Notes under the pieces: model-generated | Told to the model about the DNA's origin: nothing | The model's database searches: none | The model's input: the letters and a program-made list of their open reading frames with translations, nothing else | Part shown: positions 1 through 64,000 of the stretch, piece by piece | Numbering within the stretch: position 1 is the first letter of the stretch | How the letters are laid out: each line of letters begins with the position of its first letter | Assembly (NCBI GenBank): GCA_963832165.1 | Contig: CAWHTE010000007.1 | Location: forward strand, 64,001 to 128,000 | Reading direction: 5' to 3' | DNA from: an uncultured delta proteobacterium | GTDB taxonomy: Bacteria; Myxococcota_A; UBA9160; SMWR01 | Length of the DNA stretch: 64,000 nucleotides | Translations under genes and position numbers: made by a program

Positions 1-291
1 CGTGCAGCTGCCTCAATCCGCGAGCGCCTCCACCACCGCATCGCAGTTCACCGCGATCTCCTGGCGCAGATCGGGCGGCGCGGGCTTGGTGAACGTGGGC
101 TTGCGGTAGCGCGCGACCTCCGCGCCGCACGCGCGCAGGCGCTCCTCGAGGCGGTTCAGGAACACGTCGCCGCGCGGCTTCGAGATGTCGAGCAGCCCGA
201 CGCGCCGGCCCGCGAGCGAGCCCAGGCGCGGAAGGCGTTCGCGCTGTGCGGGCGCGCGCTCGTGCGTGGGATCGAGGATTAGGCGGCTCAC
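1..291 (-). CDS. UGSC-family (seleno)protein, 3' end outside window; in-frame TGA at 13-15 read as Sec
   Basis: GTG start (289-291) overlaps the stop of the upstream gene (GTGA). Translation ...VGLLDISKPRGDVFL...YRKPTFTKPAP...DAVVEALAD, then TGA, then GGC AGC TGC ACG = G-S-C-T. This gives the D-U-G-S-C-T signature of the UGSC family. Confidence 0.85.
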
Positions 292-1742
292 GGCCGTATC
301 TCCCGCATCACGGGCGCGCTGCCGACGGCACCGGAGGCCCAGCCGCCGATCATCGCAGAGAAGAGCCCGGCACCGCCACCGCAGTGCACGAGCAGGAGTC
401 CGCCCGGCCGGAACTTCGGCAGCGTCGCGGATGCAACGCTCTCGGGCAGCCCCTCCGCGATGCCGCCCGCGCCGCGCACGAGCTCGGTGCCTGGGATCTG
501 GAGCAGCTCGTGGATGCGCGCGAGCAGGTCGGCCTTGCTCCAGCCCGCCTCGCGGAAGATCCGCGAGTGCTCGGGACCCACCGCGAGCACGCAATCGAAC
601 GCGAGCACGAGCTTGGGATGGTGCAGCGTGCGCAGATTCACCGCGTAGGTGCGCGCGAGCGATTCGGGGTCGCGCGAGAGCTGGTCGACGATGCAACGCG
701 GTCCCTCGCCCGTGAACACCGTCACCGCATCGGTGCCCGGCGCCGCGCCGAAGTCGCTCGCGAGCGGCGTCCACGGCGATCCCTCCTCGTCCTCCGCAAA
801 GCAGAAGCCGAGCTTGCCCGGATTGCCGTGCGTCGCGCGGTCGACCTCGCCGGGCCGCCCGCCGCCGATGTTGCGCACCACGAGCTGGACCGCGCGACCG
901 ATCGTCGCGTTCGCGCGGTTGCCCTGGCCGAACACGTTCTTGCCCGAGTTCATGCCGATCCGGCGTCGGATCGGGCCGTTCACGATCACGACGGGCCCGA
1001 CCGGCATCGTGGTGGCGAGCACACCGTGGATGTTGAACGCGTCGGTGCAGATCGCCTCGACCGCGGCGAGCACCACGGGCAGATACTCGGGCAGGCAGCC
1101 CGCCATCACCGCGTTGATCGCGATCTTCTCGACGCTCGCGGGCGCGAGGTCGGGCGGCACCACCGCGACGATCTCGTCGGGCGCGCGCGTCGTGCCCGCG
1201 AGCATCGCGAGCACGCGGCGCTCGGTGGGCGCCACCACGGGCAGTCCGTCGGTCCAGCCGCGCGCAAAGAACGCCTCGGCCTCGTCCTCGAGCGGTGCGA
1301 GCGCGATGCGGCGCGACGCGAGCTTGTGCGCCTCGAAGCGCACGGCGAGCTCGGGCGCGATGTCGGGATCGACGCTCTTCGAGCCGCAGCCGGGCCGCCA
1401 CTCGGGCAGACCCGCACCGAGGCCCGTGATGCCCGTGAGCTTCTCCCAGTCGCCGCGGTGCCAGCCCACGGCGCGCTCGGCCTCGACGCCGTTCTCGACG
1501 CGCAGCAGTGTCGGCACCGTCTCGATCCGGTGGTGGTAGGAGACCGCGAGAGCCGTGTCGTCTTCGGGAGCGAGACCTTCGGGGAAGTCGAGATCGTCCT
1601 GGGTGTAGACGGTGAGCTTCGTCTTCGCCGCGAGCTCGCGCAGCACGGGCGCCACCGTCACGCACGTGGGGCACTCGCGCTTCACGATCGCGACGAGTCC
1701 GGAGGGCAGCGCGGGAACCCGGGGAGCGGCGATCTCGGACAT
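288..1742 (-). CDS. Thioredoxin-fold (CPTC) N-terminal domain fused to the conserved UGSC-associated domain
   Basis: 484 aa ORF. VKRECPTC motif near the N-terminus, then WTDGLPVVAPT, AVMAGC, GNRANATIGRA and GNPGK motifs typical of the protein encoded beside UGSC genes. Confidence 0.75.
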   Translation of the reverse strand: MSEIAAPRVPALPSGLVAIVKRECPTCVTVAPVLRELAAKTKLTVYTQDDLDFPEGLAPEDDTALAVSYHHRIETVPTLLRVENGVEAERAVGWHRGDWEKLTGITGLGAGLPEWRPGCGSKSVDPDIAPELAVRFEAHKLASRRIALAPLEDEAEAFFARGWTDGLPVVAPTERRVLAMLAGTTRAPDEIVAVVPPDLAPASVEKIAINAVMAGCLPEYLPVVLAAVEAICTDAFNIHGVLATTMPVGPVVIVNGPIRRRIGMNSGKNVFGQGNRANATIGRAVQLVVRNIGGGRPGEVDRATHGNPGKLGFCFAEDEEGSPWTPLASDFGAAPGTDAVTVFTGEGPRCIVDQLSRDPESLARTYAVNLRTLHHPKLVLAFDCVLAVGPEHSRIFREAGWSKADLLARIHELLQIPGTELVRGAGGIAEGLPESVASATLPKFRPGGLLLVHCGGGAGLFSAMIGGWASGAVGSAPVMREIRP

Positions 1743-1784
1743 AGGGACCTCGGGCGAGCGTCCCCAGGATACTCCGGATCGCGA

Positions 1785-2151
1785 TCAATCCGTGCTTCGG
1801 TACACCGCGCCCGAATCGCAGGTAGTCGGCCGCCGTGAGCTGCTTATTCGAAGTCGCGGCGTCGGCGTCGGTATACCACCACTGCCACGACTTCGCGTGC
1901 GTCTCCAGGCTCGGCGTGCTGCCCTCGATGAAGAACTCGTTCGCGTGCAGCTGGGCATCGGCGTGCGGAACGAGGATCCGCACCTCGTATTCGACCTTCT
2001 CCTTCTTTGCGAGCGCTCGCCAGTCCTTCGCCCAGGCCTGGACGTCCGCGATCGTCTTGCCGTCATCCGTCCTGCACTTCGTGTAGTCCATCACTTCGGC
2101 GAACGCATGGAGCGGAAGACAGACCAGGATCAGAGCGATTAGTTTTCGCAT
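1785..2151 (-). CDS. Secreted small protein (NIPSNAP/dimeric alpha-beta barrel-like), frameshift near 1825
   Basis: Signal peptide MRKLIALILVCLPLHAFA. The frame runs to NKQLTAA and continues as TTCDSGAVYRSTD* in the adjacent frame (one extra C). Confidence 0.6.
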
Positions 2152-2364
2152 CGAGCTTCCTCCGTCGAGATCGTTTGAATCCGACGGAATCACATCACAC
2201 GAGGCTGCAGAACGCGAGGCATTGTTGCCTCACGCGTCGCAAATACCCGCTTCTTGCGAGTGGGCGGAAGCCCCCGACTGCCCGTTCGACAAGGAATCTC
2301 CATGCGGAGATCGTGCAAGAGGGAATAAGCTGTGCCTAACATGTAATCGCAGGAGAAACCACCC

Positions 2365-2679
2365 ATGTCCGCAGTTACGATGGTCTCGATCTGGCGGCCG
2401 AGAGACAAGAAACTTCAGGAGTTCGCCACGAGCGTCTCGAAGGCGAAGAAGATCCAGGAGCGCCTCGGAGCCCAAATCCGCGTCTGGCAGACCAACTTCG
2501 GCGGCCAGCCGCTCTCGTTCATCTACACGGCCGAGGTGGGGAGCTGGAAGGCGTTCGGCGAGTTCGGGGAGAAGATGCAGACGGATCCCGAGTGGCAGAA
2601 GTTCTGGAGCGATGCCACTGCGAATCCCAGCGCCGATCTGCTGCAGAACAGCGTGATCAGCGAGGCGCCCGGTCTCTGA
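2365..2679 (+). CDS. Small NIPSNAP-like/dimeric alpha-beta barrel protein
   Basis: 104 aa, AGGAG RBS upstream, typical GC3 codon use, SWKAFGEFGEKMQTDPEWQKFW pattern. Confidence 0.65.
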   Translation: MSAVTMVSIWRPRDKKLQEFATSVSKAKKIQERLGAQIRVWQTNFGGQPLSFIYTAEVGSWKAFGEFGEKMQTDPEWQKFWSDATANPSADLLQNSVISEAPGL

Positions 2680-2721
2680 TCCTGAGCGAGTCCCACATAG
2701 CATCAGGGCGGGTGTCGTGCG

Positions 2722-3753
<1,032 letters not shown>

Positions 3754-3765
3754 GCGGCGCGAACG

Positions 3766-3870
3766 GTAGGGCGGGAAAGCGAGCGAAGCGAGCGCATCCC
3801 GCCGCGTGCCGAAGGCGCGCCGAAGCGATCACGCGGAAGGCGGGATCGCCTTCGGCTCCTTCCGCCCTAC
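3766..3870. repeat. Inverted pair of GTAG-type REP-like palindromes (REPIN-like)
   Basis: GTAGGGCGGGAAAG...ATCCCGCC at 3766-3803 and an inverted copy GGCGGGATCGCCTTCGGCTCCTTCCGCCCTAC at 3839-3870. Confidence 0.7.
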
Positions 3871-4580
3871 CTCTCTCGCAGCCCGGCCTCGACCAGCGGA
3901 TCGACCTCGTTGAAGTTCTGCAGCGACCAGACGCTGCCGCGCGGGCCGATCGGGCGCGCGTGCACCACGGAGTAGGCTGCGAGCTCGCTCTCGAAGCGCA
4001 GCCACTCCCACGGCACGGGTCGCACGTCGAGCAGATGGGCGAGCGCGACCGCGTTGGTGCCGCCGTGCGCGACGACCGCGATCTGCGCGGGTGAACCCGA
4101 GACATCCCACTGGGTGAAGTCGTGCGCCGCGTCGCGGTGGGGGCGCAGGCCGTGTCGCGCGAGCAGGTCCTCGAGCGCCGCGGTGACGCGCGCATGGAAG
4201 TCGCGGAACGTCTCGGCGCCGGGCCAGCCGCTCCAGTGTTCGGCGAGCGGCCGCTGCGATGCCTCGGTGAAATAGCGGTCGACGTCTTCCTGCGAGAGCC
4301 CGTCGACGTTGACGCCGATCTCGGCGAGCCCGGGCAACGTCACGGGCGTGATCCCGGTCGCGCGCGCGAGCGGCTCGGCCGTCTCCTGCGAGCGCTGGTA
4401 GGGGCTCACGTAGATCGCATCGACGCCGGCCGCGGCGATCCGCGCCGCCGCCGCACGCGCCTGGGCGCGGCCGTAGGGCGTGAGGCCGGGGTCGGGCACC
4501 GAGGTGCCCTCAGGCGCCCAGTCGGGCTCGCCGTGGCGGAGCAGCGTCACGCGCGCGAGCTGCTCGCGGCGGCGGCGCAT
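3867..4580 (-). CDS. Histidine phosphatase (phosphoglycerate mutase-like) family protein
   Basis: TLLRHGEP catalytic motif, VSPYQRSQET, AVVAHGG. C-terminal part of the 3867..8450 ORF; start uncertain. Confidence 0.85.
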   Translation of the reverse strand: MRRRREQLARVTLLRHGEPDWAPEGTSVPDPGLTPYGRAQARAAAARIAAAGVDAIYVSPYQRSQETAEPLARATGITPVTLPGLAEIGVNVDGLSQEDVDRYFTEASQRPLAEHWSGWPGAETFRDFHARVTAALEDLLARHGLRPHRDAAHDFTQWDVSGSPAQIAVVAHGGTNAVALAHLLDVRPVPWEWLRFESELAAYSVVHARPIGPRGSVWSLQNFNEVDPLVEAGLRER

Positions 4581-4645
4581 CTCGCGCGCGGCGGCGTCGT
4601 GGGGCCGCGGTCGTTCCTGTCCTTCCAAGATCGCCTCTGCGAACT

Positions 4646-7274
4646 CTACGAATTCAACTGCACGAGGTGTGCTCCCGGCACCGAGCGGAAGCGCTCGGGC
4701 GAGCACGTGAGCACGATCACCTGGCTCGCCTCGCCCGCGGCGCCGAGCAGCGGGCCCAGCGCAGCGAGCCGCTCCGGATCGGTGTGGCCGAGCGCGTCGT
4801 CGAGCCAGAGCGGAACGCCGCCCGCGAGCCGCGCCGCGGCGAGCCGCGTGAGCAGCGCGAGCTGCTCGCGCGCGCCCGCGGAGAGCTGACTCGCGAGCAG
4901 GCTCTTGCCCGCGAGGATCCTCCGCACCGCACAGAGCTCGTCGGAGAGCTCGACCGCGAAATCCGCGCCGTAGAGCGGCCGGCCGAGCTGCGCGATCGCA
5001 TCGGCGAGCGGCGCCGCATAGTGGCTGCGCGCGGCGTCGCGCTCCGCGCGCAACACCTCGAACAGACGCCGCGCCGCATGCGCGCGCCGCTCGAGACCGG
5101 CCAGCTCGCGCTCGGCGCGCGCTCGCGCGCGCTCGGCGCCCTGCCAGCGCTCGAACAACCCCTCGCCGCCGATCACGGCGAGGCGCTCGCCGAGCTTCAG
5201 CAATGCGTCGCGCTGCTCGCGCAGCGTGCGCTCGTAGGACGCGAGCGCTTCGCGCGCGCGCGTCGCACGCTCCTCGAGCTTCTCGGGCTCGCGCTCTGCA
5301 ATGCGCGCCGCGGCGGCGCGCGCGAGCGCCTCGAGCTCGTGCGTCGTATTCGCGCGCGCCTCGCGGCGCCCGTCGAGCTCCTCGTCGGTCGCCTCCTCGC
5401 GCGCGGCGGCGAGCCGGAGCTCGAGATCGGAGCGCGTCTGGCCGGCCAGCTCGAGCCGCTTGCGCGTCTCGCTGCGGTGCTGATCGCAGCGCTGGAAGCG
5501 CAGCGCGGCATCCTCGTGGCGCCGCGCGAGATCCTCGGCGCTCTCCCGCGCGCGCGCGGCGGCCGACTCGGCGCGCTCGAGGTCGAGCTCGGCCGCCTCG
5601 AGCGTTTCGGGCATCGGCGCCTTCGACACGCGCTCGCCCGCGAGCGCGGCCAGGCGCGCCGCGAGCTTCGCGATCCGCCGCGCGAGCGACTCGGGGGTGT
5701 CGCTGCCGAGCGCCTGCGCGAGACGCTGCTCGCTGCGCGCGAGCTCGGCCGAGGCCGCGCGGCGCGCCGCGAACGCAGCGACCGCGCCCGCGTGATCGTC
5801 GACGCCGGCCTCGAGGCAGATCGTGCGCAGGCGCGTCAGCGCCTGCTCGAGCACCTTGCGCCGCTCCGCCACGCCCGCGCCCGCGATCACGGTGATGTCC
5901 GCAACTCCCGGAAGCGAGACGAGCATCGCCTCCGCAACGCGCTGCTCGGTGCGAACGCCCGCGCACAGCTTCACGCGGCGTCCGTCGACGATCACCTCGA
6001 GATCGACCGTGGGGATCACCTGGACGCGCGGGCCCTCGGCCGCGAGCCGCGCCTCCGCGCGCTCCACCGCGACCTGGGCGGCCGCGATCTCCGCCACGCG
6101 CGCCTCGTCGATCGCCGGCCCGGCCAGCACGGCACGCGCGCGCGCGGCCTCGTCGCGCTCGCGCTCGACGCGCATCACGCGCTCGAGCAGGTCGGCCTGC
6201 TCGCGCTGGCCGCGCCGCAGTGCGGCGTCGCGCCGCGCCTGCGCGACGACCTTGGCGCCCGCGTCGCGCGCGCGGCGCGCCTCGAGCATCCGCTCCTCCA
6301 CGTGGCGCAGCCCGGCCGCCGCCGCGATGTGCGCGGGCTCCTCGCTCTCGAGCACCTCGGCGAGGCTCTCCATCTCCGCGTGCGCGCCCGCGTGCGCAGA
6401 GACGAGCTGTCCGCGCTGGCGCGCGAGCGACACCGCCACCGCCTCCTCGGCACGCGCGGCGTCGAGCCGCGTCGTCAGCGCGCTCCCACTCGCGCCGCAT
6501 CCCCGCGAGCGCCTCGAGCTCCGCCTCGAATACGCGCAGCGCGCTGCGCTCGCTGGCGATCTGCTGCTCGAGCTCCGCGACGCGCACGCGCAGCGCAGCC
6601 TCGGAGTCGGCATCGCGCTCGAGCGCGTCGAGCCGGCTCTTCTGATGCTGCGCTTCAGCCTGTGCGACCGAGAGCGCCTGCTGCGCCGCGGAGAGACCGC
6701 GCCGCGCGCGACCGGTCGCGGTGAAGTGCTCTTCGAAGGCCACGCGCGCGCGCTCGAACAGGCTCTCCTCGCGCTCGCCACCCGCGCCCACGCCCGCGGC
6801 GCGGTCGAGCGCCGCGGCCAGGCTCGCCGATCCGCCGAGCGCGGGCGCATCGAGCGGCGATCCCTGGAGGATCCGCAGCGCGCGCCACAGCGCGCCGTCG
6901 AGGTGCGTGTCGAGCAGCGCGCGCACGCGCTCGTGCGCCTCGCGGCCGGTCGCGTGCTCGACGCGCGGCGCTCGGATCCACAGGCGCGTCTCGCTCTTGC
7001 GGTGGAAGCGCTTGGCGTAGGTGAACGCGAGCGGGCCCAGCTCGATGTCCGCCTCCACCTCGCTGCCCTCGTCGCGGTCCACGGGCTGGATCTCGCGCAC
7101 GCGCTGCTTCGCGGTGTCGTCGCGCTCGTCGAACAAGAGCTCGACCGCCTCGGCGAGGCTCGACTTGCCCACCTCGTTCGGGCCCGCGACGATCGTGACG
7201 CCGGTCGGCGCGAACGCGACCTCGCGCTCCGCAACGCCGCGGTAGTGGCTCAGACGCAGCCGCAGGATCTTCAT
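4646..7274 (-). CDS. SMC/Rad50-like (SbcC/YhaN-like) AAA ATPase, frameshift near 6482
   Basis: MKILRLRLSHYRGV start overlaps the upstream stop. Walker A GPNEVGKSS, long coiled coil, signature LSAGAREQ and Walker B LWLDDALG in the next frame. Confidence 0.85.
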
Positions 7275-8407
7275 CGCGCGCCCTCGGGCGCGCCCGCGAG
7301 ACGGACGAGCAGCGCGAGCGCGTCGCGTGCGACGGCCGCATCGGCTGCGGTGCCGCGCGCCTCCTCGGCGAGCCGCGCGACCGCGCGCGCGGCAAAGCCC
7401 GCGAGCGCGAGGTCCGAGAGGTCGCCGTCGTGCGCGGCGATCCGGAGCTCCGCGCTGCGCACGTCGATCCCCGCGAACAGGTCGCGCGCGCGCTCGAGCA
7501 GCGCTTCGAGGCGCGCCCCCTGGCGCAGATCGAGCGAGCCGCGCAGCTCGAGGCGCAGCGCGGTCCGCTCCTTCGCGTCGAAGTCCGCGAGCCGGTCGAC
7601 GAGCGCGTCGAGGTCGTCCGCGCGCGCGAGCTCGATCGGCTCGGTGCGCGCGAAGCGCCAGGTGCCCACGTGGTGAGGCTCCACGCGCACCCCGTCGCGG
7701 TCGAGCTCCACCACGAGCGCATAGCCGGGCTCGCGCTCGTCGAAGTCGGTCGGTTCGGGCGCGCCCGCGTACCAGATCCGGCCCGAGGCGCCGACGCGCG
7801 TCTTCGAGTGGCGATCGCCGAGCGCCGCGAAGTGGATCCGGTCCTGCGCGAGCGCCTGCTCGATCGGCGCGAGCGGCAGGAGCGACGCGTCGCGGCGGTC
7901 GGGCGTGAGCGCGTCGACACCGCCGTGCGCAGCGAGGATCCGCAGCGGTCCGGCCGGGCCGAGCGCCGCGAGCGCAGCGAGCGCGGGGTTCTGCGCGGGA
8001 CGCCGGCTCGGCCACGGCGCGCCGACCAGTTCCACGCCCGGCGCCACGGATCGCGGCCGCGCGTCGTCGAGGAGATGCACGTGTCCGGGTGCGGCATCGC
8101 GGAACGCGGCCGAGCGATACAGCGAGGCTGCATCGAGCGGGTCGTGATTGCCCGGCAGCAGATAGACCGGCATCGCGAACGCCGCGATCGCGTCGAGTGC
8201 GCGCGCAAGCGTACGGCGATCGACCTGGCTCGACTCGAACACGTCTCCGCACACGAGCGCGAAGTCGCAGCGCTGAGCGCGCGCGAGCTCGTCGAGCCGG
8301 CGAACGACCGCGAGCCGCGCTTCGGCGAAACGAGCCTGCGCTTCGTCGCCGAGCACGCTCCGCGTCATCCCGAGCTGCCAATCGCCCGAGTGAAGGAAGC
8401 GGATCAC
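7271..8407 (-). CDS. Mre11/SbcD-like metallophosphoesterase nuclease
   Basis: Motifs HSGDWQLG, GDVFE, GNHD, AHG, ALGDRH. Confidence 0.9.
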   Translation of the reverse strand: MIRFLHSGDWQLGMTRSVLGDEAQARFAEARLAVVRRLDELARAQRCDFALVCGDVFESSQVDRRTLARALDAIAAFAMPVYLLPGNHDPLDAASLYRSAAFRDAAPGHVHLLDDARPRSVAPGVELVGAPWPSRRPAQNPALAALAALGPAGPLRILAAHGGVDALTPDRRDASLLPLAPIEQALAQDRIHFAALGDRHSKTRVGASGRIWYAGAPEPTDFDEREPGYALVVELDRDGVRVEPHHVGTWRFARTEPIELARADDLDALVDRLADFDAKERTALRLELRGSLDLRQGARLEALLERARDLFAGIDVRSAELRIAAHDGDLSDLALAGFAARAVARLAEEARGTAADAAVARDALALLVRLAGAPEGAR

Positions 8408-8451
8408 CCCTCTCCGTCCCCCCGAGCTCCTTGCGGAGCTCGAACGGCAAT

Positions 8452-11160
8452 CTAGCGCGGGGATCGCCGGCGCGCGCGGTCGAGCAGCGAGATCAGGGCC
8501 GCGCCGGATGCGAAGAGCAGGCCGCGCGCGGGCTCGGGGAAATAGTGCACGCTGAACGCGCCGCTGAGCTTGCCCGTGACGAGGTCGGGATCGGCGTCGC
8601 CATCGAGATCGCCGGTCGTGGGAGCCGAGCCGCTGCCGACATCAGCGCCCGCGAGCGGGCTCGCCGCGCCCGTGAGCGCGGCGAACGCCGCGCCGGTCGC
8701 GCTGCCGGTGTTGTTGAAGTAGGCGAAGCCCCCGGCGACCTCACCTGAGACGAGATCGAGATCACCGTCGCCGTCGAAGTCGCCGAGCGCGGCCGTCGAG
8801 AAGGACCCGGCGCCGTAGCCGTAGAACGGATTCGCAGGGCCCGTCTGCTCGCTGAACACCGGGCTCACGGCGTCGAGGACGTTCTCGTAGTAGTGGAAGC
8901 CGCCGAGCGCCTCGCCCGTCACCAGGTCGAGATCGCCGTCGCCGTCGAGATCGCCCAGCGCAGGAGTCGACCAGCCCGCCGGTACGAGCAGGGCGTCGAA
9001 TGGATTGCCGGAGCCCGTCTGCTCGGTGAACACCGGGCTCAACGGGCCGCCCCCGTTCTCGAAATAGAAGAACTCGCCCGCGAACTCGCCTGCAACGAAA
9101 TCGAGGTCGCCGTCCCCGTCGAGATCGCCGAACGCGGGACTGGAATAGTCGCCCACGTCCACGCCATCGAAGGGGTTGGCCGCCCCCGTGATCGCCGCGA
9201 ACGCGGGACGCGTCGCGCTGCCGGTGTTGCGGAAGTACCGGAACTGCCCGTCGCGATTGCCCGATACCAGGTCGGGATCGCCATCGCCGTCGAGGTCCCC
9301 CAGCGCAGGTGCGGAGAGCGTACCCGCGGTGAGCCCCACGAGCGGGTCCGCGCTGCCCGTGAGCTCGAATGCGGGGACGACCTGCGGGATGAAGTTCGCA
9401 AACGCCGTGAACGTGCCGTTCGAATTGCCCGACACGAGGTCGAGATCGCGGTCTCGATCGAGGTCGACGAACGCGGGCGTGGCTGCGAAGCCCCCCGCGG
9501 TCTCCCCATCGAGCGGGTTCTCCGGTCCCGAGCGCTCGATGAAGGCCGGGCTCGCCGCGCTGCCGGTGTTCTCGAAGAAGTGGAAGGCGCTGAACAGCTC
9601 GCCGATGAACAGATCGCGATCCCCGTCGCCGTCGACATCGCCCAGCGCTGGGACGGACTGACTCCCGATATCGACGCCATCGAGCGGGTTACCCGCGCCG
9701 ATCTGCTCCGCGAACGCCGGGGCCGCCGCGCTGCCCGTGTTGCGGTAGTAGCGCAGCGTGCCGTCGTCCACGCCCGCGAACAGATCGAGGTCGCCGTCCG
9801 CATCGAGGTCGGCGAGGCTCGGAGCCGCGCGGCCGCCGACATCCTGAGTGTTCAGCGGGTTCGACGCGCCCGTGAGCTCGGTGAACGCCGGGGTCGCGAG
9901 GCCGCCGGTGTTTCGGAAATAGCGGAAGGTGCCGTCGCTCGCGCCCGCGACGAGATCGATGCGGCCGTCGGCGTCGAGATCGGCGAGTGCGGGGATCGCC
10001 GAGTCCCCCACGTCACGGCCATCGAGCGGGTTCGCCGCACCCGTCTGCTCCGCGAACGCCGGGCTCGCCGCGCTGCCGGTGTTGCGGAAGAACCGGAAGG
10101 TGCCATCGAACTGGCCGGCGACGAGGTCGCGGTCGCCGTCGCCGTCGAGATCGCCGAACGAGGCGGCCGAGTCGCCTGCCAGGGTCGCACCCGCGAGCGG
10201 ATTCGCCGTGCCCGTGCGCGGCACCAGCTTCCCACCCAGATGCTCGAAGGCCGCGAAGACTCCGTTGGATTGGCCCGCGGCCAGATCGACGTCGCCGTCG
10301 CCGTCGTAGTCGCCGAACGAGGGGGCCGAGTCGCCTGGCAGGCCCGCACCCGCGAGCGGATTCGCAGCGCCGGTGCGCTGGATGAACTTGGGACTCGTCG
10401 CGCTGCCGGTGTTCTCGAACACCAGGAACGACCCGGCGAGCTCTCCCACGACGAGGTCCAGATCGCCGTCGCCATCGAGGTCGCCGAGGGCCGGGTTCGA
10501 GTTGCTTCCCAGATCCTGTCCGGGGAGCGGGTTCGACGCGCCCGTTGCGGCCGCGAACGCGGGGCTCACAGCGCTGCCAGTGTTGCGGAAGTAGAGGAGT
10601 GCGCCGCCCTGCTCGCCCGCGACCAGGTCGAGATCGCCGTCGCCGTCGAGATCGCCGAGTGCGGGGGCGGACGCGCTGCCCGCGCTCTGACTGTCCAGCG
10701 GGTTGCTCGAACCCGTGAGCGGGATGAACGCGGGGTTCGCCGCGTCGCCCGTGTTCCGGTAGGTGAAGAATGCCCCGTTCAGGGCCCCCGCGACGAGATC
10801 GAGATCGCCATCGCCGTCGAGATCGCCGAGCGCGGGCCGCGAAGTGTCTCCCACATCCTCGCCGTCCAGGCCCGAGCCCGCGAGCAGTGTGAACGAGCCG
10901 CCGAGCGCACTGCCGTTGTTCCGGAAGTACCGGAACTCGCCGTTCTGCTCACCCGCGATCCCGTCGAGGTCGCCGTCGCGGTCGAGGTCGCCGAGCGCGA
11001 GCGATGTCTGGCTCAGGCCCGCGGAGAGACCCTCGAACGGGTTCGCTGCGCCCGTGAGCACCCGGAACGGCACGAGCTCCGCGCGCACGGGCGCTGCGCC
11101 GAGCCCGAGCAGTGCCACCGCGAGCAGCGACGACGCGCCTACGCTGCGCAGCACCCACAC
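8452..11160 (-). CDS. Secreted FG-GAP/VCBS-like repeat protein with C-terminal PEP-CTERM-like sorting signal
   Basis: Signal peptide (SLLAVALLGLGAAPVRA), 15 repeats of about 57 aa with the core GDLDGDGDLDLVxG, and C-terminus FPEP + hydrophobic stretch + RARRRSPR. Start GTG at 11160 or 11154. Confidence 0.85.
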   Translation of the reverse strand: MWVLRSVGASSLLAVALLGLGAAPVRAELVPFRVLTGAANPFEGLSAGLSQTSLALGDLDRDGDLDGIAGEQNGEFRYFRNNGSALGGSFTLLAGSGLDGEDVGDTSRPALGDLDGDGDLDLVAGALNGAFFTYRNTGDAANPAFIPLTGSSNPLDSQSAGSASAPALGDLDGDGDLDLVAGEQGGALLYFRNTGSAVSPAFAAATGASNPLPGQDLGSNSNPALGDLDGDGDLDLVVGELAGSFLVFENTGSATSPKFIQRTGAANPLAGAGLPGDSAPSFGDYDGDGDVDLAAGQSNGVFAAFEHLGGKLVPRTGTANPLAGATLAGDSAASFGDLDGDGDRDLVAGQFDGTFRFFRNTGSAASPAFAEQTGAANPLDGRDVGDSAIPALADLDADGRIDLVAGASDGTFRYFRNTGGLATPAFTELTGASNPLNTQDVGGRAAPSLADLDADGDLDLFAGVDDGTLRYYRNTGSAAAPAFAEQIGAGNPLDGVDIGSQSVPALGDVDGDGDRDLFIGELFSAFHFFENTGSAASPAFIERSGPENPLDGETAGGFAATPAFVDLDRDRDLDLVSGNSNGTFTAFANFIPQVVPAFELTGSADPLVGLTAGTLSAPALGDLDGDGDPDLVSGNRDGQFRYFRNTGSATRPAFAAITGAANPFDGVDVGDYSSPAFGDLDGDGDLDFVAGEFAGEFFYFENGGGPLSPVFTEQTGSGNPFDALLVPAGWSTPALGDLDGDGDLDLVTGEALGGFHYYENVLDAVSPVFSEQTGPANPFYGYGAGSFSTAALGDFDGDGDLDLVSGEVAGGFAYFNNTGSATGAAFAALTGAASPLAGADVGSGSAPTTGDLDGDADPDLVTGKLSGAFSVHYFPEPARGLLFASGAALISLLDRARRRSPR

Positions 11161-11356
11161 GAGGTAGCCCGAATCGCGGCGATGGCGGCGCACGAAGCAC
11201 CGCGCCGCCGCGCGCACCTGCTGGCGCGTGGCCGCGCCGCGCGCGCTCGCGAAGAGCGCCCGTTCGCAGGCCGTGGCGAGCGCGACCGATCCTTGTTTAT
11301 TCAAGGTCCGCCCCGAATAGCAGCTGGGGAAGGATCTCACGCCCGCCCGGGATGGC

Positions 11357-13594
11357 TCAAGTGGAAACGGGAATCCTGCGCGACGAACTGCTCTCCGAAC
11401 GATGGCGCCAGATCGCGTGATAGGCGGACTCGAGCTGGCGCGCGAAGCCGGGGAGGTCGAAGAGCGGAGCCGAGTCGCACGCTTCGATGAGCCGCTTGCG
11501 CACTGCTGCTAGTTCTTGCGGGCGGGTCGCCCACACGACCGCCCGTTCCTCGTAGGCGCGGGAATCTTCACAAATCGCCTCGGGAATCCCGGCCGACGTG
11601 CACAGGCTCGCCCCGATCCGGGAGACGAAGCGATCGCCGGGTCTCGTGAGCACGGGCAGCCCCGCGCACAGCGCACCGATTGCGGTGGCGCCCGCGTTGT
11701 ACGCGAAGGTGTCGAGGAACAGGTCGGCCGCGCGATAGCGCGCCAGGTAGTGCGGCAGCGGGGCGCGCGGCGCGAAGACGAGCCGGGCCGGATCGACACC
11801 GCTCTGTTTCGCCGCGCTCGCGAGGTTCGCGCGCGCGGTGGCCGAACCCTCGTCGGGCAGCCAGAGCACGCTCTCGGGCACGCGCGCGAGGATGCGCATC
11901 CACGTGGCGAACGTCTCGGCATCGAGCTTGTACAGGCCGTTCATGCAGCAGAACACGAATGCGCGCTCGGGCAGGCCGAGCTCGGCGCGCGGCGGCGCCG
12001 GCGCGATCGACAGCGGCGACGCGGGCGCGAATCCGCGCGGAAGCGCGACGATCGTCTCGCTGAACTGCTCGGCGTGTTCTTCTGGAACGGCGCGATCGTC
12101 GGCGAGGATGTAGGGCAGGAAGTCGGCTCCGAGCGTGCCGAGATGGCCGAGCCAGTGCACCTGCACGGGCGCGGGGCGCAGCGCGAAGATCGCGGGGCGC
12201 GAGTAGGTGGTGTAGCCCGCGAGGTCGACGAGCACGTCGATGCGGTCCGCGTAGATGCGCCGCGCTACCGCCTCGGGCGACTCGCGCGACACGTCGCGGA
12301 ACTCGTCGACGCCTGCGCGGATCCGACGCGAGATCGCGTCGTCGACGGACACGAGCGAGTAGGCGTGCACCGAGACCGCACCGCGGTCGTGGTGGCGGAA
12401 CAGATCGCAGATCAGCGTTCCGACAGCGTGGGTGCGGAAGTCGGGCGAGACGTAGCCGACGCGCAGGCGTTCGGGCTCGCGCTGCGCAGGAGCGTGGCGG
12501 AACGCGCAGCGCGCGCGCGCCGCGGCGGTCTCGCGCTCGATCCCCGCGCCGAGATGCCGCGCCACCGCGAGCCGCAGCGGCGCCGGGATCGGCAGCACTT
12601 CGAGCGCGAGCGACGGCAGGCCGCGCTCTGGCGCGCCGCGCACGACGGCTTCGACCTGCGCCGCGAGCTCTCGCATGCGCTCGGCCTCGCCGCTCCAGTC
12701 GCAGAGCCGGCGCGCCACGACGGCCAGGTGACAGCTCGCCTCTGCGGCGAGGTGGGGCGCGCGATCGCGCGCAGCCTCGAACGCCGCGCGCGCCTCCTCG
12801 GCGCGGCCGAGGTCGTCGAGCAGCTTGGCGCGGTTGAAGTGCGCCTCGCCGAGGCCGGGTTCGAGGTCCGTCGCACGCTCGAAGCAGGCGAGCGCGCCGT
12901 CGACGTTGCCGCGCAGCTGGTAGAGCGCGCCGAGGTCATTGAACGCGCCTGCGCGCTGCGGCACGGCGCCGATGAGCTGCTCGAGACACGCGATCGCCTC
13001 GTCGACGCGACCCTCGCGCCGCAACAGATGGGCCAGCTCGGAGAGCAGGTGAGGCTCTTGCGGTGCCGCCTCGAGCGCGCGATCCAGACACGCCTCCGCG
13101 TCGGCGACTTGTCCCGTGCGCGCGAGCAGGCCCGCCAGCGCGAGCGCCGCGGGCGCGAGGCCGGGATGGAGCGAGAGTGCGCGCTCGAGCGCGTCGCGTG
13201 CGAAATTCGTGCTTCCGGACTCGAGCAGCAGCGCGCCGAGGTTGTGGTGCGCGAGCGCGTAATCGGGATCGCGTTCGATCGAGTCGCGATAGGCGCGCTC
13301 GGCCGCGTCGCCCTCGCCGAGCGCGCGCAGCGCGTTGCCGAGGTTGTTGTGGTAGACCGCCGAGTCGGGCCGCGCCGCGATCGCGGCGCGCAACAGCTCC
13401 ACCGCGCGCGCGGGCTCACCCGAGTCGTTGCACAGCACGCCGAGCCCGTGCAGCGCGCGCGGCTCGTCGGGCGCGAGGCGCAGCACTTCCTCGTAGAGCG
13501 GGCGGGCCTTGTCGAGCCGCCCGGCCTTGTGCAGGCGCAGCGCCTCCTGGAGCCAACCCGCGAGCTTGCGCGCGTCGCCCGCGCGCTGCGTCAC
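11357..13594 (-). CDS. TPR-repeat protein with O-GlcNAc transferase (GT41/SPINDLY-like) domain
   Basis: GGAGG RBS upstream of the GTG at 13594. Multiple TPRs, RLRVGYVSPDFRTHAVG, IDVLVDLAGYT, RPAPVQVHWLG, DLFLDTFAYNAGAT. Confidence 0.9.
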   Translation of the reverse strand: MTQRAGDARKLAGWLQEALRLHKAGRLDKARPLYEEVLRLAPDEPRALHGLGVLCNDSGEPARAVELLRAAIAARPDSAVYHNNLGNALRALGEGDAAERAYRDSIERDPDYALAHHNLGALLLESGSTNFARDALERALSLHPGLAPAALALAGLLARTGQVADAEACLDRALEAAPQEPHLLSELAHLLRREGRVDEAIACLEQLIGAVPQRAGAFNDLGALYQLRGNVDGALACFERATDLEPGLGEAHFNRAKLLDDLGRAEEARAAFEAARDRAPHLAAEASCHLAVVARRLCDWSGEAERMRELAAQVEAVVRGAPERGLPSLALEVLPIPAPLRLAVARHLGAGIERETAAARARCAFRHAPAQREPERLRVGYVSPDFRTHAVGTLICDLFRHHDRGAVSVHAYSLVSVDDAISRRIRAGVDEFRDVSRESPEAVARRIYADRIDVLVDLAGYTTYSRPAIFALRPAPVQVHWLGHLGTLGADFLPYILADDRAVPEEHAEQFSETIVALPRGFAPASPLSIAPAPPRAELGLPERAFVFCCMNGLYKLDAETFATWMRILARVPESVLWLPDEGSATARANLASAAKQSGVDPARLVFAPRAPLPHYLARYRAADLFLDTFAYNAGATAIGALCAGLPVLTRPGDRFVSRIGASLCTSAGIPEAICEDSRAYEERAVVWATRPQELAAVRKRLIEACDSAPLFDLPGFARQLESAYHAIWRHRSESSSSRRIPVST

Positions 13595-13646
13595 ATAGCT
13601 GTCCTCCGGTGGCCAAGATACCTGGGAGTGCCAGAATCCCGCACCG

Positions 13647-14720
13647 ATGGCTGCGCCCACCCCTACGACGCCGTTCACCTTCGCGCACACGCCGCAGCTG
13701 CCCGAGATCCTGGCCGAGCTCGGCTGCTCGCTGGTCGTCTCCACCTACCAAGCCGGCAAGGTGATCGTGATCCGCTCGGACGGCGAGCGCCTCGTTCAGC
13801 TGCCGCGCACATTCGACGAGCCGATGGGACTCGCGGTGGACGGCGACCGCATGGCCGTTGCGACCAAGCACTCGCTCGTGCTGCTCGCGAACGAGCCGCG
13901 CCTCGCGGCGTCGTATCCGCGCCAACCCGACACCTACGATGCGCTGTTCGTGCCGCGCTCGGTACACCACTGCGGCGCGCTCGCGGTGCACGACATGGTC
14001 TTCACCGAGCACGGGCTCGTCGGCGTGAACACGCTGTTCTCGTGCCTGTTCCAGCTCGACCCGCGCTTCAGCTTCCGGCCCGTCTGGAAGCCGCGCTTCG
14101 TCTCCGCGCTCGCACCCGAAGACCGCTGCCATCTGAACGGGCTCGCGCTCGAGGGCGGTGCGCCGCGCTACGTCACCGCGCTCGGCACCACCGACACCGC
14201 GGGCGGATGGCGCGCGAACAAGGAGCGCGGCGGCGTGCTCGTGGACGTGGCGAGCGGAGAGGTGATGCTCTCCGGGCTCGCGATGCCGCATTCACCGCGC
14301 GTGTACGACGGAACGCTCTACGCGCTGCTCTCGGCCACGGGCGAGGTGATCGCGGTGGACACCGCACGCGGTCAGTTCGAAGTGGTGCACCGCGTCGACG
14401 GCTTCGCGCGCGGGCTCGCGCGCTGCGGCGACTACTTGTTCGTGGGCACCTCGAAGATCCGCAAGCAGCACACCTTCGGCGATCTTCTTCTCGCGGGACG
14501 GCGCGAGGTGTTCTGCGGCATCACGCTGCTGCACCTGCCGACGGGCGCGTTCGTGGCCGACCTGCGCTACCAGCGCACCTGCGAGGAGATCTACGACGTG
14601 CAGGTGCTGCCGCAGCTGCGCCGCCCGGGCCTGCTCGGACTGCACGACGACGCGTACCGCCGCGCGCTGTCGACGCCGGACCAGGTGTTCTGGGGTCGCG
14701 AGCGCGAGTCGGACGACTGA
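13647..14720 (+). CDS. TIGR03032 / DUF4915 family protein
   Basis: STYQAGK, PMGLA, VNTLFSCL, SFRPVWKPRFVSALAPEDRCHLNGLA, GLAMPHSPR, EIYDVQVL motifs. Confidence 0.88.
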   Translation: MAAPTPTTPFTFAHTPQLPEILAELGCSLVVSTYQAGKVIVIRSDGERLVQLPRTFDEPMGLAVDGDRMAVATKHSLVLLANEPRLAASYPRQPDTYDALFVPRSVHHCGALAVHDMVFTEHGLVGVNTLFSCLFQLDPRFSFRPVWKPRFVSALAPEDRCHLNGLALEGGAPRYVTALGTTDTAGGWRANKERGGVLVDVASGEVMLSGLAMPHSPRVYDGTLYALLSATGEVIAVDTARGQFEVVHRVDGFARGLARCGDYLFVGTSKIRKQHTFGDLLLAGRREVFCGITLLHLPTGAFVADLRYQRTCEEIYDVQVLPQLRRPGLLGLHDDAYRRALSTPDQVFWGRERESDD

Positions 14721-14729
14721 GCGACGAAA

Positions 14730-14762
14730 GGCGGGATCCGCCTTCGGCTCCTCCCGCCCTAC
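14730..14762 (-). repeat. GTAG-type REP-like palindrome (same family as 3839-3870)
   Basis: GGCGGGATCCGCCTTCGGCTCCTCCCGCCCTAC is nearly identical to the copy at 3839-3870 and lies between convergent genes. Confidence 0.7.
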
Positions 14763-15058
14763 GAAGAAGCGGGGACACCGCCCATCGCCTTGTGGACGCG
14801 GCGCTTGAGGCGCTGTCCCACCGGACCGAGCTTCGAGGCGTCCATGTCGACGAGGAAGCGGTCGATTCCACCGTGCTTCTGCACGGTGCGGATCGCGCGC
14901 GTCGTCACGCGCAGCCCCACGTCGTGCTTGAGCGCCTCGCTGTAGAAAGTGACCTGCTGCAGGTTCGGGTTGAAACGGCGCTTGGTGCGCCGGTTCGAGT
15001 GGGACACGCTGTGTCCGAACTGCGGCTTGGTGCCGAGGAGATCGCACTGACGAGCCAT
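14759..15058 (-). CDS. rpmB: 50S ribosomal protein L28
   Basis: [20 protein letters not shown] and [12 protein letters not shown] motifs. Confidence 0.95.
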
Positions 15059-15065
15059 CGCGTCC

Positions 15066-15317
15066 CTACTTCTTCGTGGTCTTGCCGTAGCGGCGGCGGA
15101 AGCGGTCGATCTTTCCGTCGTGATCGAGCTCGCGCATCGTGCCGGTCCAGAACGGATGGCTGTGCGACGAGATGTCGAGGTGGATCACGGGCACCTGCTC
15201 GCCGTCGATCTCGCGCATGTCCGACGACTTCATCGTCGAGCGGCTGACCCACTCGTTGCCGGTGGCCGAGTCGACGAACACCACCTTGTGATAATCGGGA
15301 TGGATGCCTTCCTTCAT
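15066..15317 (-). CDS. rpmE2: 50S ribosomal protein L31 type B (zinc-free)
   Basis: [16 protein letters not shown]...[12 protein letters not shown]...[10 protein letters not shown]; no cysteines. Confidence 0.95.
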
Positions 15318-15321
15318 GGCC

Positions 15322-15627
15322 CTACCAGCTCGACTTCCGCACGCCCGGGAGCTGGCCCTTCAGCGCGAGCTCGCGCAATGCGATGCGCGAGATCGAGAAT
15401 TTGCGGTAGTAGCTGCGCGACCGGCCCGAAATCTCACAGCGCCGGTTGAGCCGCGTCGGACACGAGTTGCGCGGCAGCTTCGCGAACTTTTGCTGCGCTT
15501 CGAGCTTGTCGTCCATCGAGGCCTCGGGATCCTTGAGCACCTTGCGCAGCGCGGCGCGCTTCGCGGCGTGCTTCTTGATCAGCTTCTTCCGGCGCCTGTC
15601 GCGAAGCACCTGAGAGGTCTTGGCCAC
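15322..15627 (-). CDS. rpsN: 30S ribosomal protein S14, long zinc-independent form
   Basis: 101 aa; [19 protein letters not shown]...[22 protein letters not shown]; lacks the CxxC...CxxC zinc motif. Confidence 0.95.
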
Positions 15628-15823
15628 TTATCGCTCCTGGATCCGCGCAATGGGCGCGAGGGTTCGGCGGGTCGGGAAAGCTATCGAGCAGCCCGGGGGG
15701 TCGCAAGTCGGCGCCCGCGGGGGTCCTATCTCTATCCGAGGATGGGTCGAGCGCACTGGATTGGCGGATCACGCCCGTTGGGCTAATCCGCCCTACTCCT
15801 CTTTCATTTCCGGGGTTTGCAGG

Positions 15824-18482
15824 TTGTCCGACGACCGCCCGCGCCACCGCGCGATCGATCCGAATACCTTGCCCAAGCACTTCGAGGCGGCGGCCGCGGA
15901 GCAGCGCTGGCACGCGGTCTGGCAGGAGAGCCGGATCTATCACTACGACCCTTCCCGCCCGCGCGCCGAGACGTTCGTGATCGACACCCCGCCGCCGACC
16001 GCCTCGGGGTCGCTGCACCCGGGTCACGTCTTCTCCTACACCCACACCGACCTCATCGCGCGCTACCGGCGCATGGCGGGCCAGAACGTCTTCTACCCGA
16101 TGGGCTGGGACGACAACGGCCTGCCCACCGAGCGCCGCGTCCAGAACTACTTCCACATCCGCTGCGACCCGAGTGCGCCCTACGAGCCGGGCCTCGAGCT
16201 CGCCGAGGCGAGCGCGAAAGACCGCAAGGAGCCGCCGCGCCAGGTGTCGCGCCCGAACTTCATCGAGGCGTGCGAGCGCGTGACGCGCGAAGACGAGCGC
16301 TCGTTCAAGGCGCTCTGGCAGCGGCTCGGACTCTCGATCGATTGGCGGCACGAGTACCAGACGATCGATCCGCGCTCGCGGCGCGTCGCGCAGTACTCGT
16401 TTCTCGATCTGTTCGCGAAGGGTCACGTCGAGAGCCGCCATGCGCCCACGATGTGGGACGTCGACTTCCAATGCGCAGTCGCGCAGGCCGAGCTCGAAGA
16501 TCGCGAGCGGCCCGGCGCCTATCACGACATCGAGTTCGGGGTGGAGGGCGGCGGCGCGTTTGCGATCTCCACCACGCGCCCGGAGCTGCTCGCGGCGTGC
16601 GTGGGCGTCACCGCGCACCCGAATGACGCGCGCTATCAGAAGTGGTTCGGCAAGCGCGCGATCACGCCGCTGTTCCGCGTTCCGGTGCCGATCTTCCCGA
16701 GCGAGAAGGCCGATCCCGAGAAGGGCACCGGCATCCTCATGGTGTGCACGTTCGGCGACGCCACCGACGTGGAGTGGTGGCGCGAGAATCGCCTGGCGCT
16801 GCGCCAGCTCGTGCAGCGCAACGGGCGGCTCGCGGCCGTGGAGTTCGGGAGCGAAGGCTACGAGAGCCTCGATCCCGAGAGCGCCAACCGCTATTACGCC
16901 CAGCTCGCGGGCAAGAACGTCGCGCAGGCGCAGAAGATCTCCGTCGAGCTGCTGCGCGATCCGGCCGGCAGCGCCACCGGCAGTGGTGCGCCGCTGCGCG
17001 GCGAGCCGAAGCCGATCTCGCACGCGGTGAAGTTCTACGAGAAGGGCGACCGCCCGCTCGAGTTCGTTCCGACGCGCCAGTGGTTCGTTCGACTGCTCGA
17101 GCACCGCGAAGCCCTGCTCGCCAAGGGCGCCGAGGTGCACTGGCATCCGAACGCACATGGCGAAGCGCTACGAGGACTGGACGCGCAACCTGAACGCGGA
17201 CTGGTGCGTCTCGCGACAGCGCTATTTCGGCGTTCCGATCCCGGTGTGGTACCCGCTCGACGCCTCCGGCGAGCGCGACTACGCGCACCCGATCCTGCCC
17301 AGCGCGGATCTCGCTGCCCGTGGACCCCACCACGGATCTGCCGCCGGGCTACATTCGGCCGATCAGCGCGAGCAGCCGGGCGGCTTCTCGGCGGAGACCG
17401 ATATCTTCGACACCTGGTTCACGAGCTCGCTCACGCCGCAGATCAGCTCGCACTGGATCACCGACCCGGCGCGCTACGCGGCGCTGTTTCCGGCCGACCT
17501 GCGACCGCAGGGCCAGGACATCATCCGCACCTGGGCGTTCTACACGATCGCAAAGGCGCTGCTGCACGAGAACTCGGTGCCGTGGCATCACATCGCCGTG
17601 TCGGGCTTCATCACCGATCCCGACCGCAAGAAGATGTCGAAGAGCAAGGGCAACGTGACCACGCCGCTTCCGCTCCTCGACGAGTACACGGCCGACGGCG
17701 TGCGCTACTGGGCCGCGAGCGCTCGGCTCGGCGTCGATACTGCGCTGGACGAGCAGGTGTTCAAGATCGGCAAGCGCCTGGTCACGAAGATCTTCAACGC
17801 GGGCAAGTTCGTGCTCGCGCAGGAAGCCGACGTGGCGCCGATCTCGGACGAGCTCGACCGCGCATTCACGGCGAAGCTCTTCGCACTCGTCCTGCGCTCG
17901 ACGCACAACTTCGAGACCTTCCAGCACGCGCTGGTGCTCCAGGAGGTGGAGACCTTCTTCTGGTCCCACTTCACCGACACCTACCTCGAGCTCGCCAAGG
18001 TCCGCGCGCGCAGCGACACGAACACCGCGGGCCGCGGCTCGGCAGTGGCGACGCTGCGACTCGGCCTCGACGTGCTGCTGCGCCTGTTCGCGCCGTTCCT
18101 GCCGTTCATCAGCGAAGAGGTGTGGTCGTGGGCGTTCGCCGCCGAGAAGGGCCAGCCGAGCATTCATGCCGCGCCGTGGCCGAGCGAGCGCGACTTCGCG
18201 CGCGTGCCCGAGCCCGCCGCGCCCGAGAGCTTCGACCTCGCAGTCGCGTGCTGGAACGCGATCCTCAAGGCGAAGTCCGACGGCGCGGTGTCGATGGGGC
18301 GAGAAGTGGAGCGGCTCGTGATCGCGGCGAACGCGGAGACGCTCGCTGCGTTGACTAGCGTGCTCCCCGACGTGCTCGCAGCTGCGCGCTGCCACGCACA
18401 CACGCTCGCGACCGACGACGCGCTCGCCGACGGCGCAATCGCGATCCGCGACGCGATTTTCGCGGAGCGCGCCGAGGGTTAG
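15824..18482 (+). CDS. valS: Valine--tRNA ligase (short actinobacterial/archaeal-like type), with indels near 17150, 17310 and 17355
   Basis: DTPPPTASGSLHPGH (HIGH), MGWDDNGLPTERRV, DWCVSRQRYFGVPIP, DTWFTSS, KKMSKSKGN (KMSKS). Split across ORFs 15620..18358, 17157..18482 and 17320..17658. TTG start approximate. Confidence 0.93.
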
Positions 18483-18633
18483 GCGATCGTTCGCCTCGCG
18501 AACTACTGACAGGGGTCGGGGCGAGTCCGGACGGCACCGCACCCCTTCCGCGCTCGCGCATGCCGGAGTAGGTTTTCGCTGCGCGACCCCGGTGGCCGCC
18601 TGGGATCGATGACGACACCACTCATCACCCGAG

Positions 18634-19479
18634 GTGACCATGTGCGCTCGCGATATCGCGTTCCGGACTGCGATCGTCTCCGCTCTGTTCGTGCTCGTGA
18701 TGGCTCCGGCCGCCACCGGTCTGCTCAAGCGCTGGTGGAACTGGTCGCTCGGCGGAGTGAAGACGAAGCTGATCGAGGTCCCGCTCGCGGCGCCGATCGG
18801 CATAACACCCTGCCCCGGCGTCAGGCCCGGCGCGATCGTCAACAGCGACACCGGCCAGTGCACGTTCAACGCCGCGTTCGCGGACAGCGAGGGCGGGCTC
18901 TACATGGGTACGGCCGGCCACTGCATCCTCGGCGAGTCGCCGATCGGCGGCGACGTCGGTGAGTTCTCCTGGGCTTCCGGCGCCGGCCCCGTGGCGCGCG
19001 ACAGCGCCGGCGCGCCGATCGGGCGCTTCGTCTATGCGATCCTGCAGGACCCGAAGGACTTCGCGGTGATCGAGCTCGACAGCGGCGTACCGATGAGCGC
19101 ACAGATGTGTCACTTCGGCGGACCGACCGGGATCAACAGTGATCAGCCGGCCGGCCCGGTGGTCCTGCAGCACTACGGCAACGGCCTCGTGATCGGCTCG
19201 GTGCTGCCCGCGCGCACGGGCGTGGCGCTCGGCATGCCCGATCCCGATCACGTCTTCGCCGAGCTCGCAGCGCTGCCGGGGGATTCGGGCAGCCTCGTGA
19301 TCAGCGACGACGGCCGCGCGGTCGGCGTGCTCGTGACCGTGGGCGTGCACGTCGGCGCGATCGGCGTCCCGACCGTGGATGCGGGCATCGTCGGCATCAC
19401 GCGCTTCGCGCCGCAGATCGCACGCGCCGAGGAGATCCTCGGCATCGATCTCACGATGCTGACGGCGCCCACGCTCTGA
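18634..19479 (+). CDS. Secreted chymotrypsin-like (S1 clan) serine protease
   Basis: Signal-like N-terminus; catalytic triad motifs TAGHC, DFAVI, GDSGS. Confidence 0.8.
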   Translation: MTMCARDIAFRTAIVSALFVLVMAPAATGLLKRWWNWSLGGVKTKLIEVPLAAPIGITPCPGVRPGAIVNSDTGQCTFNAAFADSEGGLYMGTAGHCILGESPIGGDVGEFSWASGAGPVARDSAGAPIGRFVYAILQDPKDFAVIELDSGVPMSAQMCHFGGPTGINSDQPAGPVVLQHYGNGLVIGSVLPARTGVALGMPDPDHVFAELAALPGDSGSLVISDDGRAVGVLVTVGVHVGAIGVPTVDAGIVGITRFAPQIARAEEILGIDLTMLTAPTL

Positions 19480-20362
19480 TCAGCGCGTGGCGCGGATCAG
19501 CCCCTCCTGCACCACCGACGCGAAGCGGACGCCATCGCGCGTGTAGAGCCCGCCCGAAGATCAGGCTGCGCGCTGCATGCCCAACAGGACTCTCGGAGGC
19601 GTAGAGCATCCAGCTCTCGTCGAGCATGAACGAGCCGCGCGCGATCGGGCGGTGGATCCATACCGCGTGGTCGAGGCTCGCCGACATGCGCTTGCTCCAC
19701 GGCAGGCCATGCGCACGCGCGGCGGTCATGAGCAGTGCGCGGTCGGTGAGATAGACCAGCACGGCCACGTGTACGACGGGATCGTCCGGCAGCGGCCCCT
19801 TCACGCGGACCCAGTTGCGCTGGCGCGGCTCGTAGGTCCGTGTAGGGTTCTCGAAGTCGTAGCCGTCGCACAGGCGCAGCTCGACCGCGCTGCTGTGGAT
19901 TGCATCGCGCCGACCCAGCGCACGCGCGCGCTGCGCTTCCCAATCCTCGAGAGTGTCGGGCGGCGGCGCTTCGGGCATCTCGTCCTGGTACGAGATGCCG
20001 GACTCGGGGTGCGCGAAGCTCGCGGCGAGATCGAAGATCGCCTCGCCGCCCTGGTGCGCCACCACGTTGCGCGTGGTGAACGTCTTGCCGTCGCGGATCC
20101 GGTCGACCACGAAGCGGATCGGGAGATCGTGACGGCCCGGGCGCAGGAAGTAGGCGTGCAGCGAGTGGAGCGGCCGGTCGTCAGTGACGGTGCGGTACGC
20201 GGCCACCACGGACTGCGCCGCCACCATGCCGCCGAACAGCCGGCCCTCGCCCGGGCCCGGATCGCCCAGGTAGAGATCGCGGTCGAGCGCTTCGAGCTCG
20301 AGGCAGGCGAGCAGCATCGAGAGTGAGGGAGTCTCCGGCGGTCCGGGGGCGCGCTCGGTCAC
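19480..20362 (-). CDS. tesB: Acyl-CoA thioesterase II (TesB family), frameshift near 19553
   Basis: RLFGGMVAAQ, LHSLHAYFLRPG, VDRIRDGKTFTTR, SLDHAVWIHRP. The C-terminus LYTRDGVRFASVVQEGLIR* is restored by removing one G. Confidence 0.88.
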
Positions 20363-20970
20363 GCGGCGCGCTCGAGTGCGTCGCGCACGAGCGCGAGCCG
20401 ATCGTTGCCGAAGTACATGTCGTCGCGGTCGACGAACATCGTGGGCGATCCGAAGCCCCCGCGCGCGATCAGCTCGTCGGTGTTCGCGCGCAGCTTCTCC
20501 TTGTACTCGGGCAGGGCGATCTTCGCGAAGAACTCGCCGCGGTCGAGGCCCGCGCGCGCCACGACTCCCTCGAGCACGGAATCCTGCGAGATGTCGGCGA
20601 GGTCGCCCCAGTAGGCCTCGAACACCGCGCGCGCGTAGCCGGGCAGCACGCCGTGCTCGAGCGCGACGAATGCGCCGCGCATCGCCTTCACGCTGTTCAC
20701 GGGGAACACCGGCGGCTGGCCGATCGCGAGACCGTAGTGGCGCGCCCAATCGGCGAGATCCTTGCCGTAGTAGCGCGCCTTCGCGGGCACGGGCGCGCGG
20801 CGCGCCTCGTAGACCGACGGGTTCACGCTGTTGAACACGCCGCCGACCAGGAACGGGCGCCACACGAGCTGTGCGCGCGTGTCGCGGGCCACCTCCTCCA
20901 CTTTGTGGAATGCGAGGTAGGTCCAGGGGCTCGAGCAGTCGAAGAAGAATTCTAGTGTTGCCATCCTCAT
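20359..20970 (-). CDS. 2-hydroxychromene-2-carboxylate isomerase / DsbA (GST-kappa) family
   Basis: EFFFDCSSPWTYL, GGFGSPTMFV, YFGNDRL. Confidence 0.9.
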   Translation of the reverse strand: MRMATLEFFFDCSSPWTYLAFHKVEEVARDTRAQLVWRPFLVGGVFNSVNPSVYEARRAPVPAKARYYGKDLADWARHYGLAIGQPPVFPVNSVKAMRGAFVALEHGVLPGYARAVFEAYWGDLADISQDSVLEGVVARAGLDRGEFFAKIALPEYKEKLRANTDELIARGGFGSPTMFVDRDDMYFGNDRLALVRDALERAA

Positions 20971-22175
20971 CGATCTCCGCGCCCGGGTATACCACTCCGC
21001 AGCGCGTCTTCGTAGATCTCGAGATGTTGCTCCGCAACACGCGCCCAGTCGTGGGCGTCAGCGGTTGCATCCACGCCGTGCGGCAGCGGAGCAGCGAGGG
21101 CCTCGAGAAGCCGTGCCGCGAGGTCGTCGGGATCGCCCGCGAGCGCGAGCCAACCGTTGTGGCCGGGCGCGATCAGATCGGGAACACCGCCCGCGTCGGT
21201 CGCAACGAGCCGCGCGCGCGCGGCGAGCGCCTCGAGCAGCACGGGGGGCGCCGCCTCCGCCTGGCCGCGCCGGTCGACGATCGACGGCACGCACACGGCC
21301 CGGCACGCCTGTAGATGGGCCGCGACGCTCGCGCGGTCGACCGGACCTGCGAACCGCACCCACGCCGCGAGCCCGAGCTCGCGCGCGAAAGCGCGCAGCT
21401 CTTCCTCGAGCGGGCCGCCGCCGAGCGCGACGAGACCCAGGCCCGGGTGCCGCTCCCGTACGCGCGGCAGCGCGCGCAGCAGCACGTCGAGCCCCTTCTG
21501 CTCGACGAGCCGCCCCGCATACAGCACGAAGCCATCCGGAAACGGGTCCGAGATGCGCGGCGATTCCGTGCTGCGGAAGTGAATGACGTCGACGCCCCCC
21601 GGCACCCTGCGCGCGTTCGAGGGCTCACCGAGCACGCGGTCGAAGCACTCGCGCGCGCTCTGGGCCGGCGCCAGCACGGCATCGCTGCGCGCGGCGATCC
21701 AACGCGCGAGCGCGCGCGACCCGGGGATGCGCGGCAGGAAGTAGGCGTCGCTGCCGCACAGCGATGTCACGTGTGTAAATCGGCGCTGGCGCCCTCGTAC
21801 CCACGCCGCCGCGAGCCCCTGCGGCAGAACCCCCAGCGAATGCACCACTTCGCAGCCGATCGAGTCGGCGAGCGCAGCGAGCGCGCGCGTCTGCGCGGCG
21901 ACGAAGCCCGGAATCTGGAGCTGCGCGCGCGCCGAGCGGTGGAGCGTCTCGCGCAACCCCGCGCCGTAGGCGAGCCGCTGCTGGGAGCGCGGCACGAAGT
22001 ACGAGAAGCGCCGGATCTCGAGCTCGTCCCAGCGCTCCCGATCGGCCGCACCCGGCTGTGACGGCGCGAGCACCGTCACGCTCGCGTGCCGCTGCAGTGC
22101 GCGGCAGAAGTCGAGCGCCGCGCGCGGCCCCCCGTCTTCGGGGTGAAGCGGGAAGCCGCTCGTGACGATCAGCAC
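20967..22175 (-). CDS. Glycosyltransferase family 4 (GT-B)
   Basis: VLIVTSGFP, YAGRLVEQKGLDVL, LLEALAA, TDAGGVPDLI; start uncertain. Confidence 0.85.
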   Translation of the reverse strand: MLIVTSGFPLHPEDGGPRAALDFCRALQRHASVTVLAPSQPGAADRERWDELEIRRFSYFVPRSQQRLAYGAGLRETLHRSARAQLQIPGFVAAQTRALAALADSIGCEVVHSLGVLPQGLAAAWVRGRQRRFTHVTSLCGSDAYFLPRIPGSRALARWIAARSDAVLAPAQSARECFDRVLGEPSNARRVPGGVDVIHFRSTESPRISDPFPDGFVLYAGRLVEQKGLDVLLRALPRVRERHPGLGLVALGGGPLEEELRAFARELGLAAWVRFAGPVDRASVAAHLQACRAVCVPSIVDRRGQAEAAPPVLLEALAARARLVATDAGGVPDLIAPGHNGWLALAGDPDDLAARLLEALAAPLPHGVDATADAHDWARVAEQHLEIYEDALRSGIPGRGDR

Positions 22176-22219
22176 GCGCAGCGAGAGCGGATCGCGGCTG
22201 GTGCTCGTGGCCCGCTTGC

Positions 22220-22792
22220 CTAGCGTTCGGCCGCGTCGAATGCGGCGTCGAGCGCATCGAGCGCGAGGCGCTCTTCGGGCGACACGCTCGGTGTCGTGTC
22301 GAGGAAGCCACCCGCTGCGTTCGCCACCGACCAGGCGCGGCCCATCAACTTCGTGCGCAGCGCGGAGCGCTCGCGCTCGTTGAGCGAACTCGCGATCGCC
22401 GCGATGAACTCGCACCAGATCTCTCGGATCTCCCGCGCGGGCCGCTCCATCGTCCAGATCTCGAGCAGCCGGTAGCTCGCGCTCTCGGGAGCGATTCCAC
22501 TCGTGGCCGCGCCGCGCAGCACCGCCTCGCGCTCCTTTGCATGCATCACGCCATCGGCCCAGGCGGTCTCGATCAACGGAATCAGCGTGAGCGCAGCAAG
22601 CGTCTCGGGGCGGATCCCGAGCTCGACGAGCCGCGCGAGCAGGTCGGGATCGTCGATCCCCGTGGCGCGGCCCAGCGCACCCGCGGCTGCGGCCTCCTCC
22701 GCGGCGAGCGCGCTGCGGAACGACGCGACGTCCCTCTTGTAGAAGGCCGCTTCGATCGAGCGGGCGAAGCGTTCGAGAGCATCCGCGGGCAT
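22220..22792 (-). CDS. TerB-like conserved hypothetical protein
   Basis: LIPLIETAWADG...EREAVL...VANAAGGFL...VSPEE pattern. Confidence 0.7.
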   Translation of the reverse strand: MPADALERFARSIEAAFYKRDVASFRSALAAEEAAAAGALGRATGIDDPDLLARLVELGIRPETLAALTLIPLIETAWADGVMHAKEREAVLRGAATSGIAPESASYRLLEIWTMERPAREIREIWCEFIAAIASSLNERERSALRTKLMGRAWSVANAAGGFLDTTPSVSPEERLALDALDAAFDAAER

Positions 22793-22869
22793 CGCCGCAG
22801 CATGATAAACCACTTCCCGCTCTGTTCCCGCCGATTGCGAACGGGAGGGCGCCGCACCAGAATCGCGCC

Positions 22870-24829
22870 ATGCAAGTCCGCGCACGCGCTTCGATACCGC
22901 TGCTCATCGCGCTCGCATGGCTCGCGTGCGGACCCGCGGTCCCGATACCGAGCGGCGGGCCGATCGCGGGCTGGCCCGAATACGGTGGTACCGCGGGCGG
23001 AACGCGCCATTCGCCGCTGACCCAGATCACGCCCGAGAACGTCGGCGCGCTCGACGTGGCCTGGACCTATCACACGGGCGACATGGAGGACGGCTCACAT
23101 GGCCTCGGGATGCGCTCGAGCTTCCAGGCCACTCCGATCCTCGTGAACGACACGCTCTACTTCTGCACGCCGTTCAATCGCGTGATCGCGCTCGACGCCG
23201 AGAGCGGCGCAGAGCGCTGGACGTACGATCCGCACGCGTCACGCGAAGGCGTGTACAACATGAATTGCCGTGGCGTGTCGGCGTGGGTCGATTCGCGCGC
23301 GCCCGAGGACGCGAGCTGCCGCACGCGCATCTACACGGGCACGCTCGATGCGCGGCTGATCGCGCTCGACGCGGCCACCGGCACCCCGTGCGCGGATTTC
23401 GGGTCCGCCGGCACCGTGGACCTGCGCGAGGGCATCGGCGACGTCAAACCCGGTGAGTACGGAGTGACCTCGGCGCCGACGGTGATCGGCGATCGCGTGA
23501 TCACGGGCGCGCTCGTGCTCGACAACCGCCGCACCGACTCGCCAGGCGGCGTCGTGCGCGCCTGGGATGCGCGCACGGGTGCGCGCGTGTGGGCGTGGGA
23601 TCCGGTGCCGCCGGGCAGCCCCGCGTTCCCGGGCGAACCCGGCCACGCGTACCGGCGCGGTACGGCCAACGCATGGACTCCGTTCTCGGCCGATCCCGCG
23701 CTCGGCCTCGTCTACGTGCCCACGGGCAACACGTCGCCCGACTACTACGGCGGACAGCGCGACGGCCTCGACTTCTACTCGAGCTCGGTCGTCGCGCTCG
23801 ACGCCGACACGGGTCTCGTGCGCTGGCACTTCCGCACCGTGCACCACGACCTGTGGGACTACGACGCGCCCGCGCAGCCCGTGTTCCTCGATTTCGCGGC
23901 GAACGGCGCCGCGGTTCCCGCGCTGATCCAGGCCACCAAGATGGGCCATCTGTTCTTCCTCGATCGGCGCACCGGCACGCCGCTGTTCCCCGTCGAGGAG
24001 CGCCCGGTTCCGCAGGGCGCCGCACCCGGCGAGACGCTGTCGCCGACCCAGCCCTTCCCGATCGAAGCCTCTGCCGATCCACCCCGCCACGCTCACACCC
24101 GACGATGCGTTCGGCTTCACACCCTGGGACCGCGCCAAGTGCCGCGAGCTCATCGCGGGCGCGCGCTCCGAGGGCATCTTCACGCCGCCCTCGCTCGAGG
24201 GCACGATCCAGTTTCCGGGCATGGTCGGCGGCTCGAACTGGGGCAGCGGCAGCGTCGACCCCGACCGACACCTGTTCGTGATCAACACGGTCCAGCTCGC
24301 CACCTACATCCGCCTCGTGCCGCGCGCGGAGTACGAGAAGCAGTTCCCCGACGGACCGCCCGCGTTCGGCTACGAGCCGCAGGAGGGAACTCCCTACGCA
24401 CTCCAGCGTCACTTCCTGTCCTCTCCGTTCGGCGCACCGTGCAATCCGCCGCCGTGGGGAACGCTCGTGGCTGTCGACGTCGCCACGGGTGAGAAGCGCT
24501 GGGAGATTCCGCTCGGCACCGCGCGCGACCTCGCGCCGTTCCCGATCTGGATGATGGTTCCGAAGGGCGTGCCGAGCATCGGCGGCCCGATCACCACCGC
24601 GAGCGGGCTCACCTTCATCGGCGCGACCACCGATCGCTACCTGCGTGCGTTCCGCACCGAGACCGGAGAGGAGCTCTGGCGCGCGCGACTTCCGACGACG
24701 GCGCACGCGACTCCGATGACCTACCGCCTGCGCGAGGACGGCCGCCAGTACGTCGTCGTGGCCGCGGGTGGACACGGCTTGATTCCGAGCAAGCCCGGCG
24801 ACGCGCTGATCGCGTTCACGCTGCCGTAA
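22870..24829 (+). CDS. PQQ-dependent dehydrogenase (glucose/quinate/shikimate family), frameshift near 24061
   Basis: WPEYGG...SPLTQITPENV, FQATPI, CRGVS, VHHDLWDYD, GGSNWG, PCNPPPWG, HATPMTY, AAGGHG. Joined from ORFs 22870..24492 and 24221..24829. Confidence 0.9.
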
Positions 24830-24919
24830 GGGGGATCCGCCCCAGACCCGTGCAGGTCTGCGTTTCGCCGCATCTTCGCAGCGCCGTGCAAGATTTTCTC
24901 TTCACCGCGCGCGCGACTT

Positions 24920-25420
24920 GTGCTTGGATCATGGGTGATGCAGACGGTCGCACTCTCGAAATGGGCGATCGACAACGAGCCCGATCTCACGCGCGAAGCG
25001 TACGCGCTGATCGAGTGCGGCGGAGCGGAAGACTGCGGCTGCGAGGAGTGTTTCAACTTCGCAACCACGCGCCACCTGGTCTACAGCCCGGAGGTGCTCG
25101 AGTTCCTGGATTGGCTGGGGATCGACCCGCAGCTCGAAGCGTGGGCGCGCCACGAGTCGCGCCTCGCGGCCGGCCGACACCGCTACACGGTGAGCTTCTA
25201 TCTGGTCGGTCGGATCGCGCGCGGCCCCGCGACGACGATCGCGCGCCGCAACGGGCGCACGGTCGAATCGTTCGAGCGCGCCGGCGACGTCGAGGTGGGA
25301 TTCTGCGCCGACACGTCGGATGCACCCGAGGCGTTCCGCGGCCTGCCCTGCGTGCGGCTCGAAGTGCGCGTGGTCGCGCCGTGGATCGCCAACGGGCCCG
25401 AGCCGCTTGGAAACAACTGA
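24920..25420 (+). CDS. Hypothetical protein with a CxCxxC motif
   Basis: 166 aa ORF with coding-like codon usage; AEDCGCEECFNF. Confidence 0.6.
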   Translation: MLGSWVMQTVALSKWAIDNEPDLTREAYALIECGGAEDCGCEECFNFATTRHLVYSPEVLEFLDWLGIDPQLEAWARHESRLAAGRHRYTVSFYLVGRIARGPATTIARRNGRTVESFERAGDVEVGFCADTSDAPEAFRGLPCVRLEVRVVAPWIANGPEPLGNN

Positions 25421-25433
25421 ACCGAACGCGCCA

Positions 25434-25943
25434 TTGGAAGACCCCCAGCTCGAGACCGAGCGCCTCTGGCTGCGCCAGTTTCGCGGCGACGATCTCGACG
25501 CGTACGCGCGCATCACGAGCGATGCCGAGACCATGCGCTACATCGCGCGCGGCGAGCCGATGGACCGCGACGAAGCGTGGCGCTCACTCGCCTACATCGT
25601 CGGCCATTGGCGGATTCGCGGTTATGGGCTCTGGGCCGCCGAGGACAAAGCGAGCGGCGCGCTGATCGGGCGGATCGGGCTCTACCGGCCCGAGGGCTGG
25701 CCCGGCCTCGAGGTGGGGTGGCTCGTCGCGCGCGAGCGCTGGGGCGAGGGGCTCGCCACGGAGGGCGGGCGCGCAGCGCTCGAATACGCGTTCGCGGTGG
25801 TCGGTGCGCGCCGCACGATCAGCGCGATCGCGCCCGAAAACACGGCGTCGATCCGCGTCGCCGAGAAGCTCGGGCTTCGTCATGCCGAGGCGCGTCAGAT
25901 CGCGGGGCGATCGGTTTCGATCTACGCGATCGATCGACCCTGA
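25434..25943 (+). CDS. GNAT N-acetyltransferase (RimJ/RimL family)
   Basis: LETERLWLR, GYGLWA, LEVGW, WGEGLATE, NTASIRVAEKLG. Confidence 0.9.
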   Translation: MEDPQLETERLWLRQFRGDDLDAYARITSDAETMRYIARGEPMDRDEAWRSLAYIVGHWRIRGYGLWAAEDKASGALIGRIGLYRPEGWPGLEVGWLVARERWGEGLATEGGRAALEYAFAVVGARRTISAIAPENTASIRVAEKLGLRHAEARQIAGRSVSIYAIDRP

Positions 25944-25962
25944 TCGCGCGACGCCGGACCCG

Positions 25963-26727
25963 CTACGGAATCGGCGACAAGAACGCGCGATCGCGCTCGA
26001 GCTCGTCCGCGAGCCATTCGCCGAGCCCCGCGCGCAGTGCGAACTCGATCCGGTCGTTGCGCCAGTGCAGACGCTTCGGGTCGAACAGGCTGTCGGGCTG
26101 TTGCGACGCCGCGTAGCCCTCGGCGAGCTCGCGCATCGCGCGTTTGAGCGAGGGCCGCGCCGCCCCGCGCGCCAGCCACGCCGCGAGTGCGGGGTGCTTC
26201 TCGTCGGGCGGATACCCCATGAAGGCCGCCGAGCGCAGGTGGGGTGTGAGGGCGATGTCGACGAGCGAGAATGCGCCGAGGAACCACTCGCGTCCCGCGA
26301 GCTCGCGCTCGAGATAGGTGTAGTGGCGCGTGAGCACTTCTTCGCTGCGCGCGAGCGCATCGGGCACCTGCTGCACGAGCTCGGGCCGCGTGAGCTTGAT
26401 GATCCCGAGCAAGAACACGCACGCGTCGATTTCGGTGTCGGACTTCAGCTCGAGGTAGCGACAGCGAGCGCGCTGCGCGAGGTCGCCTGGGTAGAGCGGC
26501 GGGTCCGGGTAGCGCTCCTCGAGATAGGCGCAGATCACCTTCGAATCGCACAGGACCGCACCGTCGTCGACGAGCGCGGGAACCTCTCCGCGCGGGTTCA
26601 CGCGCAGCAGGAGCTCGCGGTCGGCGTGCGTGCGGATCTCGCGCTTCTCGTGCGCGAGGTCCTTCTCATAGAGCGCCGCGCGCACCTTGAATGCGTAGGG
26701 ACTGAAGGGGTTGTCGTAGAGATCCAC
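25963..26727 (-). CDS. Glutathione S-transferase family protein
   Basis: LYDNPFSPYAFKVR, NPRGEVPAL, DSKVICAYLEE, FSLVDIAL. Confidence 0.9.
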   Translation of the reverse strand: MDLYDNPFSPYAFKVRAALYEKDLAHEKREIRTHADRELLLRVNPRGEVPALVDDGAVLCDSKVICAYLEERYPDPPLYPGDLAQRARCRYLELKSDTEIDACVFLLGIIKLTRPELVQQVPDALARSEEVLTRHYTYLERELAGREWFLGAFSLVDIALTPHLRSAAFMGYPPDEKHPALAAWLARGAARPSLKRAMRELAEGYAASQQPDSLFDPKRLHWRNDRIEFALRAGLGEWLADELERDRAFLSPIP

Positions 26728-26806
26728 TCCACCCTCCGATTCGCGTGCGAGCGTAGCTCCCACTGCTCCTGTGGCATAATCGCGCCCCGTACCCCCGGAG
26801 TCCTCC

Positions 26807-27547
26807 ATGGAGATCCGCGCCGGCACCAGCGGCTACTCCTACAAGGAGTGGAGGGGGAACTTCTACCCGGCGAAGATCGCGCCGGCCGAGATGCTCGCCT
26901 ACTACGCCGCGCGTCTGTCCGCGGTGGAAATCAACAACACCTTCTATCGCATGCCCAGGCGCGAGGTCGTGGAGAGCTGGGCCAATGCCGTGCCCGATAC
27001 GTTCCGCTTCGCGGTAAAGGTGAGCCAGCGCATCACGCACCGGAAACGCCTCGCGGACGTCGAGGAGGAGCTCGACTATCTGCTGGGTCAGCTCGAGCCA
27101 CTGGGTGCGCGGCTCGGTCTGCTGCTCGTGCAGCTGCCTCCGAACCTGCCCGCCGATCTCGCGCGCCTCGAGCGCTTCCTCGATCACCTCGCCGCGCGCG
27201 CGCGAGCCGCGTTCGAGTTCCGCCACGCATCCTGGCTCACCGAGCCCGTGTTCGCCTGTCTGCACGAACGCGGCGCGGCGCTCGTCGCGTCGGAGACGGA
27301 CGAGACTCCCGCCGCTCTCCAACCGACCGCGCGCTTCGGCTATCTGCGCCTGCGGCGCAGCGATTACCACGCCGGTGATCTCGCCGATTGGCTCGCGCGC
27401 GTGCGCGCACTGGCCTGGGAAGAGACGTACGTGTTCTTCAAGCACGAGGCGTCGGGGCCCGCGCTCGCAGCCGAGTTCGCCGGGCTCGCTCGCACGGGTC
27501 GCGCGATTCCCGTGCGCCGCGGCGAGCGCGCGCGCGACGTCGGCTGA
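26807..27547 (+). CDS. DUF72 (YecE-like) family protein
   Basis: GTSGYSYKEW, VEINNTFYRMP, QLPP, AFEFRH, YLRLR, VFFKHE. Confidence 0.92.
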   Translation: MEIRAGTSGYSYKEWRGNFYPAKIAPAEMLAYYAARLSAVEINNTFYRMPRREVVESWANAVPDTFRFAVKVSQRITHRKRLADVEEELDYLLGQLEPLGARLGLLLVQLPPNLPADLARLERFLDHLAARARAAFEFRHASWLTEPVFACLHERGAALVASETDETPAALQPTARFGYLRLRRSDYHAGDLADWLARVRALAWEETYVFFKHEASGPALAAEFAGLARTGRAIPVRRGERARDVG

Positions 27548-27554
27548 TCGCGCG

Positions 27555-28964
27555 ATGCGCCAGCGCCTCGCTGCTCCGCTCGCGATCGCCGCTGTGCTCG
27601 CGCATGGCGCCACCGCCCACGCCGGTGCGCCCGAGTGGCCGTCGCTCGAAGACGAGGCGGTGCGCCTGCTCACGCGCTATGTGCGGCTCGACACGACCAA
27701 TCCGCCCGGCAACGAGCGCAGCGCGGCCGAGTTCTTCCAGAAGCTGTTCGAGCGCGACCGGATCCCCTCGCAGATCTACGAGTCGGCTCCGGGCCGCGCG
27801 AACATCGTCGCGCGTCTCTCCGGCGACGGCTCGAAGCCCGCGGTCGTGCTGATGCACCACATGGACGTCGTGCCCGCGGAGGCACGGTTCTGGAAGGTCG
27901 CCCCGTTCTCGGGCGAGATCCGAGACGGCGCGGTGTGGGGACGCGGCGCGATCGACGACAAGGGGATGGGAATCGCGAGTGCGGTCGCGGTGCTCGCGCT
28001 CGCGCGCGGGCACACCTCGCTCGCGGGCGACGTGGTCTTCCTGGGCGTCGCGGACGAAGAGGCAGGCGGCGCGTTCGGCGCGGGCTTCATGGCGAAGAAG
28101 CATCTCGATCTGTTCGCGAACGTCGGGGTGATCCTGAACGAGGGGGGATACATCGCGGTCGATCGCGCGGGTGCTGTGAGTTACTACGCGGTGGAGACCG
28201 CGCAGAAGGCTCCGCTCTGGCTGCGCCTCACCGCGACGGGTCCCCCGGGCCACGGCTCGATGCCGCGCGCCGATTCCGCACCGGGCCGGATCGTCGCCGC
28301 GCTCGCGCGCATCGAAGCCTGGTCAACACCACTGCACGTGGGCCCCGAGGTGCAACGCTTCTACGCCGACACGGCTCATCTCGAGAGCGGTGCGCGGCGC
28401 GAGCGCCTGCGCGATCTGCGCGGCGCTCTCGAAGATCCGAAGTTCGCGGCCGAGTTTACGGCCAATCCACGCCAGAACGCGCAAGTGCGCAATACGATCT
28501 CGCTGACAGTGCTCTCGAGCGGAAGCAAGACCAACGTGATCCCGCCCGAGGCCACCGCCGAGCTCGATGTGCGGCTGCTGCCCGATCAGGATCCGAAAGC
28601 CTTCGTGGACGAGCTCAAACAGGTGATCGCCGACGACAAGGTCCGGATCGATACGCTGCTCTCGTTCGCACCCGCCTCGTCTCCGCAGGAGCACGAGCTG
28701 TTCGAGGTGCTGCGCGGGATCGCGGCGCGCCGCCATCCGGGTGCGACGGTTTCCAGCCCGCTCGCGATCGGATTCACCGATTGCCACCACTTCCGCGAGC
28801 GCGGCATCCCCTGTTATGGCTTCGTCCCCTTCGAGCTGGGCGACCGCGACTCCTCGCTCGTGCACGGCAACGACGAGCACCTCTCGATTGCGAACCTCAA
28901 ATCGGGCACACGCCTGTTCTACGAGCTGGTTTCGCACCTCGCGGGCGCGCGCGCAGAGCCGTGA
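27555..28964 (+). CDS. M20/M25/M40 family metallo-hydrolase (secreted)
   Basis: Signal peptide; TTNPPGNE, HMDVVPA, WGRGAIDDKG, DEEAGG, NEGG, HGNDE. Confidence 0.9.
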   Translation: MRQRLAAPLAIAAVLAHGATAHAGAPEWPSLEDEAVRLLTRYVRLDTTNPPGNERSAAEFFQKLFERDRIPSQIYESAPGRANIVARLSGDGSKPAVVLMHHMDVVPAEARFWKVAPFSGEIRDGAVWGRGAIDDKGMGIASAVAVLALARGHTSLAGDVVFLGVADEEAGGAFGAGFMAKKHLDLFANVGVILNEGGYIAVDRAGAVSYYAVETAQKAPLWLRLTATGPPGHGSMPRADSAPGRIVAALARIEAWSTPLHVGPEVQRFYADTAHLESGARRERLRDLRGALEDPKFAAEFTANPRQNAQVRNTISLTVLSSGSKTNVIPPEATAELDVRLLPDQDPKAFVDELKQVIADDKVRIDTLLSFAPASSPQEHELFEVLRGIAARRHPGATVSSPLAIGFTDCHHFRERGIPCYGFVPFELGDRDSSLVHGNDEHLSIANLKSGTRLFYELVSHLAGARAEP

Positions 28965-28968
28965 GTTC

Positions 28969-30411
28969 ATGGCGCCGCCTCGACGCGACGTGAGCGCCTT
29001 CGAGACCGACATCCCCGCGCGCCTCGACCGGCTCGCGTGGAGCCGCTTCCACTGGCTCGTGGTCATAGCGCTCGGCGTGACCTGGGCACTCGACGGCCTC
29101 GAGGTCACGATCGTCGGCGCGCTCGGCAGCGTGCTCGAGGAGCCCGGCACGCTGGGCCTCTCCGCAACCCAGGTCGGGCTCGCCGGCACCGTCTACATCG
29201 CGGGCGCACTGATCGGTGCGCTGTTCTTCGGCCATCTCACCGATCGGCACGGCCGCCGACGGCTGTTCCTGATCACGCTCTCGCTCTACGTGATCGCGAC
29301 CAGCGCGACGGCGCTCTCGATCGATTTCTGGACCTTCGCCGCGTGCCGCTTCTTCACGGGCATGGGCATCGGCGGCGAGTACGCCGCGATCAACTCGGCG
29401 ATCGACGAGCTGATCCCCGCGCGCGCGCGCGGCTTCGTGGGTCTCGCGATCAACGGCAGCTACTGGCTCGGCACCGCGCTCGGCGCGGTACTCAGCGCAG
29501 TGCTGCTCGACCCGCGCGTGCTCGGGCACGAGGTCGGCTGGCGCGCCGCCTTCGGGCTCGGAGCGCTGCTCGCACTGGGGATCATGATCGTGCGGCGCTT
29601 CGTGCCGGAATCGCCGCGCTGGCTCATGGTGCGCGGGAGACACGTCGAGGCGGAAGCGATCGTCGCAGCGATCGAGGCGGGCTGCGCAGCGCGCGAGGAT
29701 GCCACGACGCCGGCGCGGATCCGGATCGCGCCGCTCGAACGCGTCGGCTTTCGCGTGATCGCGCGCGTGATCCTCTCTCACTACCGCTCGCGTGCAGTGC
29801 TGGGCCTCGTGCTGATGATCTCGCAGGCATTCTTCTACAACGCGATCTTCTTCACCTACGGGCTCACGCTCACGCACTTCTACGCCGTCCCCGACGAGCG
29901 CGTGGGCGCGTATCTCCTGCCGTTCGCGCTGGGCAACTTCCTGGGCCCGCTGCTGCTCGGGCGCCTGTTCGATTCGATCGGGCGAAAGCCGATGATCTCG
30001 TTCACGTACGGGATGAGCGGGATTCTGCTGCTGCTGACCGGGATCGGCTTCGTGCGCGGCGCGCTCGACGCGCAGACGCACACCATGCTCTGGTCGATCT
30101 CGTTCTTCTTCGCCTCGGCCGCCGCGAGCTCCGCCTATCTCACCGTGAGCGAGCTGTTTCCGCTCGAGATCCGCGCGATGGCGATCGCGCTGTTCTACGC
30201 GGTCGGCACCGGAATGGGTGGACTCGTAGCGCCGACGCTGTTCGGGGCACTGATCGAGTCGGGGAGCCGCCACGACCTGTTTCTGGGCTACGTGCTGGCG
30301 TCGGTGCTGATGCTGTTGGCCGCTCTGACCGTACTCGTGCTCGGCGTGGCCGCGGAGCGCCGCCCGCTCGAGGACATCGCGCTGCCGCTCTCCATCTACA
30401 AGGGGGATTGA
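28969..30411 (+). CDS. MFS transporter (sugar porter-like)
   Basis: LTDRHGRRRL motif A, GGEYAAINSAIDE, PESPRWL, SELFPLEIRA; about 12 hydrophobic segments. Confidence 0.92.
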   Translation: MAPPRRDVSAFETDIPARLDRLAWSRFHWLVVIALGVTWALDGLEVTIVGALGSVLEEPGTLGLSATQVGLAGTVYIAGALIGALFFGHLTDRHGRRRLFLITLSLYVIATSATALSIDFWTFAACRFFTGMGIGGEYAAINSAIDELIPARARGFVGLAINGSYWLGTALGAVLSAVLLDPRVLGHEVGWRAAFGLGALLALGIMIVRRFVPESPRWLMVRGRHVEAEAIVAAIEAGCAAREDATTPARIRIAPLERVGFRVIARVILSHYRSRAVLGLVLMISQAFFYNAIFFTYGLTLTHFYAVPDERVGAYLLPFALGNFLGPLLLGRLFDSIGRKPMISFTYGMSGILLLLTGIGFVRGALDAQTHTMLWSISFFFASAAASSAYLTVSELFPLEIRAMAIALFYAVGTGMGGLVAPTLFGALIESGSRHDLFLGYVLASVLMLLAALTVLVLGVAAERRPLEDIALPLSIYKGD

Positions 30412-30449
30412 CCGGGCGCCTCGATCCGATCGGCTAAGCTGGTCGCGCC

Positions 30450-31037
30450 ATGACGCCCCGCGCTTATTTCCTCGCGATCGCGCTGTTCGGGATCGCTCTG
30501 TCCTCGAGCCGTGTCGGTGCCGCCACCGACGACATCAAGACCTGGACCGAGACGGAGAACGGAAACGACGCTCCCAGCTACTTCGCAGAGGGCATTGTCA
30601 ACGCACCGCCGTCGGCCGTGTGGGATCTCGTCTCACACTGCACCGACTACGTGAGGAACATGCCCCGCATCGCCGCGAGCAAGGAGCTGTCGCGCTCGGG
30701 CGACGAATCCTCGGAGTTCACCGCGGTGTGCGAAGTGACGGCGGACGTGCCGTTTCCGTTCTCGGACCTCACGAGCGTGAGTCGGGCCACGATGACCGTC
30801 GACGCACAGAACGGAAGCTACATGCGCGTGTGGGAGTTGATCCGCGGCGATTACGAGGTCAACGAGGGCAGCTGGCGTCTGGTCGCCGTCGAAGGCGGCG
30901 CGAAGACGAAGGTGACCTACCGGATCCACGCGAAGCCCAAGCTGCCGCTGCCGAAGAGCCTGATCGAGAGCTCGCAGCGGACCGCACTGCCGCAGGTGAT
31001 CCAGCGCCTGCGAGACCGCACGTCACAGCAGCCCTGA
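30450..31037 (+). CDS. SRPBCC/START (polyketide cyclase-like) lipid-binding protein with signal peptide
   Basis: VNAPPSAVWDLV, VPFPFSD, NEGSWRL, TKVTYRIHAKP. Confidence 0.75.
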   Translation: MTPRAYFLAIALFGIALSSSRVGAATDDIKTWTETENGNDAPSYFAEGIVNAPPSAVWDLVSHCTDYVRNMPRIAASKELSRSGDESSEFTAVCEVTADVPFPFSDLTSVSRATMTVDAQNGSYMRVWELIRGDYEVNEGSWRLVAVEGGAKTKVTYRIHAKPKLPLPKSLIESSQRTALPQVIQRLRDRTSQQP

Positions 31038-31058
31038 GCGCGGCACCGGGGAGATGCC

Positions 31059-31859
31059 ATGGCAGGCAGAGAGAAACGGACCCTTTTCCAGCGGCTGAAG
31101 AACAACGTCCGCCGCGAGCTCTCGCGTCCGTTCCAGCCGCGGAAGCGCCCCGAGGTCCACCGCGAAGAGGAGGTCGTGGACCTCGTGGAGTTCACGGGTC
31201 TGCCGCGTGACACCGTGATCGAGTACCTGCGCCGCGACCGCGGCCGCCGGATCAGCGACGAGCACGGATGGGTGCGCCCGCGCGAGGCGCGCGAGTACGG
31301 TTGGTTCTATCGCGGCAGCCGCGTCTACCTGTTCAGCGGCGACTCGGAGCCGTGGGCGCGCGCGCTCGAGCAGGCGGCCCCCGGCATGCGCGTGCTCGAC
31401 TTCGGCGGTGGTAGCGGACGCACTTCGATCGCCCTCGCGCGCAAGGGAGCCAAGGTGTTCTACGTCGACCTCTCGGTGATGAACGCCGGGTTCATGGCGT
31501 TCCGGGCGCGGAAGCACGGGCTCGACATCACCGTGATCGATCCGATCGTCGAGGACGCGGGGGTCTGGCGCATCGATACGGCCGAGGCCGCGCGCCGCGT
31601 GGGCGGCTTCGACCTCGTGATCGCAGACAACGTGCTCGAGCACGTCGTCGACTATCACCTCGCCGTCGAGAAGCTGGGCGCCGCGCTCACGCCGGGCGGC
31701 CGACTGCTCGAGTGCACCCCGTTCAAGCGCGAGAAGTCCTATCTGTTCGGCGGCCCCGCTCCCTGGGACGTGCACCTGCCGCCGACCATGCCGATGGCGG
31801 AGGCCACACGGCGCGCCGGCCTCGAGCCCGCGGGTGACGGGCTCTGGGAGCGGCCCTAG
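31059..31859 (+). CDS. Class I SAM-dependent methyltransferase
   Basis: RVLDFGGGSG motif I; FDLVIADNVLEHV; LTPGGRL. Confidence 0.85.
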   Translation: MAGREKRTLFQRLKNNVRRELSRPFQPRKRPEVHREEEVVDLVEFTGLPRDTVIEYLRRDRGRRISDEHGWVRPREAREYGWFYRGSRVYLFSGDSEPWARALEQAAPGMRVLDFGGGSGRTSIALARKGAKVFYVDLSVMNAGFMAFRARKHGLDITVIDPIVEDAGVWRIDTAEAARRVGGFDLVIADNVLEHVVDYHLAVEKLGAALTPGGRLLECTPFKREKSYLFGGPAPWDVHLPPTMPMAEATRRAGLEPAGDGLWERP

Positions 31860-32086
31860 GTCCTGCCCGCGCGCACTTCGTCTCTCACCTGGCGCAGCAT
31901 CACGGTGATCACGAAGAGCATCACGATGGCGGCGAACTCGAGCAGTCGCCCCGGTGCGTAGGTACCGCGCAGAATCGTGTATTGGAAGAAGTTCGCGACC
32001 CATTCGGCCACGGCGAGCGTCACGAGCAGCGCCGCGACCGCCGTGCTTCCGCGAGCGATCAGTGAAGTGAGACGGTCGAGATCCAT
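31856..32086 (-). CDS. Small two-TM membrane protein
   Basis: 76 aa, AAGGAAGGA RBS, two hydrophobic helices. Confidence 0.6.
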   Translation of the reverse strand: MDLDRLTSLIARGSTAVAALLVTLAVAEWVANFFQYTILRGTYAPGRLLEFAAIVMLFVITVMLRQVRDEVRAGRT

Positions 32087-32111
32087 GGTTCCTTCCTTGC
32101 TCGGGGGGAGC

Positions 32112-32396
32112 TCATTTCCGCGGGATCTTCATCACCAGCGGGAGCGTCCCGAGAGCGACGTTGACCCGCACACCGACGATCGTCTGATCCGGTTGCACGA
32201 ACCACATCATCTGGCTGTACGGCTGGTCCGGGATCGGAGCCACGGAGATCAAGTTGCCGTACTCGAGCGGAATCGAGTCGAATCCGCCCGGCGTCCTCTC
32301 GAACCGCAAGGGCCCCCGGTCCTGCGTCGTCTCCAGGGGCTGACAGGCAGCGCACATCAAGGCGATCACAACGGCTGACAACAGGCTTCTGATCAC
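32112..32396 (-). CDS. Small predicted lipoprotein
   Basis: GAGGAGG RBS; hydrophobic signal ending in ...MCAAC (lipobox-like); IPLEYGNLISV...MWF. Confidence 0.6.
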   Translation of the reverse strand: MIRSLLSAVVIALMCAACQPLETTQDRGPLRFERTPGGFDSIPLEYGNLISVAPIPDQPYSQMMWFVQPDQTIVGVRVNVALGTLPLVMKIPRK

Positions 32397-32567
32397 GAAC
32401 GTCCCTCCTCGCGGCGTGGGACGAGCGGTGGCCCCTCGAGTTAGGTCAGGGGAGCACCTCGCGTCGCTCGGATGGCGCGATCATATACCCGGGCGGTCGA
32501 GAAGTGGAAGCCCGTTCTGCCAGCGCGAGGGCGAGCTGGGGCCCATCACCCTGCTCCTTCGGGTGCG

Positions 32568-32596
32568 AATAGCGGGGAAATAGCGCCGGAATAGCG
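32568..32596. promoter_or_regulatory. Three AATAGCG direct repeats with 11-bp period
   Basis: AATAGCG at 32568, 32579 and 32590 in the intergenic region upstream of the minus-strand lipoprotein gene. Confidence 0.5.
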
Positions 32597-32621
32597 CGTG
32601 CCTAAGCCCCTGATGTGCCGG

Positions 32622-34046
32622 CTAACGCGCCCGGTGAACCACTCCCTCCGCGGCCGCCTGGAGCTCTTCGAACGCGCCGTGGATCTGCTCGCAGAGCGCC
32701 TGCACGTCGGGCACGAGATCGGGATCGACCGTGAAGCCGAACTCCATCTTCCCCATGTACGAGACGACCGTGGCGTTCAGGCCCTGGCCCGCCGAGAGCA
32801 CCGACATCGGGTACATCGACTCCATGCGCGCACCCGCCGTGTAGAGCGGGATCGGCGTGCCGCGCACGTTCGATACCACGAGGTTTCCGGGCAGCGGCAC
32901 GCTGTCGGGTGCGAGCGCCACCGCGCCCATGAGCAAGCCCACCAGACCCGGCGCAAAGCTCTCCGCCACCGCGGTGAGCACGTCGAAGCTGCCCGCGACG
33001 CTCTCCTTCGACCGCACCGAGTTCTTCGCGATCCGGCGCAGCCGGTCCGCGGGGTCCTCGAGATCGGTCGCGAGAGAGACCGGCATCATCGTGATCTGGT
33101 TGTTCAGCGACTTGTCTTCCTGCGCGCGCAGCGAGACCGGGCACACCGCGACGAGCGGCCGATCGGGCAGCTCACCTTTCGCGCGCAGCCAGCGGCGCAG
33201 CGCACCGCCGATCACCTCGAGCACGACGTCGTTCAGGGTCACGTCGAAGTGCTTCTTGACGGCCTTGAGCTCCTCGAGGTCGAGCGAGGCACACGCGAAG
33301 TTGCGGCGCGGGCCGACGAGCTTGTTGAACGAGAGGGGCGGGACGTCGCTCCAACCCGGCGGCGCGAACTCGCGGTCTCCGCTCGGCCACCACGAGGACG
33401 CGATCGCGCGCGCTCCCGTCGCGAGATGCTGGACGCGCTTGCCCTGGCGCTCGAGCGCGTTGCGCGCGGCGCGCACGGCGATTCCGAGGCTGCTCGGAGC
33501 TTCGGGCCTTCCCTCCTTCATGATGTCGGGGACGATCGGCGGCCGCGTCGCGTCGGGAGAGAGGTCCGTGAGCACCTCGGCGAGGCCGACGCCCGCCTGG
33601 CCGTCCATCAGGCAGTGATGGTTCTTCATGAACATCGCCACCTTGCCGTCGGCGAGGCCCTCGATGTACCAGACCTCCCAGAGCGGTCGCGAGCGATCGA
33701 GCGGACGCGCGAACAGGTGTCCCGCGAGCTCACCGAGCTCCTTCATGCCGCCCGGCGAGGGCACCGCGATCCGATGCACGTGCTTGCGCACGTCGAAGTC
33801 GGTGCACTCCACCCAGTACGGGCGATCGAGCCCGAGCGGCACCTCGAGCAGCTTCCAACGGAAGCGCGGAACGAGCACGAGCCGCTCCTCGATCGAACGC
33901 ACGAGCTTCTCGTATCCGAAATCGGGCGCGCCGGTCGGATCGAGCAGCGTCATTCCGCCGACGTGACCCCAGGTGGTGTCGGTCTCGGTGGAGAGGAAGA
34001 CGGCATCGCCGTCGGGGAGCTGCTTCACGGTGGTCTCGGTGGTCAT
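32622..34046 (-). CDS. Wax ester synthase / diacylglycerol acyltransferase (WS/DGAT)
   Basis: LDRSRPLWE, HHCLMDG catalytic motif, TLNDVVL, NLVVSNVRG, GLNATVVSY. Confidence 0.93.
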   Translation of the reverse strand: MTTETTVKQLPDGDAVFLSTETDTTWGHVGGMTLLDPTGAPDFGYEKLVRSIEERLVLVPRFRWKLLEVPLGLDRPYWVECTDFDVRKHVHRIAVPSPGGMKELGELAGHLFARPLDRSRPLWEVWYIEGLADGKVAMFMKNHHCLMDGQAGVGLAEVLTDLSPDATRPPIVPDIMKEGRPEAPSSLGIAVRAARNALERQGKRVQHLATGARAIASSWWPSGDREFAPPGWSDVPPLSFNKLVGPRRNFACASLDLEELKAVKKHFDVTLNDVVLEVIGGALRRWLRAKGELPDRPLVAVCPVSLRAQEDKSLNNQITMMPVSLATDLEDPADRLRRIAKNSVRSKESVAGSFDVLTAVAESFAPGLVGLLMGAVALAPDSVPLPGNLVVSNVRGTPIPLYTAGARMESMYPMSVLSAGQGLNATVVSYMGKMEFGFTVDPDLVPDVQALCEQIHGAFEELQAAAEGVVHRAR

Positions 34047-34108
34047 CGGAGATTCTCCTGATTGGAACCTTTGGATGAAATTCACTTCGCGCTCGATGCG
34101 CGCGTGGC

Positions 34109-35902
34109 CTAGAAGCGCAGCGCGCCGGACGCGATGCGCGCGTGGACATGCGCGTCGAGCCGTTGATAGGCGCGGCTCTCGTCGTCGCGGTAGAAGATCG
34201 GATCCGACGTCGACGCCGGGTCGAAGCCCTGCTTCTGGAGCTCGACCTTGCGCAGCTTGAACGTTCCCGTGACGTCGGGTGCAACCCACATGCGCACGAA
34301 CGCGGGCCGCGCATAGGCGGGAAGCTCGCGCTCGACGCGCGCGTACAGGCTCGCGCCGTCGATCGCTGCTTCGGGGTCGAGCACCACCGCGGCCATGCCC
34401 GCGCGGCCCTCGGCACCGGGCACCGCAACGCCGTACGCGGCGCACATCGCCACTCCGGGCTCGCCGCCGACGGCCTCGGCCACCTGCTGGGTGGAGACGT
34501 TCTCGCCCTTCCAGCGGAAGGTGTCGCCAATCCGATCGACGAAGTAGTAGTAGCCGTCGGCGTCGCGCGAGAGCAGGTCGCCGGTGCGGAACCACGCGTC
34601 GCCCGGCTCGAAGACGTCGCGCAGGATCTTCTTCTCGGTGGCTTCGCGCGATGTATAGCCCTCGAAGCGCCCGGCCGCGGTGCGACCGGCCTCGGCGATC
34701 CGGCCGATCAGCTCGCCGGGCTCCCCGATCTCGCACGGCACGCAGCGACCCGCCGCGTCGCGCAGCGGCGCGTCGGCATCCACGTCGAAGCGCACGAGCG
34801 ACACCTGGGTCCCGGGCGCGGCCTTGCCGACCGACCCGGGCCGCCCCGCGAAGTTCACCATCGAGACGTTCCCCTCGGTGGCTCCGTAGAACTCGACGAT
34901 GCGCGGCACCGCGAAACGCTGCTGGAAGGTCTCCCAGACGTCGGGCCGCAGTCCGTTGCCGAGCGCGAAGCGCAGCGAGTGGGCGCGCTCCTTCGGATGC
35001 GGCGGCTGATTCACGAGGTAGCGGCACAGCTCGCCGATGTACTGGAAGGCCGTCGCGCCGCTGTCGACGATGTCGTCCCAGAACCGGCGCGCGCTGAACC
35101 TGCGCGCGAGCGCGAGCGTTGCGCCGCTGCGCAGCACCGCGTTCACGCACACCACGCCGCCCACCGTGTGGTAGAGCGGGAGCGCGCAGTAGAGCACGTC
35201 GCTGTCCGAGAGCCCCGCGAGCAGCGCGTAGGTACCACCCGCGACGAAACGGCTGTGGCTGAAGCGCGCCGCCTTGGGCAGACCCGTGGTGCCCGAGGTG
35301 TAGATGTAGAAGAGCGGGTCGCCGCCGCGCAGATCCGCGCGCACGCTCCGCGGCGGATCGTGGCGCGAGAATCCCGCCGACTCCTCGTCAAGCGACTTCG
35401 CGTGGGGCGGAAGCTCCAGCCCCTCACGGCCGGGATCGGCGAGCGCGAACAGATCGACGGCGGGCGCATCCACCCCGAGCGACTGCCACGCGTCCGCGCA
35501 TTCGGCGCCGAGCACGACCGCGCCACAGCCCGCCGTGCGCACGCTGTGCGCGAGCGCCTCGCCGCGCAGATTCGTGTTCAGCAGCGCCGTCGTGACGCCC
35601 GCCTTCGCAAGACCCATCCACACGGCGATGTACTCGGGCCGGTTCTCCATGAGCAGCGCCACGACGTCGCCCTTGCGGAGCCCGCGCGCGAGCGCCCAAT
35701 GCGCGAAGCGATTCGCCTGCGCGTTGAGCTCGCCGTAGCTCGTTACGCGGCCCTCGAAACGGACGAACGGCGCGTCGGGGCGGCGGCGGCACTGGCGCTC
35801 GAGCAGATCGGCCGCGGTGAAGCGGCGGCTCGGTCCCGCGCGCAGCAGGTCGGGCAGCAGGCGCAGCGCGCGGCCGAAGACGAGGAGATCGGAGCTCGAC
35901 AT
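34109..35902 (-). CDS. Long-chain acyl-CoA synthetase (FATP/FadD6-like)
   Basis: YIYTSGTTGLPKAA, FQYIGELCRYL, EFYGATEGN, DRIGDTFRWKGENVST. Confidence 0.93.
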   Translation of the reverse strand: MSSSDLLVFGRALRLLPDLLRAGPSRRFTAADLLERQCRRRPDAPFVRFEGRVTSYGELNAQANRFAHWALARGLRKGDVVALLMENRPEYIAVWMGLAKAGVTTALLNTNLRGEALAHSVRTAGCGAVVLGAECADAWQSLGVDAPAVDLFALADPGREGLELPPHAKSLDEESAGFSRHDPPRSVRADLRGGDPLFYIYTSGTTGLPKAARFSHSRFVAGGTYALLAGLSDSDVLYCALPLYHTVGGVVCVNAVLRSGATLALARRFSARRFWDDIVDSGATAFQYIGELCRYLVNQPPHPKERAHSLRFALGNGLRPDVWETFQQRFAVPRIVEFYGATEGNVSMVNFAGRPGSVGKAAPGTQVSLVRFDVDADAPLRDAAGRCVPCEIGEPGELIGRIAEAGRTAAGRFEGYTSREATEKKILRDVFEPGDAWFRTGDLLSRDADGYYYFVDRIGDTFRWKGENVSTQQVAEAVGGEPGVAMCAAYGVAVPGAEGRAGMAAVVLDPEAAIDGASLYARVERELPAYARPAFVRMWVAPDVTGTFKLRKVELQKQGFDPASTSDPIFYRDDESRAYQRLDAHVHARIASGALRF

Positions 35903-35911
35903 GGTTTCCTC

Positions 35912-37357
35912 TCAGGCGGCGCGCGCCGCAAGTTTCTCGCAGCGAGCCGAAGGCGAGCGAAGACCAGAAGACTCGTGGCTCGCGGCCTTCACCAGCTCTT
36001 CGAACGCATCCGCGACGTAGCGCGAGAGACGCGGCAGGTCGGGCACCGCGCGCGCACACGCGTAGAAGCCGAAGTTCAGCTGTCCGCCGTAGCTCCATAC
36101 CGTGGTGTTGAGTCCGGCGGAGAATTTCATGTGACCCACGGAGACGAAGTTCTCGACCACACCCCAGGGCCCCGTGAGCGGCTCGGCCGGTCCACACACG
36201 TTCGAGATCGCGCAGCCGCCCGGGAAGTTCGGGATCCAACGCACATAGGCGCGCATGAACCCGCTGAGCGACTTGATCGCGAACGGCGGCAGCCAGCGGA
36301 GCCAGTCTTCGAGATGCGCGCCCTCGCGCAATCGCAGCTCTTCCTTCGCGCGCGCGGTCTCGTGCTGAACCGCGCGCAGCCGCGCGATCGGATCTGCGAT
36401 CTGCGTCGGGAGGTCGAGCGGGCGGGTCGTGACGCGGTTCCCCCAGAGCAGCTCCTCGTCTGCGCGGCGGATCGACGCGGGCATGAACGCGCGCGTGGGC
36501 AGGCCCGGCAGCGCGCCGCGCTCGAGCAGCCAGCGCCGCACGCCTCCTGCCACCGAGGCGACCACGACGTCGTTGATCGTGCCGCCGAGCTGCTGGCGGA
36601 TCTCGCGCGCGGTCGCGAGCGGGGTCGTGAAGTAGTGGAATGCACGCCGCCGAGAGAGCGGACCACCGAGCGGATGGTGCGGACCCCGCAGAGCATCCGG
36701 ACTCGGCTCCGCTGCGATGGAATCGCCCTCGCGAGCGGCGGCCACGCGCGCGCGCGCGTTGGAGGTCGCGCGCACGAGCGACGGAATGTGGTGGACGGTC
36801 CCGCGCCAGAGATCGCGCAGCGCGTGCTTGATCAGGGTCCAGCGCGAGGGAAGCGCTCGAGGGGCGGCCGCGTTGGACTCGACCGCGGGCTCGGGCATGT
36901 GCAGCAGCTCGAGCAGGCGCCGGCTCGCCGAGCCGTCCGCGAGCGCGTGGCTGATCTTGAGCACCGCGACGATGCCGCCCTCGTATCCCTCGAGCCACCA
37001 CAGCTCCCAGAGCGGGCGGTCGGGGTCGAGCGGAACGGACACGATCTGCGAGATCGCTTCACAGAGCTCGTCGCGTCCGCCGGGAGCCGCAACCGCGGCG
37101 CGCCGGAGATGCCAGTCGAGGTCGAGAGCGGGGTCCGCGACCCATACCGGGTGGTGCAGATCGAACGGCACGCGCAGCGCGCGCCACTGCAGCGGCTCGA
37201 GCGATGCGACGCGGCGCGCGAGATCGCGGCGCGCAGACTCGAAGCTCCACACCGCGCTCGCGCGCTCGGAGAGGAACGAGATCTTGAGCGTGTGCTGGGG
37301 CTCTTCGGGCCGCTCGTCGTAGATGAACTGGGCGTCGTGGCCCGACATTCGCTGCAC
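35912..37357 (-). CDS. WS/DGAT family acyltransferase (second copy)
   Basis: LDPDRPLWE, KISHALADG variant motif, TINDVV, SNVCGP, GLNTTVWSY. Confidence 0.9.
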   Translation of the reverse strand: MQRMSGHDAQFIYDERPEEPQHTLKISFLSERASAVWSFESARRDLARRVASLEPLQWRALRVPFDLHHPVWVADPALDLDWHLRRAAVAAPGGRDELCEAISQIVSVPLDPDRPLWELWWLEGYEGGIVAVLKISHALADGSASRRLLELLHMPEPAVESNAAAPRALPSRWTLIKHALRDLWRGTVHHIPSLVRATSNARARVAAAREGDSIAAEPSPDALRGPHHPLGGPLSRRRAFHYFTTPLATAREIRQQLGGTINDVVVASVAGGVRRWLLERGALPGLPTRAFMPASIRRADEELLWGNRVTTRPLDLPTQIADPIARLRAVQHETARAKEELRLREGAHLEDWLRWLPPFAIKSLSGFMRAYVRWIPNFPGGCAISNVCGPAEPLTGPWGVVENFVSVGHMKFSAGLNTTVWSYGGQLNFGFYACARAVPDLPRLSRYVADAFEELVKAASHESSGLRSPSARCEKLAARAA

Positions 37358-37399
37358 GATCGATTCACCTGGGGGAGTAGGGGGTAGGCGAATAGGAAA

Positions 37400-37473
37400 A
37401 TATTGATTATCTTTACGATAGTCAATATACGCAAACGGATTAATTTTAGTTTCCTCAGTAAATTATCAGGAAA
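37400..37473. promoter_or_regulatory. AT-rich divergent promoter with inverted repeats (candidate TetR operators)
   Basis: ATATTGATTATC-N5-GATAGTCAATAT (37400-37428, one mismatch) and TTTCCT-N12-AGGAAA (37450-37473), between WS/DGAT and TetR. Confidence 0.7.
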
Positions 37474-37601
37474 TCTAGCGACCCCCGGGGTATGGCGGAT
37501 CGTCCCCGGGCTTTCTACGGATACGCCCGGGATTGTTCTTGCGAACCCGCCGCGTCAGCGAGAAAATCCCTGTTACGGGTTGGAGAGGTTGGATATCCCC
37601 A

Positions 37602-38243
37602 ATGAAGAAGAAGAATTCGAATCTCGAGGCCGCGCGGTCGCGGATGTATCACGACCTGATCTTCGAGTGCGCCGAGCGCGTATTCGCGGAGAAGGGCTTC
37701 GACGAGAGCACGATGCAGGACGTGGCCTCCGAGGCCGGCATCTCGCTCAAGACGCTCTACGCCACGTTCCCGGGCAAGAACGAGATCTGGACCGAGATCC
37801 AGGCCGTGCGCGGGCTGGCCTTCCTCGAGCGCGTGCGCGGCAGCGACGGCGAAGCCTCCGCGATCGAGAAGCTCGAGGCCGGGCTGCGCGCTTTCGTGAC
37901 CTTCCTGCTCGAGCACGACGCCTATCGGCGGATCCTGCTGCGCGAAGGGCACGCCTGGGGGCTCGATCCCAATACCGAGAACACCCGCGAGCACTGGCGC
38001 GCCGGCACGGGCTACGTGGCCGCGATCGTGCGCCAGGGAATCGAGGAAGGCGTGTTCCACAAGGGCGACCCCGAGCTGCTCGCAGCGTCCGTGACCGCCG
38101 TGATGCAGGTCCAGCTCGGAGGCCGCTTGTTCGCTTCCGCGAATCAACCCGACGCGGAGGAGATCGTGAGCGGTACGCTCGAGCTCCTGCGCCGGATGCT
38201 ATGCGTGAACCCGGAGCCGACCCAGGCGCGCCGGGTGGCGTGA
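37602..38243 (+). CDS. TetR/AcrR family transcriptional regulator
   Basis: AERVFAEKGFDESTMQDVASEAGISLKTLYATFPGK HTH. Confidence 0.93.
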   Translation: MKKKNSNLEAARSRMYHDLIFECAERVFAEKGFDESTMQDVASEAGISLKTLYATFPGKNEIWTEIQAVRGLAFLERVRGSDGEASAIEKLEAGLRAFVTFLLEHDAYRRILLREGHAWGLDPNTENTREHWRAGTGYVAAIVRQGIEEGVFHKGDPELLAASVTAVMQVQLGGRLFASANQPDAEEIVSGTLELLRRMLCVNPEPTQARRVA

Positions 38244-38248
38244 GCTCG

Positions 38249-39052
38249 ATGGATCTCGAGACGGTCGACCTCGGAACGCCGTTCCTCCGGCTCGAACGGC
38301 GCGATCACCTCGCCTGGTGCACGATCGACCGGCCCAAGTCGCGCAACGCGCTCTCTCCGGCGATGTACTACGGCGTCAAGCGCGCGGTGCAGTGGGTGAA
38401 CGCGCGCAGCGAGCCGACCGCGCTGATCCTCACGGGTGTGGGCGACGTGTTCGCCCCGGGCGGCGAGCTGCGCGGCGTGCGCGAGGACCCGAATCCGGTC
38501 GTCGACGCCCTCACGGGCGACGAGGTGCTGCCGTTCGAGGCGATCCGCCACAGCGCCGCACCCGTGGTCGCCGCCGTGAACGGAATCTGTCAGGGCGGTG
38601 GCCTCCTGATCGCGATGCTCTCCGACGTCGCGGTCGTGAGCGAGCGCGCGACGTTTCGCGCGCCGGAGCTCCTGCGCGGGATCGCCGATTCGGGCTATGC
38701 CGCCTATCTGCCGCCCCACGTCGGCATAGCGCGGGCGCGCGACCTCCTGTTCACGGGCCGCAAGCTCGACGCGCGCGAGGCCGTGGAGATGGGGCTCGTC
38801 GCGCGCATGGTCCCGCACGACCAGCTCGCCGACGCCGCGCGCGAAGTCGCCGAGAACATCCTGCGCACCGCGCCCGAGGCGCGAATGATGGTGAAGCGCA
38901 TGATCCACGAGCGCTATGGCCCGGTCGATCGCATGAGCATGGACTGGTCGCTCTGGAAGGCCGGCGAGGCGCGCGAGGGGATGCGCGCGTTCGCGGAGAA
39001 GCGCACGCCCGCGTGGGTGCCGAAGGCGCTCGACACCGGCAAGCGCCTGTAA
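38249..39052 (+). CDS. Enoyl-CoA hydratase/isomerase family
   Basis: IDRPKSRNALS, AAVNGICQGGG, FRAPELLRG, EGMRAFAEKR. Confidence 0.9.
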   Translation: MDLETVDLGTPFLRLERRDHLAWCTIDRPKSRNALSPAMYYGVKRAVQWVNARSEPTALILTGVGDVFAPGGELRGVREDPNPVVDALTGDEVLPFEAIRHSAAPVVAAVNGICQGGGLLIAMLSDVAVVSERATFRAPELLRGIADSGYAAYLPPHVGIARARDLLFTGRKLDAREAVEMGLVARMVPHDQLADAAREVAENILRTAPEARMMVKRMIHERYGPVDRMSMDWSLWKAGEAREGMRAFAEKRTPAWVPKALDTGKRL

Positions 39053-39056
39053 CGCG

Positions 39057-39857
39057 TCAGCCGACGCGCGAGCTCTGTCCGCCGTCGACGGGCAGCATCA
39101 CGCCCGTGATGAAGCGCGCCTCGTCGGAGGCGAGAAAGACCGCGGCCCAGGCCACGTCCCAGGCCGTGCCCATGTGCCCGCCGAGCGGTACCGCGGCGTG
39201 GCGCTGGGCGACGAGCTTTTCCTTCGCGATGCCGAGCTCCTGCGAGAGGCCCTCGATCGCCATGGGCGTCTCCATGAGACCGGGCATGATCACGTTCGCG
39301 CGGATCCCGTACTTCGCATTGCCGACCGCGAGCGATTGCGTGTAGGCGTTGATGCCCGCCTTCGAGGTCTTGTAGGCGACCGCGGGCGTGGCGCAGATCG
39401 CCGCGATCGACGACACGTTCGTGATCGCCCCGCCCTTCTGCTCGCGCATCACGGGCAGCACGTGCTTGCACGGAAACACCACGCTCTTGAGGTTCACGGC
39501 GAGGATGCGGTCCCACGCCTCTTCGTTCACGTGCGATGGGCTCGCGTCGCCGCCGCCGATTCCGACGTTGTTGTGCAGCACGTCGATCCGGCCGTGGCGC
39601 TTCACGCACGTGGCGACGAGCGCCGCGCAATCGGCCTCGAGGGTGGCGTCGGCGCACGCGGCTTCGGCCTCGCCGCCCTCGGCGCGGATCATCGCGACGG
39701 TCTCTTCGGCGGAGTCGAGCCGCCGATCGACGGCGATCACGCGCGCGCCCTCGCGCGCGAACAGCACCGCGGTGGCGCGGCCGTTTCCGATCGTGTCGCC
39801 GGGCGTCTGCCCGGCGCCCACCACGATCGCGACCTTGCCCGCGAGGCGCGCGCTCAC
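39057..39857 (-). CDS. SDR family oxidoreductase
   Basis: GAGQTPGDTIGNGRA, LHNNVG, YKTSK, LPVDGG. Confidence 0.9.
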   Translation of the reverse strand: MSARLAGKVAIVVGAGQTPGDTIGNGRATAVLFAREGARVIAVDRRLDSAEETVAMIRAEGGEAEAACADATLEADCAALVATCVKRHGRIDVLHNNVGIGGGDASPSHVNEEAWDRILAVNLKSVVFPCKHVLPVMREQKGGAITNVSSIAAICATPAVAYKTSKAGINAYTQSLAVGNAKYGIRANVIMPGLMETPMAIEGLSQELGIAKEKLVAQRHAAVPLGGHMGTAWDVAWAAVFLASDEARFITGVMLPVDGGQSSRVG

Positions 39858-40414
39858 GGACGCGGCAGCGGCGCGAGGCCGGGCTCCGGCTGGACGCCGA
39901 AGCTGTTCAGGGCCATCGACACGAGATTGTATTGGCCGACCGTGAACACGAGATCCATGAGCTGCTGCGTGGAGAGCGAGCTCGCGAGCTCCGTCCACGT
40001 GGTATCCGAGATGAACGCGTCGTCGTGCAGCTCATCAGTGGCGCGCAGCAGCGCGCGCTCGAGCGTGCTCCAGCCGATGGCGGCAGCGCCCTTCGGAATG
40101 CGCGCGATCTCCTCGTCGGACAGGCCCACCGCCTTCGCGATCGCGACGTGCTGACCCCACTCGTAGCCCGCACGGCACAGCCAGCCGATGCGCAGGATCA
40201 CGAGCTCGCGCTCGCGCGCGGGCAGCGTCGATTTGGCGAGCACGTGGTTGCCGAACACGAGCCAGCGCTTCAAGAGGCCCGGGTGGTTCGCGAGCGTGCG
40301 GAAGATGTTGAGGATCGAGCCCTCGCCGACCGGGCCCTGGCCGACGCGCTGGCGCGTCTCCGGGTCCATCTCGTCGTCGGAAAGCGGCGCGACGCGCGGT
40401 TTATCGAGTCTCAC
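39854..40414 (-). CDS. Carboxymuconolactone decarboxylase / AhpD-like family protein
   Basis: NIFRTLANHP, RERELVILR, YEWGQH, TVGQY. Confidence 0.85.
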   Translation of the reverse strand: MRLDKPRVAPLSDDEMDPETRQRVGQGPVGEGSILNIFRTLANHPGLLKRWLVFGNHVLAKSTLPARERELVILRIGWLCRAGYEWGQHVAIAKAVGLSDEEIARIPKGAAAIGWSTLERALLRATDELHDDAFISDTTWTELASSLSTQQLMDLVFTVGQYNLVSMALNSFGVQPEPGLAPLPRP

Positions 40415-40441
40415 GAGTTTCCCTCCCGCGGGCCATGGTAC

Positions 40442-41566
40442 TCACACCCGCGTCCTGAGCACGCTCGGGTCGAAGCGGAACAGCCGAGCCGCCGTGCCCG
40501 CGACGATCTGCGCCGCGTCGTCGACCGGGGTGTGCGCGAACAGCTCGGAGACGATCTTGCGCGAGTGGGGAAAGGTGCCTTCGGCGTGCGGAAAATCGGA
40601 GCCCCACAAGAGCGGCGCCGCGCCCGTGAGCGGGAGGTTGTGGACCGCGACGGGATCGAACTGGAACGTCCCGTGGATCTGTCGCCTCATGTAGTGGCTG
40701 GGCTTCTCGGGCAGGATCGGCTTCACCCATCCCTCGTACTGCTGGAACGCCTCGTAGTAGTAGTCGACCGTGCACATCGCCCACGACAGCCAGCCCGCGT
40801 TCGTCTCGACGAACACGAAGTGGAGTCCGGGGTGATCGGCGAGCACGCCCGAGGTGGCGAGCATCGCGGCTGCGCGCGGCGCCATCGACTGCGTCGAGAG
40901 CAGATTCGTCACGGCAGCGCCGGGGCCGCGGTAGAACAACATGTCGTGCCCGCTGCCCTGGTGCATCACGACCGGAAGACCGATCTCCTCGATCGCACTC
41001 CAGAGCGGCTGCCAGCCGCGGTGGTTGTACTCGGGCGTGCCCACGAGCGGCAGCATGGCCGCAGCCAGCCCGAGGTCGGCGATGCGCGAGACCTCCGCGA
41101 TCGCGGCGTCGACGCTCCAGGTCGGGATCATGCCCGCGCAGCGAAAGCGCGGAGAGCGCGACGCGAGCCGATCTGCGATCCAGTCGTTGTAGATCCGGCA
41201 GCAGGCCTCGCCCGTGCGCGCGTCCGCGATGTTCCACGCGTACAGCCCCGCGCTCGGGTAGACGCACTCGCCCGAGATCCCGTCGCGGCGCATCGCGGCG
41301 AAGCGGCGATCCGGGTCGGCCGTGAGCACACGCAGCGCATCGAGGTCGGAGACGCCCGCGGCGGCTGCGGCTTCGGTGATCTCGCGCGTGTGCGCCGTGT
41401 CCTCGATGCCGATCCGCTTTGCGAACTGGGCCGCCGAGGCGTGCTGAGGACCCAGCTCGGGCGGCAGGTGCTCGCGCATCGCGGGGGAGAGCTCGGCGTG
41501 CCAGAGCGTGCTGGGCTCCTCCACGTGACTGTCTGCCGAGATCAGCGGAAGGCTCTGCAGGTCCAT
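40442..41566 (-). CDS. Amidohydrolase_2 family protein
   Basis: ISADSHVEEP, YNDW, VMHQG, WGSDFPHAEGTFP. Confidence 0.9.
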   Translation of the reverse strand: MDLQSLPLISADSHVEEPSTLWHAELSPAMREHLPPELGPQHASAAQFAKRIGIEDTAHTREITEAAAAAGVSDLDALRVLTADPDRRFAAMRRDGISGECVYPSAGLYAWNIADARTGEACCRIYNDWIADRLASRSPRFRCAGMIPTWSVDAAIAEVSRIADLGLAAAMLPLVGTPEYNHRGWQPLWSAIEEIGLPVVMHQGSGHDMLFYRGPGAAVTNLLSTQSMAPRAAAMLATSGVLADHPGLHFVFVETNAGWLSWAMCTVDYYYEAFQQYEGWVKPILPEKPSHYMRRQIHGTFQFDPVAVHNLPLTGAAPLLWGSDFPHAEGTFPHSRKIVSELFAHTPVDDAAQIVAGTAARLFRFDPSVLRTRV

Positions 41567-41580
41567 GGTGTCGTGACGCG

Positions 41581-42846
41581 TCAGGCGATCGGGCCGTGTA
41601 CCGATTCGTATTCCCTGCGGTAGTCGGCCCGAGACCGCGTGCGCAGATCGACGTCCCGCGCGCGCGCGCGCAGCGCGCCCACCGTGGCGGCTTCGCGGGG
41701 CACGTGCCGGAACGGATCGAAGCGCAGCCAGCGCAGCGCATTCTCGAACCCGATCTTCGCGATCTCGGAATCGCTGCACTTCGCGAGGGTGAAGTGCTCG
41801 AACAGCTCCTCGGGCGAGCCCGGAAAGCTGCAGTCCGAATGCGGGTAGTCGACCTCGTAGGCGATGTTGTCGATGCCGATCCGGTCGCGCAGCAGCAGGC
41901 CCGACGGATCGCAGATGAAGCAGGCGAGGAAGTGTCGGTGGAACTTCTCGGTCGGCGTGAGACCGCCGAGATCCGATTGCATCCATCGCTGGAGGTGGAA
42001 CTGGCGCTCCATCCGGTCGAGGAAGCCCGGGATCCACGACGTGCCGCCCTCGGAGAGCGCGATCTTGACGTCCGGGTATTTCACGAGCGACTTGCACCAG
42101 AGGAAGTTCGCCGCGCACGCGAGCGAGTTCCAGCACGGCAGCGTGCTCGCGACCTCGATCGGCGTCCGGGACTCGACGGGCATGGTGATGTTGCTCGACG
42201 CGATGTGCACCGCGATCACGACGCCTTCTTCCTGACACGCGGCAAAGAACGGATCCCAGGCGCCGCTGTGGATGCTCGGATGGCCGAAGGTCTCGGGCGC
42301 CTCCGAGAACGCGATCGCAGTGGCGCCCTTGCGCGCCACGCGCCGGACTTCCTGTGCCGAGAGCTCCGGCGACCACAGCGCGCACAGCGGCAGCGGGATG
42401 AAGCGGCCCGGATGGCTGCCGGCCCACTCGTCGATGTGCCAGTCGTTGTAGGCCTGGAGACATGCCAACGCGAGCTCGCGGTCCGCACAGCTCGCGAAGA
42501 AGCTCCCGCTCATGCCCGCGAACGACGGAAAGCACATCGATGCGAGGATCCCGTTCGCGTCCATGTCGCGGACGCGCGCCGCGCTGTCGTAACAGCCCGG
42601 GCGCATCTCGGCGAGCGTCGAGGGATCGTATCCCCACTCCTCGTTCGGCAGCGTCACGACCGCACAGATGAACGGCGTGGCCGCGGCGCCTCCCTCCCAG
42701 ACCCAGGTCTGCGCGCGGCGCTTCGCGTCGTAGACGAAGCGCGGCGCGCGGTCGGCCCACTTCTTCGGGACGTGATTCGCGAATACACTCGGCGGCTCGA
42801 CGATGTGATCGTCGACGCTCACGAGAATCATGTCGTCCAGACGCAT
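41581..42846 (-). CDS. Amidohydrolase_2 family protein
   Basis: VSVDDHIVEP, MRPGCYD, AYNDWHIDEW, SEGG, EVDYPHSD. Confidence 0.9.
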   Translation of the reverse strand: MRLDDMILVSVDDHIVEPPSVFANHVPKKWADRAPRFVYDAKRRAQTWVWEGGAAATPFICAVVTLPNEEWGYDPSTLAEMRPGCYDSAARVRDMDANGILASMCFPSFAGMSGSFFASCADRELALACLQAYNDWHIDEWAGSHPGRFIPLPLCALWSPELSAQEVRRVARKGATAIAFSEAPETFGHPSIHSGAWDPFFAACQEEGVVIAVHIASSNITMPVESRTPIEVASTLPCWNSLACAANFLWCKSLVKYPDVKIALSEGGTSWIPGFLDRMERQFHLQRWMQSDLGGLTPTEKFHRHFLACFICDPSGLLLRDRIGIDNIAYEVDYPHSDCSFPGSPEELFEHFTLAKCSDSEIAKIGFENALRWLRFDPFRHVPREAATVGALRARARDVDLRTRSRADYRREYESVHGPIA

Positions 42847-42866
42847 GGTCTGGCAGGAGCCTACCA

Positions 42867-43730
42867 CTACCGACGGTTGGGGTCCTCGACTCCGTAGATC
42901 CGCGCCATCTGCTGCGATACGAGCGCGGTGACCGGCAGCGAGATCTCCGCGTCGCGCGCGAGTGCCAGCACACCCGCGAGATCCTTCTCGGCGATGATCA
43001 TGTGGTTGCGCATGAGCTTCTGCACGGGCTCCGACGTGCGGACCGCCTCGGGCAGCTTGACCCCGCCGAGGTAGTTGACCATCAGCTGCGTGAGCTGGCC
43101 GTTCGCCTGCCCGGCCTCCTCGAGCACCGACTGCGGCAGCCCGATCGCCTTCGCGAGCTGGAACGACTCGAACGCTGCGGCCCACTGGAGATAGGTGATC
43201 AGGTTGATGCAGAACTTGAGCTTCGCGCCGTCGCCGAGTGCGCCGGCGTGGATGATCTTCACCGAATTGCACTCGAACACGGGCCGCACCTTCTCGAGCG
43301 CGTCCGCGTCGCCGCCGACGATGTAGGTGATCTGCTTTGCCTTGGCGCGCTCCGCGCCGCCCGTGACGCACGCGTCGAGCACGGCCACGCCGAGCGGTTT
43401 CGCGGCCTCGGCGATCTCGATCGCGGTGGCGGGCAGGATCGTGCTGTGGATCGCGATCACGGCGCCCGGCTTCGCACCCGCGAGCACGCCGTCGTCGCCA
43501 TACACCACCGCGCGCACGTGTTCGTCGGCCGGTACGCAGATCCCGATCACGTCCGATCGCTCACCGACCTCGCGCGGCGACGACGCGGCGCGCGCTCCGC
43601 CTGCCACGAGCTCCTGCACGGGCTCCGGCGCGAGGTCGTAGACCGTGGTCTCGAATCCCGACGGCGCGAGATGCGCCGCGATCGGCTTGCCTTGGTTCCC
43701 CAACCCGATGAATCCGACGCGAAGCGACAT
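42867..43730 (-). CDS. NAD(P)-dependent oxidoreductase, 3-hydroxyisobutyrate dehydrogenase family (Rv0770-like)
   Basis: GFIGLGNQG, IHSTI, DACVTGG, GAKLKFCIN, EKDL. Confidence 0.88.
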   Translation of the reverse strand: MSLRVGFIGLGNQGKPIAAHLAPSGFETTVYDLAPEPVQELVAGGARAASSPREVGERSDVIGICVPADEHVRAVVYGDDGVLAGAKPGAVIAIHSTILPATAIEIAEAAKPLGVAVLDACVTGGAERAKAKQITYIVGGDADALEKVRPVFECNSVKIIHAGALGDGAKLKFCINLITYLQWAAAFESFQLAKAIGLPQSVLEEAGQANGQLTQLMVNYLGGVKLPEAVRTSEPVQKLMRNHMIIAEKDLAGVLALARDAEISLPVTALVSQQMARIYGVEDPNRR

Positions 43731-43764
43731 CGCACACCTCCGAGCGATTCCACGGTATCACAGC

Positions 43765-43790
43765 TTACATTGCATCCGCTATGTAAATAG
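43765..43790. promoter_or_regulatory. Palindromic operator-like motif, copy 1
   Basis: TTACATTGCATCCGCTATGTAAATAG in a 66-bp divergent intergenic gap; 23/26 identical to 49980-50005. Confidence 0.75.
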
Positions 43791-43796
43791 TCTACC

Positions 43797-44576
43797 GTGC
43801 TGCGCGTGCAATCCCCCCGCACAGCGATCGTCACGGGCGCCTCGTCGGGCATCGGCGCCGCGACCGCCGTGGAGCTCGGCCGTGGCGGATGGCGCGTGGC
43901 GATCGGCGCGCGGCGCGTCGATCGGCTCGAGGGCGTGGCCAAGCAGGTCGAGGCCGAAGGCGGTGTGGCACTCGCGAAGCGCCTCGACGTGACCGATCCC
44001 GCATCGGTCGAGGAGTTCTGCACCGCCGTCGAGTCCGCGCTGGGCCCGATCGATCTGCTCGTGAACAACGCGGGGCAGAACATGTCGGCGCTGATCGCGG
44101 AGGCCACGACCGACCAGCTGCGCCTCGACGTCGAGGTGAACCTGCTCGGAGCGATGTACATGACCCGGCGCGTCGTACCGGGCATGATCGAGCGCCGCGT
44201 CGGCGACGTGATCTTCGTGGGCTCCGACGCCGCAATGCGGCCGCGAACGTTCCAGGGCGCCTACAACGCCGCGAAGGCGGGCCTCGAGGCGTTCGCGCGC
44301 GTGCTTGCGATGGAGACCGAGGGCACCGGCGTGCGCTCGATCCTCGTGCGCGTCGGCCCGACCTGGAGCGAGTTCAACAGCCAGATGCCGCACGCGCGCC
44401 TCCCCGAGATCCTGCAGAGCTGGAAGCACTGGGGAATTCTGCGCAGCCTGCACGCGATGCCGTCGGAGAGCGCCGCGCGCGCGATCGTGCGCGCCGTCTC
44501 TGCTCCCGTAGAGGAGTCGTACACCACCGTCATCGAGGTGCAGCCCGGCGGCCGCAGCAAGGAGTACGCGAAGTGA
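43797..44576 (+). CDS. SDR family oxidoreductase (Rv0765c-like)
   Basis: TGASSGIGAATA, DVIFVGSD, GAYNAAKAG, EGTGVRS..VRVGPT, W.HWG tail recalled as characteristic of the mycobacterial cyp51-locus SDR. Confidence 0.88.
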   Translation: MLRVQSPRTAIVTGASSGIGAATAVELGRGGWRVAIGARRVDRLEGVAKQVEAEGGVALAKRLDVTDPASVEEFCTAVESALGPIDLLVNNAGQNMSALIAEATTDQLRLDVEVNLLGAMYMTRRVVPGMIERRVGDVIFVGSDAAMRPRTFQGAYNAAKAGLEAFARVLAMETEGTGVRSILVRVGPTWSEFNSQMPHARLPEILQSWKHWGILRSLHAMPSESAARAIVRAVSAPVEESYTTVIEVQPGGRSKEYAK

Positions 44577-45328
44577 AGCTCGACGGAATCGAGGGCAAGG
44601 TCGCGATCGTCACGGGAGCGGGCGGCGGGATCGGCGAGGCGTACGCGACGGGGCTCGCAGCGCAAGGCGCCCGGGTAGTCGTCGCCGAGATCAAGAAGGA
44701 GAACGGCGAGCGCGTCGCCGAGGAGATCCGCCAGACCGGCGCCGAGGCGATCTTCGTCGAGGTCGACGTCGGGTCTCCCGCATCGACGCTCGCGCTGGCC
44801 GATCGCACCGTGGAGGCGTTCGGCGGCATCGACTTCCTCGTCAACAACGCCGCGATCTTCGGCGACATGAAGCTCGACTCGCTCCTGCGCGTGGACTGGG
44901 ACTACTACCAGCACTTCATGAACGTCAACATGAACGGCGCGCTCCTGTGCACGCGCGCGTGCTTCCGCTCGATGCGGGAGCGCGGTGGCGGCGCGATCGT
45001 GAATCAGTCCTCGACTGCATCGTGGATGGGCGCGGGCTACTACAGCCTCGCCAAGAACGGCATCAACGGGCTCACCCAGTGCCTCGCGCGCGAGCTCGGC
45101 CCGCAGAAGATCCGCGTGAACGCGATTGCGCCGGGTCCCACGGAGACGAGCGCGCTGCGCAGCACCGCGGGCGATTTCGCGAAGCAGCTCGTCGCGCAGC
45201 TGCCGCTCGCGCGCCTCGGACAGCCCGGAGACATGGTCGACGCGTGTCTCTTCCTGCTCTCCGACGCCGCGTCGTGGATCACGGGCCAGATCGTGAACGT
45301 CGACGGCGGTCAGATCTCCCGCCTCTAG
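44573..45328 (+). CDS. SDR family oxidoreductase (Rv0769-like)
   Basis: GGIDFLVNNAAIFGDMKLDSLL.V..DYY..FM.VN, NQSSTASW, SWITGQIVNVDGGQ. Confidence 0.9.
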   Translation: MKLDGIEGKVAIVTGAGGGIGEAYATGLAAQGARVVVAEIKKENGERVAEEIRQTGAEAIFVEVDVGSPASTLALADRTVEAFGGIDFLVNNAAIFGDMKLDSLLRVDWDYYQHFMNVNMNGALLCTRACFRSMRERGGGAIVNQSSTASWMGAGYYSLAKNGINGLTQCLARELGPQKIRVNAIAPGPTETSALRSTAGDFAKQLVAQLPLARLGQPGDMVDACLFLLSDAASWITGQIVNVDGGQISRL

Positions 45329-45340
45329 AAAGGAAATGCC

Positions 45341-46819
45341 ATGGCACTCGCTCCGCTCGCACCCGAAACCCGCAACCTGATCGACGGCAAGCTCGCTACT
45401 GCCAGCAACGGCAACACGTTCGAGAACGTGAGCCCCTCCACCGAAGAGGTGCTCGGCACCGTCGCCGACGGCACCAAGGACGACATGCTGCGCGCGGTGA
45501 CCGCGGCGCGGCGCGCGTTCGACGAGACGAGCTGGTCGACCGACCACGCGTTCCGCGCGAAGTGCGTAAAGCAGCTCTACGAAGGGCTCAAGGCCGAGAA
45601 GGAGCAGTTCCGCTCGATCGTCGTGCACGAAGCGGGCGCGCCCGTGACGCTCACGAGCTACATGCACATCGACGATCCGATCGAGATGATGGCCTACTGG
45701 GCCGACAAGGCGGGCTCGTACGTGTACGAGCGGCGCATGAAGGACATCCCGTTCTTCGGGCGTGCGAATGGGCGCATCCTGCGGCGCGAGGCGACCGGCG
45801 TGGTCGGCGCGATCACGCCCTGGAACGTGCCGCTCTACCTGAACATCGCGAAGCTGGGTCCTGCGCTCGCGTCGGGCTGCACGATCGTGCTCAAGCCCGC
45901 GCCCGACACGCCGTGGTCGGCCACTCACATCGGCAAGGTGATCGCCGAGCACACCGAGATCCCGCCCGGCGTCGTCAACATCGTGGCGTCGTCCGACCAC
46001 CTCACGGGCGAGATCCTGTCGTCGGATCCGCGCATCGATCTCGTCACCTTCACTGGCTCGACCGCGACCGGGCGGCGCATCATGGAATGCGCATCGCCCA
46101 CGCTCAAGAAGGTGTTCCTCGAGCTCGGCGGCAAGTCGGCCAACATCGTGCTCGACGACGCCGACTTCGCCGCGGTGCTGCCGATGGGCGCAATGACCTG
46201 CGTGCACGGCGGCCAGGGCTGCGCGATCACCACACGTCTCCTGCTCCCGCGCTCGCGCTACGACGAAGGCCTCGCGATCCTCAAGGCCGCGTTCGAGAAC
46301 TGGAACTACGGCGACCCGACCAACCCGGCCAACCTCCAGGGGCCGCAGGTCTCGAAGCGCCAGCAGCAGCGCGTGCTCGGCTACCTCGAGAAGGGCAGGA
46401 AGGACGGTGCGCGCGTGCTGGTCGGAGGCGGCGCACCCAAGCACTTGTCGAAGGGCTTCTACGTCGAGCCGACCCTTTTCGTGGATGTCGACCCCGATAG
46501 TGCTATCGCGCAAGAAGAGATCTTCGGTCCGGTGCTCTGCGTGATTCCGTACGAGGACGACGACGACGCGGTGCGGATCGCCAACAACTCCGTGTACGGC
46601 CTGTCGGGCGCGGTCAGCTCGGGCAGCGAGGAGCGCGCGCTCGCGGTGGCGCGGCGCATCCGCACCGGCACGATCTCCGTGAACGGCGGGATGTGGTTCA
46701 ACGTCGACTCGCCGTTCGGCGGCTACAAGCAGAGCGGGCTCGGGCGCGAGAACGGCGAGATGGGGTTCGAGGAGTATCTCGAGACCAAGGTGATCGGCTG
46801 CTCGCCGCAGGGCTCGTGA
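45341..46819 (+). CDS. Aldehyde dehydrogenase (AldA/Rv0768-like)
   Basis: ITPWN, FTGSTATG, LELGGKS, HGGQGCAITTR, EEIFGPV, PFGGYKQSG. Confidence 0.95.
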   Translation: MALAPLAPETRNLIDGKLATASNGNTFENVSPSTEEVLGTVADGTKDDMLRAVTAARRAFDETSWSTDHAFRAKCVKQLYEGLKAEKEQFRSIVVHEAGAPVTLTSYMHIDDPIEMMAYWADKAGSYVYERRMKDIPFFGRANGRILRREATGVVGAITPWNVPLYLNIAKLGPALASGCTIVLKPAPDTPWSATHIGKVIAEHTEIPPGVVNIVASSDHLTGEILSSDPRIDLVTFTGSTATGRRIMECASPTLKKVFLELGGKSANIVLDDADFAAVLPMGAMTCVHGGQGCAITTRLLLPRSRYDEGLAILKAAFENWNYGDPTNPANLQGPQVSKRQQQRVLGYLEKGRKDGARVLVGGGAPKHLSKGFYVEPTLFVDVDPDSAIAQEEIFGPVLCVIPYEDDDDAVRIANNSVYGLSGAVSSGSEERALAVARRIRTGTISVNGGMWFNVDSPFGGYKQSGLGRENGEMGFEEYLETKVIGCSPQGS

Positions 46820-46823
46820 TCGC

Positions 46824-47790
46824 TCAGGCGCTGCTGCCGCGGAACGCGCGCCGGTACGCCTTCGGGCTCGTCCCGACGATCTGCTGAAACTGGACGCGGA
46901 GCGTGGTCGCGGAGTGGAAGCCCGAGAGCGCGGCCACACGCTCGACGGCGTGGCTCGTCGTTTCGAGCAGCTGCTGCGCCCGGCGCACCCGCGCGCGCGT
47001 AACCCAATGCGCCGGCGTCGTTCCCATCTGCTCGCGGAAGCGGCGCGAGAGCGTGCGAGTGCTCATCGCCGCGCGCCGCGCGAGCGCCAGCAGCGAGAGA
47101 TCGCGGCTGCAGGTTCTGATCGATCCAGGTCACGAGCGGCGCCAGCGATTCGCCATCGCTCGGCGGCGGCGGGTGAACGATGAATTGCGCCTGACCGCCC
47201 TCGCGCTCGAGCGCGACCACCGCCATGCGCGCCGTGTTGGCCGCGACGGCGGCCCCGAAGTCGCGGCGGACCAGGTGCAGACACAAGTCGATCCCTGCCG
47301 TGGCGCCCGCCGACGTGAGCAGATTCCCCTCGTCGACGAAGAGGACGTTCGGGTCGACTGAAATCGCGGGATGGCGCCGCGCCAGCTCGTCCGCGACGAG
47401 CCAGTGCGTCGTGGCGCGCTTGCCCGCGAGCAGACCCGTTGCCGCGAGCAGGAAGGCGCCCGAACAGATCGAAGCCAGGCGCGCGCCGCGGTCCGCCGCG
47501 GCGCATAGCGCCTGCACGAGCTTGCGCGGGATCGGCGCACCGACGTCGGCGATGCCGGGAAGGATGATCGTATCGGCGCGCGCGAGCGCCTCCAGGCCAG
47601 CGCGCACCCGGATCTCGAAATCGGCCGTGCGCACCGTGCGCGTCACGCCGCATACCACCAGGCGATACGGCGCGCGGCCATCGGCGAGCCGGGTGCCGCG
47701 AAAGATCTCGGTAGGCGTCGCGAGGTCGAACGGCAGCACGCCGTGCGTCGCCACCACCGCCACCTCGTGCACCGCGGGTCGTCTGGCCAC
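46824..47790 (-). CDS. GlxA/FtrA-type AraC regulator with DJ-1/PfpI domain, frameshift near 47106
   Basis: SICSGAFLLA, ATTHW, TSAGATAGIDLCLH, REGGQAQF. The HTH MSTRTLSRRF...GTSPKAYR is in the adjacent frame. Confidence 0.88.
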
Positions 47791-47894
47791 GGCGGGAATC
47801 TATCGGATCGGATTGGCTGGATCCTGTCGAAAGTTGTCATTCCAGCCACGCCCGGAGGCGGTACGTTGGCGCCGCCGCCCGCTGGAGGTTCGCG

Positions 47895-48323
47895 ATGGAG
47901 ACGATCACTTCCGAGTTCGCCGTGATGGCCGTGTGGGGCCCCGCGCTGCAGGCGCTCGCCTTCGTGCTCGTGATGTCGCTCGTGCGCGAGCCGGCGCGGC
48001 AGCAGTTCAACGCGATTCTCGTTGCAGGAGCGGGAGCCGCCTATCTGAACGGCGGGCTCGGGTTCTGGGAGTATCCGTTCATTCCCGCGGCCACCGCAGC
48101 GGCGTATCTCGGGCTGCGCTCGTATCGCTGGATCGGTGTCGCGTGGCTGCTGCATACGGGTTGGGACATCGTCCATCATCTCTACGGCGACCCGATCTGG
48201 CCCTGGCAGCCGCTCTCCTCGCTCGGCTGCGCGACCCTCGACTCACTGATCGCGATCTGGTTCCTCGCGGGCGCGCCGTCCGTCTACGCGCTCGCGGGTC
48301 GCCGCCCGCAGCCGGCTCGATGA
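47895..48323 (+). CDS. Membrane protein (DUF6010-like)
   Basis: NAILVAGAGAAYLNGG, WIGVAWLLHTGWDIVHHLYG, CATLD. Confidence 0.7.
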   Translation: METITSEFAVMAVWGPALQALAFVLVMSLVREPARQQFNAILVAGAGAAYLNGGLGFWEYPFIPAATAAAYLGLRSYRWIGVAWLLHTGWDIVHHLYGDPIWPWQPLSSLGCATLDSLIAIWFLAGAPSVYALAGRRPQPAR

Positions 48324-48737
48324 TCTGGCGCGCTGCGCTCGCACTCGTCGCCGATGCTCGCGCTCGGCTGCTACCACGTGGGCCAGCTCGTGCACCTCGT
48401 GAGTGCGCGGCGCGACGCGGGCGCTCCCGCGCTCTACACCGAGCGATGCAGCAGCTGCCACGGCGACGCGGGGCGCGGCGACGGTCTCGCGGGACGTTCG
48501 CTCGACCCGCCGCCCCGCGACTTCGCGGACCGCCGCTGGCAGGCTTCGACGACGGACGACCGGATCCGTTTCGTGATCCGCCACGGCGGCGACGCCGCGG
48601 GGCTCAGCGAGAGCATGGCGGCGCACGACGACTTGTCCGACGAGCAGCTCGACGCGCTCGTGGCCTATATCCGGCGCGTTGGTGAGGCGGCCGAGATCAG
48701 TTCGGCTCCGGCAACCCGTACAAGTCGATCGCGTTGA
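48320..48737 (+). CDS. c-type cytochrome (monoheme), probable frameshift in the signal region near 48352
   Basis: CSSCHG heme motif, GRGDG, PPPRDF, distal Met (SESMAA). ATG 48320 overlaps the upstream stop and gives MIWRAALALVA(M)LALGC when one C is removed. Confidence 0.78.
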
Positions 48738-49935
48738 GACCGAAGATGCGCCGCTGCATCGCGTCGGGCAGACCCTCCATCTGCTCGCGCAGCTCGCCGA
48801 CGACGCCCGGGATCTTCGCGTCGGGGTGCGGATAGTCGCTCGCCCAGATGATCCGGTCGGCACCCACGAGCGGGCTCTGCGCGGTGAGCTTGAGCGTGCT
48901 CTCGTCGGGATCGAACGAGATCCAGCACTGGCGCTTGAAGTACTCCGACGGCTTCATCTTGAGCTGCGGCACTTCCCAGCGGAAGATCTCGTAGTGGTGA
49001 TCGAGCCGCTCGAGGATCGGCACGATCCACCCACCGTTCGCCTCGAGGAAGATGCAGCGCAGGCGCGGGAAGCGCTCGAGCACGCCGCCGCAGATCAGCA
49101 TCGTGAGCGCGATCTGCATGTCGAACACGTTGCCGAGCGCCTGGGTGAAGAAGATGTTCTTGTTGCCGTAGGTGCCGTCGGCGATGCTGTCGATGTCGGC
49201 AGTCATCTCCATGATCGACTTCGCGCCGGGCGCGAGGAACTCGTTCAGGCCGAGCTGGCGCACGGCACCGGGCATGTCGGGCATCAGATAGGGATGGAAG
49301 CCGACCGCGAGGTCGAGATCCTGGAGCGCGGCCCACAGCCGGTCGTAGGATCCGTCGCAGAACCATTGGCCTTCCTGGTTCGGGTTCGGGCGCAGGAACA
49401 CCCCGACGTGTCCGAGCTTGCGCGCGTCCTCGACGACGCGGATGCAGCGCTCGATATCGGTCTGCGGCGCGGCCGCGATGCCGAACAGGCGCGTGGGAGC
49501 CTCGTTGCAGTAGTCGGCGACCCAGCGGTTGTACGCGCGCGCCTGGGCCTCGGCGAAATCGAGGTCGGGGCGGCTCGAGATGCCGAGGAACTGCGTCGGA
49601 TAGACGACCGCCTGCTCGATGTCGTCCTGCGCCATCTCGACGAGGCGTCGCGCAGGGTCGAACGCGCCCGAGCGGATGTCCGAATAACGCATCTCGCCCT
49701 TGAGCACGCGCGTGCGCTCTTCCAGCGTCATGCCGCCGGCGCCCGCGAGCGCCATGCGGTTCGCGTACATCTTGAGGTCGTCGTAGTAACACCACTCGAC
49801 GCCCTTCGCGTCGGTCTCGACGTGGAAGCAGCGCTTCTTGTAGCGCTCGGGCATGTAGTCGAGCATCGCCGTGGGGTGCTCGAGGACGTGGCCGTCGGCG
49901 TCGACGATGCGCGGGCGGGGCGAGGACGCGGGCAT
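48697..49935 (-). CDS. Amidohydrolase_2 family protein
   Basis: VDADGHVLE, AYNRW, GFHP, LEANGGW, WASDYPHPD. Confidence 0.9.
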   Translation of the reverse strand: MPASSPRPRIVDADGHVLEHPTAMLDYMPERYKKRCFHVETDAKGVEWCYYDDLKMYANRMALAGAGGMTLEERTRVLKGEMRYSDIRSGAFDPARRLVEMAQDDIEQAVVYPTQFLGISSRPDLDFAEAQARAYNRWVADYCNEAPTRLFGIAAAPQTDIERCIRVVEDARKLGHVGVFLRPNPNQEGQWFCDGSYDRLWAALQDLDLAVGFHPYLMPDMPGAVRQLGLNEFLAPGAKSIMEMTADIDSIADGTYGNKNIFFTQALGNVFDMQIALTMLICGGVLERFPRLRCIFLEANGGWIVPILERLDHHYEIFRWEVPQLKMKPSEYFKRQCWISFDPDESTLKLTAQSPLVGADRIIWASDYPHPDAKIPGVVGELREQMEGLPDAMQRRIFGLNAIDLYGLPEPN

Positions 49936-49979
49936 GGGGGGACCTCCTGGGCGTCGGACACCCGACGACGCTATCCCAT

Positions 49980-50005
49980 TTACATTGCATCTGCAATGGA
50001 AATAG
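49980..50005. promoter_or_regulatory. Palindromic operator-like motif, copy 2
   Basis: TTACATTGCATCTGCAATGGAAATAG with inner palindrome CATTGCA-TC-TGCAATG, in a divergent intergenic gap. Confidence 0.75.
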
Positions 50006-50034
50006 CGTTACCCTCCGTCCCAAAGGAGCGAACC

Positions 50035-51130
50035 ATGGCGAACCCCCAGGAGAGACCGCTGCGCGTGATCCAATGGTCGACCGGGAATGCGGGCAAGAAC
50101 GCGGTGCGCGGCATCGTGCGCCACCCCGACCTCGAGCTCGTGGGACTGCACGCGCACTCGAAGGAGAAGCAGGGCGTCGATGCCGCCGAGCTGTGCGGCC
50201 TGCCGAGCCCGACCGGCGTGCGCGCGACGAACGACGTCGACGCGCTGCTCGCGCTCGACGCCGACTGCGTCTGCTACATGGCGCAGGGCGAGACGCGGAT
50301 CCGCGAGACGATCGACGATCTCACGCGGATTCTGCGATCGGGCAAGAACGTCGTGAACACGTCGCTCGTGTCGCTCTGCTACCCCGTCGTTCTCTCCGAA
50401 GCTGCGCGACGCGCTGCAGAAGGCCTGCGAAGAGGGCGGCACCACCTTCTTCACCTCGGGCTTCGATCCGGGCTGGTCCGGCGACGTGATTCCGCTCGCA
50501 CTCGCGTCGACCTGCGAGCGCGTGGACTCGATCCGCGTCACCGAGTGCATGGACTACTCGACCTACGAAGACCCGGGGTTCACGGGCGTGTTCTTCGGCT
50601 ACGGACGTCCGCTCGACTACGACGCTCCCCTGCTGCGGCCCGGCATGCTCAAGGGCGGCTGGGGCTGCATGGTGCTCATGCTCGCCGATGCGCTCGGCGT
50701 CTCGCTCGACGAGATCCGCGAAGAGCACGAGCGGCTGCCCGCGCCCGAGACGTTCGAGACGCGCATGGGCAAGATCGAGAAAGGCACCTGCGCGGGCGTG
50801 CGCTTCGAGGTGCAGGGGATCGTCGATGGCAAGCCCGCGCTCGTGGCCGCGCACGTGAATCGGCTGCGCCAGGACATCGGGCCCGACTGGGAGCGCCTCT
50901 CGGGCAAGCGCCACTCGGGTTACAAGATCGCCGTGAAGGGCTCGCCGTCGCTCTACTGCGAGATCGAGCCGGTGGGCGAAGACGGCGACCACAACACGGC
51001 GGGGATCCTCGGCACCGCGATGCGCGTGGTGAACGCGATTCCGGCGGTGTGCGCGCATGCGCCCGGCGTCGTCTCGACGCTCGACCTCCCGATCTTCTCG
51101 GCGCGCGGAATCGGGGGCCGCGTGCGCTGA
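50035..51130 (+). CDS. DapB-like / NAD(P)H-dependent amine dehydrogenase family oxidoreductase, frameshift near 50384
   Basis: RVIQWSTGNAG, KQGVDAAELCG, GKNVV, then SGFDPG, TAMRVVNAIPAVCAHAPG..TLDLP in the next frame (extra C in a CCCC run). Confidence 0.85.
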
Positions 51131-51133
51131 GGA

Positions 51134-51238
51134 TCAGTGAAGAGGGAAGAACGCGAAGATCGAACCAACCATGAACAGGCAGACGACCGCGGCCCGGAAG
51201 CCGAGATGAACGATCTCGATCACCTCTATGCGATCCAT
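51134..51238 (-). CDS. Putative 34-aa small membrane protein
   Basis: GGAGG RBS 7 nt before the ATG; MDRIEVIEIVHLGFRAAVVCLFMVGSIFAFFPLH* has one hydrophobic helix. Confidence 0.45.
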   Translation of the reverse strand: MDRIEVIEIVHLGFRAAVVCLFMVGSIFAFFPLH

Positions 51239-51505
51239 GATTCGCCCTCCAATGGGGGCAGTTTCGGCGGTCCCAGGCGCAGTCCCTGTGAAGCCCTTCA
51301 CACGCCCCGAAAGATTTCCAAACGGGGGGTGGAAGCGGCACTCGCCAGCGCGCAAGCGGAGTCCGGGGCGCGCAGCCGAACAGTAGACCGGATCAGCGCA
51401 GAGCGCACGCGTACCCCTGGCCTGGGGACCGGGATTCCCGTGTCAGGACAAGGGGTTCGCCGCTCCTGCTTCGGCTGATCGCCACTCGGTTTCGGAGGGA
51501 TCTCC

Positions 51506-52849
51506 ATGCCCGCCCAGCCCGCTTCCCCGCCCCGCCCCACCCCCGTGAGCGGCGCCGTGCCCGGCCTCGGCCACACCGCCGAGTTCCTCGCCAACCCGGC
51601 GCTGTTCATGCTCCGCGCGTGGCGCGAGTGCGGTGAGCTCGCGGAGTTCGACCTCGGCGGCGTCCGCAACATCCTGATGGTCGGACCCGAGGCACACGAA
51701 GCGGTGTACCGCGCGCCCGAGGATCAGCTCTCCGCGGCCGAGCCCTACAAGTACATGGTCCCGGTGTTCGGCGAGGGGATCCAGTACGGCGCGCCGCTCG
51801 AGATCGAGCGACAACAGGTGAAGTTCCTGACCCACGCGCTGCGCCCCGACAAGATGAAGGGCTATGCGCGCGTGATCGCGCAGGAAGTGGAGGCCTGGAT
51901 CGCGAGCTGGGGCGACGAGGGCGAGCGCGACTTCTACGACGAGTTCAAGGAGCTCGTGCTGCGCACCTCCACGCACTGCCTGATGGGATCCGAGTTCCGC
52001 GCCAAGCTCACCGAGGAGTTCGGTGCGCTGTTCCACGACCTCGAGCAGGCGATCTCTCCGCAGGCGGTGCTCGACGCACACTCGCCCGACGAGGCATTCG
52101 CGAAGCGCGATCGCGCACGTGCGCGCCTGCAGGAGCTCTTGATGGAGTCGGTGCGCGCACGTCGACGCGTGGGTGGCGACCATCCCGACATGCTCGAGGT
52201 GTTCATGAACGCGCGCTACATCGACGGCAGCGCGCTCCCCGACGAGCTGATCCCGGGAATGGTGGTGTGGATCATGTTCGCGGGCTTCCACACGAGCTCG
52301 AACACGGCGAGCTGGACGGCCGTCGAGCTCGCGCGCAATCCGCAGTGGGTTCCTGCGATCGCGCACGAGATCGACACGGTGTACCGGCCCGGGGGCGATC
52401 TCTCGATCGCGGGGCTGCGCGAGCTGCCTGCGCTCGATCGATTCATCGCCGAGGTGCTGCGGCTGCACCCGCCGCTCGTGACGCTGATGCGCACGGTGAT
52501 GCGCGACTTCGAGTACAAGGGGAATGTGTTCCCGGCCGGCACCGTGCTGGCGATCTCGCCCTACGTCTCGCACCGCGTGCCCGAGGTGTTCCCGGATCCC
52601 GAGCGCTTCGACCCCACGCGCCCGGTTCCGAAGAGCGTGTTCGGCGCGATTCCGTTCGGCGGCGGTCGGCGCAAATGCGTCGGCAACGCGTTCGCGCTGC
52701 TCCAGGTGCAGTCGATCTTCTGTGCGCTGCTCGCGCGCTACCAGTTCGAGCCGGTCGACCCGCCCGAGAGCTACCGTGACGTAATGCCTTCGCTGATCCT
52801 GCGGCCGAGCGAGCCGTGCCTGCTGCGCTATCGCCGACGGAGTGCATGA
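51506..52849 (+). CDS. cyp51: Cytochrome P450, CYP51 (sterol 14-alpha-demethylase)-like
   Basis: B-C loop YKYMVPVFGEGIQYGAP, I-helix MFAGFHTSS with the CYP51-type His-Thr pair, EVLRLHPPL, heme motif PFGGGRRKCVG. Confidence 0.85.
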   Translation: MPAQPASPPRPTPVSGAVPGLGHTAEFLANPALFMLRAWRECGELAEFDLGGVRNILMVGPEAHEAVYRAPEDQLSAAEPYKYMVPVFGEGIQYGAPLEIERQQVKFLTHALRPDKMKGYARVIAQEVEAWIASWGDEGERDFYDEFKELVLRTSTHCLMGSEFRAKLTEEFGALFHDLEQAISPQAVLDAHSPDEAFAKRDRARARLQELLMESVRARRRVGGDHPDMLEVFMNARYIDGSALPDELIPGMVVWIMFAGFHTSSNTASWTAVELARNPQWVPAIAHEIDTVYRPGGDLSIAGLRELPALDRFIAEVLRLHPPLVTLMRTVMRDFEYKGNVFPAGTVLAISPYVSHRVPEVFPDPERFDPTRPVPKSVFGAIPFGGGRRKCVGNAFALLQVQSIFCALLARYQFEPVDPPESYRDVMPSLILRPSEPCLLRYRRRSA

Positions 52850-53058
52850 CCATGCGAGTCGTCGTCGACCTCGACCTGTGTCAGGGACACGGCGTCTGCC
52901 AGAGCGAGGCGCCCGAGATCTTCCGCGTCGTCGATCGCCCGGGCGAGTACGCGCGCGTGGAGGTGATCCTCGAGCGGCCGCCCGAAGAGCTGCGCGTGCC
53001 GGCACAAGCCGCTGCGCGCTACTGCCCGAGCCGCGTGATCACGATCGTCGAGGACTGA
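52846..53058 (+). CDS. Ferredoxin (3Fe-4S, P450-associated)
   Basis: DLDLCQGHGVC...APEIF...CP; ATGA overlap with the P450 stop. Confidence 0.92.
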   Translation: MTMRVVVDLDLCQGHGVCQSEAPEIFRVVDRPGEYARVEVILERPPEELRVPAQAAARYCPSRVITIVED

Positions 53059-53065
53059 GGCGGCG

Positions 53066-53905
53066 TTGGCGCACGGCGAATCCGCGTGGTTCTCGCACAA
53101 TCCCGACAAGGCTTGGGCAGAGAAGCTCTTCCTGACCTTCATCCCCGTGTTCGTGATCTACAACGCGGTGATGCAGCAGATGGGCTGGCTCGACGCGGGC
53201 ACCTTCTGGCACGTGGTCCAGAACGCAGCGATGTGGCTGCCCTACTGCGTGCTGTTGCCCGCGTGGCTGCGGCGGAACAGCGATGTGCCGTGGACCAGCA
53301 GCTACTGGTTCAAGCTGAACGTGTACATGGCAGTCTGGGTGTTCTTCGCCACCTACTACCACACCGAGTACTTCTTCGAGCTGCTCGGCCTTCGCTACCG
53401 CTTCCCCGCCGTGCACGCCTACTTCGATTCGGCGCTGATCGGACCCGACGAGGCGACCGCCGCAGCTGAGTGGAAGAAGGTGCCCGTGGGCATGTATCTC
53501 AACTCGGTGGCGTTCTTCCTCGTCTACCACAGCGCCGCGGTCGTGTGCATGCGGCGCGTGCGGCGCTTCACGCTTCCCTGGAGCGCGGCGGCGCGACGCG
53601 CGGGCTGGGTCGCGATCGTCACCGCGACGGCGCTCTTCTTCGCGTGGGCGGAGACCTACCTCTACATCACCGACGATGCCGCCGCGAACGTCTGGTACGT
53701 CGATGTGAACGCGATGCTGCGCTTCGGCTCGTTCTTCTACGCGATGTACTTCATCGTGAGCTTCCCGAACGTATTCCGGCTCGACGAGGATCCGGGCGCG
53801 CCGCGTTGGACCCTCTCGCGCACGGTGATCGAGGCCTGCTTCGTCGCGATCGTGAGCATGACGCTGCTCGACTTCTGGGCGAGCTGGATCGGCCCGATCG
53901 CATGA
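53066..53905 (+). CDS. Cycloeucalenol cycloisomerase (cyclopropylsterol isomerase, CPI1)-like membrane protein
   Basis: 279-aa polytopic protein. WFSHNPDKAWAEKLFL, YWFKLN, TEYFFELLG..Y.FP, FYAMYFIVSFP..FRLDE and LLDFW...IGPI match recalled plant CPI1 motifs colinearly. Confidence 0.82.
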   Translation: MAHGESAWFSHNPDKAWAEKLFLTFIPVFVIYNAVMQQMGWLDAGTFWHVVQNAAMWLPYCVLLPAWLRRNSDVPWTSSYWFKLNVYMAVWVFFATYYHTEYFFELLGLRYRFPAVHAYFDSALIGPDEATAAAEWKKVPVGMYLNSVAFFLVYHSAAVVCMRRVRRFTLPWSAAARRAGWVAIVTATALFFAWAETYLYITDDAAANVWYVDVNAMLRFGSFFYAMYFIVSFPNVFRLDEDPGAPRWTLSRTVIEACFVAIVSMTLLDFWASWIGPIA

Positions 53906-54924
53906 GGGTGCTCGTGACCGGCGCAACCGGGATGATCGGCTGCCACGCGGCGGCGGCGCTCGCCCGCGCGGGACACGAGGTGCGCGCGCTCGTGCGCGAT
54001 CCGCACAAGCTCGACCGCGTGATGGCTCCGTTCGGACTCGCGGGCGCGATCGAAGCGCGCTCGGGAGACGTCACCGACCCGGCGTCGGTTGGCGAGGCGC
54101 TGCGCGGCTGCGACGCTCTGATCCACAGCGCAGGACTGTTCTCGCACGCGCTCTCCGACGCGGCGCTGCTCCAGGCCGTGAACATGCGCGGCACCGAGAC
54201 CGTGCTGAGCGCGGGCTGCAAGGCGGGCCTCGCGCGGATCGTGTTCGTGTCGAGCGCGCTCGCGCTGTTTCCGCCGCCGGGTCCACTGATGCGCGCGTCC
54301 GACGCGGTGGCGAGCCCGGCGACGATGTACTCGGCGTGCAAGGCGGAGGCCGAGCGCTGCGCGCGCGCTCTCCAGGACGGCGGAGCACCGATCGTCACCG
54401 TCTATCCATTCTCGGTGCTCGGCCCGAACGATCCGACCGTCGGCAGCGGCCCGGGCGTGCTCGCGATGGGTCTGCGCGCGGGACACGTCCTCGTTACCGA
54501 GGGCGGGCTCGCCCACACCGACGTACGAGACCTCGCCGACCTGTTCGCCGCGCTCGTCGCCGCCGCCGACCCGCCCCCGCGCGTGATGGCGACCGCGGCG
54601 TTCGTCGCGCACGAGCGCTACTTCGAGCTGCTCGCGCAGCTGACCGGCCGCAGCGACCTCGTGGCCCAGCGCATCCCCGGCCGCGTGCTGCGCGCGCTCG
54701 GCCGCGCCGGAGATCTCGCGCAGCGCTGGCTCGGCCGCTCCCCGCAGCTCACCGGGGAGGCCGCCCAGATCCTCACGCGCAGCGTCCCGGTCGACGATCG
54801 CGAGGCACGCGCGCTGCTCGGCCGCGCGCCGACGGCGATCGAGGACTCACTGCGCGACACGATCGCCTGGATGGCCGCGACCGGCGTGATCCCGCCGCGC
54901 TGCGCCGGGCGCCTTTCCGTCTAG
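53902..54924 (+). CDS. NAD-dependent epimerase/dehydratase (extended SDR, 3-beta-HSD/DFR-like)
   Basis: VLVTGATGMIG, HSAG, VSS, YSACK; ATGA overlap with the CPI-like stop. Confidence 0.85.
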   Translation: MRVLVTGATGMIGCHAAAALARAGHEVRALVRDPHKLDRVMAPFGLAGAIEARSGDVTDPASVGEALRGCDALIHSAGLFSHALSDAALLQAVNMRGTETVLSAGCKAGLARIVFVSSALALFPPPGPLMRASDAVASPATMYSACKAEAERCARALQDGGAPIVTVYPFSVLGPNDPTVGSGPGVLAMGLRAGHVLVTEGGLAHTDVRDLADLFAALVAAADPPPRVMATAAFVAHERYFELLAQLTGRSDLVAQRIPGRVLRALGRAGDLAQRWLGRSPQLTGEAAQILTRSVPVDDREARALLGRAPTAIEDSLRDTIAWMAATGVIPPRCAGRLSV

Positions 54925-55042
54925 CATCGGTCCTGCGGAATCGCGCTGCCCGCGGCTGGTGTCGTGTCCCAGGACATGGCGCGGATCTACCAGGTGAAGG
55001 ACGCGGCGCGCCGCTAGCGGCGGCAGCGTCTAGACTCTCGCG

Positions 55043-56662
55043 ATGCACTTCCCCGATCTCTCCGATCCGCGCGACCGCACGCTGCATGGCGTGCTGCGCC
55101 GCCAGGCCGAGGCGAACCCCAACGCTACCTACCTGCACGTCGACGACGAGCGGATCTCCTACGCGGAGGTGCTCGCGCGCTCGAACGCGTGGGCTGCGGC
55201 GCTGCGCGAGCTCGGCGTCGCGCGCGGCGATTCGGTCGCGTTCCTGCTCAAGAGCAGCCCCGATTTCGTGTACGCGACCTTCGGCTGCCTCCAGCTCGGT
55301 GCGATCTGGATTCCCGTGAACGTCGACTATCGCGGCGCATGGCTGCGCGCGACGCTCGAGGACGCCGCCGCGCGCGTGCTCGTCGTCGACGCAGAGCTGG
55401 TGCCGCGCGTGGCGGAGGTCGCCACGGGCCTGCTCTTCGAGCGCGCGATCGTGCTCGGCGACGCGAGCGCGCGCAGCGCGCTGCCGTGGCCCGCGATCTC
55501 CGCCTCGGACATCGCGAGACGGGTCGGCAAGGTCGCGGCGCCGGAAGATCCCGGCACGGGCCCCGGCGACACCGCGTGCGTGCTCTGGACGTCGGGCACC
55601 ACGGGGCGCTCGAAGGGCGTGATGCAGAGCCACAACGTGTGGATCCGCGCCGCGCTCTCGGGGGCGCAGAACTCCGGGATTCGCGACGGAGACGTGCTCT
55701 ACGGCTGTCTGCCCATGTACAACTCGGCGGCCTGGGTGGCGCACGTGTACCGCGCGCTCGTGGCCGGGATTCCGGTCGGACTCGATCCGGCCTTCTCCGT
55801 GCAGACGTTCTGGGACCGCATCCGACACTACGGCGCGACGCAGATCTTCACGCTCGGCACCATGCACATCTACCTGTGGCAGGCGCCCGAACGCGCCGAC
55901 GACGCGCAGAACCCGGTGCGCCACGCAGGCTGCATTCCGATGCCCGATCAGCTCATCGACCCGTTCAAGAAGCGCTTCGGGATCGAGTCGCTCGACCAGG
56001 GCTACGGCCAGAGCGAGGTGCTCGGCTTGCTGCACCGCTACGACACGCTGCCGAGGAAGCCCGGCTCGCTCGGCCAGCCGCTACCGGGTCTCGAAGTGGC
56101 CCTGCTCGACGACGACGATCGGACCGTCGCGCCCGGTGGGGTGGGCGAGTTCTGCGTTCGGCCGACCGAGCCGAACACGATCTTCTCCGGCTATTGGAAC
56201 AACCCAGAGGCGACGGTCGCTGCGTGGCGCAACCTCTGGTACCACACGGGCGATCTCGGCCGGCGCGACGAGGATGGCGACTGGTTCTTCGTCGACCGCA
56301 AGAAGGACTACATCCGCCACAAGGGCCGCAACATGTCCTCGTTCGAGGTGGAGCGGACGTTCGCGGCGCACCCTGCCGTGTCGGAGGCTGCGGCGATCGG
56401 CATTCCCGACCCGAACCTCCCGAGCGAGGCCGAGCTCATGGTGTTCGTGAAGCTCAAGGAAGGAGCAAGCGTGACGCCGGCCGAGCTCGCGCGCTTCGTG
56501 AACGACAATGCACCCTACTTCTTCGTACCGCGCTATCTCGAGATCGCCGACGATCTGCCGCACACGCCGACCGGCCGCGTGCAGAAGTTCGCGCTGCGCG
56601 AGCGCGGCGTCGGGCCTGCGACGTGGGATCGCGTGGCCGCCGGATTCGAAGTGACGCGATGA
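55043..56662 (+). CDS. ATP-dependent acyl-CoA ligase (CaiC/crotonobetaine-CoA ligase-like)
   Basis: WTSGTTGRSKG, GYGQSE, WRNLWYHTGDLG, VDRKKDYIR, TPTGRVQK. Confidence 0.9.
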   Translation: MHFPDLSDPRDRTLHGVLRRQAEANPNATYLHVDDERISYAEVLARSNAWAAALRELGVARGDSVAFLLKSSPDFVYATFGCLQLGAIWIPVNVDYRGAWLRATLEDAAARVLVVDAELVPRVAEVATGLLFERAIVLGDASARSALPWPAISASDIARRVGKVAAPEDPGTGPGDTACVLWTSGTTGRSKGVMQSHNVWIRAALSGAQNSGIRDGDVLYGCLPMYNSAAWVAHVYRALVAGIPVGLDPAFSVQTFWDRIRHYGATQIFTLGTMHIYLWQAPERADDAQNPVRHAGCIPMPDQLIDPFKKRFGIESLDQGYGQSEVLGLLHRYDTLPRKPGSLGQPLPGLEVALLDDDDRTVAPGGVGEFCVRPTEPNTIFSGYWNNPEATVAAWRNLWYHTGDLGRRDEDGDWFFVDRKKDYIRHKGRNMSSFEVERTFAAHPAVSEAAAIGIPDPNLPSEAELMVFVKLKEGASVTPAELARFVNDNAPYFFVPRYLEIADDLPHTPTGRVQKFALRERGVGPATWDRVAAGFEVTR

Positions 56663-57510
56663 AGGAGCTCTTGCGCTGGCAGGTCGGCGACGTGCGGATC
56701 ACGCGCGTGCAGGAGCTCGAGGCACCCGACATCCGTTTCGTGCTCCGCGATGCGACGGTCGAGAACCTCGCCGAGATCGACTGGCTCGGACCGTTCCTGG
56801 CGCCGGGCGGCCATGCGCTCGCGTCGGTGCACACGCTGATCCTCGAGGTCGGCGAGCGGCGGATCGCCGTGGACACCTGCATCGGCAACGACAAGCCGCG
56901 CCCGATCCCGGCCTGGAGCATGCTCGAAGGCCCGTTCCTCGAGGATCTCGACAAGGCGGGCTTTGCACCGCCGTCGATCGACACGGTGATCTGCACACAT
57001 CTCCACATCGATCACGTGGGCTGGAACACGCGGCTCGTCGACGACCGGTGGGTTCCGACGTTCCCGAATGCGCGCTATCTGCTCGCGCGGTCCGAGTGGG
57101 AGCATTGGTCGGCCGACGCCAATCCGATCAACCAGACCGTGCTCGGCGATTCCGTGCGCCCGATCTTCGATGCGGGGCTCGTCGATCTCGTCGAGACGGA
57201 TCACGCGGTCGACGCCGCGGTGAGCCTCGAGCCGACGCCGGGACACACGCCCGGACACGTGTCGGTGCACGTGCGATCGCGCGGCGAGGAGGCCGTGATC
57301 ACCGGCGACCTCGTGCACCATCCCGCGCAGTTCGCGAGGCCGCACTGGGGCGCGCAGGTGGACTGGGACCGCGCACAGGCCGACCGCACGCGGCGCGAGT
57401 TCATGGCGCGTTATGCGGATACACCCGTGCTCGTGATCGGAACGCACTTCGCGGGGCCCACCGCGGGACGCCTCGTGCGCGACGGCGACGCGTACCGGCT
57501 CGACGTGTAG
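56659..57510 (+). CDS. Metallo-beta-lactamase fold hydrolase
   Basis: THLHIDHVGWN, PGHTPGH, TGDLVHH, GTHF. Confidence 0.9.
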   Translation: MKELLRWQVGDVRITRVQELEAPDIRFVLRDATVENLAEIDWLGPFLAPGGHALASVHTLILEVGERRIAVDTCIGNDKPRPIPAWSMLEGPFLEDLDKAGFAPPSIDTVICTHLHIDHVGWNTRLVDDRWVPTFPNARYLLARSEWEHWSADANPINQTVLGDSVRPIFDAGLVDLVETDHAVDAAVSLEPTPGHTPGHVSVHVRSRGEEAVITGDLVHHPAQFARPHWGAQVDWDRAQADRTRREFMARYADTPVLVIGTHFAGPTAGRLVRDGDAYRLDV

Positions 57511-57511
57511 G

Positions 57512-58174
57512 TTACTTCCGCTCCTCGAGGCCGTTCTTCTGGAGGCGCCACAGCAGCACGTCGAGGCGGTCCTGTCCGAAGAACGGCTCGCCGCGGAATG
57601 CGCAGGTCGGCACGCCCCAGTGTCCGGCCGCCTCGTGGTCGTTCTGGCTCTGCTCGATCACGGCCTCGATCCGGTCGCGCTCCTTGTGCGCGAGCTCGTC
57701 GAGCTCGGCGAGGTCGAGACCCGCGCGCCGCGCAGCCGCCGCGAGGTGATCGCCCGCATCCCAGTTCGGCGTGCCGCCCCAGATCACGCGGCCGACCTCG
57801 TCGGCGAACTCGATGCCGTGGCCGCGCTCCTCGGCCAGCACACCGAGCCGCGTCAGCCGATGGATGTAGGGCTGCTCGCTGCCGGTCACGAAACGGCCGT
57901 CGCGCACCTCCTGCACGACGGGATCCGGCTTCGGCGGCGCCATCGGCAGCCCGAGGTACTCGGCCACGCGGAACAGGTCGCGCATGAAGTAGCTGGGCCA
58001 GAGCTTGTGCACGCGGTCGAAGAACTCGGGCGTGCGGATCGCGAGCGGATACACGGGACGGAAGCGCACGCGCAGCGCATAGCGCTGCTGCCACTCGCGC
58101 AGCCGCGGCGTCGCGAGGTACGACCATGGACTCCGAAACGACCAGAAGACGTCGATCTCGAGCGGGTCCGCCAC
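57512..58174 (-). CDS. DsbA/HCCA isomerase family protein
   Basis: FWSFRSPWSYL, GHWGVPT, FFGQDR. Confidence 0.88.
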   Translation of the reverse strand: MADPLEIDVFWSFRSPWSYLATPRLREWQQRYALRVRFRPVYPLAIRTPEFFDRVHKLWPSYFMRDLFRVAEYLGLPMAPPKPDPVVQEVRDGRFVTGSEQPYIHRLTRLGVLAEERGHGIEFADEVGRVIWGGTPNWDAGDHLAAAARRAGLDLAELDELAHKERDRIEAVIEQSQNDHEAAGHWGVPTCAFRGEPFFGQDRLDVLLWRLQKNGLEERK

Positions 58175-58180
58175 GGCGGC

Positions 58181-59224
58181 TTACAGGAGCTCTTCGGCGA
58201 GCAGCTCGAGCGCTTCCGGCTGACCGGAGCCGACCTGGATCGTGTCGATCCAACGCTTCTTGCCCGCCTCCTTCCAGACCTGCAGGCGATCGCGGATCTG
58301 CTCCTTCGAGCCCACCAGGTGCACGGCGTCGACGAGCTCGTCGGGTACCGCCGCGGCGGCTTCGAACTTCTTTCCATCGAGGAAGAGGTTCTGGATCTTC
58401 ACCGCGGCTTCCTCGTAGCCCAACCGCTTCGCGAGATCGTTGTAGAAGTTCTTGTCGCGCGCGCCCATGCCGCCGATGTAGAGCGCGAGCATGCCCTTCA
58501 CGGGCATGCGCGCCTTCTCGACGTCGTCGCTGATGATCACGCTGACCATCGCGACGACGTTGAAGTTCGCGAGGCTCTTCCCTCCGCCCGCCTTCGCGAA
58601 ACCCTCCTGCAGATAGGGCAGGTACACGGAGTCGAAATTCTCCGGGTCCACCATCATCGGAAATACGCCGTCGGCGACTTCGCCCGCGCAGCGCATGCCG
58701 GCGGGGCTGATCGACGCGGTGTAGATCGGCAGGTTCGGATTGCCGTGCAGGATGCTCTTGAGCGGCTTGCCGTGACCGGTCGTGCCCGGGCCCGTCACCG
58801 GGATGTCGTAGTGCTCGCCGTGGAACTCGACCGGCTTTTCGCGCGCGAGGATCTGGCGCACGATCGCGATGTACTCGCGCGTGCGCGTGAGCGGCTTGCC
58901 ATACGGCACGCCGTGCCAGCCCTCGATGACCTGCGGGCCCGAGGGCCCGAGGCCCAGGATGAAGCGTCCGCCCGAGAGGTGATCGAGCGTCATCGCCGTC
59001 ATGGCCGTCATCGCGGGCGTGCGCGCGGGCATCTGCATGATCGCGGTGCCGCAGCGCAGCTTGGTCGTGTTCGCGAGCACCCACGTCGCCGTCGTGACGG
59101 CGTCGTTGCCGTACGCCTCGGCGGTCCAGGCCGAGTCGAATCCGAGCGACTCGGCGCGCTTCACGAAGTCCAGATTGATGCTCGCCTTGGCCCCGAACGG
59201 CGCCACACCGATTCCGAGTTTCAT
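58181..59224 (-). CDS. LLM class (probably F420-dependent) oxidoreductase, Rv3520c-like family
   Basis: WTAEAYGNDA, MPARTPAMTAMTAMTLDHLSGGRFILGLGPSGPQVIEGWHG, LYIGGMGARDKNFYN. Confidence 0.9.
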   Translation of the reverse strand: MKLGIGVAPFGAKASINLDFVKRAESLGFDSAWTAEAYGNDAVTTATWVLANTTKLRCGTAIMQMPARTPAMTAMTAMTLDHLSGGRFILGLGPSGPQVIEGWHGVPYGKPLTRTREYIAIVRQILAREKPVEFHGEHYDIPVTGPGTTGHGKPLKSILHGNPNLPIYTASISPAGMRCAGEVADGVFPMMVDPENFDSVYLPYLQEGFAKAGGGKSLANFNVVAMVSVIISDDVEKARMPVKGMLALYIGGMGARDKNFYNDLAKRLGYEEAAVKIQNLFLDGKKFEAAAAVPDELVDAVHLVGSKEQIRDRLQVWKEAGKKRWIDTIQVGSGQPEALELLAEELL

Positions 59225-59267
59225 CTCTCCCTCCTATCCACCTTTAGGGGCTTGCATCATCGCACAT

Positions 59268-60338
59268 TCACGGCTGGGACACGTCGATCGCCTGCGACCC
59301 GCTCGGCAGCGAGATCCGGGTGCCGTCGCGGCCCAGTGTAATGCCACCCGAGAACGCGCCGGAGACCCCGTCGAGGAATGCGCTCTCGAGCCCGGGCACG
59401 GGCAGCGGCGGAACGACGTGGTAGAAGAGCAGATGGCGCGCACCCGCGGCCTGCGCGAGCTCACCGGCCTCGACCGGTGTGGTGTGATAGTCGGGGATGT
59501 CCGTGGTGATCTTCGCGAGCCCGGCATTTCCCGCGCTCTCCGCGGCGTCGTGCAGGATCGCCACGAGCTGCGGCGACAGCGCCTCGTGCACGATCAGGTC
59601 CACGCCGCGCGCCTGGGTCAGCAGGCTCTCGGACTTGCGCGTGTCGCCGCTGACCACGAGCGAGCGGCCGCCGTAGTCGAAGCGGTAGCCGACCGCGGGG
59701 ACGACCGGCTCGTGCTCGACGCGAAACACGCTCACGCGGATGCCGTCGCGCTCCCAGAGTACGCGCGCCGCGCCGAGCGCGGGCGCATCGAACGGACGCG
59801 CATCGAAACCCGCGCCTTCGGGCGGAACCACGGCGGCCCCGTGGTGCGCGACGCGGTAGCGCGCGTCGTGCTGATAGGCGCGATCGAAGCCCTCGGCGAC
59901 GTCCAGCAGACCCTCCGGACCGTAGAGCGGGAGCGGGTCGCGATGGCTGCCTCCCACCCAGCGCAGCAGTCCCAGCTCGCCGAGCCCGTCGATGTGATCG
60001 CTGTGATAGTGGGTCAGGAATACGGCCGCGGCGCGGGCGGGCGCCCAGCCGATCGGCCCTTGCAGGTTGCGCGCTCCGTTCGTGCCCGCGTCCACCACGA
60101 ACAGCGTGCGCCCCGCGACGACCGCGACGCACGGTCCCGACCGGTTCGAGCTCGGCATCGGGCCGCCTGCGCCGCACAGCGCCACGTGCAATCCGTCGGG
60201 CAGGTCGGCGATCGGATCGGCCGCGAGCGCGCGTTCGGCGCCCGTGCGCATCACGCGCTTGGCGATCGGCCCGCACGCGGCGATCCCGATCGAGCCGACG
60301 GCGGCGACGGCGATTACCGCAGCGAGCGTTCTGCGCAT
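59268..60338 (-). CDS. MBL-fold hydrolase, RNase Z/AtsA arylsulfatase-like, N-terminal membrane anchor
   Basis: LCGAGGPMP, VDAG, THYHSDHIDG, VSGDT, VHEAL, DYHT, YHVVP. Confidence 0.85.
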   Translation of the reverse strand: MRRTLAAVIAVAAVGSIGIAACGPIAKRVMRTGAERALAADPIADLPDGLHVALCGAGGPMPSSNRSGPCVAVVAGRTLFVVDAGTNGARNLQGPIGWAPARAAAVFLTHYHSDHIDGLGELGLLRWVGGSHRDPLPLYGPEGLLDVAEGFDRAYQHDARYRVAHHGAAVVPPEGAGFDARPFDAPALGAARVLWERDGIRVSVFRVEHEPVVPAVGYRFDYGGRSLVVSGDTRKSESLLTQARGVDLIVHEALSPQLVAILHDAAESAGNAGLAKITTDIPDYHTTPVEAGELAQAAGARHLLFYHVVPPLPVPGLESAFLDGVSGAFSGGITLGRDGTRISLPSGSQAIDVSQP

Positions 60339-60405
60339 GTGCTCCTCCGGATACCTGTTGAGCGCCACACTATACTGCTGCGAGCATTCCCGGAGGTGCG
60401 AAGAG

Positions 60406-61713
60406 ATGTCCGAGCCGCGCGTGGTGCTCACGAATGCGAACCTGATCGATGGCAGTGGACCGCCGCAGTCGCGCGCGACCGTGGTGATCGAGGGCAATCG
60501 GATCGCGCACGCGGGCGGCAATGCGCAGGCGCGCCCGGGCGACCGCACGATCGACCTCGCGGGCAAGACCGTCATGCCGGGTCTCGTCCAGGGACACTTC
60601 CACTCGGGCTTCGGTCCGTCGCCGACGATGGGCGCTGCGCCGATTCTCGGGCTCGAGGCGCCCGCGCCCTACATGGGCATGATCGCGGCGCGCAACGCGC
60701 AGATCGCGCTGCAGTGTGGCGTCACGGGCGTGATCGGATCGAGCAACGGCGACAACCTCGATGTGTGTCTGCGCGAGGCGATGATCCTCGGGATCGTCGA
60801 GGGTCCGCGCATCGCCGCGTGCGGCCACGAGTTCATGGCGTCGGGCGACATGGCCGACGGCACCAACCGCTCGTATTTCATGGGCATCCAGCACCCGGGC
60901 CTCACGCGGCGGCTCGATGGCGCGGAGGAGTTCCGCCAGGCGACGCGCGAGGAGATCGGGCGCGGCTGCGACGTGATCAAGATCTCCGTGGCGCCCGGCC
61001 ACGGATCGTCTCCGGTGCGCGACGTCTGCTACCTCACGCGCGCCGAGATCGACGCGGTAGTCGGCGTCGCGCACGATCACGGCAAGCTCGTGCGCGCGCA
61101 CTGCCCGTCGCGCATCGCGATCCTCGAGTGTGCGCGCGCAGGCGTCGACATCATCGACCACGCCGACCGCATCGACGCCGAGGGGATCGACGCGGTGCTC
61201 GAGGCCGGCGCAAGGGTCACGCCGAGCCTGCTCTGGAGCACACGCTTCCTGCAGTTCGCCGAGAGCTGGAACTACGCGATGGGCCCATTCCCGATCGGCG
61301 AGGGCTTCGCCGAAACACACGAGCAGGTGCTCGCGCGGCTGCGCGGCGTGCGCGAAGACTTCGAGTACACGTGCAGGATCCTGCCCGACCTCGTGACTGC
61401 GGGCGTGTCGCTCGTGTGCGGCGACGACTTCGGCTTCGCGATGATGCCGCACGGCGACTACGTGTCGGAGTTCGAGGTGTACACCAAGCAGCTCGGCATC
61501 CCCGCGCTCGAGGTGCTGCGTTGGGCATCGACGAACGGCGCGCGGCTGATGGCCGGACCGCTCGGCTTCGATCCGGGCCACGGCACGATCGCCGCGGGCC
61601 AGCTCGCCGACCTGATCGTCGTCGACGGCAATCCCGCGAACGACATCTCGTGTCTGCGCGACCGGATCGTGGCGATCGTGCGCGACGGGAAGTTCGTGCG
61701 CGAGGCCTTGTAG
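60406..61713 (+). CDS. Metal-dependent amidohydrolase (Xaa-Pro dipeptidase-like)
   Basis: MPGLVQGHFH, VIKI, RAHC, IDH, CGDD, ADLIVVDGNP. Confidence 0.88.
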   Translation: MSEPRVVLTNANLIDGSGPPQSRATVVIEGNRIAHAGGNAQARPGDRTIDLAGKTVMPGLVQGHFHSGFGPSPTMGAAPILGLEAPAPYMGMIAARNAQIALQCGVTGVIGSSNGDNLDVCLREAMILGIVEGPRIAACGHEFMASGDMADGTNRSYFMGIQHPGLTRRLDGAEEFRQATREEIGRGCDVIKISVAPGHGSSPVRDVCYLTRAEIDAVVGVAHDHGKLVRAHCPSRIAILECARAGVDIIDHADRIDAEGIDAVLEAGARVTPSLLWSTRFLQFAESWNYAMGPFPIGEGFAETHEQVLARLRGVREDFEYTCRILPDLVTAGVSLVCGDDFGFAMMPHGDYVSEFEVYTKQLGIPALEVLRWASTNGARLMAGPLGFDPGHGTIAAGQLADLIVVDGNPANDISCLRDRIVAIVRDGKFVREAL

Positions 61714-61746
61714 GTGCTCCGATTGCTGCTGCTCGCGGTTCCGTTC

Positions 61747-63021
61747 CTAAGCCGCGCGGTGGAGCGAAATCCGCTTCGGGCCCCGGATCAGGAACGAATC
61801 GTGGTGAGCCACGTGGGGCTCGGCGCTCTCGAGCCGGAGTAGCTCGGGCACGAGCGCCTCGAGCGCGATGCGTGCCTCGAGCCGCGCGAGCGACGCGCCC
61901 AGGCAGAAGTGCTTGCCGAAGCCGAAGGCCGCGAACCCCTGCAGGTCGCGATCGAGAACGACGCGATCGGGGTTCTCGAAGCGGCGCTCGTCGCGGTTGG
62001 CCGAGCCGAGGTACGCCGCGACGTGTTGGCCCTTGCGGATCCGGACGCCGCGGATCTCGGTGTCCGCGATGGCGGTGCGGAACACCACCTGGATCGGGGA
62101 CTCGTAGCGCAGCACCTCTTCGACGAGCGCGGGAATCCGGCTCGGATCGGCCGCCACCTCGCGCAGCACGTCGGGGTACTCGAGCAGCGCGTGGGTGAGA
62201 TTGCCGATCAGATTGGTGGTGGTCTCGTTGCCGGCGATCATCAGAAAGATCACGAACTCGACCACTTCGAGATCGGAAAGCGCGATCTTGCTGTCCTGCT
62301 CGGCGAGGATCGCACTGATCAGATCATCGCCCGGGTGCGCGCGGCGGTCGCGCGCGAGCTCCCGCATCGCCACCATGCACTCGAGCAGCGGCGTGGTGTT
62401 GCGCGGTGCGAAGAGGTGCTCGCGCTCGGGTCCGGAGATCATCGCAATCACGCGGTCCGACCAGCGCTTGAAGTCGGCGTGCCGCTCGCGGGAAACGCCC
62501 AGCATCTCGGCGATGATGGTCGCGGGCAGCGGAACCGCGAGGTCGGCGATCGCGTCGAACGGCGCGCCGCGCAGCAACGGCGCCACGCACTGCTCGACGA
62601 TCTCGCGCACGCGCGGCTCCCAGTCCGCGATCTGGCGCGGCGTGAAGCCGCGGTTGATGATCGCGCGCATCGAGGTGTGGCGTTCGCCATCCTCGGCGAT
62701 CAGGATGCGCGCACGCGCGAACGCCAACGGGTTTGCGCGCAGCTTCCAGAGCAGCTTCCAGAGGAACGGGATCATCGCCCAGGTGATCTGGAAGCTCTCG
62801 CTGCCGCCACCGAACGTCATCGTGAACATCGCACGCGACGAGAAGTTTTCGGGCGACTTGAGCACGTGCACCACGTCGTCGAAGCGCGTCACCAGGAAGA
62901 AACGGCGCTCAGGGCTGTAGTAGACAGGAGCCTCGTCGCGCAGCCGCCGGTACATCGGGTACGGATCGGCATGGCTCGCGAACGGATCGAACTCGAACGA
63001 CATGGAGCGGGGGGCGGTCAT
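61747..63021 (-). CDS. Cytochrome P450
   Basis: DPYPMYRRLRDEAPV, AGNETT, EVLRYESP, AFGFGKHFCLG. Confidence 0.95.
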   Translation of the reverse strand: MTAPRSMSFEFDPFASHADPYPMYRRLRDEAPVYYSPERRFFLVTRFDDVVHVLKSPENFSSRAMFTMTFGGGSESFQITWAMIPFLWKLLWKLRANPLAFARARILIAEDGERHTSMRAIINRGFTPRQIADWEPRVREIVEQCVAPLLRGAPFDAIADLAVPLPATIIAEMLGVSRERHADFKRWSDRVIAMISGPEREHLFAPRNTTPLLECMVAMRELARDRRAHPGDDLISAILAEQDSKIALSDLEVVEFVIFLMIAGNETTTNLIGNLTHALLEYPDVLREVAADPSRIPALVEEVLRYESPIQVVFRTAIADTEIRGVRIRKGQHVAAYLGSANRDERRFENPDRVVLDRDLQGFAAFGFGKHFCLGASLARLEARIALEALVPELLRLESAEPHVAHHDSFLIRGPKRISLHRAA

Positions 63022-63043
63022 GTCAGGTCCAGCCAGGGGCGGG

Positions 63044-64000
63044 CTAGGCCGCGCGCTTCACCGCGAGCCGCTTCGGGCCGCGCACCAGGAACGAACTGAC
63101 GCGCGCGATCGTGGAGTCCGCGCGTTCGAGCCGCGTGAGCTCGGGCACGAGCGCCTCGAACGCCACGCGCGTCTCGAGCCGCGCGAGCGACGCGCCGAGG
63201 CAGAAGTGCTTGCCGAAGCCGAAGCCCGGGAAGCCCTGCGCGTCGCGGTCGAGGTCGAGCCGGTCGGGATCGGGAAAGCGCCGCTCGTCGCGGTTCGCCG
63301 AGCCCAGGAAGACCGCCACGTACTCGCCCTTCCGGAGCCGCACGCCGCGGATCTCGGTGTCCTCGGTGGTCTTGCGGAATACGACCTGCACGGGCGAGTC
63401 GTAGCGCAGTCCCTCCTCGACGAGATCGGGGATGCGGCTCGGGTCCGCGGCGACTTTGTGCAGCTGTTCCGGGTGCTCGAGCAGCGCGTTCGTGATGTTC
63501 CCGATCAGGTTGGTGGTGGTCTCGTTGCCGGCCACGAGCAATAGCAGCACGAACTGGATCACCTCGCGGTCGTCGAGCGCCGTCCCGCCCTCCTGCTCCG
63601 CGAGGATCGTGCTGATCAGATCGTCGCGCGGGTTCGCTCGCCGCTCCCGCGTGAGCTTCTCCATCGCCAGGAGGAACTCGAGCACGGGCTGCATGCTCCG
63701 CCATATGCGAAGCCGCTCGTCGCGATCGGGCCCCGTCGCATACGAGATCGTGTAGTCGGACCAGCGCTTGAAGTCGCGGTGCTGATCGGCGGGCAGGCCG
63801 AGCAGCTCGGCGATCAGCGTGACGGGGACGCGCGCCGCGAGATCGGCCATCACGTCGAAGGGCTCGCCGCGGCGCAGCGGCGCCATGCACTCTTCGACGA
63901 TCTCGCGCACGCGCGGCTCCAAATCCGCAATCTGACGCGGCGTGAAGCCGCGGTTCACGATCGCGCGCATCGTCGAATGTCGCTCGCCGTCCTCGGCGAT
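63044..64000 (-). CDS. Cytochrome P450 (5' end outside window), paralog of the adjacent P450
   Basis: AGNETT, EGLRYDSP, GFGFGKHFCLGASLARLE. Confidence 0.93.
   Translation of the reverse strand: MAEDGERHSTMRAIVNRGFTPRQIADLEPRVREIVEECMAPLRRGEPFDVMADLAARVPVTLIAELLGLPADQHRDFKRWSDYTISYATGPDRDERLRIWRSMQPVLEFLLAMEKLTRERRANPRDDLISTILAEQEGGTALDDREVIQFVLLLLVAGNETTTNLIGNITNALLEHPEQLHKVAADPSRIPDLVEEGLRYDSPVQVVFRKTTEDTEIRGVRLRKGEYVAVFLGSANRDERRFPDPDRLDLDRDAQGFPGFGFGKHFCLGASLARLETRVAFEALVPELTRLERADSTIARVSSFLVRGPKRLAVKRAA

Follow-up and report, generated by a model that had tools for sequence, protein, structure and literature searches.

Plants and algae contain abundant lipids of the cyclopropyl sterol and 4- or 14-methyl sterol kinds, and in plants the reaction of cycloeucalenol cycloisomerase (CPI1) is the step directly before that of the sterol 14alpha-demethylase CYP51. 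We know of no described bacterial route for the breakdown of cyclopropyl, 4-methyl or 14-methyl sterols. CPI1 homologues have already been published for sterol-producing myxobacteria (PMC2817430, PMC8237579), and so have orphan CYP51s, which occur in bacteria making no sterols (PMC7947880). The CYP51 of Mycobacterium tuberculosis, a host devoid of sterol cyclase, converts obtusifoliol (PMC6469627), and a Phe residue at the F105 position goes with a preference for this substrate, as stated in PMC7947880. The physiological role of the mycobacterial enzyme is called unclear in passages of both reviews (PMC6469627, PMC7947880).

RESULTS

Organization of the operon

The window, that is, the whole 64,000-nucleotide stretch of DNA analysed, comes from an uncultured soil-type Myxococcota MAG that is 89% complete. 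It contains an operon of four co-oriented genes on the + strand, encoding a CYP51 of 447 aa (51506..52849), a single-cluster ferredoxin of 70 aa (52846..53058), a polytopic membrane protein of the CPI1 family of 279 aa (53066..53905) and an extended SDR of 340 aa, 3beta-HSD- or HpnA-like (53902..54924). The ferredoxin start overlaps the CYP51 stop in an ATGA (52846-52849), the SDR start overlaps the CPI stop in the same manner (53902-53905), and a 7-bp gap (53059-65) separates the ferredoxin stop from the TTG start of the CPI gene, which is immediately preceded by GAGG. The identical gene order was observed in a MAG of the same genus (L003/L017), with 88%, 79%, 86% and 69% identity for CYP51, ferredoxin, CPI and SDR, respectively. 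The corresponding dN/dS values (0.18, 0.35, 0.21 and 0.39) indicate that purifying selection acts on all four genes.

CYP51 and its ferredoxin

The P450 matched the Pfam p450 family (203 bits, E 1e-59), and its best PDB matches were the CYP51 structures 7jj1, 6mcw and 6mi0 (E 2e-120, residues 8-447). All of the top 36 solved matches were CYP51s or sterol 14-demethylases, and the alignment with M. tuberculosis CYP51 (1e9x) covered the full length (E 4e-101). The protein carries the heme-Cys motif FGGGRRKCVG, and its B'-helix YKYMVPVFGEGIQYG and helix-I AGFHTS are matched in the alignment with 1e9x by YPFMTPIFGEGVVFD and AGHHTS, the B'-helix/B'C-loop and the HTS triad being described as the CYP51 signature in PMC7947880. 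The B' signature differs from that of 1e9x at three positions (V->Q, F->Y and D->G), Q, Y and G replacing the V, F and D of both M. tuberculosis and Methylococcus. Judged by its P450 fold with the Cys motif, its full-length best matches, the B' signature and the HTS triad, the protein is a true CYP51, and 14alpha-demethylase activity is predicted for it. The clade CYP51s (see below) showed Tyr or Phe at the F105-equivalent position in the five loci read, the window and L003 being counted once each. For its part, the ferredoxin (Pfam Fer4_15, 3e-10; Fer4_13, 2e-7) displays a CXXHXXC...CP arrangement, CQGHGVC...YCP, a type of motif shared with Rv0763c and M. marinum Fdx10, two ferredoxins linked to CYP51 (PMC6237146).

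The CPI1-family protein and its phylogeny

Profile searches of the 279-aa protein yielded no Pfam or NCBIfam family match. Neither collection holds a curated CPI model, and the assignment to the family is thus based on homology, in pairwise comparisons and in the alignment, and on automatic names. Homologues of the protein carry the JGI name 'cycloeucalenol cycloisomerase', and in the Atlas a Streptophyta cluster bears the CPI name at 0.91, these CPI names being automatic. Its alignment with eukaryotic proteins of that name runs from end to end, the one from Hondaea being 36% identical across residues 6-273 (E 2e-31). An alignment of 21 CPI sequences including eukaryotic members had 13 invariant and 14 near-invariant columns, with E19, Y111, Y154, R163, E196 and Y225 among the former, and the AlphaFold model was all-helical (pLDDT 87.9). 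By homology, therefore, the protein belongs to the CPI1 family as a full-length relative of eukaryotic CPI-named proteins, and we infer from this that it may open a cyclopropane ring.

An earlier note on this DNA had described four co-oriented genes joined by ATGA overlaps at two junctions and separated by 7 bp at the other, a CYP51 and a homologue of plant CPI1. The ORFs and the sequence agreed with the first, and the matches to solved CYP51s together with the family motifs bore out the second. The third held at the level of family homology, the protein falling in a separate clade.

The window CPI was placed in an 18-row clade, supported at 100/100, whose stem is 1.26 changes per site long. 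The tree included six eukaryotic rows, all from outside Streptophyta, the group of the characterised Arabidopsis CPI1; five of the six grouped with distant bacterial CPIs linked to oxidosqualene cyclase (OSC), and the long-branched Hondaea CPI took an unresolved position next to the clade of the window CPI. The clade shares a 7-residue insertion after residue ~125 and spans Myxococcota and Gammaproteobacteria (Parahaliea, Litorivivens and Solimonas) at 58-86% identity, with 62-69% for the gammaproteobacterial members. Given this separation from the eukaryotic and OSC-linked CPIs, the substrate of the window CPI may differ from theirs, and both the long stem and the insertion may reflect such a change.

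A sterol cyclase would be expected in the host of a CPI1-family gene, and none of the 15 distinct genomes of the window's clade contained an OSC, several of them being 93-99% complete or cultured isolates. The same model found OSC-like genes (715-913 bits) in all six genomes with distant CPI homologues, which are OSC-bearing myxobacteria, and therefore the search works. This model also detects hopene cyclases, at 155-235 bits, and 13 of the 15 clade genomes gave no cyclase-type match to it at all.

Of the 16 other clade loci, 10 have the SDR gene adjoining that of CPI, and in the remaining six it is not adjacent (L006, L009, L010, L018, L031 and L038; the CPI gene of L010 begins at the locus edge, with one flank unseen). 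Five clade genomes have no adjacent CYP51, and in three of them (G351, G190 and G005) none was found at E <= 1e-60. Hence, the four-gene form is not universal.

The extended SDR

The SDR contains the Rossmann glycine motif (GATGMIG, residues 7-13) and the catalytic YxxxK (YSACK). It matched Pfam Epimerase (2e-27) and, in its N-terminal half only, 3Beta_HSD (1e-16; 61 versus a domain cut-off of 22). Among NCBIfam models, the best match was the hopanoid-associated HpnA (128 bits, cut-off 368), and SdmB gave 78 bits (cut-off 600); with both scores below the family cut-offs, the protein was not accepted as a curated member of either.

Cyclases and steroid degradation genes in the source genome

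The earlier note had remarked that the window contains neither squalene epoxidase nor OSC, and the same holds for the genome as a whole (89% complete), in which neither was found. The single cyclase locus encodes a squalene-hopene cyclase (474 bits versus a cut-off of 431) and lies on contig C4, the operon being on contig C7. This cyclase was rejected as an OSC, with 155 bits against a cut-off of 851. Nor did the 89%-complete genome yield a KstD-like gene: model NF005882 gave 96 bits at best, whereas four carriers reached 481-607 bits. A single KshA_C protein, with a weak score of 94 bits, is encoded on a contig other than that of the operon. The pair of KstD and KshA that characterizes the 9,10-seco pathway was thus not recovered from this genome.

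Neighbouring genes

A co-oriented acyl-CoA ligase gene (55043..56662, + strand; Pfam AMP-binding 5e-70; PRK06155 465 bits versus a cut-off of 722) starts 118 bp downstream and could be a fifth operon gene, although this is uncertain; among the other loci, such a gene was seen only in L006, as a ligase of 25% identity. Upstream, on the + strand, lie a DAP_DH_C-type oxidoreductase gene (50062..51130; Pfam DAP_DH_C 1e-18 for 50486-51130), a conserved context gene 81% identical to its L004 orthologue but split over two frames, and an aldehyde dehydrogenase gene of the Rv0768 family (45341..46819; TIGR04284 aldehy_Rv0768, 690 bits versus a cut-off of 775). Parahaliea (694 bits) and Solimonas (702 bits) likewise encode aldehyde dehydrogenases of this family (55-56% identity by tblastn) in the vicinity of CPI. 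A 3-hydroxyisobutyrate-dehydrogenase-like oxidoreductase is encoded on the - strand (42867..43730; Pfam NAD_binding_2 2e-40), with homologues directly beside CPI in four loci (L019, L033, L034 and L036) and near it in three (L004, L007 and L008). The surroundings had been called catabolic in appearance, and acyl-CoA ligase, amidohydrolase, LLM and two further P450 genes are indeed present.

Further members of the CPI cluster in Parahaliea aestuarii are genes for a KstD-like flavoprotein (585 bits) and a Rieske/KshA_C oxygenase. A KshA-like gene (173 bits) and a KstD-like one (553 bits) are found at 7-16 kb from that of CPI in Solimonas soli. Families of carriers include isolated cholesterol degraders, which are known in Halieaceae and Spongiibacteraceae (PMC5790920).

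DISCUSSION

Since neither OSC nor squalene epoxidase was found in the source genome, de novo synthesis is unlikely, and the best reading is that the operon tailors exogenous 14-methyl or cyclopropyl sterols not made by the cell, a proposal to which we give an even chance. The coupling of CPI to an orphan CYP51, in a clade none of whose 15 tested genomes has an OSC, likewise points to extracellular substrates. The aromatic residue at the F105-equivalent position and the obtusifoliol conversion by the M. tuberculosis enzyme also speak for this reading. The substrate arriving at the membrane would be a sterol, or the precursor of one, made by plants, algae or other microbes. It would still have its 14alpha-methyl group and, probably, a cyclopropane ring of the 9beta,19 type; cycloeucalenol, cycloartenol and 24-methylenecycloartanol are examples. 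This ring the CPI-like protein would protonate and open, or it would perform a closely related carbocation isomerization, to give a delta-8 sterol; CYP51, receiving electrons from the adjacent ferredoxin, would remove the 14alpha-methyl group in three oxidations, and the SDR would interconvert the 3beta-hydroxyl and the 3-ketone. The products would be ordinary tetracyclic sterols, to be degraded by downstream enzymes or used by the cell. Against this reading, no uptake system was identified.

The earlier note had favoured scavenging or degradation over synthesis. The exogenous origin of the substrate agrees with the cyclase and epoxidase searches, and context suggests degradation of the products in the gammaproteobacterial carriers, but a catabolic fate is unsupported in this myxobacterium, whose genome has no KstD-like gene and one weak KshA_C elsewhere. 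As to its suggestion that the route was possibly undescribed, CPI1 in myxobacteria and orphan CYP51s are already in print, and what looks undescribed is the CPI clade without a sterol cyclase, together with its genomic neighbourhood.

The strongest alternative, in our view rather unlikely, is that the operon is a relic of ancestral myxobacterial sterol synthesis that lost OSC and squalene epoxidase and now acts on an endogenous non-sterol lipid. It would accord with the 'divergence hypothesis' of Lamb et al. for CYP51 in non-producers (PMC7947880) and with the host phylum, Myxococcota, for whose ancestor CPI1, CYP51 and OSC have been inferred (PMC8237579). The CYP51-CPI pair is kept in 10 of 17 OSC-less genomes of genus g77, and the long clade stem and the altered B' residues could mark a new function. 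However, the gammaproteobacterial members of the clade need horizontal transfer of a working module rather than vertical descent of relics, and they lie among genes of steroid-catabolic type; a clade crossing phyla fits a selected, transferable module better than a decaying one. Moreover, the family-invariant polar CPI residues and the CYP51 sterol-binding motifs are retained, and no candidate for an endogenous substrate is evident.

Modification of the cell's own hopanoids, or of another cyclic triterpenoid made by squalene-hopene cyclase, is improbable: such a cyclase is present in the genome and HpnA is the best NCBIfam match of the SDR, but that score is far under its cut-off, cyclase and operon occupy different contigs, and 13 of the 15 clade genomes are without any cyclase-type match to the OSC model. 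De novo synthesis via cycloartenol, with cyclase and epoxidase merely missing from the incomplete assembly, would suit the 89% completeness and a CPI1 otherwise specific to the cycloartenol route in the accounts of PMC2817430 and PMC8237579, but is highly improbable given that OSC was found in none of the 15 clade genomes, near-complete ones and isolates included, the squalene epoxidase not found in the source genome, and an ERG24-type C-14 reductase not found in five genomes (in a search without positive control).

The exogenous-sterol reading can be carried further, tentatively: a distinct, horizontally mobile CPI1 branch with CYP51 and a 3beta-HSD-like SDR might form a front end by which cyclase-less bacteria remove the cyclopropane ring and 14-methyl group from plant and algal sterol precursors, making molecules that would otherwise be blocked accessible to the classical pathway of steroid degradation or to the membrane, an extension that we consider possible but doubtful. 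If true, it would give orphan bacterial CYP51s a first physiological role and add a new step to environmental sterol turnover. The subject also bears on the interpretation of CPI1 and CYP51 phylogenies where a bacterial origin of eukaryotic sterol synthesis is debated, and on the bacterial alteration of sterane biomarkers. The idea is testable in cultured carriers of the clade (Parahaliea, Litorivivens lipolytica and Solimonas soli).

Comparison with known systems

Methylococcus capsulatus has the closest solved CYP51 (E 2e-120), and its SdmB and SdmA models gave weak matches, to the window SDR (78 bits) and to the Rieske/KshA_C protein of the genome (64 bits), both far below the cut-offs of 600. 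Unlike in its CYP51fx, the window ferredoxin is a separate gene rather than a fusion, and Methylococcus, unlike the source organism, has an OSC and makes its own lanosterol. As in steroid degradation clusters, CPI in Parahaliea and Solimonas sits with KstD-like and KshA-like genes, whereas the window's own genome is without KstD; to our knowledge, no described cluster of this kind includes CPI or CYP51.

The locus also resembles that of M. tuberculosis, with an aromatic residue at the F105-equivalent position of CYP51 and an Rv0768-family aldehyde dehydrogenase nearby, and the Rv0765c-Rv0771 gene set is presumably a further match to the window's genes. We know of no CPI homologue next to CYP51 in mycobacteria; in the window, translational coupling adds CPI and an extended SDR to the CYP51-ferredoxin pair, whose CYP51 differs in its B' motif at the three positions mentioned. 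Like the orphan CYP51B1-ferredoxin pair Rv0764c/Rv0763c and those of other bacteria without sterol production (PMC7947880, PMC6469627), this pair comprises a soluble CYP51, in a genome devoid of sterol cyclase, and directly after it a small ferredoxin of the CXXHXXC type.

Finally, the window CPI resembles plant and protist CPI1 (EC 5.5.1.9) and the homologues of sterol-producing myxobacteria such as Plesiocystis pacifica (PMC2817430, PMC8237579) in being a polytopic protein of ~280 aa that can be aligned over its whole length and keeps the 13 invariant columns, and in the frequent adjacency of its gene to that of CYP51, the enzyme of the following step. It differs from the plant and myxobacterial proteins in its separate, long-stemmed clade with an insertion, whose 15 tested genomes are all without a detected OSC, in its pairing with an extended SDR, and in having gammaproteobacterial relatives that lie among genes of catabolic type.

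Structure and conservation of the operon

Four co-oriented genes were found where the earlier note had placed them, all on the + strand: a CYP51 gene (51506-52849, 447 amino acids), a ferredoxin gene (52846-53058, 70 amino acids), the gene of the CPI1-family membrane protein, here CPI (53066-53905, 279 amino acids, with a TTG start), and an extended SDR gene (53902-54924, 340 amino acids). The ATGA overlaps could be read at 52846-49 (CYP51/ferredoxin) and 53902-05 (CPI/SDR), and the gap of seven bases lies between the ferredoxin stop and the TTG of CPI, which has GAGG a short way upstream. A same-genus MAG (L003/L017) showed the identical order of genes, with identities of 88, 79, 86 and 69%, and dN/dS values between the two copies were 0.18, 0.35, 0.21 and 0.39 for genes 1 to 4 (Nei-Gojobori). 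Given this conserved order and the dN/dS range of 0.18 to 0.39, the four genes are real and constrained, and the operon is a real and conserved feature. A promoter and terminator scan gave no signal exceeding chance.

Upstream of CYP51, at 50062-51130 (+), a DAP_DH_C-type oxidoreductase occupies two frames when compared with its 363-amino-acid orthologue in the related locus L004 (81% identity); this split reflects either a frameshift or a fault in the assembly. Two further open reading frames of the window were probably shortened by assembly frameshifts, namely, a class-I tRNA synthetase (17157-18482) that covers only the C-terminal half of the Pfam model and a PQQ dehydrogenase (24221-24829) that covers only the last third of its model. 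The window also holds a neutral-lipid storage module at 34109-38243, in which a wax-ester synthase/DGAT (TIGR02946, 356 bits) is accompanied by a long-chain acyl-CoA synthetase (PRK08279, 747 bits) together with a divergent TetR regulator. A luciferase-like oxidoreductase at 58181-59224 (-) exceeded the cut-off of the F420_Rv3520c subfamily (393 versus 335 bits) in a host for which actinomycete affiliation is not expected.

Assignment of the encoded proteins

No Pfam or NCBIfam model matched CPI. Its predicted membership in the CPI1 family, as had been claimed, is supported by end-to-end alignment with eukaryotic proteins named cycloeucalenol cycloisomerase, a name that its relatives in a set of 5.8 billion proteins also carry (JGI). 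The family is small, an exhaustive HMMER search returning 368 representatives at an E value of <= 0.001, 134 at 1e-10 and 19 at 1e-30. Its eukaryotic members come from Hondaea and Palpitomonas (both named cycloeucalenol cycloisomerase at the source), a chytrid, a filamentous fungus and Syssomonas; by way of these members, the window CPI can be compared with the characterised Streptophyta enzyme only indirectly. An alignment of 21 sequences covered the proteins over their whole length, and 13 of its columns were invariant (E19, L23, P65, G108, Y111, P140, Y154, R163, A193, E196, G221, Y225 and P234). The AlphaFold model is a membrane bundle of helices, predicted with confidence (pLDDT, 87.9), for which Foldseek returned no solved relative in the PDB (best E value, 0.42). 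The best VIA-align match was a mycobacterial Insig homologue, 4xu4, with a score (Z, 5.9; rmsd, 4.0 Å over 139 residues) under the tool's meaningful level for helical bundles.

The P450 proved to be a CYP51, in agreement with the earlier note. Its best solved relatives were 7jj1, 6mcw and 6mi0 (E value, 2e-120), followed by M. tuberculosis CYP51 (1e9x; 4e-101) and then by approximately 30 rows of eukaryotic sterol 14-demethylases, and the B'-helix motif, the helix-I HTS triad and the heme cysteine were all present in the alignment. Three signature positions were unlike those of the M. tuberculosis and Methylococcus enzymes. The CYP51s of the clade to which the window CPI belongs (see below) have Tyr or Phe at the F105-type site, where Phe is associated with a preference for obtusifoliol (PMC7947880). 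Together with the turnover of obtusifoliol by M. tuberculosis CYP51, from a cyclase-less organism (PMC6469627), this residue is consistent with plant-type substrates.

The second gene encodes a single-cluster ferredoxin (Fer4_15) with the motif CXXHXXC...CP, the same type that occurs in CYP51-linked ferredoxins of mycobacteria (PMC6237146). The extended SDR contains a Rossmann motif and YxxxK; among named families it came closest to HpnA and SdmB, both scoring far under the cut-off, and its matches among solved structures were generic extended SDRs only (best, 1e-21). As for the two downstream P450s, they were generic CYP109/107-like proteins, with the CYP125 ancestor and CYP142 only in mid-list, and no specific link to steroids was retained.

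Distribution and phylogeny of CPI

CPI relatives were patchily distributed in one-genome-per-species collections. The contig scan yielded eight loci, from Litorivivens lipolytica, two Parahaliea species, Solimonas soli, a Spongiibacteraceae MAG, a Nevskiaceae MAG, a "Deltaproteobacteria" MAG and the same-genus MAG; CPI was present in 7 of 61 close relatives, counting the window's own genome, and in 35 of a sample of 401 genomes of the phylum. Among sequencing runs, soil and rhizosphere metagenomes gave small shares only (up to 0.12), with no RNA run listed. Contigs from four runs (130 to 350 bases, 90 to 99% identity, 19 to 30 of 30 bins covered, none spanning the operon) faintly suggest that close relatives live in these habitats.

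The oxidosqualene cyclase (OSC) model found none among the five named carriers and nothing over the cut-off in four relatives, one match of 235 bits being at the level of hopene cyclases. Matches were obtained in 13 of 31 phylum carriers: the six genomes whose CPI homologues were the most distant (30 to 36% identity; OSC, 715 to 913 bits) and seven genomes of a single genus, g77 (672 to 687 bits). In g77, a CPI homologue was present in 17 of 23 sampled genomes, only the seven having an OSC-like gene though the genomes were 94 to 100% complete, and sister species differed in whether they had OSC.

In a maximum-likelihood tree of 48 CPI sequences, including six eukaryotic rows from outside Streptophyta, the window CPI fell in an 18-row clade (support, 100/100; stem, 1.26 changes per site) that mixes Gammaproteobacteria with three Myxococcota families. 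All 16 rows of this clade within the OSC test, corresponding to 15 distinct genomes (L004 is identical to L033), came from OSC-negative genomes; two rows lay outside the test. Five of the six eukaryotic rows clustered with distant myxobacterial rows from OSC-bearing genomes, and the sixth, Hondaea, formed a long branch beside the window clade, its placement not settled by the tree. With some of its branches long, the tree supports no conclusion on transfer direction. The long stem, together with an insertion in CPI, may reflect a different substrate.

Gene neighborhoods of CPI

Within the clade, CYP51 and the SDR are non-universal partners of CPI. CYP51 directly adjoined CPI in L019, L020 and most g77 loci (L039 to L055), and was less than 5 kb away in L003, L004, L007 and L008. 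Among five clade genomes with no adjacent CYP51, the gene was found elsewhere in two (G019 and Litorivivens) and was not found at an E value of <= 1e-60 in three (G351, G190 and Solimonas). The extended SDR followed CPI in L003/L017, L004/L033, L005, L007, L008, L032 and L034 to L037, and did not in L006, L009, L010, L018, L031 and L038. At 7899-12570 of L005, from Litorivivens lipolytica, the CPI-SDR pair is flanked by a TetR regulator, a response regulator and a histidine kinase whose N-terminal domain resembles that of ethylene receptors (ETR1_N).

Recurrent neighbors were an Rv0768-family aldehyde dehydrogenase (690 to 702 bits, just below the cut-off of 775), a 3-hydroxyisobutyrate dehydrogenase-like protein, classical SDRs, luciferase-like oxidoreductases and TetR regulators. 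The first two of these are encoded at 39057-46819 of the window (the aldehyde dehydrogenase with 690 bits), with SDRs and a CMD-family protein, and the aldehyde dehydrogenase is also near CPI in Parahaliea and Solimonas. This gene set resembles the neighborhood of M. tuberculosis CYP51.

In Parahaliea aestuarii, the CPI cluster encodes a KstD-like flavoprotein (585 bits; no KstD-like score attained the curated cut-off of 788) along with a Rieske/KshA_C oxygenase and a protein resembling ecdysteroid kinases. In Solimonas soli, KshA-like and KstD-like genes lie 7 to 16 kb from CPI, and Litorivivens, Parahaliea and Solimonas each have KstD-like/KshA_C pairs elsewhere, adjacent or nearly so. Isolates of Halieaceae and Spongiibacteraceae use cholesterol for growth (PMC5790920), and the OM60 clade and Hydrocarboniphaga are predicted degraders (PMC4810484).

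Sterol genes in the own genome

The window's YchF, a housekeeping protein, shared 75 to 80% identity with proteins from MAGs that carry the label Myxococcota. The genome (5.5 Mb, 11 contigs, 89% complete) has one triterpene cyclase locus, which scored 474 bits as squalene-hopene cyclase (cut-off, 431) and 155 bits as OSC (cut-off, 851). The earlier note had seen no squalene epoxidase or OSC in the window, and the genome search it proposed likewise found neither OSC nor squalene epoxidase. De novo sterol synthesis is thus very unlikely. ERG24 (PF01222) had no match in five genomes, but the control was likewise without a match anywhere.

The companion search for steroid-degradation genes lent no support here to the catabolic side of that note, as no ring-degradation genes were seen in this 89%-complete genome, the best KstD-like match having 96 bits, whereas four other carriers reached 481 to 607 bits. 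A single Rieske/KshA_C protein (94 bits; SdmA model, 64 bits) was found on another contig; this 325-amino-acid oxygenase lies with TetR and Amidohydro_2 genes at C1:640181-643762 (locus L011) and shares 38% identity with the Rieske oxygenase encoded in the Parahaliea CPI cluster. A steroid-catabolic cluster around it was dismissed, as its neighbors (TetR, Amidohydro_2, an acyl-CoA ligase, an LLM protein and a MaoC hydratase) included no KstD or Hsa genes.

Interpretation and comparison with known systems

The module is intact, selected, cross-phylum and, in several carriers, located within steroid-catabolic-type clusters. The most economical reading is that it would process exogenous sterols still bearing biosynthetic "blocking" groups. 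CPI would open the 9beta,19-cyclopropane ring, CYP51 with the ferredoxin would take off the 14alpha-methyl group, and the SDR would act at C-3. For their part, Lamb et al., who catalogued CYP51 in >1,000 bacteria, Parahaliea mediterranea among them, proposed that nonproducers keep CYP51 as an inheritance from ancestors that made sterols, perhaps in new roles (PMC7947880). The operon yields a specific hypothesis, testable in cultured carriers.

The main text of PMC7947880 nowhere uses the term "cycloisomerase". Myxobacterial homologues of CPI1 have been on record since 2009 (P. pacifica) (PMC2817430), and in 2021 they were counted among the genes with which producers make steroids (PMC8237579). 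We found no report on CPI in cyclase-less bacteria, although the supplementary trees and synteny of PMC8237579 and PMC7947880 may show such sequences. The operon is a combination of known kinds, an orphan bacterial CYP51 and a bacterial CPI1.
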